Source: a virus (lineage: Duplodnaviria; Heunggongvirae; Uroviricota; Caudoviricetes). From it: DNA of 64,000 nucleotides. The position numbers and the translations under genes were made by a program. How positions within the stretch are numbered: position 1 is the stretch's first letter; each line of letters opens with the position of its first letter. This document shows positions 1-64,000 of this stretch, piece by piece. The stretch spans positions 833 through 64,832 of the IMG/VR virus record IMGVR_UViG_3300027710_001079. One strand, 5' to 3'. The notes beneath the pieces were generated by a model, which saw only the letters and a list, made by a program, of their open reading frames with translations, ran no database searches and was not told the origin of the DNA.

Positions 1-2
1 AT

Positions 3-2123
3 GATAAGTCTGATACCAGTCAAGGTGCCGGTGCATCCAATGATCCAGTAGTCAAGGCACCTAACAACGGTGCCAAGGATGCACCAAAAGATCAAAATGA
101 TAGGGCACCTGCCCTTCCGGGGAGCGAAGCTGGATCTACTAATGCAAGGGGTCAGCCAGTACAACAGAATCCTTATTATCAAATTGCATATGCTGCCCAT
201 CAGGCTATATTAGAAAGTGTTAATATGCTTACCGGTGAGATTGAGATTTTAGGAGATCCTTTTTATCTTGCAACCGGTGGCATGGGAAACTTTTTGCCAA
301 GTTTAAAAGATACGGCAATCACTACTACCGGCGAAGCCAATTTCAATAACGGTCCTGTAGTGGTAAAGATTAATTTTAGAAATCCAATAGATATCAATGA
401 ACAAACTGGTCTTGCTGAATTTAGCAAAACAGCGGTGCCGTTTAGCGGAGTTTATCAAGTTTTAAAATGTCAAAGTACATTAAGAGACGGTGCTTTTAAA
501 CAAAAATTAAACATCATGCGGTATAGTGGTCAGATAGCAGACGGATCTGATCTTAAAGAAACAAAAGCACAAAAAGATGTACAAGATAGCAAACCTGGAG
601 AACAGCAAGTTATTGATCGTGCACCGAATGATGTTGCACGATCGGGTGTTAAACCTAACGAAGCAAATTTAGCCGGATGGATTGATAAAGGGCTGCCGTC
701 AGTGGGACTGCCTGGACAATTTGCTAACTTGCTAGGTGCAGGAAATCAAGCATTAAAAACGGTTACCGGTGCATTAGGTCCCGCCGCAAATGTATTAAAT
801 CAAGTTGGTAATCTAGGTGCTGGGTTGGGCATAGGAGATGCATTAACAGGTATTAATCCTTTGTCAAAAGGAATACCAATCAATGTAGATTCATTGGCAA
901 TATTAAATGGAAATCCTTTAGCTGGTGCAGCATCACTTAACCAAGTAGGGAATCAACTTAAATCTTTAGTTCCTGGAAACATTGACGGACTTATAAACGT
1001 ACAGTCGGCACAGGATGCGTCAAGTATATTGAATAAAGCAGCAAGCGGTGCATCGTCAGTGGTTAATGGAGTAGCAAAGGGTGCAGAAAGTTTTGTAGCA
1101 TCTGCAGGTGCAGGAGTTAGTAATCTATTAGATTCTACTAAAGGATTAGGAGACACCGCTGGACTTGTTAATAATGTTCAAGGAAAATTAGCTAACTTAA
1201 CTTCTGGTGGTAGCAGTAGCCTAACGCCGCTACAGAAATCTGCGGTAATGCAAGATGCAATTGATAAAGGACTCCCAGTCGATCAGGCGTTAAGAAACGC
1301 ACAATTATTTGGAGTTAATGTTGCAGGATTTGAAACTAATCCTAGTGCAATGGCAGCTAAATTGGGAATTGACACTTCGCAGTTGTCTGGGCTAACTGGA
1401 AAATTAGATAGTAAAGTAATTTCTGAACTTCAGTCTGTTGTAAAAGAATTACCTGATAATGTTAGTTTAAACTCTGTTAAAGAACAGGGCATTATTCTTG
1501 CAAACATTGGCAAAGACTCATTAAAGAATATTCCGGCAATTCCCCCTAAAGTAACTGCACCTTTTGCAGAATTGCCTACTCCCGCAACTTCAGACACACT
1601 GTCTGTAGCTGATAGATCTAAAGTAATTAATCATGCAATTGCAAATGGCATACCTGTTGATCAAGCATTAAGGAATGCATCATTATTTGGCGGCACCGGC
1701 AGTATTCCTAGTCTAAATGGATCAGCACTAAGCTCATTATCTGCCCTTGGTAAATCTTCAGCAGACATGATAACTGGTAAAATTTCTTCAATCCAGCAGG
1801 GCATATCGGGAGTTGTAGGTCAGAGAGGTGCATTACAAGCCGGCCTTACTACAGCAATGGGTATTCCTGGATCAGTTGAAAGTCAAATATCGTCAGTTCA
1901 AAAAATGTTAGGTAATCCTGAATCAGGAGTAACTCAACTATCGAATTTAGGAAAAAGTGTTACTGCACAGTTTGGAAGTTTATCAGCAGCATCAGCCAGT
2001 CCTTTAGAAAAGTTTATGAACAACTCTGTAAATAGCCTAAACGATCCGAACGCCCCACCGTACGCAGGAACTGACCCTATTGTAAGAAGAAGGTTAGGTT
2101 TGCCTCCTATAGAAGAAGCATAA
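3..2123 (+). CDS. 5'-truncated tail/baseplate hub-like structural protein with long Gly/Ala/Ser-rich C-terminal extension
   Basis: The frame of ORF 225..2123 stays open back to position 3, so the gene starts before the window. GEIEILGDPFYL...VKINFRNPID...FSGVYQV...FKQKL resembles hub-type proteins. It lies immediately upstream of the gp5-like gene. Confidence 0.55.
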   Translation, partial: DKSDTSQGAGASNDPVVKAPNNGAKDAPKDQNDRAPALPGSEAGSTNARGQPVQQNPYYQIAYAAHQAILESVNMLTGEIEILGDPFYLATGGMGNFLPSLKDTAITTTGEANFNNGPVVVKINFRNPIDINEQTGLAEFSKTAVPFSGVYQVLKCQSTLRDGAFKQKLNIMRYSGQIADGSDLKETKAQKDVQDSKPGEQQVIDRAPNDVARSGVKPNEANLAGWIDKGLPSVGLPGQFANLLGAGNQALKTVTGALGPAANVLNQVGNLGAGLGIGDALTGINPLSKGIPINVDSLAILNGNPLAGAASLNQVGNQLKSLVPGNIDGLINVQSAQDASSILNKAASGASSVVNGVAKGAESFVASAGAGVSNLLDSTKGLGDTAGLVNNVQGKLANLTSGGSSSLTPLQKSAVMQDAIDKGLPVDQALRNAQLFGVNVAGFETNPSAMAAKLGIDTSQLSGLTGKLDSKVISELQSVVKELPDNVSLNSVKEQGIILANIGKDSLKNIPAIPPKVTAPFAELPTPATSDTLSVADRSKVINHAIANGIPVDQALRNASLFGGTGSIPSLNGSALSSLSALGKSSADMITGKISSIQQGISGVVGQRGALQAGLTTAMGIPGSVESQISSVQKMLGNPESGVTQLSNLGKSVTAQFGSLSAASASPLEKFMNNSVNSLNDPNAPPYAGTDPIVRRRLGLPPIEEA

Positions 2124-2124
2124 T

Positions 2125-4401
2125 ATGAGTATTCAAACCCGCAGAAGACAAAAATTACCACATCCTGGGCCTTGGCTAGGAGTAATTACAAACTATCTTG
2201 ATCCTACATACATGGGAGGCTTAGAAGTCTCTTTGATTAAGTCTACTCAAGGCGAAGTTACATTACAAAGTGAAACGGTGGTAGTTCGTTACATGACTCC
2301 TTTTTACGGCATTACATCTATCAAACACGAAGGTACGAACTCTGCTGATTTTAATGATGTTCAAAAAAGCTACGGTATGTGGTTTGTACCGCCCGATATT
2401 GGTACCACAGTAATGTGTATGTTCATTGATGGAGATCCAAATTCCGGCTATTGGTTAGGCTGCGTGCCTGAGGCATTTCAAAATCATATGATTCCCGGAC
2501 TTGCAGCAAGTCAAACAGTGGCAATGACTGCGGAGCAAGAAAGAAAATACGGCACTAGAAATGTACCAGTAGGTGAATTTTTAAAGAAAGGTAGAGATCT
2601 TTCTAATCCTAAACCAGACACATATACAAAACCTATACATCCTTTTGCAGATAGACTGCTGGCCCAGGGATTACTTACTGATACAATTAGAGGCACTACG
2701 ACTAGTGGTGCTCGCCGAGAAATTCCTAGTGCAGTATTTGGTATCAGTACGCCCGGCCCCCTTGATCCAAATGGAAAGAAAGGCTACATTGGATATGAAA
2801 GTATTTCTACTGCACCAGTAAGTAGATTAGGTGGAACACAACTAGTTTTTGATGATGGTGATCAAAACGGACAGAATGAATTAGTAAGGATTAGAACTAG
2901 AACCGGACATCAAATCTTAATGCATAATAGTCAGGATCTGATTTACATTGGTAATAGTAAAGGTTCTGCATGGGTAGAATTAACCAGCAACGGTAAGATT
3001 GATATCTACGCCGAAGACTCAATTAGTATCCATACTGAACAAGATTTTAACTTTAGAGCAGATAGAGATGTAAACATCGAAGCTGGTAGAAATATCAATT
3101 TCCGTGCCGAAAAGAATATGGAGACCAACGTTAGCGGCCACTATTTTTTAAGTGTTGATGAAGAAACTAGAATTGTATTTTCAAAGACTAAGGACGAAAC
3201 TATAGGTGCTGATTCTAAATTAACAATAATCGGTAATCACGAAATTCTTAGCGGTGCTAGTGTTAAAGTATCTGCCGAAGGCACAATGAATTTGGCTTCT
3301 GAAGGGAATATGCGTCAAAGTACAGGTGCAAGTTTCCATGTAGGTGCCGCCGGAAATTATTATGAAAGTGCTACTGCAATTCATATGAATGGTCCAGCCG
3401 CAGAGGCAGCAGAGACTGCAAGTCAAGCCACTGTACCACCTGACTTACCCTTGTATGCATTACCAAACAGACAAAAATCAGCAGGCTGGGAAAATGGTCA
3501 ATTCTATAAAGCAAGTCCTATTAGAAGTATTATGCAACGTGTTCCTACTCACGAGCCGTGGGATCAACATGAAAACAACAATCCTAAGCAGTTTAGTCCC
3601 GAAGCAACAGATAATACACTACAAAGTAGAGCAAGTAGTGGTGTAGCTGATAATCCAAATATTGGAACGCAACAGCCCGCTAACGGTGCTGAGTCTACTC
3701 CGGGAACATGCAGTCCTGAATTTGCAAAAGATATCAGAGACTCTGGTGCAGCCGCAGGAATTGCAGCAATTAAAGCAGCCTGTGCAAAATTTGGTCTAAC
3801 AAGTCCATATGCTGTGGCGGCATTGCTAGGCATTGCTGGCGGTGAATGTCGTTGGAGACTAGTTGAAGAAAACTTTAATTACAAGACCGATAGATTGTTA
3901 CAGGTCTTTCCTAGTGTATTCAAAGGTGATCGAGCACTTGCTGATCAGTATTCTGGAAATCCAAATAACAGTTTACCTGAATTCTTGTACGGGTATCAGA
4001 CCGCTAAAGGTAAAGGGTTAGGTAATACTGAAGCAGGTGATGGTGCAAAGTTTATTGGCCGAGGTTATATTCAGCTTACAGGCCGAGGCAACTACAGCAG
4101 ATACGGCACACTAGCAGGTCATGACCTAATTAACAATCCTAAACTTCTAATGGATCCAGCAATCGCCGCAGAAGTTAGCGTTAAGTATCTGCTTGACAGA
4201 GTTAAAATGTCTCCATCTGATCCGGGTTATTTTGCAGCCGCATGTAAAGCTGTTGGGTTTAACACACCTGATATTAAAGCAAAGAAAACTGGGTTTTATA
4301 ATTGTTTCTTAGCACAGCTACAGGGTAAAGTTGTAACATCTAGTGATGGCACACCTATTGTTGATGGATCAGGAAACCCTGTAACAACTGGGGTAAAATA
4401 A
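2125..4401 (+). CDS. gp5/VgrG-like baseplate central spike with C-terminal GH19 (lysozyme/chitinase-like) domain
   Basis: OB-fold-type N-terminus (SYGMWFVPPDIGTTVMCMFIDGDPNSGYWLGC), FDDG..ELVRIRTRTGHQILM, and beta-helix-like repeats. C-terminal ENFNY...GNTEAGDGAKFIGRGYIQLTGRGNY...NPKLL is a GH19 signature. Upstream of gp25 and gp6. Confidence 0.85.
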   Translation: MSIQTRRRQKLPHPGPWLGVITNYLDPTYMGGLEVSLIKSTQGEVTLQSETVVVRYMTPFYGITSIKHEGTNSADFNDVQKSYGMWFVPPDIGTTVMCMFIDGDPNSGYWLGCVPEAFQNHMIPGLAASQTVAMTAEQERKYGTRNVPVGEFLKKGRDLSNPKPDTYTKPIHPFADRLLAQGLLTDTIRGTTTSGARREIPSAVFGISTPGPLDPNGKKGYIGYESISTAPVSRLGGTQLVFDDGDQNGQNELVRIRTRTGHQILMHNSQDLIYIGNSKGSAWVELTSNGKIDIYAEDSISIHTEQDFNFRADRDVNIEAGRNINFRAEKNMETNVSGHYFLSVDEETRIVFSKTKDETIGADSKLTIIGNHEILSGASVKVSAEGTMNLASEGNMRQSTGASFHVGAAGNYYESATAIHMNGPAAEAAETASQATVPPDLPLYALPNRQKSAGWENGQFYKASPIRSIMQRVPTHEPWDQHENNNPKQFSPEATDNTLQSRASSGVADNPNIGTQQPANGAESTPGTCSPEFAKDIRDSGAAAGIAAIKAACAKFGLTSPYAVAALLGIAGGECRWRLVEENFNYKTDRLLQVFPSVFKGDRALADQYSGNPNNSLPEFLYGYQTAKGKGLGNTEAGDGAKFIGRGYIQLTGRGNYSRYGTLAGHDLINNPKLLMDPAIAAEVSVKYLLDRVKMSPSDPGYFAAACKAVGFNTPDIKAKKTGFYNCFLAQLQGKVVTSSDGTPIVDGSGNPVTTGVK

Positions 4402-4417
4402 CTGAATAAATAGAGTT

Positions 4418-4852
4418 ATGGCCTACAAAAATATAGTTATAACTCCTCCAAATCTTAAAAATGTAACTACTACTAAAACTAGTCAGTTCTATAAAGGGTT
4501 CAGTACAGTAGATGATACAACTACTAATGTCAAACTCTACGACTATGAATTGATCAAACAAGATATTTTAAATCAATTCAACACTCGTAAAGGGGAACGA
4601 TTAATGAATCCTAATTTTGGTTCAGTAGTCTGGGATCTAATATACGAGCCGCTAACACCTAATGTCAAGCAACAAATATCTGCAGACATTGATAGGATCC
4701 TTGCATCTGATCCTAGAGTAATTCCTACTCTAGTAAACATTATTGAACAAGATTACGGATTTTTATTAGAAGTTACATTATCTTATAAAGGTACTGATGT
4801 AAGTGACGGCATGATTTTATCTTTTGATAAGCGTGTTGGCTTGGCTGGGTAA
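4418..4852 (+). CDS. baseplate wedge subunit, T4 gp25-like
   Basis: IKQDILNQFNTRKGERLMNPNFGSVVWDLIYEPL...DPRV motif of the GPW/gp25 family; size and position fit. Confidence 0.9.
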   Translation: MAYKNIVITPPNLKNVTTTKTSQFYKGFSTVDDTTTNVKLYDYELIKQDILNQFNTRKGERLMNPNFGSVVWDLIYEPLTPNVKQQISADIDRILASDPRVIPTLVNIIEQDYGFLLEVTLSYKGTDVSDGMILSFDKRVGLAG

Positions 4853-4873
4853 TAAACTACGTGGTTTATTTTT
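4851..4873 (+). terminator. possible weak intrinsic terminator/hairpin after gp25
   Basis: AATAAAC-TACGTG-GTTTATT inverted repeat followed by T run. The stem is AT-rich. Confidence 0.3.
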
Positions 4874-4907
4874 CCAATAAATATGCAATATTAAGGTAAC
4901 TCGGTTT

Positions 4908-7900
4908 ATGATCCCGTCAACAAATTCAAAACTACTGGTCGCAGAAGATTGGAAAAAGGTATATCAATCTTTTAAGAATTCTGATTTTAAATCTTACGAC
5001 TTTGAAACTCTTCGTAGGACAATGATTTCTTATCTCCGCGAAAAGTACCCAGAAGATTTTAACGACTATATTGAATCTAGTGAATATGTTGCACTAATCG
5101 ATCTTATTGCTTACCTTGGACAGAATTTAAGTTTCCGTGTTGACCTTAATGCACGTGAGAACTTTTTAGAAACAGCACAACGTCGTGACAGCATTTTGCG
5201 TCTAGCACAGTTGATTAACTACAATGCCAAGCGTAATACTCCTGCCAATGGATTTTTAAAATTAACAGCAATATCTACTACTGATAACGTATTTGATGCT
5301 AACGGTAGCAATTTAGCAAACACAGTTATTTCCTGGAACGATGTTAGCAACACTAACTGGTACCAGCAGTTTGTCACTATCATTAACAGTGCTATGCCCG
5401 GCTCTGTTACATTTGGCAAGCCGTATGACAAAAAGACAATCAACGGCATCCCTACAGAACAATACAAGTTAAACACTGCAAATTCTGATGTTCCTGTGTT
5501 CGGATTTAACAAAACAATTGGCGGCATTTCGATGCCTTTTGAAATCACCAGCTGCGAATTTACTGGAAAGACACACATCTACGAGTCAGTACCTAAGCCG
5601 GCTGATCAGTTTAGTTTTATTTTTAGAAACGATAGTAAAGGCAGTGCAAGTGCTAATACCGGTTTCTTTGCACACTTTCGTCAAGGTACATTAAACTTAG
5701 CTTCATTTGGTGTTGATGCACCTGTGCCAAATGAAATTGTTGGCATTAACGCCAGCGACATTAATGACAACGATGTGTGGTTATGGCAGCTTGATGCTGA
5801 CGGAAACTATGACACAAACTGGTCTAAAGTCCAAGCCTTAACTGGAAATAACGTAATATACAACAGCTTGAGCAATCAAGAAAGAAATATTTTTGCAGTT
5901 ACTACTCGAGAAAACGATCAAGTTGATTTAAACTTTGCAGACGGTCTGTTTGGAAATTTGCCTAAGGGTCAGTTTGTATTGTTTTATAGACAGAGCAACG
6001 GATTAAAGTATTCTGTTAAGCCTGAGCAGATTAACGGAGTTCAAATTTCTTTACCTTATTTTAACAAAATAGGACAAAAGCAACAACTATCTTTAACATT
6101 CAGCTTACAATACACTGTTAATAACAGTGAGAGTTCTGAGTCAGATGCTAACATTAAATTAAAAGCACCACAGTCTTTCTATACTCAAAATAGAATGATC
6201 ACCGCTGAAGATTACAACATTGCACCATTAACTGCTGGTGCAGATATTGTTAAGATTAAAAGCGTTAATAGAATTTCTAGCGGAATTTCTAAGTATTACG
6301 AGCTAAGTGATGTTAGTGGAAAATATTCCGGAACTAATATATTTGGTGAAGACGGTGCGTTATACCAAGAAGATAAGACACTGACATTAGAGTTTTCTTA
6401 CTCTAACAAAAACGAAATTTATGCAGCGGTGATTAACAAAATTATTCCTATTGCTGAATCTGCAAGTATGAATAATTTTTACCTGAACTACTGGCCGCGT
6501 CCAGCAGTGTCAGACCCTCCGGCAGTATGGAATCAGTCTACCAAAAGTACTAATCAATCTACGGGATATTTCAAAGATGGACTAACTGGTGTTGCTTTGC
6601 AAACAGGTATTTTTGCCGCTAGCAATCTAAGTTATTTAGAGCCCGGTGCTCTTGTTAAGTTTGTTCCGCCACAAGGACAATACTTTTTGCCAAACGGAAA
6701 CTTGACAACAGTAAGTGATTCAACTACTAAAGATTTTAAATGGGTTAAGACATCCTTGATTATCGGTGATGGATCTTACGGCGGCCAAGGAAATTTACCT
6801 GACGGTACTGGACCTGTTATTGTTACTCAGAACATTCCTTCAAATGCTATTGCAAGAGAAATTATTCCTCCGTTTGACAGTGTGTTCAGTTATTCATTAC
6901 AAACTGATATTGTTAATCTTTCGTTAGCCAAGAGAAATTTTGGTCTAAGTTTTGCAGAAGACACTCGTTCGTGGTATGTGATTAACGACACTGACCTAGA
7001 CTTGACAAATCCTTTTACTATCCTATACCAAAAAGATTCTTCAAACACTAATAAAGATGCTAGCTGGTTATTTGCATTTACTTGGACTGGAATAGGATAT
7101 GAAGTAAAATATAGAATCACAGACTATATTTTTGAAAGCGAACGAGACACCTCGTTCTTCTTTGATTCTACAACAAAGAATTATGACTTCACAAAAAATA
7201 CTCTTGTGAAAGATCAAATTAAGATCCTTGGAACCAATCCGTCTCCTGTTAATTATGGAAATGCTATTATTTCATTAACGTCAACTGGTACTAACGGTAG
7301 CGTTACTGGATTTAACATTATTAATCGAGGTAAGGGTTACGTTTCTACTCCTCAAGTTACTATCACTGGTAGCAGTTCTGGAGAGTTTTATCCTGTGTTA
7401 AAAAATGGATCAGTGGATCGTATCATTGTGGTAAATTCAGGTTCAGGCTATAATACATTAACTTCGGTAGTGAGTATTTCTTTCTCTGAAACACAGTATT
7501 CTACATTGCCGCTCGGTATAGATTATGGCTGGCAAATTGACGGTAACATTGTTGAAGCAGATGGATATATTGAACCTAAAAAAATTCAAGTATCTTTCTT
7601 AGACGAATATGAAGACAATCAAATTGAAAACCCAGATGCCTTTACTGACATTGTAGCACCTGCTTCATTAAGTCCTCAAACTGGATTTAAAGATAAGTTT
7701 GTCTATTTTAGATATGCAGATAATGACTTAACATATTCAATTGTTACTAATGCAGAAATTCTTGCTTACCCTACAGAAGAAGATGTTCCGCAATCGGCAA
7801 AAGTTGAAGGGCAGTTATTTTATTTCTACGACAAATCAATTAACGTTATTAAACACTATTCAGAGTCAGCAGAAAGCTCATATGTATTACAACCTAACTA

Positions 7901-8567
7901 CTTTGCAAGGCCTGGAAGAACAGGATTAAAGTTCCAGTATAGACACAATAGTGGCGACGACCGTAGATTAGACCCAAGTAAAACTAACTTGATTGATATT
8001 TTTGTGCTTACACAAACATACGACACAACTTATAGAAATTGGTTAACTTCAGAATCGGGTAGCGAGCCACTTCCGCCTACTAGTTCTGAGCTTGAAGAAA
8101 ACTATAGCAGCACATTAGAGCCTATTAAAGCTATTAGCGATCAGTTAATTTACCAACCAGTAAAATATAAAGTATTGTTTGGAACACAGGCAGATAGAAA
8201 TCTTCAGGCAACATTTAAAGCAGTTAGAAATAGCACAAGAAGTACAACAGAAAATGAATTAAAATCTAGAATACTTGCGGGCATTGAACAGTTCTTTGCA
8301 TTAGAAAATTGGGAGTTTGGACAAACATTCTACTTTAGTGAGTTGTCAACATACATCATGAACATGATGTCTCCTGATATCACTAACTTTATTATTGTTC
8401 CAAAAGCAGATGTGCCATTTGGTAGTCTGTACGAAATTGCCTGCCAAAACAACGAAATTTTTATTAACGGTGCCGGCGTAAGTAACATTGAGATTATTGA
8501 CGCTATTACTGCAAATCAAATTAAAACAACAGCAACTATTATCAATAGTACATTAGGAGTATATTAA
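4908..8567 (+). CDS. baseplate wedge protein, T4 gp6-like
   Basis: DFETLRRTMISYL...LIDLIAYLGQNLSFRVDLNARENFLETAQRRDSILRLAQLINY, FADGLFGNLP, and QNRMITAEDY are gp6/baseplate-J motifs. Confidence 0.88.
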   Translation: MIPSTNSKLLVAEDWKKVYQSFKNSDFKSYDFETLRRTMISYLREKYPEDFNDYIESSEYVALIDLIAYLGQNLSFRVDLNARENFLETAQRRDSILRLAQLINYNAKRNTPANGFLKLTAISTTDNVFDANGSNLANTVISWNDVSNTNWYQQFVTIINSAMPGSVTFGKPYDKKTINGIPTEQYKLNTANSDVPVFGFNKTIGGISMPFEITSCEFTGKTHIYESVPKPADQFSFIFRNDSKGSASANTGFFAHFRQGTLNLASFGVDAPVPNEIVGINASDINDNDVWLWQLDADGNYDTNWSKVQALTGNNVIYNSLSNQERNIFAVTTRENDQVDLNFADGLFGNLPKGQFVLFYRQSNGLKYSVKPEQINGVQISLPYFNKIGQKQQLSLTFSLQYTVNNSESSESDANIKLKAPQSFYTQNRMITAEDYNIAPLTAGADIVKIKSVNRISSGISKYYELSDVSGKYSGTNIFGEDGALYQEDKTLTLEFSYSNKNEIYAAVINKIIPIAESASMNNFYLNYWPRPAVSDPPAVWNQSTKSTNQSTGYFKDGLTGVALQTGIFAASNLSYLEPGALVKFVPPQGQYFLPNGNLTTVSDSTTKDFKWVKTSLIIGDGSYGGQGNLPDGTGPVIVTQNIPSNAIAREIIPPFDSVFSYSLQTDIVNLSLAKRNFGLSFAEDTRSWYVINDTDLDLTNPFTILYQKDSSNTNKDASWLFAFTWTGIGYEVKYRITDYIFESERDTSFFFDSTTKNYDFTKNTLVKDQIKILGTNPSPVNYGNAIISLTSTGTNGSVTGFNIINRGKGYVSTPQVTITGSSSGEFYPVLKNGSVDRIIVVNSGSGYNTLTSVVSISFSETQYSTLPLGIDYGWQIDGNIVEADGYIEPKKIQVSFLDEYEDNQIENPDAFTDIVAPASLSPQTGFKDKFVYFRYADNDLTYSIVTNAEILAYPTEEDVPQSAKVEGQLFYFYDKSINVIKHYSESAESSYVLQPNYFARPGRTGLKFQYRHNSGDDRRLDPSKTNLIDIFVLTQTYDTTYRNWLTSESGSEPLPPTSSELEENYSSTLEPIKAISDQLIYQPVKYKVLFGTQADRNLQATFKAVRNSTRSTTENELKSRILAGIEQFFALENWEFGQTFYFSELSTYIMNMMSPDITNFIIVPKADVPFGSLYEIACQNNEIFINGAGVSNIEIIDAITANQIKTTATIINSTLGVY

Positions 8568-11500
8568 TGTCTGATGAATTGAATCAGGTGGAAGACAAGA
8601 ACACACCGAGCACTAGAAAAAGTGTTAACCTATTACCGGTGCTGTTCAGGACAGATAAGAACAGCAAGTTCTTAGCAGGTACTATTGACCAATTAATACA
8701 ACCACCTCAATTAAAGAGACTTGACGGATGGGTCGGCAGTAAAATTACTCCAACATATGATCCAAGCAAGGATTATTATATTGAGTCTAATCTTAAAACT
8801 AGACAAGATTATCAATTAGAACCTGCACTAGTAGTTACTAATGATATTTTAAAAATTATTAAATCTACAGCATATGATGATTTAATCAACCAACTTGACT
8901 ATGAAGGTGCAAATACTTCGAGACTTGATAGACTTTTTGACCCGCAGTTTTATTCATACGACCCACACATTGACTGGGACAAATTTGTTAACTTTGAAAA
9001 ATACTATTGGATTCCTGCAGGTCCTAATTCAATCTCAATATCAAATCAACAACGAGAAGTAGTTAGCACATACAATGTAACTGACACTGCTGACGGTTTT
9101 AATTTTGTTTTCACCCCTGATGGACTTACTCCTGCTCCTCAAATTACTTTGTACAGGGGAGTTACTTATAAATTCAATGTTAAGAGTCTAAGTACATTCT
9201 GGATTAAGACTTCTAGAATTACTGGGAAAGAAGCTCCTTACAGGGCTACTACTAATAACGGTATTTCTGAAGGTGAAATAACATTAACTATTGATCACAC
9301 AACTCCTAAAGTTCTTTACTATGTTTCAGAAACAGAAATTCTCAATGGCGGAGAGTTCATCATCAAAGATATTGAAGAAAACAGCTTCATTGATGTAGAG
9401 AAAGAAATTTTAGGAAAGAAAAATTATAAGTCTTTCTCTGGAGTTGAATTCACTAACGGAATGAAAATTAACTTTGTTGGTCAAGTATCTCCTGAAACAT
9501 ACAAAGATAAAGAATTTGTTGTTGAAGGTGTGGGTTCTGAAATTAAGTTAGTTGAATTTGATTCTCTAATTGCACCGGAACGCTTTGCTACTGTTTTTGA
9601 TGAAAGGTTTGATAGCGAAAGCTTTGACAAATATGCATTTGATCAATCTATTAATCTTCCTCTAGTACCTGAATATATCACCATCAACAAGGCTAGTAAA
9701 GATAAAAACCCATGGAGTCGTTACAATCGCTGGTTCCACGAGGATGTTATCCGATTGAGTGCAAAACTCAACGGAGTACCAGTACTGCTACCATTTAGCG
9801 ATAGAGCAAAACGACCTATTGTTGAATTTGAAGCTGACATGCAACTTCATAACTTTGGCAGTTTTGTTAAAAAGAATGTTCAGTTCATTGATACTATTAC
9901 TACTGATGTATTTTCTACAGTAGAAGGCTCAGTTGGATATTACATCGACGGAGAAGAAGTTGGTCAAGGTGATCGAGTAATCTTTACTGCTGACAATGAC
10001 AACTTTGTTAATAATAAAACTTATATTGTTAACTTTGTAAAAATTGGAGAAAAATTTAGAATCAGTTTAGACGAAGAACCTGATGTTACTCCGCAGGCAG
10101 GTGACTCAGTTGTTATTACTAAAGGTACTGTTAAGCGTGGTGAAAACTGGTGGTTCAACGGAACTAACTGGGTATCAAGTCAGCAAAAAACTGCTTTAAA
10201 TCAAGCACCTCGATTTGAGATCTACGATAATAATGGTGTTGCATATAGTGACCCAGTTTATAAAGAAATTTTCTTAGGATCTAAGATTTTTGGTTATAGC
10301 ATCGGCACAGGCGTTGCAGATTCTGTATTAGGATTTCCTTTAAAATACAAAAATATTTCTAATCAAGCATATTATTTGTTTGAAAACTATTTCATGACTG
10401 ATGTTAATTTTGTTGTTGACGGCAACAATTCTTACTCAGTTCCTGTGTCTAACGGCTTTATAAAAAGAAACGTTAATAGAAACGACTCCGTTTATATCAA
10501 TGTGTGGACAGAGTCTGCTGGATATCAAATTCCTATTATTCAATATACCGTTGCAGACTCTGTAATTACTGAATTAGAAATTACTGCGGTTGAAAATGCC
10601 GGTTATCAAAATATTGAAGTAGAAGTATTTGTCAACGAAGATAAAAAAGTTTTATTAGATGAGTATACATTATATGCATCTGGCAGAAGATATTTTGTAG
10701 TTTTTAAAAATCCAGTAACCGTTGGAGACAGAGTACTTCTTAAAGTTAAAGGCACTGGAAAACCTAGTCTAACCGGTGCATACGAAACTTCTTTAGGATT
10801 TACAAATAATCCGTTGAACGGCCCTATTTCTCAATTTACTCTTTCCGAGTTGTCTGATCACGTTAAGACTATGATTGACAGGCATCCTAACTTTGTTGGA
10901 AGCTTCCCGGGAACTAGCAACATTAGAGATATTGATCAATTACCTAGTTACGGCACTAGACTAATCTGCAATAAAAACCCTCTCGCATTTGCTGCATATT
11001 TTATTGCTAACGACAAATACAATTTGTTGTCTGCAACAAGAACGGTTGCACAACATTACAATCAATTTAAATTAGGGTTGATTGATCAAATTACAAAACT
11101 TAAAGGTAATTACACTTCTGCAAAAGCATTAGATATTGCATTATACAATATGAATGTGAATAAAGAAGTATCTTTTCCTTATGCACTAACTGATATGGTT
11201 GCTTACGGTACTGATTTAGTTTCTAGATCGTATCCTGTAACTGACAGCAGAAATAAAAATTATTCAGTAGTGTCAACATTTAATCTAACTGAATTATCTT
11301 TACGTTCTGTTATAGTGTACAGAACAGACACTGCTGGCAATATAGTACAGCTAGTTCACGGGTCTGAATATGAATTTGATCTATTTGATTCGTCAGTTAA
11401 TATTAAAATTGATTTAGTCAAAGGAGACATTATTACTGTTAATGATTATCCTAGTACTAAAGGCTGCTACGTACCGCCTACACCTACTAAGTTAGGTCTA

Positions 11501-14500
11501 TATCCTAAATTTGAACCTAAGATTTATCTTGATGATACGTTTGCAGGAGAAGCAAGGAATGTTATTCAAGGACATGACGGCAGTATTATGCTGGCATTTG
11601 ATGACTACCGAGACGACATAATTTTAGAATTTGAAAAAAGAGTCTTCAATAACATTAAGATTAATTACAATCCTGAATTGCTAGATATCAATAGTATTCT
11701 TCCGGGTGCGTTTAGAACTAACAAATATAACCTTAAAGAAGTTAATGATATTCTTTCCAGAGAATTTTTAAAGTGGGATGCGTTCTACGGATTTAATTAT
11801 TCCTTTAACACTACTGCTACTGAAGATAGAAAAACTTGGAACTATAAAACAGGAAAAGATTTAGTTACTAAATTGCCACTTCCTGGCAACTGGAGAGGTA
11901 TCTACAAATATTTCTTTGATACAGATCGTCCACATACTCACCCTTGGGAAATGTTAGGCTTTCCTATTATGCCTGAATGGTGGGTCGATGCATATGGACC
12001 TGCACCATATACTAGAGGCAACACTATTTTATGGGAAGACATTGAAAAAGGGTTTATTAGAGAACCTAACAATTTCACTGTTAATGCAAAATACATTAGA
12101 ACAGGATTGTCTAGAATATTGCCTGTTGACGACAACGGAAATCTTTTAGACCCGGCATCGGCTAATATTGCTACCGGACTAGATTATCTTAGCACAACTG
12201 ATAATTGGAAATTTGGAGATATTGCTCCAGTTGAAGCTGCTTGGAGAAGAAGTGCCCTATATCCTTTTGCAGTACAAATTTTAATGGCTTTAGCACAACC
12301 AGCTAGCTATGCAGCTATGTTGTTCGACACTAGTAGAATAACAAAAAATCTTGCGGGACAATACGGTTACGGTGAAAATAAAGAATTCGTTAGCTTTGAT
12401 ATTCTTAAATTATATCAAGATGTTATTAACGATCAAGACACCCTTGCTGCTGGATACAGTGTGTTTTTAATTGAAGCAGGCAAACAAAAAAATAGAAAGT
12501 ATCTATCTGAACTTAAATCTGAATTGAATTTTATTTCTTTTAAACTAAGCCATAAATTAGGCGGATTTGTTAATAAAGAAAAATTTAAAGTTATTGTAGA
12601 CAGTGTAAGTCCTAACAGTGTTAGCACTGGCGTTGCATTAGTTAACGAAGATCATGAGATATTTTTAGACAAAAGTAGTCCAGTTAAGAGTTTAGGAATC
12701 AGTGGAGTTATTGTTCAACGAACAGAAAAGGGTTATTCTATCAGAGGATATGATACAAAGAATCCTTATTTCAATTGCCTGATGCCAAATTTCACAGCAA
12801 CTGATCCTGCAATTACAGTAGGCGGAAAATCAGAAGCATATGTAGATTGGGCAGCTTCTAGTGCAAATCCTATGACAGGTCTTGATACTACTTCAGTCAG
12901 TACAAATTCTGGTTATAGATATTACAAACAAGGTCAAGTAGTTAGATATTTAGGCGGCTTCTATCGAGTAAAGATGGGTCACAATTCTGGCTCAACGTTT
13001 GACTCTTCTAAATTCCAACCGCTTCCGGCACTGCCAGTTATAGGCGGAGTATCAGTTCGTCGTCCTTCTAAATTTGGTTCAACAGTTACAGAAATTCCTT
13101 ACGGTATCGAGTATGAGAACCCTGAAGATATTCATGCAGTTTTATTAGGTTACAGTAAGTGGCTTGAAAGTCAAGGATTTGTTTTTGACGAGTATAATAA
13201 AGACCTTACAGAAATTTTAGATTGGACATTTAGCTCCAAAGAAATGCTATACTGGACTACACAAAAGTGGTCAGTTGGCAGTGTAATTACTTTAAGTCCT
13301 TTTGCAAACGGTGTTAAATTTGAAGATACAACCGCAGTAGTTGACGGATTAACCAATGCATTCTACGACTACAGTGTTTTAAAAGCAGACGGTACTGTAC
13401 TTTCTAATAAGTCTATTTCTACTTCAAGAGACGAAAACGTTTTCACAATTAAAACAGTGAATACCACTGACGGAATCTTTTTTGCAAGATTAAATCTAGT
13501 ACAAAAAGAACATACCCTGGTATTGAATAATTCTACTTTGTTCAATGATGTGATCTACGAACCAGAGACTGGATATAAGCAACGTAGAATTAAGTTAATA
13601 GGCTTTATCACTGGTGGTTGGAACGGCGATATGTTTAGTCCTGGCTTTATCTACGATGAAGCACAGATTTCTACATGGGAAAAATTTACAGATTATTCTA
13701 CAGGTGATGTAGTATTCTATGCGGGCAATTATTATTCTGCAATTTCAAAAGTTTTAGGTGCAGCTGAATTTAATTTCAACGAATGGTCTGTACTAGGAGA
13801 AAAACCTGTAGCAGAACTTCTTCCTAACTTTGATTATAAAATTGGTCAGTTCGAAGATTTTTATAGTCTTGATATTGATAATTTTGATGCGACTCAACAA
13901 AGTCTTGCACAACACCTTGTTGGTTACAGTCCGAGAAGTTATCTTGATAACATTTTTACTAATGCGACAAGCCAGTATAAATTCTATCAAGGCTACATTA
14001 AAGAAAAAGGTACTAGAAATACAATTAGTAAATTGGCCAAGGCTAGTATTATTTCTCAAGGCGGCTTCGTAGATTTCTATGAAGATTGGGCATTCAGGAT
14101 CGGTAACTACGGTTCATTCCCTACTAACGAAACATTAGAGCTTACTTTAAATGAGTTGCAATTCAAAGAGAATCCGCAAATTATTAAATTTGTCGAAACT
14201 GAACCAATCACATACAGTGAGTTTATAAGCTATCAGACTCCTGAAACCATTGCTATTAAAACAAGCGATTACTCTAGCACACCTTTTAAAACAACTAGTA
14301 CCGCTCTTTCTGACAGTGTAGCTATCTTACCGACTGCTGGATATGCTAGACTTGATGATGTTACGGCTACGGCTTTCAACAGAGACAGCCTGCTTGACAT
14401 TGCTAACAACAGAAGTCTAAAAGATGGAGACACGGTGTGGGTTGGATTCCTACCTAACGGTAACTGGGACATCTATAGATATACTCAGATTTCTACAAGA

Positions 14501-17500
14501 ATTGTAGATGTGGATGTTTATTCGCCAGGGTCTAGTTTATTAGTAACAACTGATTTTAGACACAATTTATCTATTGGGGATATTATTAGTATTAGTCAGT
14601 TTGACGGACAAGTTGATGGAGTATACACAGTTGATCAAATTATAGAACTTAATCAGTTTGTGGTTTCGTCTGTTCTTACAACATTAACAACTCCATTTTC
14701 TCCAGCAATAGGATTGTTGTTTAAATTTGTCAGTTCAAGACTTGGACAGTTTGACGATTTAGAAAATTCTATATTACTTGATAAGATCGGTGTCGATGAA
14801 AAGATATGGGTAGATGATCAACTAGGTAAGTGGGCAGTGTATCAAAAGACAAACAATTTTGTTTCAACAGAATTTAAATCTCCTTATGTTGCTTACACAC
14901 TAGGACAGAATCAACAGTATGGCTACCAAGTCGCTGGCAATTCTGCAGGAACAAAACTAGTAACTAGCTCCCCTAATTTTTATTACTCAGCAGACGGCCG
15001 CTCTCTAGATTTTGGAAAAGTTTATACCTACAAGATCAATAGTGGACAGGCTCTATTCTCTAGTGCAGTGTACCCAAACATTTCTATATCAGACACGTAC
15101 TTCACAGGAACTAATACTTCTTTATTCGGGCAGTCGATTAAATTTGATGATGATAATGATTTGGTCTTTATTGGCTCGCCTGGTACATCGTACATTCGAC
15201 AAGTTACTGCAACTAACAAATTTAGTACAGTTAACTTAACTACTTCAACATCAAACTTTATAGAACAAGGATTTGTTAGAATAGCTAGAATTGATTTTGA
15301 CAACAACGAAATTTTGTTTAATGCAGCAATTAGCAGCCCTCAGCCTCAGTCTGGAGCAAACTTTGGACATGCTATGCACGTTGGAAATATTTCTCCAACT
15401 TCTAAGGTACTATTTGTTTCAAGTCCCGATCATGACGGCATTGGTGCAGTTCATTATTCTGTACTGAACATAACTACTAGTTCTGTTAGTGTTGCAGCTA
15501 GTGCAGATACAAATGCAAGGATTTCAGTTAGTGGACTAACTGCTGGCAGTAAATTTGGTAATGCAATTACTGGTAATTCTTCTGGTACTAAAATTGCAGT
15601 GTCGGCACCTGGATGGTCTACGTCGACCGGTGCAGTGTTTGTTTACTCACTTGCAGGTTCTGGAACTTACACTAATGTACAGACAATTACTTCTCTAGAT
15701 AATGCATTTATCGGTATTGCAGGACCCGGAACTGGGTTTGGCAACAGCATAGTAATGAGTGAATCTGGAGACTACCTGTTTATTTCTGCAACTAAAGCAA
15801 GCGATAAAACTACTCGTTCGGGTAAAGTTATTGCAATGAAATTAACTAATGGGCAATATGTAGTAGATCAAGTTATTGATAATCCTTATTTAAATAACGG
15901 TTATGACTTTGGCAGTACTATGGAATTGTCTCCAGATAACAAGACTTTAGTAGTATCTTCAGCAGGTGCAAGTCACAAACCTTTTGCTACATTTGACAGT
16001 TATACTTCTGCAATTGCTGGCAGAGAAAAATATGTACTAGACCCTAACAGTAATCTAAGAGCATCAAGAACTACATTTGATTCTGATACAACTAATTTTT
16101 ATTCTGTAATTAAAAATTCTGGTGCAGTCTTTACCTTTGTAAAAGAAAATGAAAAATATATCTTCGGCGAAGAACTTTTTAATCAGTTATCAATTGCTGG
16201 GCAATTATACGGAAATAGTGTGCATGTACACAATTCCGGTGTTGTAGTAGGTGCACCTGGCTTAGATAGGCAACAATCTCAAATTGGTGCTTTATATTTT
16301 TATACAGCTAAGTCTGATTCACTAAACAGCTGGAAACTTATTAGATCTGAGGAAGACCTTGTTGATCTAAGTACAATTAAAACAGTTAAAACTATCAACA
16401 CAAAAGATCAGTCAGTAGTTGATTATTTAGAAATCATAGATCCATTGAAAGGTAAGATATCTGGCTTTGCTGATCAAGAACTTTCTTATAAGTCATTGTT
16501 TGACCCTGCGGTTTATTCTATAGGTGTTAGCGGAGTGGTGACTAACACTAACAACAACTGGTTAGACGAACACGTTGGAAAATTATGGTGGGATCTGAGC
16601 TCAGTCAAATATGTTTGGTATGAGCAAGGTGAATTAGAATTCCGTAGAAATAGTTGGAATACTTTATTCCCTGGATCTATGATAGATGTATACGAATGGG
16701 TAAGAACATCATATCTTCCTAGCCAGTGGAGTGCAATTGCTGATACTAACGAAGGCCTTGCACAAGGCATTAGCGGCCAGCCTAAATTTATCGACAATTC
16801 AGTTATTTCTGTAAAACAAATTTGGAATCCTATTTCTAACTCGTTTAGCAATGTCTATTATTACTGGGTTAAAAACAAGATTACTATTCCTGAAGGTGCA
16901 TCTAGAAGACTAAGTGCATACGATGTTGCAACCCTTATTGCAGATCCCAAAGTAAAAGGTGTTAAGTTTGCATCTATTATTGCAAACAATGCGTTTATGG
17001 TAACTAACATGGGCAGTTCTATCATTGGAACTGACATTAATTTATCAATTGACGTAGATACAACTGGAAAAGAAATCAATAAACACACTGAATGGTTGTT
17101 GCTGCAAGATGGAAATGCATCTAGCGTACCTAATACACTAATGATCAGAAAACTAATAGACAGTCTATTAGGAAAAGATACAGCAGGTAACTCAGTACCA
17201 GACCCAATGTTGTCTGATAGATTAAAGTACGGAATTGAATTTAGACCAAGACAAAGTATGTTCAAAGATAGAATCGGTGCTCTAAGAACATTGGTTGAAT
17301 ACACTAACAGCGTATTGAAAACTGCTAACATTGTCGACAGTGTAAACTTTGCCAAGTTCAATGCTAAAGATGAGATTCCTAACCAAGTATTAGGAACTTA
17401 TGATGTATTAGTTGAAGACTTGATCGAAAGAGATTTTGCAGTCAGTACTAGAAATCTTAAGAGAGCACAGTTAACTTGCCAGGTAAGAAATGGTAAAATT

Positions 17501-20500
17501 ATTTCTGTTACAATTATTGATCCGGGATTCGGGTACGGCACATTGGAAAAAGTTTTAGTTAACTCTAACCAAGAAGCAGTTAACTATGTTGGTCCAACTG
17601 TTACTATTGACGGCAATGGTAGTGATGCAAAAATTGTAACTGAAGTTAACGTTGTTGGCGAAATTGTTAAAGTCACAGTGGTAAATCCTGGAAAGAATTA
17701 TACAGCATCTCCAGCATTAGCAGTTAGACCTTTCACAGTAATAGTAAGAACAGACGACACAGTAAATGGTCGCTGGAGTCGCTACGAATGGGAATACGAT
17801 CTTAAAGTATTTTTAAGAAAGTACACTCAGTCCTATGATACTGCTAACTTCTGGAAATATATTGATTGGGTTGACACAACTTACAATCCTGCACAAGATA
17901 TACTTGCTACAATAGATGCACCGTACCAGCTAGCCAGTGTATCTAGTATCCCTGCTGGCAATTATGTTAAAGTAAGAAACGGCGGTGATGGCAGATATAT
18001 TATTTTAAGAAAGCGTTTATCTACTGCCGGTGTTGGAACTTACAATAGCTCATTTGATTTGATTTATCAAGAAAATGGTACTATTAAGTTAGACGAGTCT
18101 ATCTGGAACTATAAAGCATCAGTATACGGATGGGATCAAGTATCCGGATGGGATCAAACTTCTTGGGATCAAAATCCTGCTAAAGAAACTGAAAACATTA
18201 TATACGGCTTACTTGAAGATGTATTTGTAGGGCCGTTAAAAGTTTACTATAACAAACTTTTCTTTAAGCTAATCAAATATGCACTAAGCGAGCAAAAATT
18301 CTTAGACTGGGCATTTAAAACATCGTTTATTAACGTGTATAATCATGCCGGAAGTCTAGATCAACGACCTGTTTATAAGTTAAACAACGAATCTTATTAC
18401 CAAGACTACATTAACGAAACTAAACCATACCATACTAAGATTAGGAATTTTACTAACAACTACACTGCAACAGACGTTACAAGTGCAGTCATTACTGACT
18501 TTGACCTGCCATCAGTTTACAGTCCTAGTCAAGGCAGATTTATTCCTGTTACATTTGGTAGAGCAGAATTGAACACGTATCCTTGGAAATCTTGGTTACA
18601 GAGTTATTCTTATTCAGTTGATGCTATAGATGTATATGACGGCGGCTCTGGGTATGAATTACAACCACTGGTTGAAATTTCTCCTCAGCCAGGCGATACT
18701 ACTGGCACTGGTGCTAAGGCAGTGGCATATATTGCACTTGGAAAAGTAAGTCAAATTGTTGTTACTGATGCAGGTTCTGGGTACACTGCAACTCCTATTA
18801 TTAAACTAATTGGTGGCGGCCCGACAACTCTTACTCCAGCAAGAGTATCTGTAAGAATTACTAACGGTGCTGTTAGATCAAACTCTATTACGATGAAATT
18901 TGATAGAGTATCTGGATATAATGAAATTACTACATCTACTGCATTTGATTCTTACACTGCAACTGGTGCTAGCCGAGAGTTTGATTTAACATGGGCACCT
19001 AGTCCTGATAAGAATAACATCACAGTTAAGGTAGACGGTATCCGTGTTCTTTCTGGAGATTACACTGTTGAGAAATATTCTGAAAAATACAATGGATATT
19101 CTAAACAGTACGGCAAAATAGTACTTGCAGATATTCCTAAAAAATTATCAAAGATCACGGTAGAGTATAAAAAGGATCATTCTTTATACCATGCAGTTGA
19201 TAGAATCAGAGATTACTATGCACCGGTATCTGGTATGCCGGGTAATACTGCAACTATGTTAATGAATGGATTAGAATATCCCGGAGTAACAATTGACACC
19301 CTACCATTTGAAGTTTCAAAAGGTTGGGACACTACTTTGTTTGGTGACAGTAATTGGGATGATTTTATTCCAGAAGTAGGTGCGTATGAAACCAAAGGAC
19401 CAAGAGTAACTGCTACTGTGGCGGCAACTACTAGCAATAGTGCTGGTTCAGTATTATACTTTACATTAGCAACTAATAAAGATATTACAGGTGTTCGAGT
19501 GGGATCTACGGTTACTATTGCAACAGTAATCTATACAGTTACTTCGTCTACCATTGATACCGCTAACATGACTAGATGGGTATTACAATTAGGAGCACCG
19601 GTCGGAGTAACTCCTGGTGCCTCTCTAGCATTTGTAAATCCAAATCCATTAGTCTACACTTTGCCTTTCGTTCCAACATTAGGCCAAGGATACAATGCAT
19701 ATATTAAGTATTCAGGTACTGACAATTTTGTAAGAATTGATACTACTGCTACAGCATTTGTTGGCAATGGATACGTTAGTACAATTACAGTTCCTGCAAT
19801 TTATAATTCTAATGATAGAGTATTGTTTAGGTCTACTTCAAGTGACGGCTCTTTACCAGTTGTTGATTTAGATTTAGATACCTATATTAATCCTAACGGT
19901 GCTACTAGCCCCGGATGGTATTATGACAACATCAATGGTATGATGGTACCTACTAAGTCTGATGACTTAGAAGATATCAACATTGATGGTGATAAGTTAA
20001 TCAGTGCAGCTAACAGTTACGGTCCTGAAGAAAATCTTCCAGGTAGGGTTTCTGATAGTTTAGGAATCAACGTCTACACTTATCCTACAGCAGGTGCAGC
20101 GTTAATGATTAACAAAAAGTATTTTAAAGACGCATTCACTAGTAGATATCCAATCGGGTTTACACCTCCTAGTAATGAATCCGTTGAAGTAATGTTAAAC
20201 AACAGATTGTTGTCATATGGTGTGGATTACATTATAGATTATCAAACTAATGAAGTTATTTTCTTAGAAGATCCTTATGCCGGAATTCGAGGTCCTTATT
20301 TTAATCCTACAGATGTCTTACCAAGACGCCAGGGCACGGTAATTGAAAGTAATGCAGGAGATGATACCTTTACCGGTCCATACCCTCTTGGATTTTCCTG
20401 GAACATGTTTGGAACATTGTACAATGAAGTGTATGTTGGAACAAACGGCTATTTAACTTTTGGTGCCGGCGATAGCCAGTGGACTCCGCTAGTGCTAGGG

Positions 20501-22888
20501 CAATTAATAGCACCTGCAATTTATATTGAATATTGTGACTTGTGGCAAGATTACGGTATTAATCCTAGTACAGGGCTACGAAATACTCCGCTTTCAACTG
20601 GTGAAACTCCAGGCCTATTCTTAAGCGGCGGCGAAGTAGGCGACTTTGTATATTGGAGACTGCGTTTTCAAGGCTCTCATTATAATCAAAGAACTTCGAC
20701 TACGACAGTTCCGGCGTATCAATTTGAAGTTACGTTATATAGTGACGGAACAAATCAGTACATCGAAATGATTTATGAAAATACATGGAGAGGTGCAAAC
20801 TTTAACGGCGACCAAGGATTTATTACTGGTGTTGCATTAGGTCGTTCTGGTAGCACACCGGGTACTGGTATTCTAGTAGATGATGCTAGTATTCAAAATA
20901 ATACTAGCCATGTATTTTATAGTACCAGTAACGGCGGTAATTGGCAATATGCCGGTCGAGGAAGCTTCGATCCATTTAAGAATCAAAATCCAGATCCGGA
21001 ACTATTATCTATTACTACTATGAGCGTTGGTGGCAAGAACTTGCTAGAAAAAGCATCAGTTCCTATTACATATGCTAGTGGGCAGAAAGTATTTGATTTT
21101 GCATCTAGTTTTGCAGATATTAAGAGCAGTTATGTAACAGTTAACGGAGTTAAACGTACTGATTATACATTATCTGGATTAATTAAAGGAACTTCGGGCA
21201 GAGTAAAATTAACGTTTGCTACTAACTTGGCAATTGGAGATACCTTACAAGTTTGGTTCTTTGCTAGTGATCACAAAGCATTTAGTGAAGTTAAGGAGCA
21301 GATTATTGCAGTTACTTCGGGCACCACAGTGTTCACATTAACTTCACCTCCGGGAAATATTCAACCGTTCCACAGTCAATTGATTGTTGAGCGTGATGGT
21401 CTACGTTTGAGCCCACCAGACACTGTATATTATTCGGCAGCTAACGGAGTTAGATCATTCTCGTTAGATCAGCATATTGATTACCCGCAAGGGCTACCTG
21501 ATAGAGCTAAATTAGAAATTTATGTTAACGGTGTAAGAAGAGATTTTGACACCGCAGTTAGATTAAATCAAGATGAAAATCTAGTAGAATTTAACACTCA
21601 AGAGTTAACGGATACTGATGTAGTTGCTATTACATTGTTAAGAGATCATGATTACTATGTTACTGGATCAACATTAACATTAACTGATCGAGTTAACGTT
21701 GCTAGCTCTAGTACAATTAAAGTTACAACTTTTAACAACCATGATAACAGCTTGTTTAGAAGAGAACGCTTTAACGGTAACTATGCAGGCATCTTTAAGT
21801 TAAGCAGAACTGTAATCAATAGTAATTATGTTTGGGTTGAAGTTAACGGACGTCCAATTACTAGAGAAACTGAATTTAAAATTGGATCTGATAGCAGAAC
21901 AGTTATCTTGAATGAGCAATACAAATTAAAATCCACTGATACAGTAGTGATTATGAGTGTAGTTGATCAAACAAGTGAAGCACTAGTTGGTTATAGGATT
22001 TTCCGTGACAATCTTGGTAGGACACATTACAAGAGAATTAGCCAAGAAAATTCTACCCAACTTGCAGCAGATCTATTGCCAACTGATACTTCTATTACAG
22101 TAGAAGATTCGAGCGTATTGACATTGCCAAATCACAGTAACAATCGTCCTGGCGTTATTTTAATTGACGGAGAACGAATTGAATTTTATAAAGTAGAAGG
22201 TAATAAACTCAGCTGGTTACGCAGAGGAACATTAGGCACAGGCATTAAATCTTTACACAAAGAAAGTTCTATAGTGTTAGATCAAGGTCCTGAGCAAAAT
22301 ATTCCGATTGTTGAATATAAGAAACAAGATAAGTTTACTATTAATAGCACAACTAACACAGTACTAACATTAACAAATATTGTGTTTGATGGCGGAGTTA
22401 TTAATTCTTATAATCATGTTGACGTTGTTTATCAAGGCAGAGTGTTGCGTAAGCCACTATCTGATACTTACACTTCGTTATTCAACAACGGTGTAAAAGT
22501 TGTTAAAAATACAACAGCAACTTACAAGACAACCGATGTTAGTGTTGCATATGATTCAGGAGAAACTAACTCTTATAACACTGCAAGTACAGTATTGTTA
22601 TCAGCTGAATACAGCATTACCACAGCAACAAATACTATTAATTTGAACTTTACTCCTAGAGTGGGGTCAGAACTAAAAGTAATTCAAACAGTGTCTCAAG
22701 AGTCTGGAATTGAATATTCTAACATCCATTCTAGAAATGTTGAGCAAGTTAAGTTCTTGTTGGAGAGGCCATCTTTCCTACCAGATAAATATTACTATGG
22801 TCAGAATACTGCAACAGATCAATACCTAATCCTTGAATTTGGGGATACATTAGACAGTGAAACAGGAGATCCTTTAATAGGTTCATAA
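8567..22888 (+). CDS. giant (4773 aa) baseplate wedge/virion structural protein with cupredoxin-like, CBM-like, FG-GAP propeller and NIDO-like domains
   Basis: Uninterrupted ORF coupled to gp6 (TAATG). FG-GAP-like repeats (FGHAM, FGNAI..VSAPG, YGNSV..VVGAPG), I.I...G.GY...P repeats, and C-terminal [21 protein letters not shown]. Confidence 0.75.
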
Positions 22889-22889
22889 T

Positions 22890-25028
<2,139 letters not shown>

Positions 25029-25045
25029 AATAATAATGGATAAGT

Positions 25046-25702
25046 ATGAACATGCAAGAAGAAAATAAACAACAAGAACAAAGGCCAGTGCAAGAAAAAC
25101 GCCCCGACGAAGTTGGCGGAATTAGTCTTCAAGGTCATATTAAGATCTTTGATCCTGCCACTAAAGAAGTCTTTGTTAATAAACGCAATGCTATCCATTA
25201 CGAAAATTTTAGTCTAGCACTGGTTAACAGTGTTGGAAATCAAGGTTACGGATGGGTCAGTAAAATGGCGTTCGGCAACGGAGGTAGTAGAGTCGACCCT
25301 ACTGGTATTATTACATACTTAACACCTAACTCTGTTGGTCAAAATGCAGCATTATACAATAAAACTTACGAAAAATCAGTTGACGCTGCTAGCTCATCTA
25401 ATTTAGATCCTACAAGAAATTATATGGAATCTAGGCATTTAGTTGGTGCAACATACAGTGATCTTCTTGTTAGTTGTTTATTAGATTTTGGAGAACCTAA
25501 CGGTCAGTCAGCGTTTGATAACAGTGCAAATTTAGACGGACAATTTGTATTTGATGAATTGGGATTAGTAGGATACGATTCTACTGGAAATGAATTGTTG
25601 TTAACACACGTTATTTTTCACCCTGTGCAAAAGAGTTTAAACAGAATGATACAAATTGACTACACTGTTAGGGTTCAAAGTATTAGTGGGGTAGGAGCAT
25701 AA
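25046..25702 (+). CDS. conserved virion structural (baseplate/tail) protein
   Basis: GHIKIFD...KRNAIHYEN...MAFGNGG...FDELGL...LLTHVIFHPVQKSLNR..IDYTVR; lies within the tail module. True start may be the second Met (25052). Confidence 0.6.
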   Translation: MNMQEENKQQEQRPVQEKRPDEVGGISLQGHIKIFDPATKEVFVNKRNAIHYENFSLALVNSVGNQGYGWVSKMAFGNGGSRVDPTGIITYLTPNSVGQNAALYNKTYEKSVDAASSSNLDPTRNYMESRHLVGATYSDLLVSCLLDFGEPNGQSAFDNSANLDGQFVFDELGLVGYDSTGNELLLTHVIFHPVQKSLNRMIQIDYTVRVQSISGVGA

Positions 25703-25703
25703 C

Positions 25704-27947
25704 ATGGCCTATACAGTTTATTTTTCTGACCCTACAAAGTATAGCAGTGCTATTTTAGTCGATGACGGTCTGCCCGGTAATCCTGGAAATAATTATTCTA
25801 CTAGTCTAACACTAGTTGGAAAAAATGCTTCAGGATACGCATACGATTTTGCCACTAACTTTCTTCACCTGTTAGAAAATCATTCTAACGCTACTCCGCC
25901 AAACAACCCTATTGAAGGGCAACTTTGGTACGACAATGCTAATCATAAATTAAAAATCAATGATGGCACAGCTAATGGTGCAAATTGGAAATCGATTAAC
26001 GGAGTGTACCAAGAAGCTTCGGAGCCCCCCGAAGCAGTTACTGGTGATGTTTGGGTAGATACGACAACATTTCAATTAAAAGTTAAGAATGAAAACAGTG
26101 AATGGATCTTGGTAGGTCCAGCTGTTGACGGTAGCAGTAAGTCTGGTCCAATTGCAGAAACAGTTTTAGATACTGTAGGTGTTGGGCATAAAATTATTGC
26201 AAACTATGTTGACGGAAACATTGTAGAAATTATTAGTCCTGAACAATTTACTCCACAGATTAAAATTGACGGATTTGAAACAATCAAAGCTGGTCTTAAT
26301 TTAACAGCAGTCAATTCCGCAATTTTGAATTCTACTGCATATGCAGCACAGAATCTTATTGTAACTACACCTACTCGGGGCGTTATCAGCGGTAATTATT
26401 TTGTTCGTAACGACATTGATACATCTATTAATGGAGTATTGAACGCTAAGAACGGCTTTACACTGGGCGTCGATCCTACTTTCTTAATTCAAAAGGAAGG
26501 CACATTTAAAAATAAATTTGTCAACAGCAAACTTAATGGAACATTTGCATTCCAAGTAGTTGACGAAAGTGAAATTTATAACGAAATTTTAACTGTCCAG
26601 GGAGAAAATAAGAGAATAGGAATAAACACTCCTAATCCTCAATTTACTTTGGATGTTACTGGCAATGCTAGATTTTCTGGAACTGTTACAATCACAACCA
26701 ATGCTGATGATGCACTAACTATTTCGGGTGCAGTTGCATTTGGTAAGAACACTTCGTTCAGTAGCACAGCAACATTTAACTCAACGTCTACATTTTTTAA
26801 TGGGATTAAGATAGGTAATACAGTTACTGATGCTTCTTTATTCTCTAAAGAAATTATTCAACCAGCAGTTCATAATGTTTACACCTTAGGATCTGTTACT
26901 AAGTCATTTAAAGAAGTTCATAGTGCAGTATTTAGAGGCACGCTTGACGGAACATCTACAGTAGCAACTAGATTAGCATCTTCTGCAACATTCACAATGG
27001 CAGGCGATGTATCTAGTGCAGGTATTACTTACGGCGGAACGAGCGAAACTAGAACATTTACAACTCAATTGCAGGCTAATGCAATTACATCAAGAAACAC
27101 AGTTACTAGTGTTGCATCAACTGATGAATTATTAGTAGCTGTTAAGAGTGTTAGTTTTGTTTCAATACCTGCTAACGGCGGATCTGGTAGCGGTATTGCG
27201 TTTGATATTACTCGTCAAGCTGCTGGAACATATGTCATTGACAGAGTTGCAAATAGCGGAACCAACTATCTTGCTAACGATGTGTTAACGGTTCCTGGAA
27301 CATTGCTAGGTGGCGAAAATAATATCAACGATATGTCAATTACTATTCCAAGTGTTAACATACTTGGTAGTGCCCCAACAAACACCGCATTATTTACAGC
27401 AGTCTCTGGTACAGGGGTTACTGGATTAGCTAAGGCCAGTCGAGATGCTTTATTGTCCAGTGTGTTAGATTTCTTAATTCCTCCCGGTACAATTATGCCG
27501 TATGCTGGAATTGAAAAACCAAACCCTGCAACACCGTTGAGCAAAGGATGGTTATTCTGTGACGGGTCAGTGGTTGGACGTACAGACTATCCTGCATTGT
27601 TTGCTGCAATTGGTTACACTTATGGTAAGACATTGGTTAACGGTCAATTTAGATTGCCCGATCTTCGAGGTAGAATGATCATTGGTTATGATAATATGAC
27701 CAACGGTCTTACTAGTAGCGGCGGAACTGCAAATAGGGTAGTAGGAGCAAATACACCTAACTCTTTTTCTGCATCTCAAGGAACAGCTCCGCCAGTAGTT
27801 GGCGGTCGCACTACGGCTACTATGACAGCAACATCATTCTCTCAGCAGTTTCCGTATCCAACTCCGGGCTTTGGCGGAACCGCAACAGGTATGGTAACTA
27901 CCGTAATGAATCCGTTCCATGCTATGAATTATATTATCAAGGCCTAA
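25704..27947 (+). CDS. tail fibre/baseplate protein with phage tail-collar domain (T4 gp10/gp12-like)
   Basis: PPGTIMPYAG...GWLFCDG....RTDYPALFAAIG.TYG....FRLPDLRGR and terminal PFHAMNYIIKA; shares an N-terminal domain with the next three genes. Confidence 0.82.
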   Translation: MAYTVYFSDPTKYSSAILVDDGLPGNPGNNYSTSLTLVGKNASGYAYDFATNFLHLLENHSNATPPNNPIEGQLWYDNANHKLKINDGTANGANWKSINGVYQEASEPPEAVTGDVWVDTTTFQLKVKNENSEWILVGPAVDGSSKSGPIAETVLDTVGVGHKIIANYVDGNIVEIISPEQFTPQIKIDGFETIKAGLNLTAVNSAILNSTAYAAQNLIVTTPTRGVISGNYFVRNDIDTSINGVLNAKNGFTLGVDPTFLIQKEGTFKNKFVNSKLNGTFAFQVVDESEIYNEILTVQGENKRIGINTPNPQFTLDVTGNARFSGTVTITTNADDALTISGAVAFGKNTSFSSTATFNSTSTFFNGIKIGNTVTDASLFSKEIIQPAVHNVYTLGSVTKSFKEVHSAVFRGTLDGTSTVATRLASSATFTMAGDVSSAGITYGGTSETRTFTTQLQANAITSRNTVTSVASTDELLVAVKSVSFVSIPANGGSGSGIAFDITRQAAGTYVIDRVANSGTNYLANDVLTVPGTLLGGENNINDMSITIPSVNILGSAPTNTALFTAVSGTGVTGLAKASRDALLSSVLDFLIPPGTIMPYAGIEKPNPATPLSKGWLFCDGSVVGRTDYPALFAAIGYTYGKTLVNGQFRLPDLRGRMIIGYDNMTNGLTSSGGTANRVVGANTPNSFSASQGTAPPVVGGRTTATMTATSFSQQFPYPTPGFGGTATGMVTTVMNPFHAMNYIIKA

Positions 27948-27953
27948 TAAGTT

Positions 27954-30176
27954 ATGTCATATACGATTAAATTTACAAACGGAAAAACATTAGCAGTAGT
28001 AGCTGATCAATCAATTGACGAAGTGTCAACTAGCATAACTTTAGTGGGCAAGAATGTTAATAATTACGGACAGTATGTTAATGCTAACTTTGTGTCATTG
28101 CTTGAAAACTTTTCAAACTTAATTGAACCATCTAGCCCTGTTGTAGGTCAAACATGGTTTGATACAAGTGAAGGACGATTAAAAGTTTATTCAACTGGTA
28201 CATTTAAACCAGTTGGTGCTCCTATTATTAGCACCATTGAACCAGCCGGTGCAGTCCGCGGTGACTTATGGGTAGATACTACTGACAATTTATTAAAATG
28301 GTATGACGGAACAGTTTGGCAACTGGCTGCTAAACAATATTCTGACAGTGTAGGTAAAGAAGGATGGTTCGTAGATACAATAACTGACAGCTCAGGTTTT
28401 GATCACGAGCTGTCTATTTTCTATAGTCAAGGTGTTCGTTGGGCAGTTATGTCTACTTCGACTATCACACTTCAACCAGAAACGTTAACTGCAATTGCTT
28501 TAGGCACTAGCACTATTAGATCTGGTTTGATGATTAACAGTGCAATTGGTGCTAAATTTTATGGTGTAGCAACTAGTGCAGAAAGTATTCAAGGAGTTAG
28601 TCTCGACAGCGTACTAAGATCTAATTCTTCAACAGAAATTACTGGTAAATTTGATTTTGTTAACGATAACGGTATTTCAGTTGGAACAAATTCAAATGTT
28701 GAAATATTAGTTGACAATACTGGAGTAGTTACTAGTGTGATCCGAGGAACAATCCAAGGCGAACCTCTAGAAATTAGATACAATAGTGTCACAACTGGCA
28801 CTGATGCAGTAGCAATCCATGTTGATTCTGACAATGATCGAATTGGTATTTTTAAACGAAATCCTACAGTTGATGTAGATATTGCAGGCGATGTGCAGAT
28901 TTCTGGAAACCTTACAGTGCTAGGAACTCAGGTAAGTGTAGAATCTACATTTATGAGAATTGAAGATAAAAACATCGAACTTGCAACTGGCCAAACTACT
29001 GCAACCGATGCGTTTGTCGACGGCGGCGGCATTACATTGCACGGTTCTACTGATAAACTTTGGGTGTTTAGTGACTCGTCTGATTCTTGGCAATCTAATA
29101 TTGGCATTGATACCTTAACTACATCTGGATCTTATAAAATTGCAGGGGTTCCTGTATTAGAATGGGCAGGTGCTGCTGACTACAAATTAAGTTCTTCAGT
29201 TAAGTTTGCACCGGGATTAATTAATTTACCAGTGCTTCAGGGACTAACTGTTTCCAGTGTTGTTATCTACGATAAAAATATCTCAACAGTTTCAACACCG
29301 CTAACTGATTTATACTTAACTCCGTCGAGCGGATATGTTAATTTAGACAACTCTAACAAGATTGTTGGACTAGCAGCTACAGTTGACGTTGATACTGATG
29401 ATACTGCGGTGTCTAAAGGCTACTTTGAAGGTCGTCTTGCTGGTGCATTAGGTGGATATAGTGCTAGAAAGCCTTATACATTGGCCATTGATATCACTGA
29501 CTTTGACACAGTTAACGAAGATATTATTGCTACGTTAGATGTTACACTACCAGTTGACGGATTTGGTGATCCGTACTATGTTCAGCCTGACGGTGCTAGA
29601 TGTACGGTTTTATGTACCAAGTATGAGGCCACTACTGCAACATATTTGTTGAATAATTTAAACACTTCTACTGTTAGAAAATTATTCAATATTGTTACCG
29701 GTATTAATTATACAGCAACATCAACTACTACTTCGTTTATCAACACTATAACAAGTACATCTACTTTATTAGTCACTGATTTTGAATTAGCAGGTAATGT
29801 AACTATTGCTACTCCCATGCCTCGTATTGTTAGAACTGTAAAATTGTTTGCAGTTATTGCAGGATATTGGACATTTATTGAAGATGTTGATACTACCTAT
29901 CTAACATCTGACAGTGCGTTTACTCTAACTACAGGCGTAAAAACTTTCACAGTTAACAAAAGTAGTTCTACAGTTTATAGCTTCCCAACATCATGGGGCA
30001 GCATATTCAGTACCGGTACTAGCATAACAATTAGAGAAACTGATACACAGGTTAACTACCTACAAGGAACAATTTCTGAATATTCAGGAACTAACTTAAC
30101 AGTTAATGTAACTGCTGCATACAATACTGCAACAACATCAACGTTCACATCGTGGATTATTAGAAGAGACCTATAA
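27954..30176 (+). CDS. tail fibre-like structural protein (paralog family)
   Basis: N-terminal LVGKN...YG..NF..LLENFS...P..GQ.WFD domain; DVDIAGDVQISGNLTVLG and IEDKNIELA fibre motifs. Confidence 0.7.
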   Translation: MSYTIKFTNGKTLAVVADQSIDEVSTSITLVGKNVNNYGQYVNANFVSLLENFSNLIEPSSPVVGQTWFDTSEGRLKVYSTGTFKPVGAPIISTIEPAGAVRGDLWVDTTDNLLKWYDGTVWQLAAKQYSDSVGKEGWFVDTITDSSGFDHELSIFYSQGVRWAVMSTSTITLQPETLTAIALGTSTIRSGLMINSAIGAKFYGVATSAESIQGVSLDSVLRSNSSTEITGKFDFVNDNGISVGTNSNVEILVDNTGVVTSVIRGTIQGEPLEIRYNSVTTGTDAVAIHVDSDNDRIGIFKRNPTVDVDIAGDVQISGNLTVLGTQVSVESTFMRIEDKNIELATGQTTATDAFVDGGGITLHGSTDKLWVFSDSSDSWQSNIGIDTLTTSGSYKIAGVPVLEWAGAADYKLSSSVKFAPGLINLPVLQGLTVSSVVIYDKNISTVSTPLTDLYLTPSSGYVNLDNSNKIVGLAATVDVDTDDTAVSKGYFEGRLAGALGGYSARKPYTLAIDITDFDTVNEDIIATLDVTLPVDGFGDPYYVQPDGARCTVLCTKYEATTATYLLNNLNTSTVRKLFNIVTGINYTATSTTTSFINTITSTSTLLVTDFELAGNVTIATPMPRIVRTVKLFAVIAGYWTFIEDVDTTYLTSDSAFTLTTGVKTFTVNKSSSTVYSFPTSWGSIFSTGTSITIRETDTQVNYLQGTISEYSGTNLTVNVTAAYNTATTSTFTSWIIRRDL

Positions 30177-30190
30177 CGGAGAGCAACTAG

Positions 30191-31813
30191 ATGCCTTATA
30201 ATTTGAATTATTTTGACGGGAGAGCTTTTATAACGCTTGCTGATGGTGTAGTCGATCAGCAGGCTTCTTCTAGTCTCTATTTAATTGGTAAAGATGTTAC
30301 TAGTTATGGTACTATTCAAAACGATAACTTCCTTTGGTTAACTGAAAATTTTGCAGGAACAGTGGAACCTGTTAATAAAGTACAAGGACAGCTTTGGTTT
30401 GACAAATCCGATAGTGTATTAAAACCGAAAATATACGACGGTGGCGAATGGAGAACTATTGGAATTGTTACAGCAGGAGTAACTTCGGCAACAAATGCAA
30501 CACTTGGCGATTTTTGGTATGAAACTTCTGCAGGACAGTTGTTTATTAAGAATACGCTGTCTAATTATTCACTAATTGGACCAGAAGCAGTTCCCGGCTT
30601 TGGTACTACTAAATTTGTATCGACTAAAGTTATTGATTCTGCTAATGGAATACATGCTTGTATTGTAATGTATGCTGATGGCATAATTTTAGGTGCAGTG
30701 TCTAACGACGATTTTGATGTTAAATCGACTGAAGCAGTGTACCTTGCAGGTATTCCTCATGTTGGTCGAGGATTTAATTTTGCATCTGGTGCAAGTATTA
30801 GTTCCGACGATGTGTATTTAAAAGCAGATGTTGCTGAAGTAATTACAGCACGGTGGTCTTTTACTAATAGCAGTGGAATCGGAATTGGTACATCTACTAT
30901 CTATTCAAGCGAAGCTGGTAATTTAACATTACAATCTACAAATAGAAGTGTTGTGGTTAATGCATCTGAATTTAGACCAGGAAGCAGTTTAACAACATTA
31001 GGAAATTCTTCAAATAAATTTGCTAAAGTTTATACAAGTGAAATTAATGCAGGTAGCAGTATAACTTCTGCAAATTTAGTTGGTAAGTTTATTTTAAGTT
31101 CTAGTAGCAAAATTGAACCAGGCACTGATGCTTCAATTAATTTTGGTGCAGCTAATGCTCGCTTTGCTACGTTGTTCTCAAAAGGATTGAATGCAGGCGG
31201 AACGGCTGAGTCTGGAGTTATTACTGGCCAATGGTCTATGGGTGCAGGAAGTTCATTATCTTTACAAAATGCTACATTAATTGTTGACACTCTTGCTGCT
31301 CCGACTGTTTCAGCTACAACAGCAGTTTCTACTCCTAAATTATCGGCTGGAAGTCCTAGTACTAACGGCACATTTGAAGGCCAGTGGTCATTTGGATCAG
31401 GGTCATCGTTATCATTGCCAATTGGCACAACATCTTATTATGCTGACATTGCAGAAAGATATGCAAGCGATGAGCAGTATGAATCTGGAACAGTTGTAAT
31501 GTTTGGTGGGACATCGGAAGTGACTATTGCAAATGTTCATAGTACACCCGCAGTTGCTGGAATAGTAACAACAGAACCTGCACAAATTTTAAATTCTGAA
31601 TTGGCAGATTCTGTTGCAATTGCCCTAGTTGGTCGAGTACCTTGCAAAGTAACAGGTAATATCACTCGTGGTAATTTATTAGTAGTGAGTCATATTCCGG
31701 GAGTCCTTACAACTTCTCTATTCCCAAGTCCGGGAACAATTGTAGCGAAAGCAATGGAAAATTATAACTCTCCAGATGTGGGAGTAATTGAAGTAATGGT
31801 AACAAGAGGCTAA
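30191..31813 (+). CDS. tail fibre protein with C-terminal intramolecular-chaperone-like domain
   Basis: Shared N-terminal domain; C-terminal YADIAERY...GTVV.FGG..EVT...AIALVGRVPCKV.G...G.IEVMV. Confidence 0.72.
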   Translation: MPYNLNYFDGRAFITLADGVVDQQASSSLYLIGKDVTSYGTIQNDNFLWLTENFAGTVEPVNKVQGQLWFDKSDSVLKPKIYDGGEWRTIGIVTAGVTSATNATLGDFWYETSAGQLFIKNTLSNYSLIGPEAVPGFGTTKFVSTKVIDSANGIHACIVMYADGIILGAVSNDDFDVKSTEAVYLAGIPHVGRGFNFASGASISSDDVYLKADVAEVITARWSFTNSSGIGIGTSTIYSSEAGNLTLQSTNRSVVVNASEFRPGSSLTTLGNSSNKFAKVYTSEINAGSSITSANLVGKFILSSSSKIEPGTDASINFGAANARFATLFSKGLNAGGTAESGVITGQWSMGAGSSLSLQNATLIVDTLAAPTVSATTAVSTPKLSAGSPSTNGTFEGQWSFGSGSSLSLPIGTTSYYADIAERYASDEQYESGTVVMFGGTSEVTIANVHSTPAVAGIVTTEPAQILNSELADSVAIALVGRVPCKVTGNITRGNLLVVSHIPGVLTTSLFPSPGTIVAKAMENYNSPDVGVIEVMVTRG

Positions 31814-31816
31814 TGA

Positions 31817-33196
31817 ATGTCATATATTATTAACAAATCAAACGGTACAAAATTAGTTACTATTGAGGATGGCTCTATTAACGTTTCTGTTTGTGATCTA
31901 TCTTTAGTTGGTAAAAATTATGCTGGCTATGGCGAATCTATCGCAACTAATTTTGTTAAACTTTTAGAAAATTTCTCAAACAGTAAACAACCACCTAAAC
32001 CAATTACTGGTCAAATTTGGTACGATAGCACTAACAGAAAAATTAAATTCTATAATGGTGCAGAGTTTAAACCAGTTCCTTCGTTGCAATCATCAACAGA
32101 CTATCCAACTGATCAATATAAAGGTGACCTGCACTACAACGAAACTGAAGGCAAACTTTATTATTATGATGGTACTGGATACGTTTTAATTGGACCACAA
32201 CTAACAGGCAAGTCTGCAATCAACACAGTGACACCTGTTCTTCTACAAGAATCTAACGGCCAGGTACATTATGTATTGAAGCATCAAATTCAAGATCAGT
32301 TTGTTGAAACAGACCTTAAAGATATTGTAATTGCTTCAAGGGCACAATTTGTTCCAACATCCGGAGACTATTCAGATTATCCTATTATCAAAAGAGGATT
32401 AACATTACCCGGAACAAACAGTTTTGGAGTATCTTATAGTTCTGAAAATCTTGAAGGTTACTTACTATGGGGCACGGCTTCTGACAGTATTCGATTAAAC
32501 GGTAAAGAGTCCAGTGATTTTGTCACATATGAATCTCCTATTTTTACAGCACAAGTGCAGGTTAATAATGTCAGCGGAGTTAACATTGCACAGAACCAAC
32601 TAAGATTGTTCTCCAATGTAAACGGAGCTCAAATTACTTCAAGTTTATATAGACTTAGTTTAAATGTTACTGACACTAACCAAGAAATTATAAATGTTGT
32701 TAACGTTGATGCTAGTGATAATCCGGCATTGCTTGCAAGTAGAACACTAGGAACCTTAGTTAATATTGGCAGTGCTTCGAATCCTTTCAACATTATATAC
32801 GGTAGAGAGTTTAATACAGTAGGTGCCGACTTGGCAGAAAACTATCTTGCAGATGCAGAATATGAGCCGGGCACTGTGTTACGTTTAGGCGGAACAGCAG
32901 AAGTTACTATCTGTGCAAGTTACGAACACGAAGGCATTGCAGGTATTGTGTCAACTCAACCTGGATATCTATTGAATAGAGATTTGGCTAACGGAGTTGC
33001 TATTGCACTTAAAGGTCGCGTACCTTGCAAGGTAAAAGGACCAGTTAAGAAAGGTGATGTATTAGTTTCGTCTAATATCCCTGGACATGCCGAAGTTCGT
33101 AAGTACGGACATAGAACAAATCCAATGGCAGTGCTAGGAAAGGCACTCCAAGACTTCACTGGTGAAACTGGCGTTATTGAAGTAATGGTATATTAA
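31817..33196 (+). CDS. tail fibre protein with C-terminal intramolecular-chaperone-like domain
   Basis: Shared N-terminal domain; C-terminal GADLAENY...GTVL.LGG..EVT...AIALKGRVPCKV.G..KKGD.LV...GKAL...G.IEVMV. Confidence 0.72.
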   Translation: MSYIINKSNGTKLVTIEDGSINVSVCDLSLVGKNYAGYGESIATNFVKLLENFSNSKQPPKPITGQIWYDSTNRKIKFYNGAEFKPVPSLQSSTDYPTDQYKGDLHYNETEGKLYYYDGTGYVLIGPQLTGKSAINTVTPVLLQESNGQVHYVLKHQIQDQFVETDLKDIVIASRAQFVPTSGDYSDYPIIKRGLTLPGTNSFGVSYSSENLEGYLLWGTASDSIRLNGKESSDFVTYESPIFTAQVQVNNVSGVNIAQNQLRLFSNVNGAQITSSLYRLSLNVTDTNQEIINVVNVDASDNPALLASRTLGTLVNIGSASNPFNIIYGREFNTVGADLAENYLADAEYEPGTVLRLGGTAEVTICASYEHEGIAGIVSTQPGYLLNRDLANGVAIALKGRVPCKVKGPVKKGDVLVSSNIPGHAEVRKYGHRTNPMAVLGKALQDFTGETGVIEVMVY

Positions 33197-33220
33197 AAAA
33201 GCCCCGGAAGGGGCTTTTTT
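33195..33220. terminator. bidirectional rho-independent terminator between the convergent arms
   Basis: AAAAAA-GCCCC-GGAA-GGGGC-TTTTTT lies exactly between the stop codons of the convergent genes. Confidence 0.92.
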
Positions 33221-33845
33221 ATGCTTCAGTAGTTTCTACTTTTGAAGTTTTCTTCTTTGGCGGATCAATTGTGTCTGCTTCTTTTCGCAATCTTGCAGCC
33301 TCTTTATAAAGAGCATCTGCTCGACTACGCATTTCTGCAGGAGACAACTCTACGGGTGTAGTGTCGACAACAATTTCGTTGTCTTTCATTTTGTCTTCCC
33401 TAGCTTTGTCCCATTTAGTTTTTACAGATTCCTTTGCACTAGGGCTTGCAGGCTTCTGCTCAGTTGATTCTGTAATTGCTAATTGATCAATAGTAATACC
33501 TTTTTGGTCAGCAACTAGTTGATTTAACTCACTTAGAGTAATTTGATTCTTATTATCAAATACCATAGTGACCATATTAGTTGCAACTTTAGTCAATAGC
33601 CCATTACGGTGTAAAAATTCCAACATGTTGGAACCATCTGGGAACCTACGTACAGCTAATACATCTGCAAGTTCATTTGCTTGCTGACCAGAATCGCTTT
33701 CAATTAGACTCATAAGAGAATCGTGAAATGCATCGGGTAATGCATTAGTACCGCATACTAGAGCACTGGTAGCTTCGCCAGGCAGTGTTCTAAACACAAC
33801 GGCTAACTTTGCTCCGTTGTTCTTCATTTTTCCAACATGTTTCAT
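33219..33845 (-). CDS. hypothetical phage protein
   Basis: 208-aa ORF with AAGGA RBS, in a tightly packed operon. Confidence 0.75.
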   Translation of the reverse strand: MKHVGKMKNNGAKLAVVFRTLPGEATSALVCGTNALPDAFHDSLMSLIESDSGQQANELADVLAVRRFPDGSNMLEFLHRNGLLTKVATNMVTMVFDNKNQITLSELNQLVADQKGITIDQLAITESTEQKPASPSAKESVKTKWDKAREDKMKDNEIVVDTTPVELSPAEMRSRADALYKEAARLRKEADTIDPPKKKTSKVETTEA

Positions 33846-33854
33846 ATTTTATCC

Positions 33855-34070
33855 TTATTCTGGTTGAGCAGTTTGCTCAGCAGCCTCTGGTGCTTTCTGT
33901 GCAGGTACAACAGCAGCCAAGAAGGTATCTAATTTATTAAATACACCTCCAACTGCGGCCATCTCGGCTGCTTTGAATGCACCGCGAGTTGCGGCAATAT
34001 CAATAATAGATCTGACATTTTGTAGATCTGTAATTGTTAGCTCAGGGGCTTGTTTTTCTTGTTCTGACAT
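33855..34070 (-). CDS. hypothetical phage protein
   Basis: 71-aa ORF, RBS AAGGA, operon packing. Confidence 0.7.
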   Translation of the reverse strand: MSEQEKQAPELTITDLQNVRSIIDIAATRGAFKAAEMAAVGGVFNKLDTFLAAVVPAQKAPEAAEQTAQPE

Positions 34071-34072
34071 TT

Positions 34073-34351
34073 TTAATCCTTATGCAAAAGTGGACAGGCT
34101 AACGATAGCATAGATAGTTCTTTTGCATCTTCAACACCTATCTCGATAGCAGTAGTTAGCTTATTATCATCCACGATGGTGCATTTTCTGACGCAATAGC
34201 GACTATCCAAATTAAGATAAATCCATTTATCTAGCTCTCTAATATCGAGCATTTTTTTAATTTGGAGCTTGCTAAAATTAGGAGGAATCCGATCTAGTCT
34301 TCTCATTGAGAGTACGTTTAACGGATTCACTCTTCCTTTACTGATAGCCAT
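34073..34351 (-). CDS. hypothetical phage protein
   Basis: 92-aa ORF preceded by TATAAATA. Confidence 0.65.
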   Translation of the reverse strand: MAISKGRVNPLNVLSMRRLDRIPPNFSKLQIKKMLDIRELDKWIYLNLDSRYCVRKCTIVDDNKLTTAIEIGVEDAKELSMLSLACPLLHKD

Positions 34352-34363
34352 AATATACCTACT

Positions 34364-35620
34364 TTATTTATAATAGGCAGTCTGACCGAATGGAGAAACA
34401 ATGGATTCAGTGCCGTGTATTACAAACAGAGTTTCGCAGTAGTTTTCATCGCCCCAGCTACCGCAAGGGTATCCGTCCGTAAACATAATGAAACGCTTAG
34501 GTTCAATACCTTCTTCTTTCATAAAGTCCCAGTTAGCATCAAAGTCAGTACCACCACCGCCTTTAACATCGTAGCTCATAATTTCATCAGCGTTATCGCC
34601 AGTGAATTTTGCATAATTGTAGACGCTGGTATCAAAGCACCACAGATCTAATTTAAAGTCTTGGTACTCATCCATAATACCTTTAACTTCACTCAGGAAG
34701 TCTTTAGCCATTGAGTCGGAGATAGAACCTGACATGTCAATTGCAACACTGACATCGATTGTTTCTTCGTTCATCATACCGGGCAAGATTGCACCGCAGT
34801 GCTGTGACTTACGGTTGGGACGTTGGAAGCTAAAATTGCTCTTAATGATACTTTGGATATTCATACGGAGCAGTTGACGCCAATCCATTTTAGGTTCAGT
34901 AAAGTCTTTAATTAGACGTTGAACACCTGCAGGAATACGACCGGCACCTGCTGCCTGAGCAGCCGCCACCATTGCTTCTTTAATCTCGTCACGGATCTGT
35001 TTCTTTTCTTCAGCAGTTAAGGTTGGACGTTTACCCTTGCCTTCTTGGTCGCCGTCCTCACCTTCACCCTCGCCTTCGCCCTCACCGTCAAGGTGCTCGT
35101 CTAACATCTCGCCAAGTTGGCTCAGATCAATCTTCTCGGCCTTTTCGTACAGCTCGTCATAGATCTGTTCATAACTCCAACCACGGTATTTGTTGTCTTG
35201 GAAAATTTTAATGAAACTAGGCACTTCACCAATTTTCTCATCTTTAAGGATTTGATTGGCTGCAAAGTCTGCGGCAATGTTTGACAGCTTAGGATCTCGA
35301 CCATCGCGACGACCCATGTGATCAAATACGTTGTGGAGAACTTCGTGTGCAAAACCAAACTCTGCTTCTTTAGGCTTGAGCTTATTAACGAAGTCCAAAT
35401 TGTAATAGAAATTGCGGCCGTCTGTTGCTAGAGTTGAGCACCAGTCTGACGCATCAATTAGCTTCATGCGGGTAGCAAGGTTACCAAAGAAAGGATGGCG
35501 TAGCAACAGACCAACTCGTGCGGTGATCAGTTTATCTACAATTTTTGCCTTTTCAGCAGAAGTGTATTCTTTTGCAGGTGCAGTCTTTTTGACTTTTTCT
35601 GCTTTCATAACTGTTGACAT
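34364..35620 (-). CDS. VWA-domain protein with N-terminal HExxH metallopeptidase-like domain (DUF2201-type MoxR partner)
   Basis: TLATDG, FAHEVLHNVFDH, MIDAS motif IDMSGS, GGGGTDF, FTDGYP; adjacent to an AAA ATPase. Confidence 0.88.
   Translation of the reverse strand: MSTVMKAEKVKKTAPAKEYTSAEKAKIVDKLITARVGLLLRHPFFGNLATRMKLIDASDWCSTLATDGRNFYYNLDFVNKLKPKEAEFGFAHEVLHNVFDHMGRRDGRDPKLSNIAADFAANQILKDEKIGEVPSFIKIFQDNKYRGWSYEQIYDELYEKAEKIDLSQLGEMLDEHLDGEGEGEGEGEDGDQEGKGKRPTLTAEEKKQIRDEIKEAMVAAAQAAGAGRIPAGVQRLIKDFTEPKMDWRQLLRMNIQSIIKSNFSFQRPNRKSQHCGAILPGMMNEETIDVSVAIDMSGSISDSMAKDFLSEVKGIMDEYQDFKLDLWCFDTSVYNYAKFTGDNADEIMSYDVKGGGGTDFDANWDFMKEEGIEPKRFIMFTDGYPCGSWGDENYCETLFVIHGTESIVSPFGQTAYYK
34365..34372 (-). 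promoter_or_regulatory. T4-type late promoter TATAAATA
   Basis: Exact T4 gp55 late-promoter consensus about 14 nt upstream of the ATG at 34351. Confidence 0.55.
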
Positions 35621-35647
35621 ATTGTGTCCTTTTGTTGTCTATGTATT

Positions 35648-35676
35648 ATTATATACCCAAACTCGTAAGAAGTCAA
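35648..35676 (-). promoter_or_regulatory. sigma70-type early promoter for the VWA gene
   Basis: TTGACT-17 nt-TATAAT on the minus strand. Confidence 0.85.
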
Positions 35677-35678
35677 GC

Positions 35679-35699
35679 AAAAAGGGCCCCAAAGGGCCC
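35679..35699 (-). terminator. intrinsic terminator after the MoxR ATPase
   Basis: GGGCCC-TTTG-GGGCCC-TTTTT on the minus strand, directly after the stop. Confidence 0.85.
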
Positions 35700-35703
35700 G
35701 ATT

Positions 35704-36786
35704 TTAACCTTCCATTGCTTGGATAATGTACTTGCCGTATTTGTCGTGGAACTTGTCAAAGTTCTTCAATTTGCTAGCATCAAACGGCAGTTGATAGTTA
35801 GTCAACGCTACCTTTGCACCCATAACAACCAATTCGGTTGGGAAATTATCCATCATAAAGCCAAAGAAGTTGTCTGCCATACTGTCCCACTCTTTAACTT
35901 TCTTGCGATCTGCTTCTTGAAGCTCGTAGCACATAGAAGTAGTCAAAGAATACATAGCGGAGATTTCTTTGATGTTAATCTTAGTAACCTTACCCGACAG
36001 GATGTCTTCTGGCTGTGGCATCTGTTTAGCAACCTTGCGGTGTGCCATAAACTTAACAGCAAGACCTTCGCCAATAGCACCTGACACCAAATCAGTCAGT
36101 GTGCCTTCATCCAAGTCGTCGTCAATCAACAAATCGGATACAAAGCTCCAAGAACGTGGAGTAGCAAACGCACGTGAGCTAGACTTTGGGTCAAAGTCAT
36201 ACAGGTCCTGCTTGGCAAAAGAACAGTAACCAACAACCTGTTCATGCACACGATTCTTAGTAGCCCACATCAACCAGTCTTCAAAGTCAGTACGGAGTTC
36301 CAAGTGCAGGAAACGATTAGCCAACGGAGCAGGCATACGATAAGTAACACCCTTGTCAGTTTCACGGTTACCTGCGGCAACAATTGAAACACCATCGGGC
36401 AATTTGTATGTACCAACACGGCGATTCAGCACCAACTGATAAGCAGCCGCTTGAGTAGCAGGAGCCGCAGAGTTCAATTCATCCAAGAACAAGATCGCAG
36501 TAGATTCTGGATCAGTGGGCAATTCTGCAGGAGGTGCCCAAGTCATTGTATTGGAAGTGGAGTTGTAATAAGGAATACCTTTGATATCGGTAGGTTCCCA
36601 AAGTGACAAACGAACGTCAATCACTTCGCGATTTTGTTCATCGCCAATTTGTTTAACAATATCGGACTTGCCGATGCCTGGAGCACCCCACATGAATACC
36701 GGACGCTTAATCTTTACGCACTTGCGAATAGACTTTTTTGCTTCGTTAGGAGTGACTGCACGATTACCGCTGAGAGCTTCTGCCAT
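35704..36786 (-). CDS. MoxR-like AAA+ ATPase
   Basis: Walker A GAPGIGKS, Walker B ILFLDELN, AAGNR, PLANRF, TPRSW. Confidence 0.92.
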   Translation of the reverse strand: MAEALSGNRAVTPNEAKKSIRKCVKIKRPVFMWGAPGIGKSDIVKQIGDEQNREVIDVRLSLWEPTDIKGIPYYNSTSNTMTWAPPAELPTDPESTAILFLDELNSAAPATQAAAYQLVLNRRVGTYKLPDGVSIVAAGNRETDKGVTYRMPAPLANRFLHLELRTDFEDWLMWATKNRVHEQVVGYCSFAKQDLYDFDPKSSSRAFATPRSWSFVSDLLIDDDLDEGTLTDLVSGAIGEGLAVKFMAHRKVAKQMPQPEDILSGKVTKINIKEISAMYSLTTSMCYELQEADRKKVKEWDSMADNFFGFMMDNFPTELVVMGAKVALTNYQLPFDASKLKNFDKFHDKYGKYIIQAMEG

Positions 36787-36845
36787 TTTAAAACCTTAAA
36801 AAATGTGTTGAAAATTTGTACGCTGTATCGTTAGCGTATGTATTG

Positions 36846-36874
36846 ATTATACAGGGTTTTCAGTCAGTTGTCAA
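36846..36874 (-). promoter_or_regulatory. consensus sigma70 early promoter for the MoxR ATPase
   Basis: Perfect TTGACA-17 nt-TATAAT; 6-bp hairpin (36819-36838) at the predicted transcript 5' end. Confidence 0.9.
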
Positions 36875-37267
36875 TGGTTTTTGCTGTTGTGTTTTTGCAA
36901 CACTCATTGCCCTAGAAAGGCCGTATTTTTGGATATTTCCAGAAAACAATACTAATTGCACTGCCATCTTTTCTCTATATACAAAGATAGCTTTTTTGGT
37001 TAGATAAAATGGGCAGTCAATAAATTGATCCATTTGGATAATTAACCGATTTGTCCATTCAACTTCTTTTGGCAGATCAATTTGATAGCATTTGATATCA
37101 GCCTGTTGCATCCATTCTTGTCCAGAATCAGTTAGCCGTAATCCGCCTGTTGCTTTTTGTCTAGGATTCATCCAAAATGCAGGAAGCATTTTTTTAACAT
37201 ACTCGTCGTGGTGAGGCTTACCTAGTGTTTCTAAAACGTATTTGACTATTTCAGTCCGTTGATTCAT
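36860..37267 (-). CDS. hypothetical phage protein
   Basis: 135-aa ORF overlapping the upstream gene in operon fashion. Confidence 0.7.
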   Translation of the reverse strand: MNQRTEIVKYVLETLGKPHHDEYVKKMLPAFWMNPRQKATGGLRLTDSGQEWMQQADIKCYQIDLPKEVEWTNRLIIQMDQFIDCPFYLTKKAIFVYREKMAVQLVLFSGNIQKYGLSRAMSVAKTQQQKPLTTD

Positions 37268-37550
37268 TGCCTAGTTTTTCACCAGTTGTGAGTTTATAAA
37301 CGGAGAAGTCCTGACAATTGAACATTTTGTTCAGTCGTTCTGCTAGATTGTGTGCGTGGCCGCTATTGGAAAAACTAACTTTTTTATACTTTGGACCTAA
37401 GTCTTGTGCCACTATGCTGGTAGTTTTTAAGTTGACTGGTTTGTCTTTATAAAAAACTGCCCAAATTGCATCGGCTTCTAATACCTGTTCAGTCTTGTAA
37501 TTTTTTTTATTTGTTAGTTCTAATAATACTGTAGGTTTAGGTCTGCTCAT
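37251..37550 (-). CDS. hypothetical phage protein
   Basis: 99-aa ORF (MSRPKP...GPKYKKVSFSNSGHA) with GGAG RBS. Confidence 0.75.
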   Translation of the reverse strand: MSRPKPTVLLELTNKKNYKTEQVLEADAIWAVFYKDKPVNLKTTSIVAQDLGPKYKKVSFSNSGHAHNLAERLNKMFNCQDFSVYKLTTGEKLGNESTD

Positions 37551-37586
37551 AATGCGTACAATCTCCGTTATATACGCATTTATTTA
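37551..37586 (-). promoter_or_regulatory. RBS-enclosing hairpin with adjacent TAAATA late-promoter motif
   Basis: Minus strand reads TAAATA-AATGCGTATA-TAACGGAGAT-TGTACGCATT-ATG. Confidence 0.6.
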
Positions 37587-37594
37587 GTTGGGAT

Positions 37595-37822
37595 TTATCG
37601 AAATCCACCACCGTCCATAGATACCTGTATCACTTCTTCTTGACTAGGTTGTTGTACAAAGTCTTCTAATTTTCCCACTAGTCTGGTCATAACTACCGCA
37701 AGACTATCTGCTAATGCAGTAGCTTCATTTATGTCTAAAACTACAGTCTTTTGACCTGATTTCTTTGCAATACGAGCCTTTTCGAGATAGTTTTCGATGG
37801 CTAATGTGTTAATTTGTTTCAT
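37595..37822 (-). CDS. hypothetical phage protein
   Basis: 75-aa ORF, operon packing. Confidence 0.65.
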   Translation of the reverse strand: MKQINTLAIENYLEKARIAKKSGQKTVVLDINEATALADSLAVVMTRLVGKLEDFVQQPSQEEVIQVSMDGGGFR

Positions 37823-38294
37823 TTTCTTTTTTACTTAGAGTAGTGAGCATCTGTTTCATTTCGACTTCGGTCTTAAAAGGTCCATGAAATGGATATCGAT
37901 CTAATGTAATTAGCTTAGGACAAAAACTTTTAACCCAACCTTTGCGGAATTTAATTACATAGTAACCTGCACAATATTGACTTTTGCTTTTTGTACTCTT
38001 AGCATAGATAGGCAATCTTTTCCTAATGTCGTACACTGATCCAAACGGTTTTGATCCGCATGGAAAATCATAAACTGCATATTCTTTAGTTTCGGATTTT
38101 ACAGATTTAACAACATCAAAAAATACAACGCCTAGTTTTTCTTTAACATCTTTTACGGTACCTATGGCAATTTTATTGCCGTTCTTTAAAATAGAGTACG
38201 AGCTACGTTCTTTATTCAAAGTACCTACTTTTTTACCGTCTCTTTCTAATAGCCAACTTTTGTTAGGTATCAAAGGTTTTGCAATAGTTGTCAT
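37809..38294 (-). CDS. hypothetical phage protein (start re-assigned to MTTIAKP)
   Basis: The ORF-track start at 38399 overlaps RNase H; the ATG at 38294 follows the RNase H stop. Confidence 0.7.
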   Translation of the reverse strand: MTTIAKPLIPNKSWLLERDGKKVGTLNKERSSYSILKNGNKIAIGTVKDVKEKLGVVFFDVVKSVKSETKEYAVYDFPCGSKPFGSVYDIRKRLPIYAKSTKSKSQYCAGYYVIKFRKGWVKSFCPKLITLDRYPFHGPFKTEVEMKQMLTTLSKKENETN

Positions 38295-38313
38295 TTTATC
38301 TTTCCAATTGTTA

Positions 38314-39312
38314 TTATGCTGATACTTTGTATCTCGCATTAAAGGGCTCTGCGTAACTCTGTGCTTGATCTGTGATTTTTTGCAGATCGTAAGTTGCACA
38401 AAATTTCATAAGTCTGATGCCAACTTGCGGCACATTTTTTTCTGCGGTAATTGCTGTGTTGATAGTTTCGGTAATAAGATTACGAATTTCTTGAGGTTGC
38501 TCAGTTAAGTCACACAGTAGACGATTTCGATTATAGTCATCTAGCACTTTATGCTCAACGCCTTCGTGATCAACCCACTTCTGGAGCATGAGATTGTTCC
38601 AAGAATATCCTTTAGAATTTCGATCAGCAAATGCTTCACGAAGTCCTACTTTGTTCTTTGTGCCTTTTTCACGCACACCTGGATATGCACTAAAGATATT
38701 ATCGCTAGTATCGCCACGCATACATTTCTCGAACAATAGCCATTCTGGATCAGGTTCGGGTTTTACAAGTCCAGTTTTCTTGTCTTTAACTCGTTTGCCC
38801 TTCTCGTCAAAATACCCCTCATGTGTAGTAGTAACTTGACTGACACCGTTATATTGTTTGACATTGGGTGCAACCAATTGTGCGAAATCTCCATCTGTCG
38901 AAATGATAATATGTTGGTCCTCGGGATGTGCCTGAATAAATCCTGCAATAAGATCATCTGCTTCTAGACGAGGATGTTGCAAAACAGTACAGTTAGTCTT
39001 CTCTGTAATAAAGTCTTTAAACTGATCAAATGTTTCCCAAAATACACGGTCTTCTTCAGCTTCTCGTGGACTCTGTGCCGCACGAGCTTCTGTACGTTGA
39101 CGCTTGTAAGGTGCATAAAAATCCTTACGCCAGCTACGCCCCTCGAGGTGAAAGATAACATGGTCACCTTTAAAATCACGCCACGCTTTGCGTACACTGC
39201 TAAGAATTGTATGAAGACTCATACCTACTTTATCTTCAAGTCCACCACGCACTACGTGACGAGCTCGGAAGAATGTATTAGCAGTATCGACGTGAATAAA
39301 TGTTTGTGCCAT
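38314..39312 (-). CDS. rnh: RNase H / 5'-3' exonuclease (T4 rnh-like, FEN family)
   Basis: HVDTANTFFRA, SWRKDFYAPYK, LEADDLIA, ISTDGDFAQL, RGDTSDNI, NRLLCDL. Confidence 0.88.
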   Translation of the reverse strand: MAQTFIHVDTANTFFRARHVVRGGLEDKVGMSLHTILSSVRKAWRDFKGDHVIFHLEGRSWRKDFYAPYKRQRTEARAAQSPREAEEDRVFWETFDQFKDFITEKTNCTVLQHPRLEADDLIAGFIQAHPEDQHIIISTDGDFAQLVAPNVKQYNGVSQVTTTHEGYFDEKGKRVKDKKTGLVKPEPDPEWLLFEKCMRGDTSDNIFSAYPGVREKGTKNKVGLREAFADRNSKGYSWNNLMLQKWVDHEGVEHKVLDDYNRNRLLCDLTEQPQEIRNLITETINTAITAEKNVPQVGIRLMKFCATYDLQKITDQAQSYAEPFNARYKVSA

Positions 39313-39758
39313 TAACTGACCTCTACTTTCCCATTACCTAAATTGTTTACGTTTACAAAGCCACTGCCTCTACGTTCCATATCTACACCTTCCTCGGCAC
39401 CAACGCCTCTGCAAAGCTCTTGGAACCATTTATCCACAATGGCCTCATCTGACTCGCCAGTATAACCAGCGGATCTTAATTGTAACACAAAATACTCATT
39501 CCAGTCAAGTTCAAAGAATCCGTTACGCACATTTTCTTTATTAACATGAGTATCTAGTACAGCTACCCAGGGCTCTTTCTTTTCATTTGCTATTTCTTTT
39601 GGGCTAAGTTTTGATAACCGTTCTAATTCTCTAGCACGTTCTGCCTGTGCCGCCGCCTCTTTGGCAATTTGCGTAGAGCGTTCTGCATCCTCTACAGCAC
39701 GTCTAGTTTCGGCTTCAATTTTGTCAATGCCAAATATTTTTTTAATAAAACTGTTCAT
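39312..39758 (-). CDS. hypothetical phage protein
   Basis: The ATG at 39758 overlaps the queE stop (TAATG); coiled-coil followed by GFFELDWN. Confidence 0.7.
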   Translation of the reverse strand: MNSFIKKIFGIDKIEAETRRAVEDAERSTQIAKEAAAQAERARELERLSKLSPKEIANEKKEPWVAVLDTHVNKENVRNGFFELDWNEYFVLQLRSAGYTGESDEAIVDKWFQELCRGVGAEEGVDMERRGSGFVNVNNLGNGKVEVS

Positions 39759-40600
39759 TAAGTTCCCCACTCATTTTTAAATAACGGCACTTGCAATCTG
39801 TCACTGTAGCGTAGACCTGCGTTCATTGCCATAATAGCTACTGCTCGATTGTTTAGTGCGTAAACACTTTCAACACCACCTACTGGCATTAGATAAACAT
39901 GTCCTTTAAATCCTGCGGCACGATATTCTTCAGTAGCACGTTTAGCATCAGCAAAGTCTTGTTCTGTTGCAATAACAAACTTCAAATAAACTGTACCGTA
40001 GTTTTCATAGTCACAAACTACTTCTGGCTTAATAGCATCTGCCCACGGCTCACCGCTACATGGAAGTTTAGCACTTACGCTGAAAGTAATTTCTCTCTCG
40101 TCGCTACCGAACGCCCAGTCTTTTAAATATTCTTTAAATGCTGTAGTAAGACGCATAGTACCGTTGGTCTCAAAAGTAATTTCTTTTAGACCTGCCATCT
40201 TAGAATGTGATAACAAATCTGGATATTGTTTCTGCCATCCTAGCAATGGCTCACCGCCTGTAATTACAAGATGTTCGTCCCGCCATTCTTTGTGCGGTAA
40301 CGAATCAACAATAGCATCGGCAATTGAATCAGTAGAAAGAAGGGGAGATAGATGCTTAAAGCGAGGATCCCAACTAGCGTAACTGTCACAACCTGTACTA
40401 ACCAAAGGTAGCGATTTGTACTCGGTGTAAAGAGTTGGGTCAATATTTTCTGCTTCATTGCTAAGTTCTCCTCGTGGCATGCCAAAGCCTTGACATTTAA
40501 AGTTACATCCAAATGTACGCAAGAAAACGGAAGGTACTCCCATGTACCGTCCTTCACCTTGGATACTGTAAAAAAGTTCTGCGATTTTAATCTTACTCAT
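39758..40600 (-). CDS. queE: 7-carboxy-7-deazaguanine synthase (radical SAM)
   Basis: ELFYSIQGEGRYMGVPSVFLRTFGCNFKC...GCDS, VITGGEPLL, FETNGT, SVSAKL, LKFVI, YLMP, RLQV. Confidence 0.9.
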   Translation of the reverse strand: MSKIKIAELFYSIQGEGRYMGVPSVFLRTFGCNFKCQGFGMPRGELSNEAENIDPTLYTEYKSLPLVSTGCDSYASWDPRFKHLSPLLSTDSIADAIVDSLPHKEWRDEHLVITGGEPLLGWQKQYPDLLSHSKMAGLKEITFETNGTMRLTTAFKEYLKDWAFGSDEREITFSVSAKLPCSGEPWADAIKPEVVCDYENYGTVYLKFVIATEQDFADAKRATEEYRAAGFKGHVYLMPVGGVESVYALNNRAVAIMAMNAGLRYSDRLQVPLFKNEWGT

Positions 40601-40865
40601 AAATTCCTGACCATTGTTTTAATTTTTCAATCTTAGCCTGCTTGGCAGTATTAAGACCTTCTTCTGTTATAATATCATAAGATTTTAACAGATCTATCAT
40701 AGCAAGTACATCCCCAATCTCACCTTCTAGGTGCTGTGCATTAGTTAACGGCTTACCGGGTTTAAAATTGTTTAAACCAAATCGATGACATTTACTAACT
40801 GCCTGAATTACTTCTGCACATTCTTCACTGAGAATGTTCATTACTTCGTGTAACTTATTATCCAT
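40593..40865 (-). CDS. MazG-like nucleotide pyrophosphohydrolase
   Basis: EECAEVIQAVSK...LEGEIGDVLAMI gives the ExxE...ExxD all-alpha NTP-PPase pattern. Confidence 0.75.
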   Translation of the reverse strand: MDNKLHEVMNILSEECAEVIQAVSKCHRFGLNNFKPGKPLTNAQHLEGEIGDVLAMIDLLKSYDIITEEGLNTAKQAKIEKLKQWSGIYE

Positions 40866-41319
40866 TATTTGCTCTTTCTGTTAGGTAAACATCATTGTGT
40901 ACCCATTTATTGTTTACTAGGAAACCCCATTCTCTACGCTGTGGACCAGGCATGAACATTGTCCAGCAGTCCGTTCCTGCTTTAAGCTCAACACGGTGAT
41001 AGCTATTAGCAGGGCAAATACGGAAGTGCCCAGGACCACGCCAATGCCGTGTTTCACTGATCTTGGCACCTTGTGAATCAAAGTTAGGAGTCCATTCATA
41101 ATAACCACCTTTAAGTATTAGAGTAGCGTAAGGCCATGGATGATCATGCACATCATCGGGATCTGATTTAAGGAACTTATGAAGAAAGATATTAAAGGGG
41201 AAGTGCTTTCTATCTTTAAGAAATAAGTAATAGCGTTCGAGATACGGTTCATTTTCTTGCCTATCCATTACGATACGTTTACGACCAACTTGTTCTAAAA
41301 AGTTTAGGAACCATTTCAT
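40858..41319 (-). CDS. cupin-fold protein
   Basis: LHKF..SD.DDVHDHPW...ILKGGYYE...HRVEL (HxH..E..H). Start re-assigned to MKWFL. Confidence 0.65.
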   Translation of the reverse strand: MKWFLNFLEQVGRKRIVMDRQENEPYLERYYLFLKDRKHFPFNIFLHKFLKSDPDDVHDHPWPYATLILKGGYYEWTPNFDSQGAKISETRHWRGPGHFRICPANSYHRVELKAGTDCWTMFMPGPQRREWGFLVNNKWVHNDVYLTERANNG

Positions 41320-41531
41320 TTGCAATTCTCCAGCCAACTGTCAAATCGTTGTACGGCTTCTTCGAAGTCGATAGCCCAGACTTTTGCATAGATGATATTT
41401 TCTTTAATCTCCATATCAAATGGAATAGTACCATTGAAACGAAAATCTTCTGGAACATCTGTAGTAACTACAAATTCGTTAAGATGCTTTGCACGATTAA
41501 TCAAGTTATGCATCATATCAACTGAGTTCAT
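41316..41531 (-). CDS. hypothetical phage protein
   Basis: 71-aa ORF with 4-nt overlaps on both sides. Confidence 0.65.
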   Translation of the reverse strand: MNSVDMMHNLINRAKHLNEFVVTTDVPEDFRFNGTIPFDMEIKENIIYAKVWAIDFEEAVQRFDSWLENCK

Positions 41532-42031
41532 GTTGCCTCCGGGTCTGGAAATGATTCACTAAAGGGCCAAGACGTCTTTGGATTCGGCCTTGGCTTTAGT
41601 TTAATATTTTCTTCAATTACTGTACCATCATCTTCACACAAGTCTATTTGATAAGGTGCAATAACATGTACAGCAGTATCTTCTTCTTGCCAATCATGTT
41701 CACCGTCAAACAACCAGCCTGCTCCACCTTCGTAGTAGAGTTCTTTAAGTTCTTGCTGTTCTAATTCTGTAATGTCATCACTGAATTCCCATTCGATACT
41801 ACAGCTATCGTCAAACTCGCAACCCCAACCGCAGTCAGCTCTGGCATAAGCAACATTGTCACCTTCCCACGGAAGATTACAATCTAGGTCGCCTTCAACA
41901 AAACCTTGTCCCCAGCGATATGTTTCGTCAATATTAAACCAGCTGATACTACCGTCAGCATTTTCTCGAAACATTTCTACATGCCATACAATGCTTTTCT
42001 TTTCAAGAGGTTTAATTAAGTATACTGACAT
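41528..42031 (-). CDS. hypothetical acidic phage protein
   Basis: 167-aa very Asp/Glu/Trp-rich ORF in the operon. Confidence 0.7.
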   Translation of the reverse strand: MSVYLIKPLEKKSIVWHVEMFRENADGSISWFNIDETYRWGQGFVEGDLDCNLPWEGDNVAYARADCGWGCEFDDSCSIEWEFSDDITELEQQELKELYYEGGAGWLFDGEHDWQEEDTAVHVIAPYQIDLCEDDGTVIEENIKLKPRPNPKTSWPFSESFPDPEAT

Positions 42032-42032
42032 A

Positions 42033-42224
42033 TTAGTTGTCTAATTCCATAGAGTTGTATTCTTTAACTACATCGAGAACTTCTTCTTCTGTGTTACATA
42101 CAATCTTACTGTTCTTCCATTCGTTGTCGCTATCACGACCGCCGACTTCTACCATCCAACCGTTATCATAACGATTGATAGTAATTGACTCATTTACTTT
42201 TGCGAGTTTTTTTAATTTTGACAT
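42033..42224 (-). CDS. hypothetical phage protein
   Basis: 63-aa ORF, operon packing. Confidence 0.65.
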   Translation of the reverse strand: MSKLKKLAKVNESITINRYDNGWMVEVGGRDSDNEWKNSKIVCNTEEEVLDVVKEYNSMELDN

Positions 42225-42459
42225 CTGGATCTCCTTGTGTTGTTTCTACTGGAATAGTACTTTCCGCTTTTAGTATAGCAGCTCTGACGTCTCTTGTCAA
42301 TGCTTCGTCGTCCCATTCTAATTCAGTGCGACCATCCGGGTAAGTAGTCACTGTTAAATGACTGCCTTTTTCTACTTTTGGCAGAACAATTTTAGCAGAA
42401 CCTATTGTTCCGGGCATTTCCAAAACTGTACTATCTGATTTCTTTTTACGTGTTGCCAT
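42190..42459 (-). CDS. hypothetical phage protein
   Basis: ATG at 42459 with GGAG RBS. Confidence 0.6.
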   Translation of the reverse strand: MATRKKKSDSTVLEMPGTIGSAKIVLPKVEKGSHLTVTTYPDGRTELEWDDEALTRDVRAAILKAESTIPVETTQGDPDVKIKKTRKSK

Positions 42460-42463
42460 AGTA

Positions 42464-42667
42464 TTATTCTCCAAAATAACTGTTCATTATTTCTAGCTTG
42501 TCTTGATACTCTGCCATTAGTGCAACTTCCTTTTCAATAGCATCCATTAGATCTGTGTGATCATGGATAGCAGTAGGATTACTAAGCATAATATCCACAT
42601 TCATTTTATGCTTTAGAATGTGTGCTTCAAAGTGTTGTTTTAATACGCTGATAATTTCTTGTCTCAT
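42464..42667 (-). CDS. hypothetical phage protein
   Basis: 67-aa ORF coupled to the folE stop (ATGA). Confidence 0.65.
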   Translation of the reverse strand: MRQEIISVLKQHFEAHILKHKMNVDIMLSNPTAIHDHTDLMDAIEKEVALMAEYQDKLEIMNSYFGE

Positions 42668-43362
42668 CTTGGGGCAAAGTCCTGTTGTAATTTAATGTTA
42701 TCAAAGAATTCCTTCTTTGTGCTTTGATCGTCTTTAAACGCACCTTTTAGTACTGTGGTTTGTGTAAGACTTGAATGTGCCATGATGCCGCGATTCTCAC
42801 AGCAACCATGTACTGCCTGAATATAAACGCCTACATCCTTGGCGTCTGTAGCCTTCATGATTTCTTTGGCAATATCATTAGCAAGCTCCTCCTGGAGAGT
42901 ACCACGTCGGGCACACCATTGAGCGATGCGTGTATATTTTGAGAGGCCAATGAGTTTCTCGGCAGCAATAATACCAATATAGGCAACGCCACTAACAGGT
43001 TGGTGATGATGACTGCACATACTGCGAAGCTCACTGCGAACAACCAACATACCTTCGTAGCGGTCCTCCGAATCATTTGGAAATGCTGTTGCGTCTGGTG
43101 CTGGGTCATATCTACCTGCCATTATTTCGTGGAAGTACATTTTGGCAAGTCTTCTTGCGGTACCTTTTGAGTTGGGATCATTTTCGCGATCAATTAGCAA
43201 TGTGTCTAGCACTTGTTCAAATGCTTGTGTTGCTTCGTCGATTAGTTCGGGCAAAACATTAGTATCAACATACTCGCTGATGTTGTCTCCTGCCCAGAAA
43301 CGTTTGTTGTCGCTTCGCATTCTATTACGAATTACTTGCGACAGATTTTTACTTGTATCCAT
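42664..43362 (-). CDS. folE: GTP cyclohydrolase I
   Basis: TARRLAKMY, SMCSHHHQP, IGLSKYTRI, RRGTLQEEL, HGCCENRG, EFF. Confidence 0.95.
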   Translation of the reverse strand: MDTSKNLSQVIRNRMRSDNKRFWAGDNISEYVDTNVLPELIDEATQAFEQVLDTLLIDRENDPNSKGTARRLAKMYFHEIMAGRYDPAPDATAFPNDSEDRYEGMLVVRSELRSMCSHHHQPVSGVAYIGIIAAEKLIGLSKYTRIAQWCARRGTLQEELANDIAKEIMKATDAKDVGVYIQAVHGCCENRGIMAHSSLTQTTVLKGAFKDDQSTKKEFFDNIKLQQDFAPR

Positions 43363-43402
43363 TGTGATTTCTCCGAGTTATTGTCGTGGATGACTTCTAT
43401 AC

Positions 43403-43432
43403 ATTGTAACTTTATTTAGGCAGGTCAGTCAA
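43403..43432 (-). promoter_or_regulatory. sigma70-type promoter with embedded TAAATA upstream of folE
   Basis: TTGACT-18 nt-TACAAT; TAAATA at 43413-43418 lies in the spacer. Confidence 0.55.
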
Positions 43433-44227
43433 CCGTAGTAGCAAATTTTTCTGCACAGCTGATGATAGCACATTTAGATTAACATTATATTCTTTGGCAT
43501 AGTTTATTAAAGCTTCTGTATCTTTTGGAAAGCAGTACCCGCCAAATCCTAAAGAGCCATCTATACCTGGAACACGCATATGACTTTCACCGATGCGTTC
43601 GTCTTGCTTAATTAGATTAACAACTACATCGTAATTTAATTCAGCCATTCTTGCTAATTGATAAAGCTCATTCATGAACACTACCTTAGTAGCCAGGAAG
43701 CTATTAATAGCATATTTGGCCAAGGCAGCATCACCTATACTACAGAATTTAACTGTCTCTAAACAAGGCTGTGTCATTTTAATAATGCGTTCAGCTTCGT
43801 TTCGATATGCCCGAACATCGCCGCCGATAATGCACCACTTTGCATTGGCATAATCTCTACTAGCATTTGCTGCTGTTAAAAATTCTGGACTGTGTACTAG
43901 ATTAGGGTAGATTTTATTGAGACTCTGATATACATTTGGTGGTGCAGTTACTTTAGAAATAATAACGCCTCGAAAGTCTTTTAGTTTTTCTAGTACGCTT
44001 TCTAGTATACTAGTGTCACAACTCCCGTCGTCTTTCATTGGACTTGGAACACATATAAAGATGCCTTCGCATGCCATTAGATCTGTGTAAGTTCCGACAT
44101 GTCCTTTACGAACATCGGAATCTACACATACAACATTATCGGATGTAAATTCAGTAGAAGCACGAATAGCCTCTCCAACAAACCCTAAACCAACAATTCC
44201 TACCCTGGGATAAAAAGAATCATTCAT
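43412..44227 (-). CDS. UDP-glucose/GDP-mannose 6-dehydrogenase family protein (short form)
   Basis: GIVGLGFVG, FICVPSP, SPEFL, KYAINSFLATKVVFMNE, DERIG, GFGGYCFPKD. Confidence 0.9.
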   Translation of the reverse strand: MNDSFYPRVGIVGLGFVGEAIRASTEFTSDNVVCVDSDVRKGHVGTYTDLMACEGIFICVPSPMKDDGSCDTSILESVLEKLKDFRGVIISKVTAPPNVYQSLNKIYPNLVHSPEFLTAANASRDYANAKWCIIGGDVRAYRNEAERIIKMTQPCLETVKFCSIGDAALAKYAINSFLATKVVFMNELYQLARMAELNYDVVVNLIKQDERIGESHMRVPGIDGSLGFGGYCFPKDTEALINYAKEYNVNLNVLSSAVQKNLLLRLTDLPK

Positions 44228-45297
44228 TTAATATTTTCCAACAAGGTACTAGCACTAAAGAAATGTTCAGTTAAATCAGTTGCTTGTTTACGCACTTGAA
44301 ATTTAAACTGTTCGTAGTTGTTAATATACTGAATAATTTTGTAGCATAGTGCATGTCGATTTGCCTCGTATGCCTTGTAACTGTCAGTCCATTCGCTAGG
44401 ATATTTAAACATGTCGTAATACATTTCAGTATATGACAATCTATCCGGAACCATTGGAATAGCATCTACAATAGCACCTTCGTAACAGCTAATGCCTAGT
44501 GTTTCTTGTAGATTGGCACTAAACACTAACTTTGCCTCGCCTAACAAATTATGATATTCATTCTTTGTCAGTTGTTGATCTTGACACACAACAAATTCAT
44601 ATTGCGGCAAGTGTTTAGCTAAGTCACGGAAAATTTCAACCTGCTTTTCAGGAGCAATACGGTGTGGAAACAAAATAAGATCACGCTTGGGCATGTTCTT
44701 ATACATTGTTAGTGTTGAGTCCATATATTCCATAGGCCAACCTGAACGTACAATTTTGTTAGACCGTACAGCACGGAAATGTTCTGTTGGACCGTCAGTG
44801 CCAAACAAATTCTTAACGAACATGTCAATATGAAATTGTGTAGCAAAGTAGTTGTGATCAAATGCGTGATAGAAACTCTTCTCAGCGTGTCTAACCCAAG
44901 GCTTATCACCTACAAGACGTCCTAGAAAGTCTTGAGGGTCATAACTGCCAGCATGCCATAAGCCGTGTGTAGTTACTGGAATACCCAGCAACTCGCTCAT
45001 GTACTTGAGATTGATGATACCAGGGTGCCAAGCATCAGTAAATACAAAATGATCACCTGGGCGAACGGCTCCGTTGCAAAATAGCCGGCCCATCTGCTCA
45101 ACTTGACTAGCCTTGTATATATTGGTGCCGCCAAAGTTGAGAAACGCTCCAGGAGTGGTAGCACTAGGAATATCCGTAGGACCTGATATAATGTTGACAT
45201 TGTGTCCTGCCTTTCGTAAGAGGGCAGGTACATGGGACTTCCATTGTCCCGTGTACCTTGTCTCTACTGATTCTAAATCAACGAGAAAAACTGTCAT
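44224..45297 (-). CDS. GT-B glycosyltransferase, GTDC1/QTMAN-like
   Basis: LILFPHRIAPEKQ and VFSANLQETLGISCYEG...PMVPDRLSYTEMY (E-x7-E GT4-type motif). Start re-assigned to MTVFLVDLE at 45297. Confidence 0.75.
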   Translation of the reverse strand: MTVFLVDLESVETRYTGQWKSHVPALLRKAGHNVNIISGPTDIPSATTPGAFLNFGGTNIYKASQVEQMGRLFCNGAVRPGDHFVFTDAWHPGIINLKYMSELLGIPVTTHGLWHAGSYDPQDFLGRLVGDKPWVRHAEKSFYHAFDHNYFATQFHIDMFVKNLFGTDGPTEHFRAVRSNKIVRSGWPMEYMDSTLTMYKNMPKRDLILFPHRIAPEKQVEIFRDLAKHLPQYEFVVCQDQQLTKNEYHNLLGEAKLVFSANLQETLGISCYEGAIVDAIPMVPDRLSYTEMYYDMFKYPSEWTDSYKAYEANRHALCYKIIQYINNYEQFKFQVRKQATDLTEHFFSASTLLENIK

Positions 45298-45532
45298 TTC
45301 TGTTGTATTGTGGACGAGGGTTTTTGCCCTTGTACTCAGTACGAGGTCGACGTTCGCCACCGCTGTTCCAACGTTGATAATTCTTGTATTCTGGAGAACG
45401 ATACAAGTCTGCTGGATTAAAATCCAATAAGTTGAAACGGCAATAATCGAGCCACTTATCGAGATCATCAAAGATCTTCTCAACTTCAGGTTTCATGAAC
45501 AGGGTTTTTTGAATGTAGTTTGGCTGTGCCAT
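45278..45532 (-). CDS. hypothetical phage protein
   Basis: 84-aa ORF with AGG RBS between the T-fold gene and the glycosyltransferase. Confidence 0.65.
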   Translation of the reverse strand: MAQPNYIQKTLFMKPEVEKIFDDLDKWLDYCRFNLLDFNPADLYRSPEYKNYQRWNSGGERRPRTEYKGKNPRPQYNRNDSFSR

Positions 45533-45547
45533 TTTTGTAATACCTAA

Positions 45548-45931
45548 TTAAAGGGTTGAAGGAAATTTAATGAAGCAGCCGTTCTCGCCGTCTTCACTTA
45601 CATCAATCCAAATCTCGCGACCTGGATATCTTGCAGAAATGGTTCCGTGGAGATCACGGCTTATCATTTCGCAGGATTTGTGGTTGAGTTCGAGTGTGCC
45701 ATCTGTGTAGCAGTGCTCTAACCAACGCTTAAACTGAATAAACTCAATATCACGATCATCGTGAAAAACTTGAATATAGATTTTAAAATGGAAAATATGA
45801 CGGTGCGGAGTACCAAGGAAACTGACATCATACATGTCTCCTGTTTTAAGTTTAGGGTCTGTAGCCGCCGCTGGATACATATGAACACCTTCCTTGCGAA
45901 AGGTTACCCAAATCATGTTAAGATCAGTCAT
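45548..45931 (-). CDS. QueD-like T-fold protein (LxxxHRHxF motif; DpdL/CDG-decarboxylase-like or atypical QueD)
   Basis: EGVHMYP, FLGTPHRHIFHF, DIEF, SCEMI, VSEDGENG. It lacks the canonical QueD CxxxHGH. Confidence 0.7.
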   Translation of the reverse strand: MTDLNMIWVTFRKEGVHMYPAAATDPKLKTGDMYDVSFLGTPHRHIFHFKIYIQVFHDDRDIEFIQFKRWLEHCYTDGTLELNHKSCEMISRDLHGTISARYPGREIWIDVSEDGENGCFIKFPSTL

Positions 45932-46130
45932 TAACTAGATCCTTTGCAAGAGATTTAATCTCTGAATCAGTTAGGAAAAATTGATAGTTTGAAGTAAAGT
46001 CAACTTCTCCGTCTTTGTTAAAACATTCCTGAATAAACTGTACATGATTCAAGTCAGTTGGAGTAAGGCATTTCTTTGACGTAACACGGAGCCTAAACGC
46101 TTTATTTTCTTTTACTGTAAATTCTTTCAT
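45924..46130 (-). CDS. hypothetical phage protein
   Basis: 68-aa ORF overlapping both neighbours. Confidence 0.6.
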   Translation of the reverse strand: MKEFTVKENKAFRLRVTSKKCLTPTDLNHVQFIQECFNKDGEVDFTSNYQFFLTDSEIKSLAKDLVND

Positions 46131-46645
46131 TTTGCTATCTCGTCCTCTTTATATTGATCCCAATCGGTAAACTTATTACTATCCAACAAATCGTGCAATC
46201 TATGTGTCCAAACACCTGCATTAGTTGCTTCGAAATCTTTGTCGTCTAGCTTTATTGTAGCATTATAATTGAACTGTGTCAAGTAGGGTAACTTAACAGA
46301 AATCATCGAAATGAATTTTCTTTGCTCATTTAATCCTGTTTCCAAAATATCTTCTGCGTACTTGCAATCAAAATCCAAAGTACACCAAAAATCTTGTTTT
46401 AGAAGAGCCATAATCATTAGCTTCCAATTTTCGAGATCTTCTGTGCTTCTTGGTTTGAAACTTTGATTTGCACCAAAGTAAACATGCTTGACTTTTTCTT
46501 GTTTAGCAAGTAGTAAAACTTCGGCTGGATTTTGAACACCTGTTACAAACAGAGTGTCCATTCCGTATGCCGCAGTATGCTCAATTTCTTTACCAGTAAA
46601 GAAAATTACTTGATCACTAGTACCTGTTGCATAATCACGATTCAT
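46127..46645 (-). CDS. hypothetical protein in the deazaguanine cluster
   Basis: 172-aa ORF overlapping the DpdA-like gene; FFTGKEIEHT..TLFV..HVYFGANQSF. Confidence 0.7.
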   Translation of the reverse strand: MNRDYATGTSDQVIFFTGKEIEHTAAYGMDTLFVTGVQNPAEVLLLAKQEKVKHVYFGANQSFKPRSTEDLENWKLMIMALLKQDFWCTLDFDCKYAEDILETGLNEQRKFISMISVKLPYLTQFNYNATIKLDDKDFEATNAGVWTHRLHDLLDSNKFTDWDQYKEDEIAK

Positions 46646-48269
46646 CTTGCAGTCCTTCTTCTAGAGCACGTAAATCATCATCATCTGGATTAACTAAATC
46701 AACTTCTTCTGCTTTAGTAACTTCTTCAATTTCGAAGAATGAGTTAAAAGTATTCTGCTTAGGACCGCCTTGTAGACGAGCACCTTCTAAGCTACGAAGG
46801 AAAGGACCAGCTTGCTCAATTAACGCAAACGCTTCATCTTTAGTAGCAGTATTAAACAGCTCTTCGACAAATGTGCTAAAGTACAAAATGTTACGAGGAA
46901 CCCAATCTGAATACTCGTCACTCATGTCGCTTGATTTAACTTTCTTCCAATGTTTCCAATTAATTCTATCTTTAGTTTTTGCAATCTCAATATCCATTAA
47001 TTGTTGAGCACGTTGAACAGCAACAATATGACATTCAACATTATGTCCCATCATTAGGGCATATGCAAAGCTATCCCAAGATGTTTTGTTAGGAATCTTA
47101 CCTAGTTTGTTAAGCCTAGGCACAATATGATAGTGTTCTGGATTCAAGTGATCAAACTTAACATCACCTAACTCTGTATCAGACTTTCTTTCGCCTAGAT
47201 CATAATAGGCGATGTCTTTCATTGTTAGACGTTTTCCGATTGTTGACTCGAATGGGAACGGGATGTCTGATCCTGAAAGTGCTTTGTTATCTGGGGCTTT
47301 GTCCATAATAACACTCCACCTTTTTGGCGTGTGGACTGCGTTTGTGTAGACGAGGCCGTGTGCTGTTGCGATGAACGGTGAGGCACAGTCAAAAGATATG
47401 GTAAGCTCTTCATTAATATGTTTCCTAATTTGTCGTTGAATTAACGTTAAGTAACAACTCCAGTCAAGTTGTGCTGTACCCAAGAAGTGGATCCAGTTTT
47501 TGCCCTTCAGCAAACCATCTTCACGCAAGGTCATAAGACGCTTGAGTGTAATATCCATCTTGCACATGTTAGCACCACCAAAGGCCCAACCTTCTGCTTC
47601 ACGCCCTGCATACTTGCCTGCCGGGTCGCTAAATTCTTTTACACCATTATACCACTTCTCAGCAGTTTCCCAATCTGAACCTTGTAAGACATTAAGCCAT
47701 TTAGTATTGCCTAATCTGTTCATTAGGAAGTAATCGTTATTGTAACGAGTCTTATCTAAGCAGTCATCGAATGTTTTTAATCCGGTCTTTGGACTGTGAA
47801 TATGATCACAGGCCCAGGTTGGAACGTCTAACATCATAGACCAATCGGCTGTTAGCTCAAGCCATTCTAAAATACTTTGACGTGTCTTAGTTGCAGCAGG
47901 ACCTTCAAAGTTTAACCAGTCAAACTTAAGAACACCTTTACCAATTTGGTATCCGCCGGAGTCTCCCAGAATCATTGTATTCCCGCGATCACGTTGTTGG
48001 ATCATTGACTCCTGCGTTATACTCTTATTCAAGTCTAACTGTGCGTGACCCGCAGAGTATAGACCGTACTTGTATGTGAAATATCCTTGTTCAGGATTTA
48101 AAAAGTTCATACCTTCAATGCCGCGATCAAAGCCGGCGGGAATACGATCTTTGGGAACGAACTCTTCTAGGCGTTGCTTGGCAACATAGGTACTATAGAA
48201 ACTACTAATTGCAGGTAGGTATACTGCGTAGTCCTTTTGTAGTGGGGTTAAATTAACTTGTTGTTTCAT
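46635..48269 (-). CDS. dpdA: TGT-fold 7-deazaguanine DNA transglycosylase, DpdA-like
   Basis: TGT motifs GDSGGYQ, MMLDVP, NVLQG, GWAFGG, HFLG, ISFDCASP and HN; clustered with folE and queE and next to replication genes. Confidence 0.75.
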   Translation of the reverse strand: MKQQVNLTPLQKDYAVYLPAISSFYSTYVAKQRLEEFVPKDRIPAGFDRGIEGMNFLNPEQGYFTYKYGLYSAGHAQLDLNKSITQESMIQQRDRGNTMILGDSGGYQIGKGVLKFDWLNFEGPAATKTRQSILEWLELTADWSMMLDVPTWACDHIHSPKTGLKTFDDCLDKTRYNNDYFLMNRLGNTKWLNVLQGSDWETAEKWYNGVKEFSDPAGKYAGREAEGWAFGGANMCKMDITLKRLMTLREDGLLKGKNWIHFLGTAQLDWSCYLTLIQRQIRKHINEELTISFDCASPFIATAHGLVYTNAVHTPKRWSVIMDKAPDNKALSGSDIPFPFESTIGKRLTMKDIAYYDLGERKSDTELGDVKFDHLNPEHYHIVPRLNKLGKIPNKTSWDSFAYALMMGHNVECHIVAVQRAQQLMDIEIAKTKDRINWKHWKKVKSSDMSDEYSDWVPRNILYFSTFVEELFNTATKDEAFALIEQAGPFLRSLEGARLQGGPKQNTFNSFFEIEEVTKAEEVDLVNPDDDDLRALEEGLQDES

Positions 48270-48621
48270 GTTCTTTACTTAATATTATTGTAGCATCTAA
48301 TTGTATCTTTGCCTTCTTTAAATTATCCAAGGCAATATTAATAGCAGGATGTTCTTTAGCTAACGCTTCGATTTGAAACTCTTCGTCTCGCTTCCTTCGA
48401 GCCCAATCGAGTAATGCTTCTGCCTCAGTAGTCATTGATACACTAGCATAGGTTGTTGATAACTCTTTCCATGATGAACCGTCGTATACTTCCATGTTAC
48501 AACTAGAGGTATTGTATCGCAACATTCCTGCTGATTGACTTCCAGGAGGAACGTATGTGCTTATAGGACTACCTCCAGTTACCTGAAGGTATCTTCCGGA
48601 ATGAGTTATCCCTTTTATCAT
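48253..48621 (-). CDS. hypothetical phage protein
   Basis: 122-aa ORF overlapping both neighbours. Confidence 0.65.
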   Translation of the reverse strand: MIKGITHSGRYLQVTGGSPISTYVPPGSQSAGMLRYNTSSCNMEVYDGSSWKELSTTYASVSMTTEAEALLDWARRKRDEEFQIEALAKEHPAINIALDNLKKAKIQLDATIILSKEHETTS

Positions 48622-49352
48622 GCCTGTGCTGGAATAATATATTTGTAAGTAGCAAGGCCGCTATCTAATGTAATCTGCATAGCACCTTCGTTACTGAAAC
48701 TTACTTTAGCATTATTAGCGTCTGCAATTTTAAGAATGCTCAACACACTTTGTACAGGCCATGTCCAACCTTTATTTAGGTTGCCAACAACACCTGTTGC
48801 AAAAATAAATTCACCACCGTGTGTGCTTTGATCTCCAAAGGTAAACTTTAAATTACCATTTTCGGTCTTTGCCAAGAAAGTAGTGTGTTCGTTGTTAGCA
48901 GCCGCTTGGAACTGAAAACGTTGTACACTTTGAACGCTAGGCTCAATCTCAACATCCCACTTGACACCGCGAAACTTCACAGTCTTCAACTTTTCGTTAA
49001 TAATGTCAGTATTCATAAAACGATAATCGTTTTTGAAGTCCTTTGTTTTATTCTCAAAGTGCAAACCAGTTGGAATAGTATCTCCGTTGCGGTCTGCGGT
49101 AGTAACTTCAATCTTAGCATCTTCTTTGTACTCTGGGCAATCTAACAGATACTTTAGCTTGTTCATTTGCGGCATACCGAACACACCTACCATGTCTGGA
49201 TATGGATTTGCTGTTTCAGCATACATGATAACCGAACGGTCATCTGCCATACTGTCAACGCTAGTCTTCTTTGCGTCTCCAGTAATTTTCACAATATTTA
49301 GGAAGCCAAGGTTATGTGTGTGACCTACGATGTCTTGAAGAATGTCTTTCAT
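48618..49352 (-). CDS. probable DNA polymerase sliding clamp (gp45/PCNA-like)
   Basis: 244 aa, directly downstream of polB; C-terminal ITLDSGLATYKYIIPA resembles clamp C-termini. Confidence 0.55.
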   Translation of the reverse strand: MKDILQDIVGHTHNLGFLNIVKITGDAKKTSVDSMADDRSVIMYAETANPYPDMVGVFGMPQMNKLKYLLDCPEYKEDAKIEVTTADRNGDTIPTGLHFENKTKDFKNDYRFMNTDIINEKLKTVKFRGVKWDVEIEPSVQSVQRFQFQAAANNEHTTFLAKTENGNLKFTFGDQSTHGGEFIFATGVVGNLNKGWTWPVQSVLSILKIADANNAKVSFSNEGAMQITLDSGLATYKYIIPAQA

Positions 49353-49369
49353 TTTAAATCCTTTTGTTT

Positions 49370-49398
49370 AGTATATTTAGAAATTTGTATAATGTCAA
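49370..49398 (-). promoter_or_regulatory. sigma70 promoter overlapping a TAAATA late motif upstream of the clamp gene
   Basis: TTGACA-17 nt-TATACT; TAAATA at 49374-49379. Confidence 0.8.
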
Positions 49399-49405
49399 AT
49401 AAATT

Positions 49406-52075
49406 TTATTCAAAGCTGAATAAACTGCCGAATGTGTTGTTCTGGGTAGTAGATTCTAAGTCCCACTCTAGAACTCCAATTAAGTTGTCTAACTTGTTGT
49501 TGATAATAGTAGCTTCCATTTCGCTATGATCGAACGGAAGTTCTTGGAACCATTTTGGTAAACGCATTTCGTCAACTGGATATGCAATTGAAGTATACCC
49601 TAATGGATTGTCTTTCATCTTGCACACAATAACTTTCATACCGTCTACGATGCCCATTGAGTACTTGTCACCGTTCATACGTTTCAAAGTATTCCAGTTA
49701 ATACTAGCACGAACATGTCCTGGCATGTTAGTCCTGCCTGCTTTGACTTCTTTGGCTTGATATTCTGCAATGTTATTTGCACGTTTAGGACTGCCTTTTT
49801 CCCAACCGGGCCTTTGTTTAAATTCACTTCGGAACTCACCGATGCGTTCTAGAATCTCTTCTTCCTGGGCATTATTAAGCACCTTGGTTAGAATTTCTTC
49901 TAAGAACTTTTGCATAAATTCAGGAGTATCACTGCGTTTCAAATCTAAGCCCATAGCTTTGATCTTACCTGGCTTACCATCTACATCGCTACGCTTGCCT
50001 TCTTTGTCATAATACAAAACAGCATAACGCTTCTTAGTAATGAACAGGCCTTTGATAGCAACAATTTCACGACCAGCTTTGATAACATCTCCTCGAGTTT
50101 TCGGGCAGTGGAAGTCGTCTAACATAAATTGTGGAAATGTGCCATTTACTTCTTCGGAGATAGTGTCGTATAGTTGAACAACGACTTCTTTGTTCCAGGG
50201 TATTTGCCCCTTATTAATCTCGTTTTTTAAGGTTGTGTAAGCTGAAAAGTATACAGAATCTGTATCACCGTATATGATACTTTTGCCAGTATAGTTGTAC
50301 TCACCAGTAACTACTTCATTTACTTTCGCAGCCATATGCCTGGCGATCCGTCGACCAGTAAGAGTTGTGGATTGCCCAATACGATTATCAAAGAACCTAC
50401 AACCAGCGTTAAGAATAGCACCGTATAGGCTATTGAGGTTAATCTTTTTAACCAGCTGTCTTTTATCCCAATATTCTTCTTCAACTTTATTCCCCGATGC
50501 AATACATTCTTTTAATTTTGCCTGCATTTCTTTACGTTCGGCATACCAACGTTTTAACAATCCGGGAATGATCCCTTCTTTCTCATAGGTAAAGATAGTA
50601 CCGTTTGCTGAGATTACCCAAGGCTGATTGCTTTCAAAAATCAGTTCATAGATTTGAGCACCGCTCAGTATATCAACTCTGCCATCTTCCCAGTCGACAG
50701 TGATATCAGTTGCACGATCCTTTGACATAACAAGTTCGTATTCATTACTGCCAAACTTACCTTCCCATGAAGCTGCAAAGCTAGAACCTTTATTCATCTT
50801 ACCTTCGATTTCGGTCTTAGTATAAGATTGGCGTAACTGTCCAACAATAGTTTCTGGACCCATGTTCAACGCACGAATAGCAGACGGATACAATGAGTTA
50901 ATGTCCATTGATCCGATCCAGTCATGCAATCCTTTTTTAGGATATGCAACATACGCCCCTGCGGCTTGTGTTTCTAAATCTTCATCACGTTTAGGACGAC
51001 CCGGAACAATCAATCCGCGGTGATGAGCTTCGTTTACAATTGCCTGTTCAGTAACAGCTACCGCACCCATTGTGGTCTGTAATAGTACAGTACACTCGTG
51101 TGCTAGTGTGTTAGCTAAGTCAATGAACTTTAATTTATTGTCTAGCTTATTCAACAATGCTGTATCTTGTCTATTGTATTCGATGAACTTGCGAAAGTCA
51201 TTGTTATACAATTGATCCAAGGTACCTTCGTATTGCGTCTTACTCTCACCTACTTCCATCTCTCCGATGGCATCCAATCTATAGGTGTGTCGCTCTTCAT
51301 AGGTGTACTTGCGGTACAACTCGAGACTGTCCAGATGAACGCGACCAACCAAGTCATAAGTAATAGCTTTTTTTCCATACTTCTCGTACTCTCTTTTCTT
51401 AGGGAACTGATCCCATAGACACAACCTACGAGTATCTTCTTTACTAAGAACTTTAATGATGCGGTTAACAGTGTAAGGCATATCATATCCTTCACTATTC
51501 CATCCGCTCAAAATATCCGCATCTTGAATCAGGCCTAGGAATGTTTCTAACATTTCATATTCTGTTTCAAACAGCATGGTGTTAGGAAAGTCTTTTACTT
51601 GCTCCTTTGCCTGCTCCATTGTCAGCGTCTTGGGCGGAACTGCAAGACATACTAATGTATCTAACCATTGCAAGTGGACAGAAATTGCAGTAATTGGCAT
51701 AAACGCATCTTCAGGAGTGCTGTAACCGCGTTCTGGATCAAAGTCTACCTCAATATCCCAAAATGCTACATTGAGCTTAGGAGCATCTTTGCCTAAATAG
51801 TTTTCTTCTAGGCATCGGAATACAGGATTAATATCATTTTCAAAGAGTTTTTTTCCTGAGTGAATTCGTGTTTCTTTTTGGAACTCTTTGTAATTTTTGA
51901 CAGAAACTTTACTTAGTGGATCACCGTAAATTGAACGGTATTTTCCTTTAGCGTCTGGGTAGTATAATACATATTTGGCAGGATAATCTTGAAAGATTCT
52001 GCCTTTCTTTGGATCACGCTCAACGACGCGAATAACGTCCTTGTCGCGATCCCACATTGAATCGACGTAGCTCAT
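49406..52075 (-). CDS. family B DNA polymerase (T4 gp43-like)
   Basis: Exonuclease motifs WDIEVD, GWNSEGYD, YNRQD; polymerase motifs SMDINSLYPS, KINLNSLYG, YGDTDS, KKRY. Confidence 0.97.
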   Translation of the reverse strand: MSYVDSMWDRDKDVIRVVERDPKKGRIFQDYPAKYVLYYPDAKGKYRSIYGDPLSKVSVKNYKEFQKETRIHSGKKLFENDINPVFRCLEENYLGKDAPKLNVAFWDIEVDFDPERGYSTPEDAFMPITAISVHLQWLDTLVCLAVPPKTLTMEQAKEQVKDFPNTMLFETEYEMLETFLGLIQDADILSGWNSEGYDMPYTVNRIIKVLSKEDTRRLCLWDQFPKKREYEKYGKKAITYDLVGRVHLDSLELYRKYTYEERHTYRLDAIGEMEVGESKTQYEGTLDQLYNNDFRKFIEYNRQDTALLNKLDNKLKFIDLANTLAHECTVLLQTTMGAVAVTEQAIVNEAHHRGLIVPGRPKRDEDLETQAAGAYVAYPKKGLHDWIGSMDINSLYPSAIRALNMGPETIVGQLRQSYTKTEIEGKMNKGSSFAASWEGKFGSNEYELVMSKDRATDITVDWEDGRVDILSGAQIYELIFESNQPWVISANGTIFTYEKEGIIPGLLKRWYAERKEMQAKLKECIASGNKVEEEYWDKRQLVKKINLNSLYGAILNAGCRFFDNRIGQSTTLTGRRIARHMAAKVNEVVTGEYNYTGKSIIYGDTDSVYFSAYTTLKNEINKGQIPWNKEVVVQLYDTISEEVNGTFPQFMLDDFHCPKTRGDVIKAGREIVAIKGLFITKKRYAVLYYDKEGKRSDVDGKPGKIKAMGLDLKRSDTPEFMQKFLEEILTKVLNNAQEEEILERIGEFRSEFKQRPGWEKGSPKRANNIAEYQAKEVKAGRTNMPGHVRASINWNTLKRMNGDKYSMGIVDGMKVIVCKMKDNPLGYTSIAYPVDEMRLPKWFQELPFDHSEMEATIINNKLDNLIGVLEWDLESTTQNNTFGSLFSFE

Positions 52076-52080
52076 TTTTT

Positions 52081-52133
52081 CTCCTTTGTAGTTTGTGGCC
52101 TACAAATACCAACCGGATCATTTATGGCTGATC
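52081..52133 (-). promoter_or_regulatory. twin hairpins abutting the polymerase RBS (putative translational operator)
   Basis: GATCA-GCCATAAA-TGATC and TTTGTAG-GCCACAAA-CTACAAA, followed by GGAG and the ATG. Confidence 0.65.
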
Positions 52134-52144
52134 AAACCTTTCTC

Positions 52145-52432
52145 TTATATATTTAATAGTCTAACGTAACCGATAATATCTATAGTGACTAACAATAGAT
52201 AATTTGCTACCATGCCAGTACTCTTGCGAGTCCAAGCAGCCCATCCAAATATTGCACATTGTAAAATGAATATAGGATACAGATAGAAAAATAAGGGATC
52301 AGTTGCTCCTGCTGCCAATGTCAGCGAGCAACCAAGACTCATTAACCAGGCAGCAATTTCTAATGAAAACCGTGTCGGCCATTCTCGATAATCAGTCCTT
52401 GCCCAATTATATATTCTTTGGATAAACTCCAT
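52145..52432 (-). CDS. small membrane protein (about 3 TM helices)
   Basis: Three hydrophobic stretches in 95 aa. Confidence 0.65.
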   Translation of the reverse strand: MEFIQRIYNWARTDYREWPTRFSLEIAAWLMSLGCSLTLAAGATDPLFFYLYPIFILQCAIFGWAAWTRKSTGMVANYLLLVTIDIIGYVRLLNI

Positions 52433-52701
52433 TAGTCTTCCTTACGGAAGCTGTGGCCGCTAATATCAACAATAGTTTCCAAATCATCAAACTCACGGAA
52501 TACTTGATCCCATGTATCTTTTTGTGCAATCTTGATAGCCTTCTTGATAACGCTTGGCTTGACTTCAAGTTCCTCTGCAACAGCTTTGATTGTTTCATTC
52601 AAACCTTCTGTTAGGTCTTGAATTTCCTGCATAACTGTCATACCTTCTGCGACAATCTGCTTAATCTTTGCTTGCTCTGGGGCACCGAATGCTTTTGACA
52701 T
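52432..52701 (-). CDS. dsDNA-binding protein, T4 DsbA/GapR-like
   Basis: 89-aa helical protein: KIKQIVAEG...EIQDLTEGLNETIKAVAEELEVKPSVIKKAIKIA. Confidence 0.55.
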   Translation of the reverse strand: MSKAFGAPEQAKIKQIVAEGMTVMQEIQDLTEGLNETIKAVAEELEVKPSVIKKAIKIAQKDTWDQVFREFDDLETIVDISGHSFRKED

Positions 52702-52724
52702 AAATTAATCTCCTGTGAACATTA

Positions 52725-52753
52725 AGTATATACTAATGCGAATACAGTGTCAA
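52725..52753 (-). promoter_or_regulatory. sigma70 promoter heading the replication operon
   Basis: TTGACA-17 nt-TATACT followed by an AGGAGA RBS. Confidence 0.85.
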
Positions 52754-52757
52754 ACTT

Positions 52758-53393
52758 TTATTCGTAAGTTACTGTATCAGAGTCGCCCAATCGCCATTTG
52801 GGGTTTGTTTCCACAACCCATTTTTTAGTAGCAACTTTGAAATCTGGAAAAAGCATTTCTTTGGGGTTACTGGCGGCATCAAAAAATCTACAACGGTTAT
52901 TGGGCTGTGCTGCATATTGTCCGTTGGCTAACTGTATAAAGTTAAAGCTCTTGTGATCCTCCGGCCATTCACTGTAGCCGGTATCTATTGTGTTAAGATC
53001 TGGACTAGCATTGTCCACTGTAAACATATAGTCGCCCTTGTGTAGTTGACGATCTTTGGCATAAAACTCGCAGGATAGATTGCGTAGAAATGCCTTTTGT
53101 ATCACAGCAATGTCATAACTGAAACAGTCCCAGATCTGTAGTGTGTCAAGTGGTAAAAACTTATCTGGCTCTAGGTCAGTGTTTCTGCTCACGTAGGCGT
53201 GTAGGGGTAGTTTATCATACAGAGCACCGTATCTGGGCAAATAACTTTCAATACGAAATGCTTGACTACGTAAGCTCTTTATTGATACCCATATACAAGG
53301 TTCGTATTCGCCGTGTCCAGATTTAAAATCATATAAAAATTCTCGACGTACGAAACAATGTACCGGCGGCAAGTTAGCAACTAAGAAACTCAT
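52758..53393 (-). CDS. conserved hypothetical phage protein
   Basis: 211-aa ORF; GALYDKLP, WDCFS, GQYAAQPNNR. Confidence 0.7.
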   Translation of the reverse strand: MSFLVANLPPVHCFVRREFLYDFKSGHGEYEPCIWVSIKSLRSQAFRIESYLPRYGALYDKLPLHAYVSRNTDLEPDKFLPLDTLQIWDCFSYDIAVIQKAFLRNLSCEFYAKDRQLHKGDYMFTVDNASPDLNTIDTGYSEWPEDHKSFNFIQLANGQYAAQPNNRCRFFDAASNPKEMLFPDFKVATKKWVVETNPKWRLGDSDTVTYE

Positions 53394-53394
53394 G

Positions 53395-53811
53395 TTATTC
53401 TTCTAGATTAACAGCGTCGGTATTAAAAAATTCTGGATTTGCTTTGTTAAACTTACGCATCACAATACCGGCTAACTCGTGTGCTTGATTTTCCTCAGGA
53501 CTACCTGTAGCACCTGCACCAGGCTGTAGACCAGTTTCTTCGTTTTGTTTGTAATGCACCATTTCGTGTGCCAGTGTTCTTAGAATGTCTAATGGATGCC
53601 TATCTTCGATTGCAATATTGATTATTTTAGTTTCGCTATTGAAACTTCCAAAACTAGGCTGATCGTCTACACTGCCAATGCGTAAATGCATTTTGATCTT
53701 TGGAACAGTTTTTAATTTAAGTTCGTTGACTGCAAAGGGAAGGAACTCCTGAAGTATTTTCATAAAATCAGGTTTTGAATTTACATTCTCTAATAAGTCT
53801 ATGATTTTCAT
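53395..53811 (-). CDS. HExxH zinc metallopeptidase-like protein, probable head-internal
   Basis: RTLAHEMVHYKQ...ENQAH; N-terminus MKIIDLLE. Confidence 0.7.
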   Translation of the reverse strand: MKIIDLLENVNSKPDFMKILQEFLPFAVNELKLKTVPKIKMHLRIGSVDDQPSFGSFNSETKIINIAIEDRHPLDILRTLAHEMVHYKQNEETGLQPGAGATGSPEENQAHELAGIVMRKFNKANPEFFNTDAVNLEE

Positions 53812-54713
53812 TACTTGATAATTCTACGATCCAGTGCTGCCCATAGACGAGATTCGTAAGCAGGCTCTTTGTTTTTATGCTTAGTGTCGCCTTGCTTTTG
53901 GGCTTTCTTTTTATCTTTGTGAGCACCAGCACCGCTTTGCACAGCATTCTTGGCCACAAAGTTTCGAGGTTTAACTGTGTGTTTCACAGCACGTACACCT
54001 TTCTTATTTTCTTCAACTGGCTTTTCTTTTAATTTACTGCGAGCCTGCATCTTAGACATTTTGTAAGTTGATTGGAATTCTTCGTCACTCATTGTGCGTA
54101 GATCCATTAGGATCTCTTTAACTCCGCCCTCTTTGATACTTTCTTTTTTGTGGCTCTTATAACCCTTGTTTTTCATGGACCATGCTAGTGCATATGGATT
54201 ATCAATATCATCATGCTTCTTCATAGCCTTAACAGTCTTTTCCCATCCTGGCGGTGCAACTTCTGCTACTGCACTTTCTTTTGGCACACAGTTAGGAACT
54301 TGTTTTCCGCCCTTTTTCTTCATGCCAATTTGCTTATAGTCTTTCCAACATGTTTCGTCTAATTCGCCCTCCGCTACACCTTGCCCTAACACTTGACGAA
54401 CTAATAGTTCAGGAGCAAAATCCATGTCACCGGCTAGTTCTCTTGCTGCCGACAGCACTGCTTGTCTAGTTGGCTGTAATCTTTTTTCTTCTACATCTCT
54501 ACGAAGTTTCATTATGAGAGATTGTGCATCATATCCCAAATCTCTAACGCCTTCCGCAGTGTTAGTTTCTTGGAACAGCTTTCCGCTATCAAGAGCATTG
54601 TCTGTAGGCTTTTGTCGTCTAATCATCTTGCCAGCCTTGCTAGGTGCAGTTGCTACAGAGCTTGTGCTCATTCCGCCTACGCTTGCAGATTCTAAAATTT
54701 GTATGATTCTCAT
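53811..54713 (-). CDS. probable head-internal modular protein
   Basis: N-terminus MRIIQILE; short basic modules separated by [IVL]-x-E sites. Confidence 0.6.
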   Translation of the reverse strand: MRIIQILESASVGGMSTSSVATAPSKAGKMIRRQKPTDNALDSGKLFQETNTAEGVRDLGYDAQSLIMKLRRDVEEKRLQPTRQAVLSAARELAGDMDFAPELLVRQVLGQGVAEGELDETCWKDYKQIGMKKKGGKQVPNCVPKESAVAEVAPPGWEKTVKAMKKHDDIDNPYALAWSMKNKGYKSHKKESIKEGGVKEILMDLRTMSDEEFQSTYKMSKMQARSKLKEKPVEENKKGVRAVKHTVKPRNFVAKNAVQSGAGAHKDKKKAQKQGDTKHKNKEPAYESRLWAALDRRIIK

Positions 54714-55081
54714 TTTGTTAATTTATTCCTATCAGGAACGGGCCCGTATATGTTTGTAGAGTCTAACTCGTCACTATTCATGTCACCGTGATTCATATCT
54801 TCATAACTCGCACCGGCAGCTTTGTAGGCTGCTTTTAGCATGTCTGCTTCTACTTGTGTGTAAGGATGTGCAGTCTTCTTTTTACCTGCCCAACTTTTTG
54901 AATCAATGTCTAACTTATTCTTTCCATCGCTCATTGCCGCTGCCATACCAACTCTAAAACTGACGTATCCGCTATCTGCTTTTTCAGAATCAGAATAACG
55001 ATGCAGTCCCCGTGTGGATTGCTGCTGACGCTTAGTCAGCTTGCCGTTAGTTCTTTCAGCGATGAATTCTTTTGCTCTCAT
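54710..55081 (-). CDS. probable head-internal protein
   Basis: N-terminus MRAKEFIAE resembles the T4 capsid-targeting sequence MKTYQEFIAE; TAAATA just upstream. Confidence 0.6.
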   Translation of the reverse strand: MRAKEFIAERTNGKLTKRQQQSTRGLHRYSDSEKADSGYVSFRVGMAAAMSDGKNKLDIDSKSWAGKKKTAHPYTQVEADMLKAAYKAAGASYEDMNHGDMNSDELDSTNIYGPVPDRNKLTK

Positions 55082-55089
55082 AGTGTTAT

Positions 55090-55356
55090 TTATTTTTTAC
55101 CAAACCAAAGTTCGAACCAAGCCGGCGTACCCGGTTTAATTCCCTGTTCACGCATTATGCGAGCATTTTCGTTACCATGTTGACTATGTAGCGGTATATC
55201 TCTTTTTGTCAAGTATTCACGCATACGCTGTTCTGCACCTAACTCTCCTAGCCAGTTACTAGATTGTAGTGCATGTACAGGATCATCTGGGCTTAGAGCA
55301 CAGTCTGGATCAGTTGAAGCATCTACAGGGAATCCTGCTATTCGATATTGTTTCAT
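55090..55356 (-). CDS. hypothetical phage protein
   Basis: 88-aa ORF coupled to the upstream stop (ATGA); IKPGTPAWFELWF. Confidence 0.65.
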   Translation of the reverse strand: MKQYRIAGFPVDASTDPDCALSPDDPVHALQSSNWLGELGAEQRMREYLTKRDIPLHSQHGNENARIMREQGIKPGTPAWFELWFGKK

Positions 55357-58300
55357 TTATTGCTTTCGAACAGTTTTAAAATTGCCAGCGTCATTTCGAG
55401 TTCGTATGCTTCGCCAATTGGCACACACTTATCTTTACCATTCTTAGTACCTGCGTACTTATAACCTTTCCAACAGGCTTTTCCGTCTGCACCTTTTTTC
55501 TTATCAGTCTCGCCTACTAATTTATGTGTAGGTTGTTCTTTAGGTGCTGTACCTTTTAACTGGCCTTGTGATCCTAGTTTGTTTTTATTACTACCTGCAA
55601 ATTTGTTTGCAGACATCATTGCTTCATTCTTCTTAGCTATGTTTCTGCCTTTTAAATGTTCTTCACGACGTTTGTCACCAGCAGCACGTAGTTTGGCCGT
55701 AGCACCATCTTTAGGATTAGTTAATCTACTGGCAACCTGTGCCATTGCGGAACTATTATCTTCCCCTACCTTCTTTTCATCATTAGCAAACTGTTTCTTA
55801 GTTGCCTTAACAATGCCGCTAAAACGTTTGTTGCCTTTGGCATAGTCGCCTGCTTTATCGGCAGCACTGGCTTGGGCACCTGCGGCTGTTTTATATTGTG
55901 CTAATTTTTCGTTGGATAGCTCTGACACAATCTGCCTTAAGTTGTTAACAGCAACGCTTTCGCTAATCTTTGGATCCCTGCCCATTTCTTTTTGGCTCAA
56001 CAAATAATCCCAAACACTAACTAGCATCATTTCTGCTTTGGCAATCTTTTCTTGTCCCCATTCTGGTAGGTTGTCATTACTCTTAATAGTTTTTAATAAG
56101 CCGTCGACTGCACGAGCCATTGTGCGTAGATTACTCTGTGCCATTCCTGCTTCGTCGTCGTACTCGCCGTCGAAGTTTTCGTTCTTAGCCTTTGCTTTGC
56201 CTGCTTTCATATTTGCCATCCAATGTGCTAATTGTCCTTTACGTCCGCCTTGTTTAGCTACTTTACGTAGATTACTGACTGACGATTTTGTGGGAACTCC
56301 GTGACGCTTACTGTCGCCCTTGTCTTGTGGGTTGCGACCGTCTGCAAAGTTTTCATTTAACATCAGTGCGTTAAACAATCTCATTTCACCTAGTGCAGGT
56401 TGTTCAACTGGCTGTGGTGCAGGTTGAACAGCAGGCTTCTTAACTGCTGGTTTTAATTGAGGCGTACTCATACCAGTCTTTGACACATCCATTAGATGTT
56501 TGATCCATTGTGAAGGTAGTGGCTTTGCACCATCTTGCCCGCCATTAAATGCATCATTCCACATTTGAAATGCCTGTTGTTCATCTCCAGTTTTTAACAC
56601 ATTGCGTAGCTTAGTAAAGCTCATGCCAGTGCCTCTAGGAGTAACTTCTAACTGAACTTTAACATGCTCATATCCGGGAAACTTATTAACTGCTTTCATC
56701 AAAGCCTGTGCAATAGGCATCTTGGCCTGATCTTCACCTACCATAATAACAACATTATCGTAACGTGGAGGTTTACCCGGCAACGGATTAATCAGCTCGT
56801 GCTTGATCTTCTGCATCAAAGATCCGCCTTCTTGAGTTACAGCACCAATGTTGGCTGCATACTCTGGATACAGTTGTTTCCAAGTTTTAATTTTATCTGC
56901 AACAGGAATAGGATCATCTACACCTACAGCATTACCCATAAACAAGTATGGATCTCCACTGACTTCTTTCGCCTTATTAATTGTAAGACCGAATAATTGT
57001 TGATGACCTTTGTGTCCTACAAAACTGCCAATGGCTACTACCGCAGTTTTATTTCCTGTACGTGGTTGTTCTGTACGTGCTGCTGCTTTAGCTGCCTGCT
57101 TGTCTGCAATAATTTTCTTTTGCTGTGAGCTAGTAACTTTGATAGGTCCTAGACGACTATTGATAACAATGCCTTCGTAGTCTTGTCCTAACAAGTCCTT
57201 GCCTAATATATTAGGATCTTCTTGAATTGCTTTTTCTAATGCTAATGCCACAGGTGCTAATATTTCTTTAGCTTCTCGCTTTTGTGCAAGTTTACCGCTG
57301 GCTAACATTGCTTTAATTTGTTCAATGTTTTCAACTGGGGGAACTATTGCAGTAACGTCTAGTCCTTCTTTTTGTGTTAATGAATTATCAATAAACATAA
57401 CACTGCCTTGCTTGCCTAATCCTGTTAGTTGTTTAACAACAGATTGTGCATCGCCTAAGTCTTCTCCAGATGTTGCATCAACAACACGGAAGGGAACTAG
57501 TGCCAATTGAATTCCTTGTGGTAACTTGTCGTAATGTATACCTACAAATTTTAATTTGCCTTCTGGAGTTTCTGTTGCAAATGGTAAGAACAGCACTTCG
57601 CAAGTGACCTGCTTATTGACTAGAAATTCTGGACCTAATTTGCTATCAACTAATTTGATAGCGTTCATCATTTCCATGAACAGCTTGTCAAAGTTTTGAG
57701 CCCGACCTAGAATCTCAGGATCAGTTGTTCCCTTTTCTTGATGGTACTTAACAAAGCTAGGTGCATACCTTGGGGGAGTATTACTAGTAGCCATAAATGG
57801 CTTGCCGTCTGCATCCTTACCAAAGCGTCCACCGAAACCATCTACTTTAACGTTTAATGGAATGTTTTGTAGTTTAAAATTGCCATTACCGTCATGAATT
57901 TCGTCAATTAGATCTAATAAGTCAACTGGCTTTAGATCACGCAGGTGCGGCATATTCTTACGGAACTGTGCCTTAACTTCTTCTGCTTCCTGCAAACTTT
58001 CGGCAGTTACTTTATAAGCTGCTTTATATTGTTGCTTCATTTGTTCAAGGTCGCCTGGTGCTTGAACACCTAATTTATTAATCATAAGATCTAACGCAGC
58101 AGATTTTTCTGCACTATCACGTTCTGGATCTCCTTTGTAAAGGCCCTGAGCACCTTTGCCAAATATTTTATCAACAAATGCTGACAACACTGACTGCTTT
58201 TCTTCTGGAGTAACTAGAGTGTTCATTGCATCTAGTAAACCGGTAAAGCTCCAATACTTACTTTCTAACTGTGCTGCCTGTTTAGGATTCAATCTAGAAC

Positions 58301-59165
58301 CAAAGATAGATCCAAAAATCTTTCCAATATCCTGTTCGTAGCCTGTTGCAGGTAATGCCTGCATAACCGGCATGCCGTTGCTGACTATAGGCTGACCATC
58401 TGCTCCTAATACTGGTTCGTATTTGGCACGTAGACCACCACCTTCTTTGCTAGATACTGCAAAGCTGACCATGTTATCAGTTGTAGGCACATCTTGTATT
58501 TCTTTTGCTTTGCCCCGGCCTACTGATTTGCGTAGTAAGAAATCTTTTCTACTTAATGATGCTAGACTTTGAATTAAGAACTTGTGGAATACACCCTTAA
58601 CTCCTGCGTTCAGATCATCCCAGCTACTGCTGTGACTAAATTTACTCCACGGAGTTGGCTCGTCCTTTTCAAATGCTACAAACTCTAAGTCAATTTGTAC
58701 TTTAATAGGAGGATCTTGTAGTTCCCATAGACTAGAGAACTGCTCGTTACCACGTTGGAAACCTAAGAACTTAGCATTGCCTACCATCTTACCTTGACTG
58801 GTAGATAACCATTGTTCTAGTTCTTGTTCGTTTTCTTTATTGACTTGTGTGTCAATGTCGCCAACTTTAGGCTTCTTCTCCACAAATTGTTGATCGGTAA
58901 TACCCTTGGTATTGAAGAAGTGTAGACTACTTCCGCTTAGAAATTGTTTACTTTGTAGTAGTTGCGGATTCCACAAAGGCTTTTTGTATTTTTTTGCAAA
59001 AGAATTGTTGATATTAAGCAACAAGGTATCTAAAATTGGTACAATATAGGAACGATTATGTACTTTAAGATCAATTTGTTGTGCTTCGTGTCCGCCAGGT
59101 AGCGATAAATTGCCGCCTTCTGAAACAACTTTCTTTCTATTACTAAACAGCTCATTTAAATTCAT
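55353..59165 (-). CDS. multidomain protein: pol-beta-like NTase + ligase-like nucleotidyltransferase + HxGH cytidyltransferase-like domain + processed C-terminal modules
   Basis: SGSS...GDIDTQV; NVKVDG...YEGIVI...IKV; IGSFVGHKGH...MSFTKLR. Confidence 0.6.
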   Translation of the reverse strand: MNLNELFSNRKKVVSEGGNLSLPGGHEAQQIDLKVHNRSYIVPILDTLLLNINNSFAKKYKKPLWNPQLLQSKQFLSGSSLHFFNTKGITDQQFVEKKPKVGDIDTQVNKENEQELEQWLSTSQGKMVGNAKFLGFQRGNEQFSSLWELQDPPIKVQIDLEFVAFEKDEPTPWSKFSHSSSWDDLNAGVKGVFHKFLIQSLASLSRKDFLLRKSVGRGKAKEIQDVPTTDNMVSFAVSSKEGGGLRAKYEPVLGADGQPIVSNGMPVMQALPATGYEQDIGKIFGSIFGSRLNPKQAAQLESKYWSFTGLLDAMNTLVTPEEKQSVLSAFVDKIFGKGAQGLYKGDPERDSAEKSAALDLMINKLGVQAPGDLEQMKQQYKAAYKVTAESLQEAEEVKAQFRKNMPHLRDLKPVDLLDLIDEIHDGNGNFKLQNIPLNVKVDGFGGRFGKDADGKPFMATSNTPPRYAPSFVKYHQEKGTTDPEILGRAQNFDKLFMEMMNAIKLVDSKLGPEFLVNKQVTCEVLFLPFATETPEGKLKFVGIHYDKLPQGIQLALVPFRVVDATSGEDLGDAQSVVKQLTGLGKQGSVMFIDNSLTQKEGLDVTAIVPPVENIEQIKAMLASGKLAQKREAKEILAPVALALEKAIQEDPNILGKDLLGQDYEGIVINSRLGPIKVTSSQQKKIIADKQAAKAAARTEQPRTGNKTAVVAIGSFVGHKGHQQLFGLTINKAKEVSGDPYLFMGNAVGVDDPIPVADKIKTWKQLYPEYAANIGAVTQEGGSLMQKIKHELINPLPGKPPRYDNVVIMVGEDQAKMPIAQALMKAVNKFPGYEHVKVQLEVTPRGTGMSFTKLRNVLKTGDEQQAFQMWNDAFNGGQDGAKPLPSQWIKHLMDVSKTGMSTPQLKPAVKKPAVQPAPQPVEQPALGEMRLFNALMLNENFADGRNPQDKGDSKRHGVPTKSSVSNLRKVAKQGGRKGQLAHWMANMKAGKAKAKNENFDGEYDDEAGMAQSNLRTMARAVDGLLKTIKSNDNLPEWGQEKIAKAEMMLVSVWDYLLSQKEMGRDPKISESVAVNNLRQIVSELSNEKLAQYKTAAGAQASAADKAGDYAKGNKRFSGIVKATKKQFANDEKKVGEDNSSAMAQVASRLTNPKDGATAKLRAAGDKRREEHLKGRNIAKKNEAMMSANKFAGSNKNKLGSQGQLKGTAPKEQPTHKLVGETDKKKGADGKACWKGYKYAGTKNGKDKCVPIGEAYELEMTLAILKLFESNK

Positions 59166-59166
59166 T

Positions 59167-59541
59167 TTATTTTCCTAACTGATACATGCCTTTGAGGATG
59201 TCGCCGTTGTAGTGTTCTGATAATCGAGTGCATAAAGATTCTCTAAACTCTTTGGAAAATAATTTTTTAGGATCTTCTTTAAGATCAAATCTATGATAAA
59301 ATTTCATGCAGCCTTTATTGGCCAACGGCATCCAAACTTCCGGAGTATGCTCGGCAGTGGGTTTGTTTCCGATTTCTTCCGCAATCGGGAAGAAGACCTT
59401 TTTATGCAAATTGTCGTCATTTATGATATATTCTAATATATCTTCTAACATCTGTGTTTCTTGAAGCTTGTCGTTTTCTTCATTTTTTGACAGCTTGTCG
59501 TTTTTGATGTTTAATCGTCCAAAGAATTCATTTAATAGCAT
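59167..59541 (-). CDS. hypothetical protein, possible head-internal
   Basis: 124 aa; N-terminus MLLNEFF; TAAATA upstream. Confidence 0.65.
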   Translation of the reverse strand: MLLNEFFGRLNIKNDKLSKNEENDKLQETQMLEDILEYIINDDNLHKKVFFPIAEEIGNKPTAEHTPEVWMPLANKGCMKFYHRFDLKEDPKKLFSKEFRESLCTRLSEHYNGDILKGMYQLGK

Positions 59542-59612
59542 AAGTTTATAGGCCCTAATATAACCAATAGAGAGGCTAACGCTCTAGTAGAGTATTTAGC
59601 TGAAATGTTTGC

Positions 59613-60062
59613 TTAGTAATTGTAGCTGACTGCGGTCACAGCACCGGAATTTACAGCAAGTATTGCACGTAACCATGCAAATTGCCCTGTAAAATTAAGG
59701 TGTTCTGTGCGAATAGGGCCTTCAATAGCACCTACTCTAGCTGGAGGGATATACCCTGGGCTGTCTGTAGTATAGACAAACTCTGCATTGTCTATATCGA
59801 ACCAATCTGCTTCTGCTGGGCTTACTGCTAGTGTGGCTTGAATAGTAGCGGTTCCTACAAACGTAGGAGTTGTATTCACTATAAGCGTGTGTAAACCTGA
59901 AGTAGTTCCGTAGTACCCGGCTCCGTGTTCTGGGATACTGGTAAAAACTTGAGTACCAGTAGTTCCGATAGGATAAAGGGGATATGCAACTGCCACACTG
60001 GTGCCAGTTGATCCTATTCCTGTATATACGGTGAATTTAAAACTCTTACTTAGTGATGGCAT
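59613..60062 (-). CDS. hypothetical beta-rich protein, likely virion-associated
   Basis: 149 aa; GYYG...GLHT...IQATLA..P...DWFDI...NFTGQFAWLRA; TAAATA upstream. Confidence 0.6.
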   Translation of the reverse strand: MPSLSKSFKFTVYTGIGSTGTSVAVAYPLYPIGTTGTQVFTSIPEHGAGYYGTTSGLHTLIVNTTPTFVGTATIQATLAVSPAEADWFDIDNAEFVYTTDSPGYIPPARVGAIEGPIRTEHLNFTGQFAWLRAILAVNSGAVTAVSYNY

Positions 60063-60083
60063 ATTACGGCTCTAAAGCTATAT

Positions 60084-60767
60084 TTAGCCCTTAACTAATG
60101 TATCTCGAGGTATGTATTCGTACACTTTGCGGATGTTGTTGCCTAAGAACAAATGAGTCATGGTCAACATCTTACTGTCCTTAACGTAAAAGAACGGATC
60201 TTGTTTATACGAGTATCGTCCAGTCATCCATTCTTCAGTAGTTGGGCTAATTTTAATATCGTCACCGTATTTTTTAGCCCATTCGTGGAATTGTAATTTT
60301 ACATTAGATGCAACATTCCGCATGACAACTTTATAAACATACTTTTCATGAGGTATGACATCACACAATACTCGTTTGTTTTCGTTATCTAACAAAAATG
60401 TTAATTGGTCTGGAGTTTCTGGCTCGTATACTGTCCATAACCACGGAGATAGATCTTTCAAAATACTGTTATAAACTGTAGGATCTTTACAGAAAAGGCA
60501 GAACTTGCTGCCTTCTGCTCTAATCTGAACTTCTTCCTTACGGTCTAAGTAAGACATAACCGCGTTGGTAAATGCACGAAGTTTATCTTTGTCAACTGCA
60601 ATTTTTGAATATCCTAAACTAACAGCTTTACCGTCGCAATAATCTAATACAGGGCCAATGCCGTATCGAACTATTCTACTAGAAGCCGTTACAAGGCATT
60701 CAACCTTGTAAGGCCACTTGTTATAGAATAGCTTATTGACCTTCTGTCGCTTTATCGATTTCAACAT
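60084..60767 (-). CDS. hypothetical phage protein
   Basis: 227-aa ORF; KLFYNKWPYKV. Confidence 0.65.
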   Translation of the reverse strand: MLKSIKRQKVNKLFYNKWPYKVECLVTASSRIVRYGIGPVLDYCDGKAVSLGYSKIAVDKDKLRAFTNAVMSYLDRKEEVQIRAEGSKFCLFCKDPTVYNSILKDLSPWLWTVYEPETPDQLTFLLDNENKRVLCDVIPHEKYVYKVVMRNVASNVKLQFHEWAKKYGDDIKISPTTEEWMTGRYSYKQDPFFYVKDSKMLTMTHLFLGNNIRKVYEYIPRDTLVKG

Positions 60768-63003
60768 TTTCTACTACAGGTAAAATTTCAGGATATGTCA
60801 AAGTAAGATCGTTACCTTTAACACCTACTTCAACTACTCCTCCGTTTACTAATCGACCGAATAAGATTTCCTTACTTAGCGGCTTTTTAATCATATCATC
60901 AATTGTACGTTGTAGTGGACGAGCACCCATCTTACGATTGAATCCTTTCTTAATTAACAATTCGGCAGCATCAGCAGTCAGCTTAACAGCAACATTCTTA
61001 TCTTTCAACAATCCATTCAGTTCGTCAACAAACTTCTTGACAATCTTTGCCATAGTGTTGTGATCTAGTTTACCGAACTTGATAATGCCGTCTAATCGAT
61101 TGCGGAATTCTGGCTTGAAGAAACTGTTAATAGCACCGTCAGTTTCGTCTCCACGCTCTAAGCTACCAAAGCCCACTGCATTGCGATCATTGTCAGCAGC
61201 ACCTAAGTTACTGGTAAGGATAAGGATAGCATTGCGGCCGTCCGCCTTCTTGCCGTTAGATCCAGTAACATAACCGTTATCCATCATTTGTAGCAGTACA
61301 TTGGCAACATCCGGATGTGCTTTTTCAATCTCATCAAACAACAAGATAGCATTTGGGTGCTCTTGCAGTTTAGTAATCAACATACCTGCATTGTCTTCAA
61401 AACCAACATATCCAGGAGGGGCACCGATAAACTTAGCAACTGAGTGTTTCTCTTGGAATTCACTCATATCAAAGCGAACTAGTTCTACTCCCATACTTGC
61501 AGCCAATACTTTAGCAGTCTCAGTCTTACCTACACCTGTTGGACCTGTAAATAGGAAACTACCTACTGGCTTGTTCAAGCTCTTCAAGCCTGCTTGTGCA
61601 ATAAAGATTTTATCTAACAAGATTTCGATAGCAGTTTCTTGACCAAACACTTTGTTACGCATGTTCTTGTCGAGATCTTTAAGATTCTTGTTTTCTTTTT
61701 GTGCAATTTGATCTAGCGGCAAACCAGTCAGTTTACTGACTTCAAACAAAATTTCATCGTGATCGACAATACCTTGTTCTTCGTCTCGTACTTTAAATCT
61801 AGCACACGCACAATCAATTAGGTCAATTGCTTTATCTGGTAATTTCTTATCAGTCATGTACTTGATAGAATACTTTACGCTATCAATTACTGCTTGATTA
61901 GTGATCTTAACACCGTGATGTTGTTCATAATACTTTTTAAGACCTTTGATAATCTTAATAGCGGTAGCTTCATCTGGCTCGTTTACTACAACACGTTGGA
62001 ATCGACGCATTAGGGCACGATCCTTTTCAAAGTGTTTGCGGAACTCTTCCCATGTAGTTGATGCTACGACTTTGATAGTACCTTTGCCTAACGCTGGCTT
62101 GAGCATATTAGCCATGTCATTAGATCCACCGCTTGCTGATCCAGCACCGTTCATCATGTGTGCTTCGTCAATGAACAAGATACAGTTCTTTTTCTTTTCA
62201 AGTGCAGTAATTACCATCTTTAGGCGTTCTTCAAAGTCGCCTCGATATTTGCTACCTGCTAGCAAAGCACTGATATCTAAACTGTAAACTGTGTGCCCTT
62301 GAATAAACTTAGGAACCTTGCCTTCTTCAATCTTACGTGCTAGACCTTCTGCAATAGCAGTCTTACCTACACCCGGATCACCGATCAGCATGACATTTGA
62401 TTTTTGACGGCGTGCTAGTGCAAGTTGAATTTCTTCAATTTCTTTCTCACGTCCAATAACTGGATCAATCTTTTTCTGTTTAACTCTATTGGTTAAGTTT
62501 GCACAGTACTGAACAATCATCTTTTCTAGTTGATTGCCACCTACTTCACTAGCTTCACCGTCTTCGTTCAATGCACTGTTATTCAGGAATTCGATAAACT
62601 TGTCTTTATCGATTTTAGCCTTACGTAGGAAGAAGTTAGCAAAGCTCTTCTTTTCGCTAAAAATACTAATGAAGCAGTCAACTGGTTCAATTACTGTACG
62701 CCCGCCAAACAATACTTGTGTAAAAGCACGATTCAACATACGTTCTACAGTGTTTGTTTTCTTTGGGCGATAATTTTCTTTGTCGGTTTTAATGTCGTTA
62801 AGATCATCTCGAATAAATTTTTCGAGGCTCTTCTTTAGCAGTTCGACTTCGGCACCAAACTCTTTCAGCATCCCTTTGAACTTTTCATCAGTTACCATAC
62901 TGTACAAAAAGTGTTCCAGCGTGATATACTCATGTTTATGTTTGGCAGCAACCTCAATTGCACGTTCAAACATTCCTTCGAGATCGTTATTTGGTTCCAG
63001 CAT
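60733..63003 (-). CDS. clpA: ClpA-type AAA+ unfoldase
   Basis: Clp N-domain (HEYITLEHFL), two NBDs (GDPGVGKT, GPTGVGKT), KYRGDFEER, GAPPGYVG, VGF loop, GARPL; no ClpB middle domain. Confidence 0.92.
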   Translation of the reverse strand: MLEPNNDLEGMFERAIEVAAKHKHEYITLEHFLYSMVTDEKFKGMLKEFGAEVELLKKSLEKFIRDDLNDIKTDKENYRPKKTNTVERMLNRAFTQVLFGGRTVIEPVDCFISIFSEKKSFANFFLRKAKIDKDKFIEFLNNSALNEDGEASEVGGNQLEKMIVQYCANLTNRVKQKKIDPVIGREKEIEEIQLALARRQKSNVMLIGDPGVGKTAIAEGLARKIEEGKVPKFIQGHTVYSLDISALLAGSKYRGDFEERLKMVITALEKKKNCILFIDEAHMMNGAGSASGGSNDMANMLKPALGKGTIKVVASTTWEEFRKHFEKDRALMRRFQRVVVNEPDEATAIKIIKGLKKYYEQHHGVKITNQAVIDSVKYSIKYMTDKKLPDKAIDLIDCACARFKVRDEEQGIVDHDEILFEVSKLTGLPLDQIAQKENKNLKDLDKNMRNKVFGQETAIEILLDKIFIAQAGLKSLNKPVGSFLFTGPTGVGKTETAKVLAASMGVELVRFDMSEFQEKHSVAKFIGAPPGYVGFEDNAGMLITKLQEHPNAILLFDEIEKAHPDVANVLLQMMDNGYVTGSNGKKADGRNAILILTSNLGAADNDRNAVGFGSLERGDETDGAINSFFKPEFRNRLDGIIKFGKLDHNTMAKIVKKFVDELNGLLKDKNVAVKLTADAAELLIKKGFNRKMGARPLQRTIDDMIKKPLSKEILFGRLVNGGVVEVGVKGNDLTLTYPEILPVVENVEIDKATEGQ

Positions 63004-63503
63004 TACTTGTATTTCCTTTTGATTGATTTCTTAACCGCCAATGCCCACTTAAGAGCACTTGTTCTATTTTGAAATGTGATTCCTTCTAGATGATCAAATT
63101 CATGTAGAAAGCATCGGCATTCGTAACCAAAAAATTCAGCTTCTTGGGTTTCACCTTTTGAGTTTTGAAACCTAACAAGAATTCCTCTTGGTCTTTTTAT
63201 TTTAGCATAAATGTTAGGAAAACTCAAGCATCCTTCCTCTTCTTCGAGCAAGTCGTCTGTTACTCCTGCGATAATTGGATTGAAAAATGCCTGTGCATGA
63301 TCTCGATATTTCTGATGTCCCATGACAAACATGCGAGTTCTAACACCTATTTGATTAGCAGATAATCCAATGCCGCCATTGGCAAGCATAGTTTCGATCA
63401 TGTCTTTCTCGAGTTGAACAGGATCAGTTAGTGGGTTTTCAAAATCAAATTCTGGCATTCTTTCAGCCAATATTGGGTCTGGATTTTTTATAATTGTTAA
63501 CAT
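63003..63503 (-). CDS. def: peptide deformylase
   Basis: GIGLSANQIG, EGCLS, HEFDHLEG. Confidence 0.95.
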   Translation of the reverse strand: MLTIIKNPDPILAERMPEFDFENPLTDPVQLEKDMIETMLANGGIGLSANQIGVRTRMFVMGHQKYRDHAQAFFNPIIAGVTDDLLEEEEGCLSFPNIYAKIKRPRGILVRFQNSKGETQEAEFFGYECRCFLHEFDHLEGITFQNRTSALKWALAVKKSIKRKYK

Positions 63504-63511
63504 AATAATAT

Positions 63512-64000
63512 TTAAGATGCAATTGACCTTAGCGTATTTTTTTGATACTCTGTAAGATTGTTTGGAACAGATACCTTAATAAGTATCATATGATTTCCTT
63601 TAATGCCGGGATTGTTCATTACAGGCATTCCGTAACCTTGTATGCGTAAGAAAGAGTCTGGTTGAGTTCCTTCTTTTATTTGAACAGTTAGTTTATCACC
63701 ACTGATTGTACTTACTTCAAGATCTTTACCTAGCATTGCATCCCAAGCTGTGATATTAATCTGTTCGATAAGATCATTGCCGTTTCTTTGAAACCTTGAA
63801 TGAGGGCGAATTCGTACTGACAACATTGCATCCCCAGGTGGAGCCCCTACAAATGAATTATCTCCTGCACCGGCAATTCTTAACACTACTCCGTCATTAA
63901 TGCCAGCGGGGATTTTAACTTCAAATGTTCTTTCTTGATAATTGCCTAAACGATAGCTGGCAATGATTTCTTTACCAGCAAATGCTTCCTCTAGGCTAAT
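63512..64000 (-). CDS. DnaJ/CbpA-like chaperone, C-terminal part (start outside window)
   Basis: Frame open to the window edge: ISLEEAFAGK...VKIPAGI.DG..LRIAG.G...PPGD...HSRFQRNGNDL...GTQP...LRIQGYGMP...G. Confidence 0.88.
   Translation of the reverse strand: MSLEEAFAGKEIIASYRLGNYQERTFEVKIPAGINDGVVLRIAGAGDNSFVGAPPGDAMLSVRIRPHSRFQRNGNDLIEQINITAWDAMLGKDLEVSTISGDKLTVQIKEGTQPDSFLRIQGYGMPVMNNPGIKGNHMILIKVSVPNNLTEYQKNTLRSIAS

What the first reader, a model, noticed from the sequence alone, without database searches (positions are those of the whole stretch)
39758..48269. 7-deazaguanine DNA-modification cluster with an inserted sugar-transfer module: candidate glycosylated deazaguanine in phage DNA
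Seen: queE, folE, a QueD-like T-fold gene and a TGT-fold DpdA-like gene lie in one co-oriented block directly downstream of polB and the clamp. An NDP-sugar 6-dehydrogenase and a GT-B glycosyltransferase (4-nt overlap with each other) sit between folE and the T-fold gene. MazG-like and cupin genes lie beside queE. No queC, queF or gat-queC is in the window. Known: FolE-QueD-QueE make CDG, and phage DpdA inserts 7-deazaguanines into DNA as anti-restriction. The phage derivatives I recall (dPreQ0, dG+, dADG, dPreQ1, dCDG, dDG, methyl- and formyl-preQ1) are not glycosylated. Inference: this phage makes a sugar (possibly uronic acid)-decorated 7-deazaguanine, a deazaguanine counterpart to T4 glucosyl-hmC.
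Basis: partly seen in the sequence, partly recalled or inferred. Interest (0 to 1): 0.9.

Follow-up and report, generated by a model that had tools for sequence, protein, structure and literature searches.

The report
Sugar transferase in deazaguanine DNA cluster
An uncultured giant phage carries the known genes for swapping guanine in its DNA for 7-deazaguanine, and a sugar-adding enzyme travels with those genes in several unrelated phages and in bacteria, which predicts a sugar-bearing purine in DNA that no paper I found describes and that nobody has yet measured.

Summary
On the minus strand lie polB, a probable clamp, a 544-aa TGT-fold DpdA-like protein, a DpdL-type T-fold protein, a GT-B/GT4-like glycosyltransferase, a short NDP-sugar dehydrogenase, FolE, a cupin, MazG and QueE. 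QueD and a QueC-like gene lie elsewhere in the 193-kb record.

The glycosyltransferase is not an insertion. It is a conserved member of this module in 160 related IMG/VR loci and in the cultured phages PA5oct, ACP17, Xanthomonas BUDD and Sinorhizobium Phosso, in changing gene orders. In alphaproteobacterial chromosomes it sits next to a DpdA-like gene and a YhhQ-like transporter. DpdL phages without it include phiST, whose DNA carries plain dDG.

The dehydrogenase is a sporadic accessory, found in 6 of 38 spanning loci. It lacks the UDP-binding C-terminal domain.

The most likely reading (about 0.5) is a DpdL/DpdA 7-deazaguanine DNA modification extended by glycosylation. The chemistry, the acceptor atom and the sugar are untested. 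PA5oct DNA is reported to have a modified G of unknown identity.

This scan has already flagged the same association on many other genomes. My analysis was done before I read those notes and agrees with them. Novelty: a new variant of a known kind, directly testable by LC-MS on cultured phages.

The parts
49406..52075 (-). Family B DNA polymerase. It is the upstream anchor of the conserved block.
   Evidence: Pfam DNA_pol_B 4.8e-39 and exo domain. 51% identical to PA5oct polB.
48618..49352 (-). 244-aa conserved protein, a probable sliding clamp.
   Evidence: phrog_12062. The Phosso homolog (33% identity) is annotated as a sliding clamp, and the PA5oct homolog as a structural protein. Present in 78 of 80 related loci.
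46635..48269 (-). DpdA-like, TGT-fold base-exchange enzyme (544 aa). It is the predicted DNA guanine to 7-deazaguanine transglycosylase.
   Evidence: AF2 pLDDT 86.8. The top 50 Foldseek PDB hits are all tRNA-guanine transglycosylases, E about 1e-6. D103, S104, G106 (of the GDSGGYQ stretch), H261, G264 and D294 are invariant, and D148 is nearly invariant (90% or more), in 40 diverse homologs. hhalign to ACP17 DpdA gives 95.9% probability, and to phiST DpdA3 68%. No Pfam TGT hit.
46127..46645 (-). g172, an orphan 172-aa protein that travels with the module.
   Evidence: Found in 75 of 80 and 63 of 80 related loci, and 30% identical to the gene next to DpdA in ACP17. No Pfam, PHROG, NCBIfam, PDB or Atlas match.
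45548..45931 (-). DpdL, a QueD-like T-fold protein and the predicted CDG decarboxylase giving 7-deazaguanine.
   Evidence: LGTPHRHIF matches the DpdL signature LxxxHRHxF of PMC10516641. The motif is invariant in 18 homologs. tblastn hits the phiST DpdL gene at 31%, E 4e-6, and ACP17 at 56%. phrog_17812.
45278..45532 (-). g84, a conserved small ORF between DpdL and the GT with a basic C-terminal tail.
   Evidence: tblastn gave 59 matches among the 80 close loci (58-100% identity in the rows shown) and 47 among the 80 wider loci, always just upstream of the GT.
44224..45297 (-). GT-B (GT4-like, EX7E) glycosyltransferase, 357 aa.
   Evidence: AF2 pLDDT 89.8. Foldseek PDB matches glycogen synthase, BshA, MshA, PimA, GlgM and BH4 glucosyltransferase at E 2e-9 to 1e-6. 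The best viral match is the ACP17 GT, TM 0.86-0.90. 27 residues are invariant across 14 phage and bacterial homologs, including R213, E217, K218 and E265...E273.
43412..44227 (-). Short NDP-sugar 6-dehydrogenase-like protein (271 aa), overlapping the GT stop by 4 nt.
   Evidence: Pfam UDPG_MGDP_dh central domain 3e-22 and N domain 2e-14. It aligns to residues 10-301 of a 446-aa UGDH. GLGFVG and GFGGYCFPKD are present. The genome has no PF03720 domain. The short length and C-terminus are conserved in homologs at 55-91% identity. The gene is present in only 6 of 38 loci spanning GT to FolE.
42664..43362 (-). FolE, GTP cyclohydrolase I, the first step to the 7-deazaguanine skeleton.
   Evidence: Pfam GTP_cyclohydroI 1.2e-40 and phrog_2197.
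40858..41337 (-). Cupin-type protein, a possible oxygenase or sugar isomerase. Its role is open.
   Evidence: phrog_4786 'cysteine dioxygenase' 1.5e-41. Weak cupin_2 similarity around an HDHPW stretch. Present in 33 of 80 loci in each of the two locus sets.
40593..40865 (-). MazG-like nucleoside triphosphate pyrophosphohydrolase.
   Evidence: Pfam MazG 6e-06 and phrog_4856 2e-22. A MazG also sits next to DpdL in phiST.
39758..40600 (-). QueE-like radical SAM enzyme, 7-carboxy-7-deazaguanine synthase.
   Evidence: phrog_2076 3.7e-53, Pfam Radical_SAM, and NCBIfam QueE models 1e-15, below their cut-offs.

Best explanation
This is a DpdL/DpdA-type 7-deazaguanine DNA-modification module of an uncultured jumbo phage distantly related to Pseudomonas phage PA5oct, extended by a glycosyltransferase.

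Proposed pathway:
1. FolE, QueD (encoded about 50 kb away) and QueE make 7-carboxy-7-deazaguanine from GTP.
2. DpdL is predicted to decarboxylate it to 7-deazaguanine.
3. The TGT-fold DpdA-like enzyme exchanges guanine in phage DNA for this base.
4. The conserved GT4-like enzyme then transfers a sugar from a nucleotide sugar onto the deazaguanine. This happens most likely on DNA after insertion, or alternatively on the free base before insertion.
5. In the subset of phages that carry it, including this one, the short NAD-dependent dehydrogenase oxidises the sugar's C6 to a uronic acid. It may act on the already attached sugar, because it lacks the UDP-binding domain.

The expected result is a bulky hypermodified G that blocks restriction.

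Shown here: the gene identities and folds, and the conserved linkage. Inferred: every chemical step from DpdL onward, the acceptor atom, the sugar and the timing.
For: Identities:
- TGT fold of the 544-aa protein, with the DSGG[F/Y]Q motif and conserved Asp residues.
- DpdL motif and homology to phiST DpdL.
- GT-B/GT4 fold with an intact EX7E motif and donor-site residues.
- FolE and QueE, and QueD in the same genome, 52% identical to ACP17 QueD.

Linkage in uncultured phages:
- The GT is present in 61 of 80 loci picked by DpdA similarity. Many of the others break off at or shortly after DpdL, though I did not check each one.
- DpdL is present in 78 of 80, and DpdA in 75 of 80, loci picked by GT similarity.

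Linkage in cultured phages, with different gene orders:
- PA5oct: DpdA-GT-DpdL.
- ACP17: FolE-g172-DpdA-GT-DpdL-QueE.
- Xanthomonas BUDD: GT-DpdA-DpdL-QueE.
- Phosso: DpdL-GT-FolE-QueE.

Linkage in bacteria: GT homologs at 39-51% identity lie 1-2 kb from DpdA-like genes in alphaproteobacterial chromosomes. In the two loci I annotated, a YhhQ/Vut_1-like transporter lies directly upstream of the GT, beside a resolvase or an integrase.

Other support:
- DpdL lineages without the GT exist. One is phiST, where plain dDG was measured (PMC10516641). This fits an optional tailoring step.
- Distant DpdA homologs are followed by other tailoring-type genes, such as a methyltransferase.
- No hydroxymethylase (PF00303) that would give a pyrimidine acceptor was found.
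[quoted passage not shown] The authors infer a modified G (PMC12191111).
- ACP17 dpdL plus dpdA alone gave no dDG in E. coli, and the authors suggest further enzymes may be needed (PMC10516641).
- Precedent: queuosine, a 7-deazaguanine, is mannosylated and galactosylated in vertebrate tRNA.
Against: - No chemistry was measured for any GT-bearing phage.
- 7-deazaguanine has no hydroxyl or amine at C7, so the acceptor atom is unclear. Retaining GT4 enzymes are not known, to my knowledge, to make C-glycosides.
- The bacterial GT/DpdA islands lack DpdL, so the acceptor may not depend on the DpdL product.
- The GT is not close to the T4 alpha- or beta-glucosyltransferases, which are absent from the top 50 matches of both fold searches. 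Its pI is 6.5, so it is not an obviously DNA-binding protein.
- Its structural neighbours act on small molecules (malate, inositol phosphate, tetrahydrobiopterin).
- Most of the supporting loci belong to one large phage clade with conserved gene order, so the counts overstate independence.
- DpdL's activity has never been demonstrated.
- The genome has a QueC-like gene and two other sugar clusters with their own GTs, which complicates both the base and the sugar assignment.
Confidence: 0.5

Rival explanations
1. The module makes plain 2'-deoxy-7-deazaguanosine (or dCDG) in DNA, as in phiST. The glycosyltransferase acts on a soluble intermediate of the pathway, such as a pterin, CDG or the free deazaguanine base. 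It might protect, solubilise or activate that intermediate, and the sugar does not end up in DNA.
For: The GT's structural neighbours are small-molecule GT4 enzymes, including UDP-glucose:tetrahydrobiopterin glucosyltransferase, whose substrate also derives from the FolE/PTPS pathway. The GT is adjacent to DpdL in four of the five cultured-phage lineages I inspected, and one gene away in BUDD. The GT is not basic.
Against: In the bacterial islands the GT sits with DpdA and a transporter, with no FolE, QueE or DpdL detected in the loci searched. This ties it to the insertion step rather than to de novo synthesis. A transient sugar would need a removing enzyme, and none is evident.
Confidence: 0.2
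2. The glycosyltransferase and the dehydrogenase serve a non-DNA target, such as virion protein or host-surface glycans. They sit in the replication block only through inherited gene order.
For: The genome encodes other sugar pathways and canonical GTs. A more distant GT homolog (27% identity) in Xanthomonas phage PhiXhv-15 lies with GlmS and an LmbE-type deacetylase, not with deazaguanine genes. Many supporting loci are phylogenetically related.
Against: The GT stays next to DpdA/DpdL through rearrangements in unrelated phages and in bacterial chromosomes that have no phage structural genes nearby. It is absent from DpdL phages as a unit rather than scattered. It lies among early replication genes, not among structural genes.
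Confidence: 0.12
3. The GT glycosylates DNA at a site other than the deazaguanine (another base, or guanine itself), and the DpdA-like enzyme acts in parallel with it.
For: Phage DNA glycosyltransferases are known for hydroxymethyl pyrimidines. The acceptor problem on 7-deazaguanine would disappear.
Against: The 193-kb record has no thymidylate-synthase-type hydroxymethylase, although it is only about 55% complete. The GT co-varies with DpdA/DpdL, not with pyrimidine-modifying genes.
Confidence: 0.06
4. The 544-aa TGT-fold protein does not work on DNA. It might act on tRNA or as a nucleoside or base salvage enzyme, in which case the cluster modifies RNA or nucleotide pools.
For: No Pfam TGT hit, no conserved zinc-site cysteines, and only a distant relation to validated DpdA proteins.
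Against: The gene sits directly after polB and the probable clamp in a replication block. ACP17's homolog is treated as DpdA by the group that defined the family. PA5oct DNA shows G-dependent restriction resistance.
Confidence: 0.05

Closest known systems
DpdL/DpdA3 system of Cellulophaga phage phiST (FolE, QueD, QueE, DpdL, DpdA3, MazG; gives 2'-deoxy-7-deazaguanosine, replacing all G; Cui, Hutinet et al., NAR 2023, PMC10516641)
   Same: FolE, QueD, QueE, a MazG and a DpdL with the LxxxHRHxF signature. A TGT-fold transglycosylase sits next to the replication genes. There is no QueC in the cluster.
   Different: phiST has no homolog of the GT, g172 or g84. Its DpdA3 is 259 aa against 544 aa here and is only distantly related (hhalign 68%, E 5e-5). 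The window's genome also has a remote QueC-like gene.
Pseudomonas jumbo phage PA5oct (Wroclawvirus) and Acidovorax phage ACP17: cultured phages with the same module
   Same: DpdA-like (42% identity in PA5oct; 23% by tblastn and 95.9% hhalign probability in ACP17), GT (45% and 36%), DpdL (50% and 56%) and QueE all lie side by side. PA5oct also shares polB, the 244-aa gene and the 5'-3' exonuclease in the same order.
   Different: The PA5oct locus I fetched and the ACP17 locus have no short dehydrogenase and no cupin by tblastn. Their DNA chemistry is unpublished in the library I searched. PA5oct is only reported to have a modified G by restriction tests.
T4 alpha- and beta-glucosyltransferases acting on 5-hydroxymethylcytosine in DNA
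   Same: These are phage GT-B-fold enzymes that add a sugar from UDP-glucose to an already modified base in DNA as an anti-restriction measure. This is the working analogy.
   Different: The acceptor is a pyrimidine hydroxymethyl group. The T4 enzymes are not among the top structural matches here. Here the partner modification is a purine analogue inserted by base exchange.
Glycosylated queuosine in vertebrate tRNA (mannosyl-Q and galactosyl-Q, made by QTMAN and QTGAL)
   Same: A 7-deazaguanine derivative is inserted by a TGT-family enzyme and then glycosylated in the polynucleotide. From memory, QTMAN (GTDC1) is a GT4-family enzyme.
   Different: The substrate is RNA, not DNA. The sugars go onto the cyclopentene-diol hydroxyls of queuosine, a side chain for which this cluster has no biosynthetic genes.
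Bacterial UDP-glucose 6-dehydrogenase (Ugd/TuaD family)
   Same: NAD-binding N domain, central domain and the catalytic cysteine motif GFGGxCFPKD.
   Different: It stops after the central domain, and the UDP-binding C-terminal domain is missing from the whole record. The short form is conserved among relatives, so a non-UDP-linked substrate is possible.

Membership tests
TGT/DpdA superfamily (base-exchange transglycosylases) | TGT-type TIM-barrel fold | tested here: met
   AF2 model pLDDT 86.8. All top 50 Foldseek PDB matches are tRNA-guanine transglycosylases, probability 1.0, E about 1e-6, TM (target) about 0.5.
TGT/DpdA superfamily (base-exchange transglycosylases) | Catalytic DSGG[F/Y]Q motif and a conserved downstream Asp nucleophile. 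The residue roles are recalled from Z. mobilis TGT D102/D280. | tested here: met
   GDSGGYQ at residues 102-108. D103, S104, G106, H261, G264 and D294 are invariant, and D148 nearly invariant, in 40 homologs. The motifs align with ACP17 DpdA.
TGT/DpdA superfamily (base-exchange transglycosylases) | Sequence-level match to Pfam TGT (PF01702) or to solved TGTs | tested here: not met
   No Pfam hit. No PDB sequence hit with the single sequence or with the profile.
TGT/DpdA superfamily (base-exchange transglycosylases) | Zinc site (CxCxxC...H) of TGT | tested here: not met
   No invariant or near-invariant Cys in the 40-sequence alignment.
DpdA3 subfamily (Cui et al. 2023) | Homology to phiST CGPG_00065 | tested here: inconclusive
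   hhalign probability 68%, E 4.8e-5 over 116 columns. Probability to the ACP17 DpdA is 95.9%, E 6e-9. The paper's subfamily table is not held in the library.
DpdA (any subfamily) | Inserts a 7-deazaguanine into DNA | not testable with these tools
   Needs MS of DNA from a phage or an expression strain.
DpdL (predicted CDG decarboxylase) | QueD-like protein with LxxxHRHxF in place of CxxxHGH | tested here: met
   LGTPHRHIF in P0394. L39, H43, H45 and F47 are invariant and R44 nearly invariant in 18 homologs. The motif definition comes from PMC10516641.
DpdL (predicted CDG decarboxylase) | Homology to phiST DpdL (CGPG_00067) | tested here: met
   tblastn 31% identity over 92% of the query, E 4e-6, at the gene beside MazG in phiST.
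DpdL (predicted CDG decarboxylase) | Occurs with DpdA, FolE, QueD and QueE but without QueC | tested here: inconclusive
   DpdA, FolE, QueD and QueE are present. A QueC-like gene (Pfam 44.8 bits, C-terminal half, plus SGGLDS) lies about 90 kb away in the same record. PA5oct, ACP17, Phosso and RHph_I1_18 have no QueC.
GT-B glycosyltransferases, GT4-like | Two-Rossmann GT-B fold | tested here: met
   AF2 pLDDT 89.8. Top PDB matches are GT4/GT5 enzymes: glycogen synthase, BshA, MshA, PimA and GlgM.
GT-B glycosyltransferases, GT4-like | EX7E motif and basic donor-phosphate residues in the C-terminal domain | tested here: met
   QETLGISCYE. E265, E273, R213 and K218 are invariant in 14 phage and bacterial homologs.
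GT-B glycosyltransferases, GT4-like | Pfam Glycos_transf_1 match | tested here: not met
   No Pfam, PHROG or NCBIfam family at E 0.01 or better.
Phage DNA glucosyltransferases (T4 alpha-GT, beta-GT) | Specific structural or sequence similarity to these enzymes | tested here: not met
   They are not among the top 50 PDB or viral structure matches.
UDP-glucose/GDP-mannose 6-dehydrogenase | NAD-binding N domain, central domain and catalytic Cys | tested here: met
   PF03721 at 1.8e-14 and PF00984 at 3.1e-22, plus GLGFVG and GFGGYCFPKD.
UDP-glucose/GDP-mannose 6-dehydrogenase | C-terminal UDP-binding domain (PF03720) | tested here: not met
   The protein ends at the equivalent of about residue 301 of a 446-aa UGDH. 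The record has no PF03720. The short form is conserved in relatives.
CDG pathway (FolE, QueD, QueE) | All three enzymes are encoded | tested here: met
   FolE Pfam 1.2e-40. QueE phrog_2076 at 3.7e-53, with NCBIfam QueE models below their cut-offs. QueD Pfam PTPS 3.8e-14, with a CNMNHGY variant of the CxxxHGH motif.

The most novel reading that the evidence does not exclude
Phages of this type (and small alphaproteobacterial islands) put a sugar on a 7-deazaguanine in DNA. In this phage a stripped-down dehydrogenase, working on the DNA-borne sugar, may oxidise it to a uronic acid. As far as I know this would be the first glycosylated purine analogue described in any DNA, and it would explain why dpdL plus dpdA alone failed to reproduce the modification in E. 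coli.
Probability: 0.45. Interest if true: 0.9.

Novelty: new variant of a known kind. Interest (0 to 1): 0.75.

Why it matters
The known 7-deazaguanine modifications of phage DNA are eight small derivatives, none of them glycosylated. Sugar decoration of DNA is known only on hydroxymethyl pyrimidines.

A conserved glycosyltransferase locked to DpdA/DpdL in abundant environmental jumbo phages, in therapy-relevant Pseudomonas phages (the PA5oct group) and in bacterial chromosomes points to another layer of purine hypermodification. This has consequences in four areas:
- restriction and anti-restriction biology, including the END nucleases that target PA5oct;
- sequencing artefacts in metagenomes;
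- phage-therapy host range;
- enzymatic tools for DNA labelling.

It may also explain why the DpdL/DpdA3 pathway could not be reconstituted. Several carriers are in culture, so the question is directly testable.

Tried and rejected
- Megablast of the 10-kb region against the phage collection found nothing.
- Pfam, PHROG and NCBIfam gave no family for the DpdA-like protein, the GT or g172.
- PDB sequence searches were empty or noise. This covers the single sequences of DpdA and the GT, and the profiles of the DpdA, g172 and DpdL families.
- The ESM Atlas search for g172 gave no usable hit and holds no model.
The motif and homology showed that the T-fold gene is the 127-aa DpdL.
- Literature searches for a link between 7-deazaguanine/DpdA and a glycosyltransferase, and for DpdA3 or DpdL, found only Cui et al. 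2023 and no report of a sugar-bearing deazaguanine. The library is incomplete, so this does not prove absence.
- The supplementary tables of Cui et al. are not held.
- The record has no clear homolog of PA5oct anti-END gp52. The best tblastn hit has E 0.029.
- No thymidylate-synthase-type hydroxymethylase, NTP_transferase or QueF was found in the 193-kb record, which is about 55% complete.
- I did not run complex prediction, because the report makes no binding claim.

Full report
**What is there**

The window is bases 833-64832 of a 192,832-bp IMG/VR virus record that CheckV rates about 55% complete. From about 34 kb onward the genes run on the minus strand. In order of transcription:

| Gene | Coordinates | Basis |
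|---|---|---|
| Family B polymerase | 49406-52075 | |
| 244-aa protein | 48618-49352 | Homologs are annotated as sliding clamp (Phosso) or structural protein (PA5oct) |
| 122-aa ORF | 48253-48621 | |
| 544-aa protein | 46635-48269 | see below |
| g172 | 46127-46645 | see below |
| 68-aa ORF | 45924-46130 | |
| 127-aa protein | 45548-45931 | see below |
| Conserved 84-aa ORF | 45278-45532 | |
| Glycosyltransferase | 44224-45297 | see below |
| 271-aa dehydrogenase | 43412-44227 | Overlaps the GT by 4 nt |
| FolE | 42664-43362 | |
| Small ORFs | - | |
| Cupin | 40858-41337 | |
| MazG | 40593-40865 | |
| QueE | 39758-40600 | |
| 152-aa ORF | 39312-39770 | |
| 5'-3' exonuclease | 38314-39312 | |

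**The three unnamed proteins**

*The 544-aa protein.* It has no Pfam, PHROG, NCBIfam or PDB sequence match.
- It belongs to a large family: 882 clusters at 50% identity, and more than 7000 close relatives in metagenomes.
- In an alignment of 40 diverse members, D103, S104 and G106 of a GDSGGYQ stretch, H261, G264 and D294 are invariant, and D148 is nearly invariant.
- The AlphaFold model (pLDDT 86.8) matches only tRNA-guanine transglycosylases at the top of a PDB fold search.
- Profile comparison links it to the DpdA of Acidovorax phage ACP17 (95.9%, E 6e-9), and more weakly to the 259-aa DpdA3 of phiST (68%).
- I call it DpdA-like. It has the TGT fold and catalytic motifs, no zinc-site cysteines, and uncertain subfamily membership.

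- It carries LGTPHRHIF, the LxxxHRHxF signature that Cui, Hutinet and co-workers used to define DpdL, the predicted CDG decarboxylase of phiST (PMC10516641; sequence).
- The motif is invariant in 18 homologs.
- tblastn finds the phiST DpdL gene, next to its MazG.

*The glycosyltransferase.* It starts at the ATG at 45297, as all its homologs do.
- Its model (pLDDT 89.8) is a GT-B enzyme closest to retaining GT4/GT5 enzymes.
- It has an EX7E motif and invariant donor-site residues.

**Rest of the pathway**
- QueD lies at C1:98507-99010, 52% identical to ACP17 QueD and next to a DAO-family FAD oxidoreductase.
- A QueC-like PP-loop gene lies at C1:138950-139567.
- QueF, a Pfam-recognisable TGT, a thymidylate-synthase-type hydroxymethylase and an NDP-sugar pyrophosphorylase were not found.

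**Is the GT part of the module?**

*Uncultured phages.*
- In 80 IMG/VR loci picked by similarity to the DpdA-like protein (66-91% identity), the order polB, 244-aa gene, DpdA, g172, DpdL, GT, FolE, cupin, QueE, exonuclease is kept. The GT is present in 61 of them. Many of the others break off at or shortly after DpdL, though I did not check each one.
- In 80 further loci picked by GT similarity (52-64% to the window's GT), DpdL is present in 78 and DpdA in 75.
- These loci belong to one broad clade, so they are not independent.

*Cultured phages of other groups.* These are the independent cases.

| Phage | Gene order |
|---|---|
| PA5oct | DpdA-GT-DpdL...QueE |
| ACP17 | QueD...FolE-g172-DpdA-GT-DpdL-QueE |
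| Xanthomonas BUDD | FolE...GT-DpdA-DpdL-QueE |
| Phosso | clamp...DpdL-GT...FolE...QueE, with DpdA far away |

Xanthomonas X1 and Burkholderia BCSR5 also carry both GT and DpdL.

*Bacteria.* GT homologs at 39-51% identity lie in alphaproteobacterial chromosomes within 1-2 kb of a DpdA-like gene (Pelagibacterium, Ochrobactrum, Devosia, Azospirillum, Shimia, Sulfitobacter, Roseobacter). In the two loci I annotated, a YhhQ/Vut_1-like transporter lies directly upstream of the GT. Its match has E 3e-5 to 2e-4, below Pfam's cut-off, and YhhQ is the family that I recall imports preQ0/preQ1. A resolvase or an integrase lies nearby, and no DpdL, FolE or QueE was detected.

*Lineages without the GT.*
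- DpdL phages without a GT hit are RHph_I1_18, Vibrio Bakedbeans and D479, Aeromonas Ahp1, Synechococcus BUCT-ZZ01, Chryseobacterium MA9V-3 and the phiST group.
- phiST DNA carries plain dDG (PMC10516641).
- Distant DpdA homologs are followed by other genes: QueE, a methyltransferase, or an unknown 364-aa protein.
- A 27%-identical GT in PhiXhv-15 lies with GlmS and an LmbE-type deacetylase, without deazaguanine genes.

This pattern is what one expects of an optional tailoring enzyme tied to the DpdA step.

**The dehydrogenase**
- It has the NAD-binding and central domains and the catalytic cysteine motif of UDP-glucose/GDP-mannose dehydrogenases. It ends where the C-terminal UDP-binding domain should begin.
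- No such domain is encoded elsewhere in the record.
- The short form is not an accident. Homologs at 55-91% identity keep the length and the C-terminus. A second short type and a full-length 405-aa type occur in other relatives.
- It is present in only 6 of 38 close loci that span GT to FolE.
- I read it as a strain-variable elaboration. The idea that it oxidises a sugar no longer attached to UDP is inference only.

**Mechanism**

The best-supported steps are FolE, QueD and QueE making CDG, and a TGT-fold enzyme exchanging G in DNA.

DpdL as a decarboxylase is a published prediction that failed to reconstitute in E. coli for phiST and ACP17. The authors noted that other enzymes may be required. 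ACP17 has the GT and g172 right beside those two genes.

That the GT puts a sugar on the deazaguanine is inference from linkage. The acceptor is unknown. Candidates are N2 or O6, a C-glycosidic bond at the electron-rich C7 or C8, an ester on the 7-carboxylate if DpdL is not a decarboxylase, or a hydroxyl introduced by the cupin. The cupin is not detected in the PA5oct and ACP17 clusters by tblastn.

Published data on PA5oct fit a bulky G modification. [quoted passage not shown] No mass spectrometry was reported for it (PMC12191111). Glycosylation of a 7-deazaguanine in a polynucleotide has a precedent in vertebrate tRNA.

**Against**

There is no chemistry. The GT is not like the T4 DNA glucosyltransferases and is not basic. 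Its neighbours in structure space act on small molecules, including tetrahydrobiopterin. The genome holds two other sugar clusters with canonical GTs.

**Earlier notes of this scan**

After I looked up the earlier notes of this scan. The same association has been flagged on many other genomes, with the same reading. I checked one of their leads here, the bacterial islands. Those notes are not independent evidence.

**Verdict**

This is a new variant of a known kind, a DpdL/DpdA 7-deazaguanine system with a conserved glycosyltransferase. I give about 0.5 to a sugar-bearing deazaguanine in DNA.

Noticed in passing
window 45278-45532 (-): An 84-aa ORF with a basic C-terminal tail lies between DpdL and the GT. 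tblastn gave 59 matches among the 80 close loci and 47 among the 80 wider loci, so it is probably a further module member. Function unknown.
   Followed up: partly
window 46127-46645 (-): g172 is an orphan family conserved next to DpdA in this clade and in ACP17 (30% identity). It has no detectable domain. The Phosso gene in the same position is annotated 'glycosylase' but shows no BLAST similarity to g172.
   Followed up: partly
G000:C1:138950-139567 (+), outside the window (locus L003): A QueC-like PP-loop protein (SGGLDS, C-terminal Cys cluster, Pfam QueC 44.8 bits over the C-terminal half only) sits next to a dual-specificity phosphatase-like gene. PA5oct, ACP17, Phosso and RHph_I1_18 have no QueC, so its role in this genome is unclear.
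   Followed up: partly
G000:C1:97326-99010 (-), outside the window (locus L002): QueD has CNMNHGY in place of the usual CxxxHGH. It lies directly beside a 400-aa DAO-family FAD-dependent oxidoreductase (Pfam 6e-59), an unusual neighbour for QueD.
   Followed up: no
G000:C1:106640-114079 and 154990-162477 (loci L204, L205): There are two further sugar gene sets. The first has an NDP-sugar 4,6-dehydratase-type SDR plus two canonical Glycos_transf_1 GTs. The second is a plus-strand block with a DegT-type aminotransferase, a class I/II aminotransferase, a TPP-enzyme fragment and two or three SDRs. It is a candidate unusual amino- or branched-sugar pathway whose target is unknown.
   Followed up: partly
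window 8567-22888 (+): A single 4773-aa open reading frame lies among large plus-strand genes, presumably structural. I did not examine it.
   Followed up: no
L053:9256-10431: One related phage has a different GT (391 aa, about 21% identical) in the slot where the conserved GT normally sits. This hints at exchange of the sugar-transfer step.
   Followed up: no
L088, L089, L091: In more distant phages the DpdA-like gene still follows polB, but the next gene is QueE, a Methyltransf_24 methyltransferase, or an unknown 364-aa protein plus an LMW phosphatase. These may be alternative tailoring steps.
   Followed up: partly
L185:6089-9035 and L194:7492-10557: Compact bacterial sets (DpdA-like, YhhQ/Vut_1-like transporter, GT) lie beside a resolvase in Pelagibacterium, and beside an integrase and an ABC-3C defence gene in Shimia. 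They are possible mobile DNA-modification islands.
   Followed up: partly
L175 (Xanthomonas phage PhiXhv-15, PV764602.1 104806-108892): A distant homolog of the GT (27% identity) sits with GlmS and an LmbE-type deacetylase. This resembles the GlcNAc-transfer-then-deacetylate logic of bacillithiol and mycothiol synthesis. Its target is unknown.
   Followed up: no
L001, L089, L091 compared with window 49406-52075: polB is interrupted in PA5oct by a homing endonuclease gene, and it is split or intein-bearing in two metagenomic relatives. It is a single intact 889-aa gene in the window.
   Followed up: no
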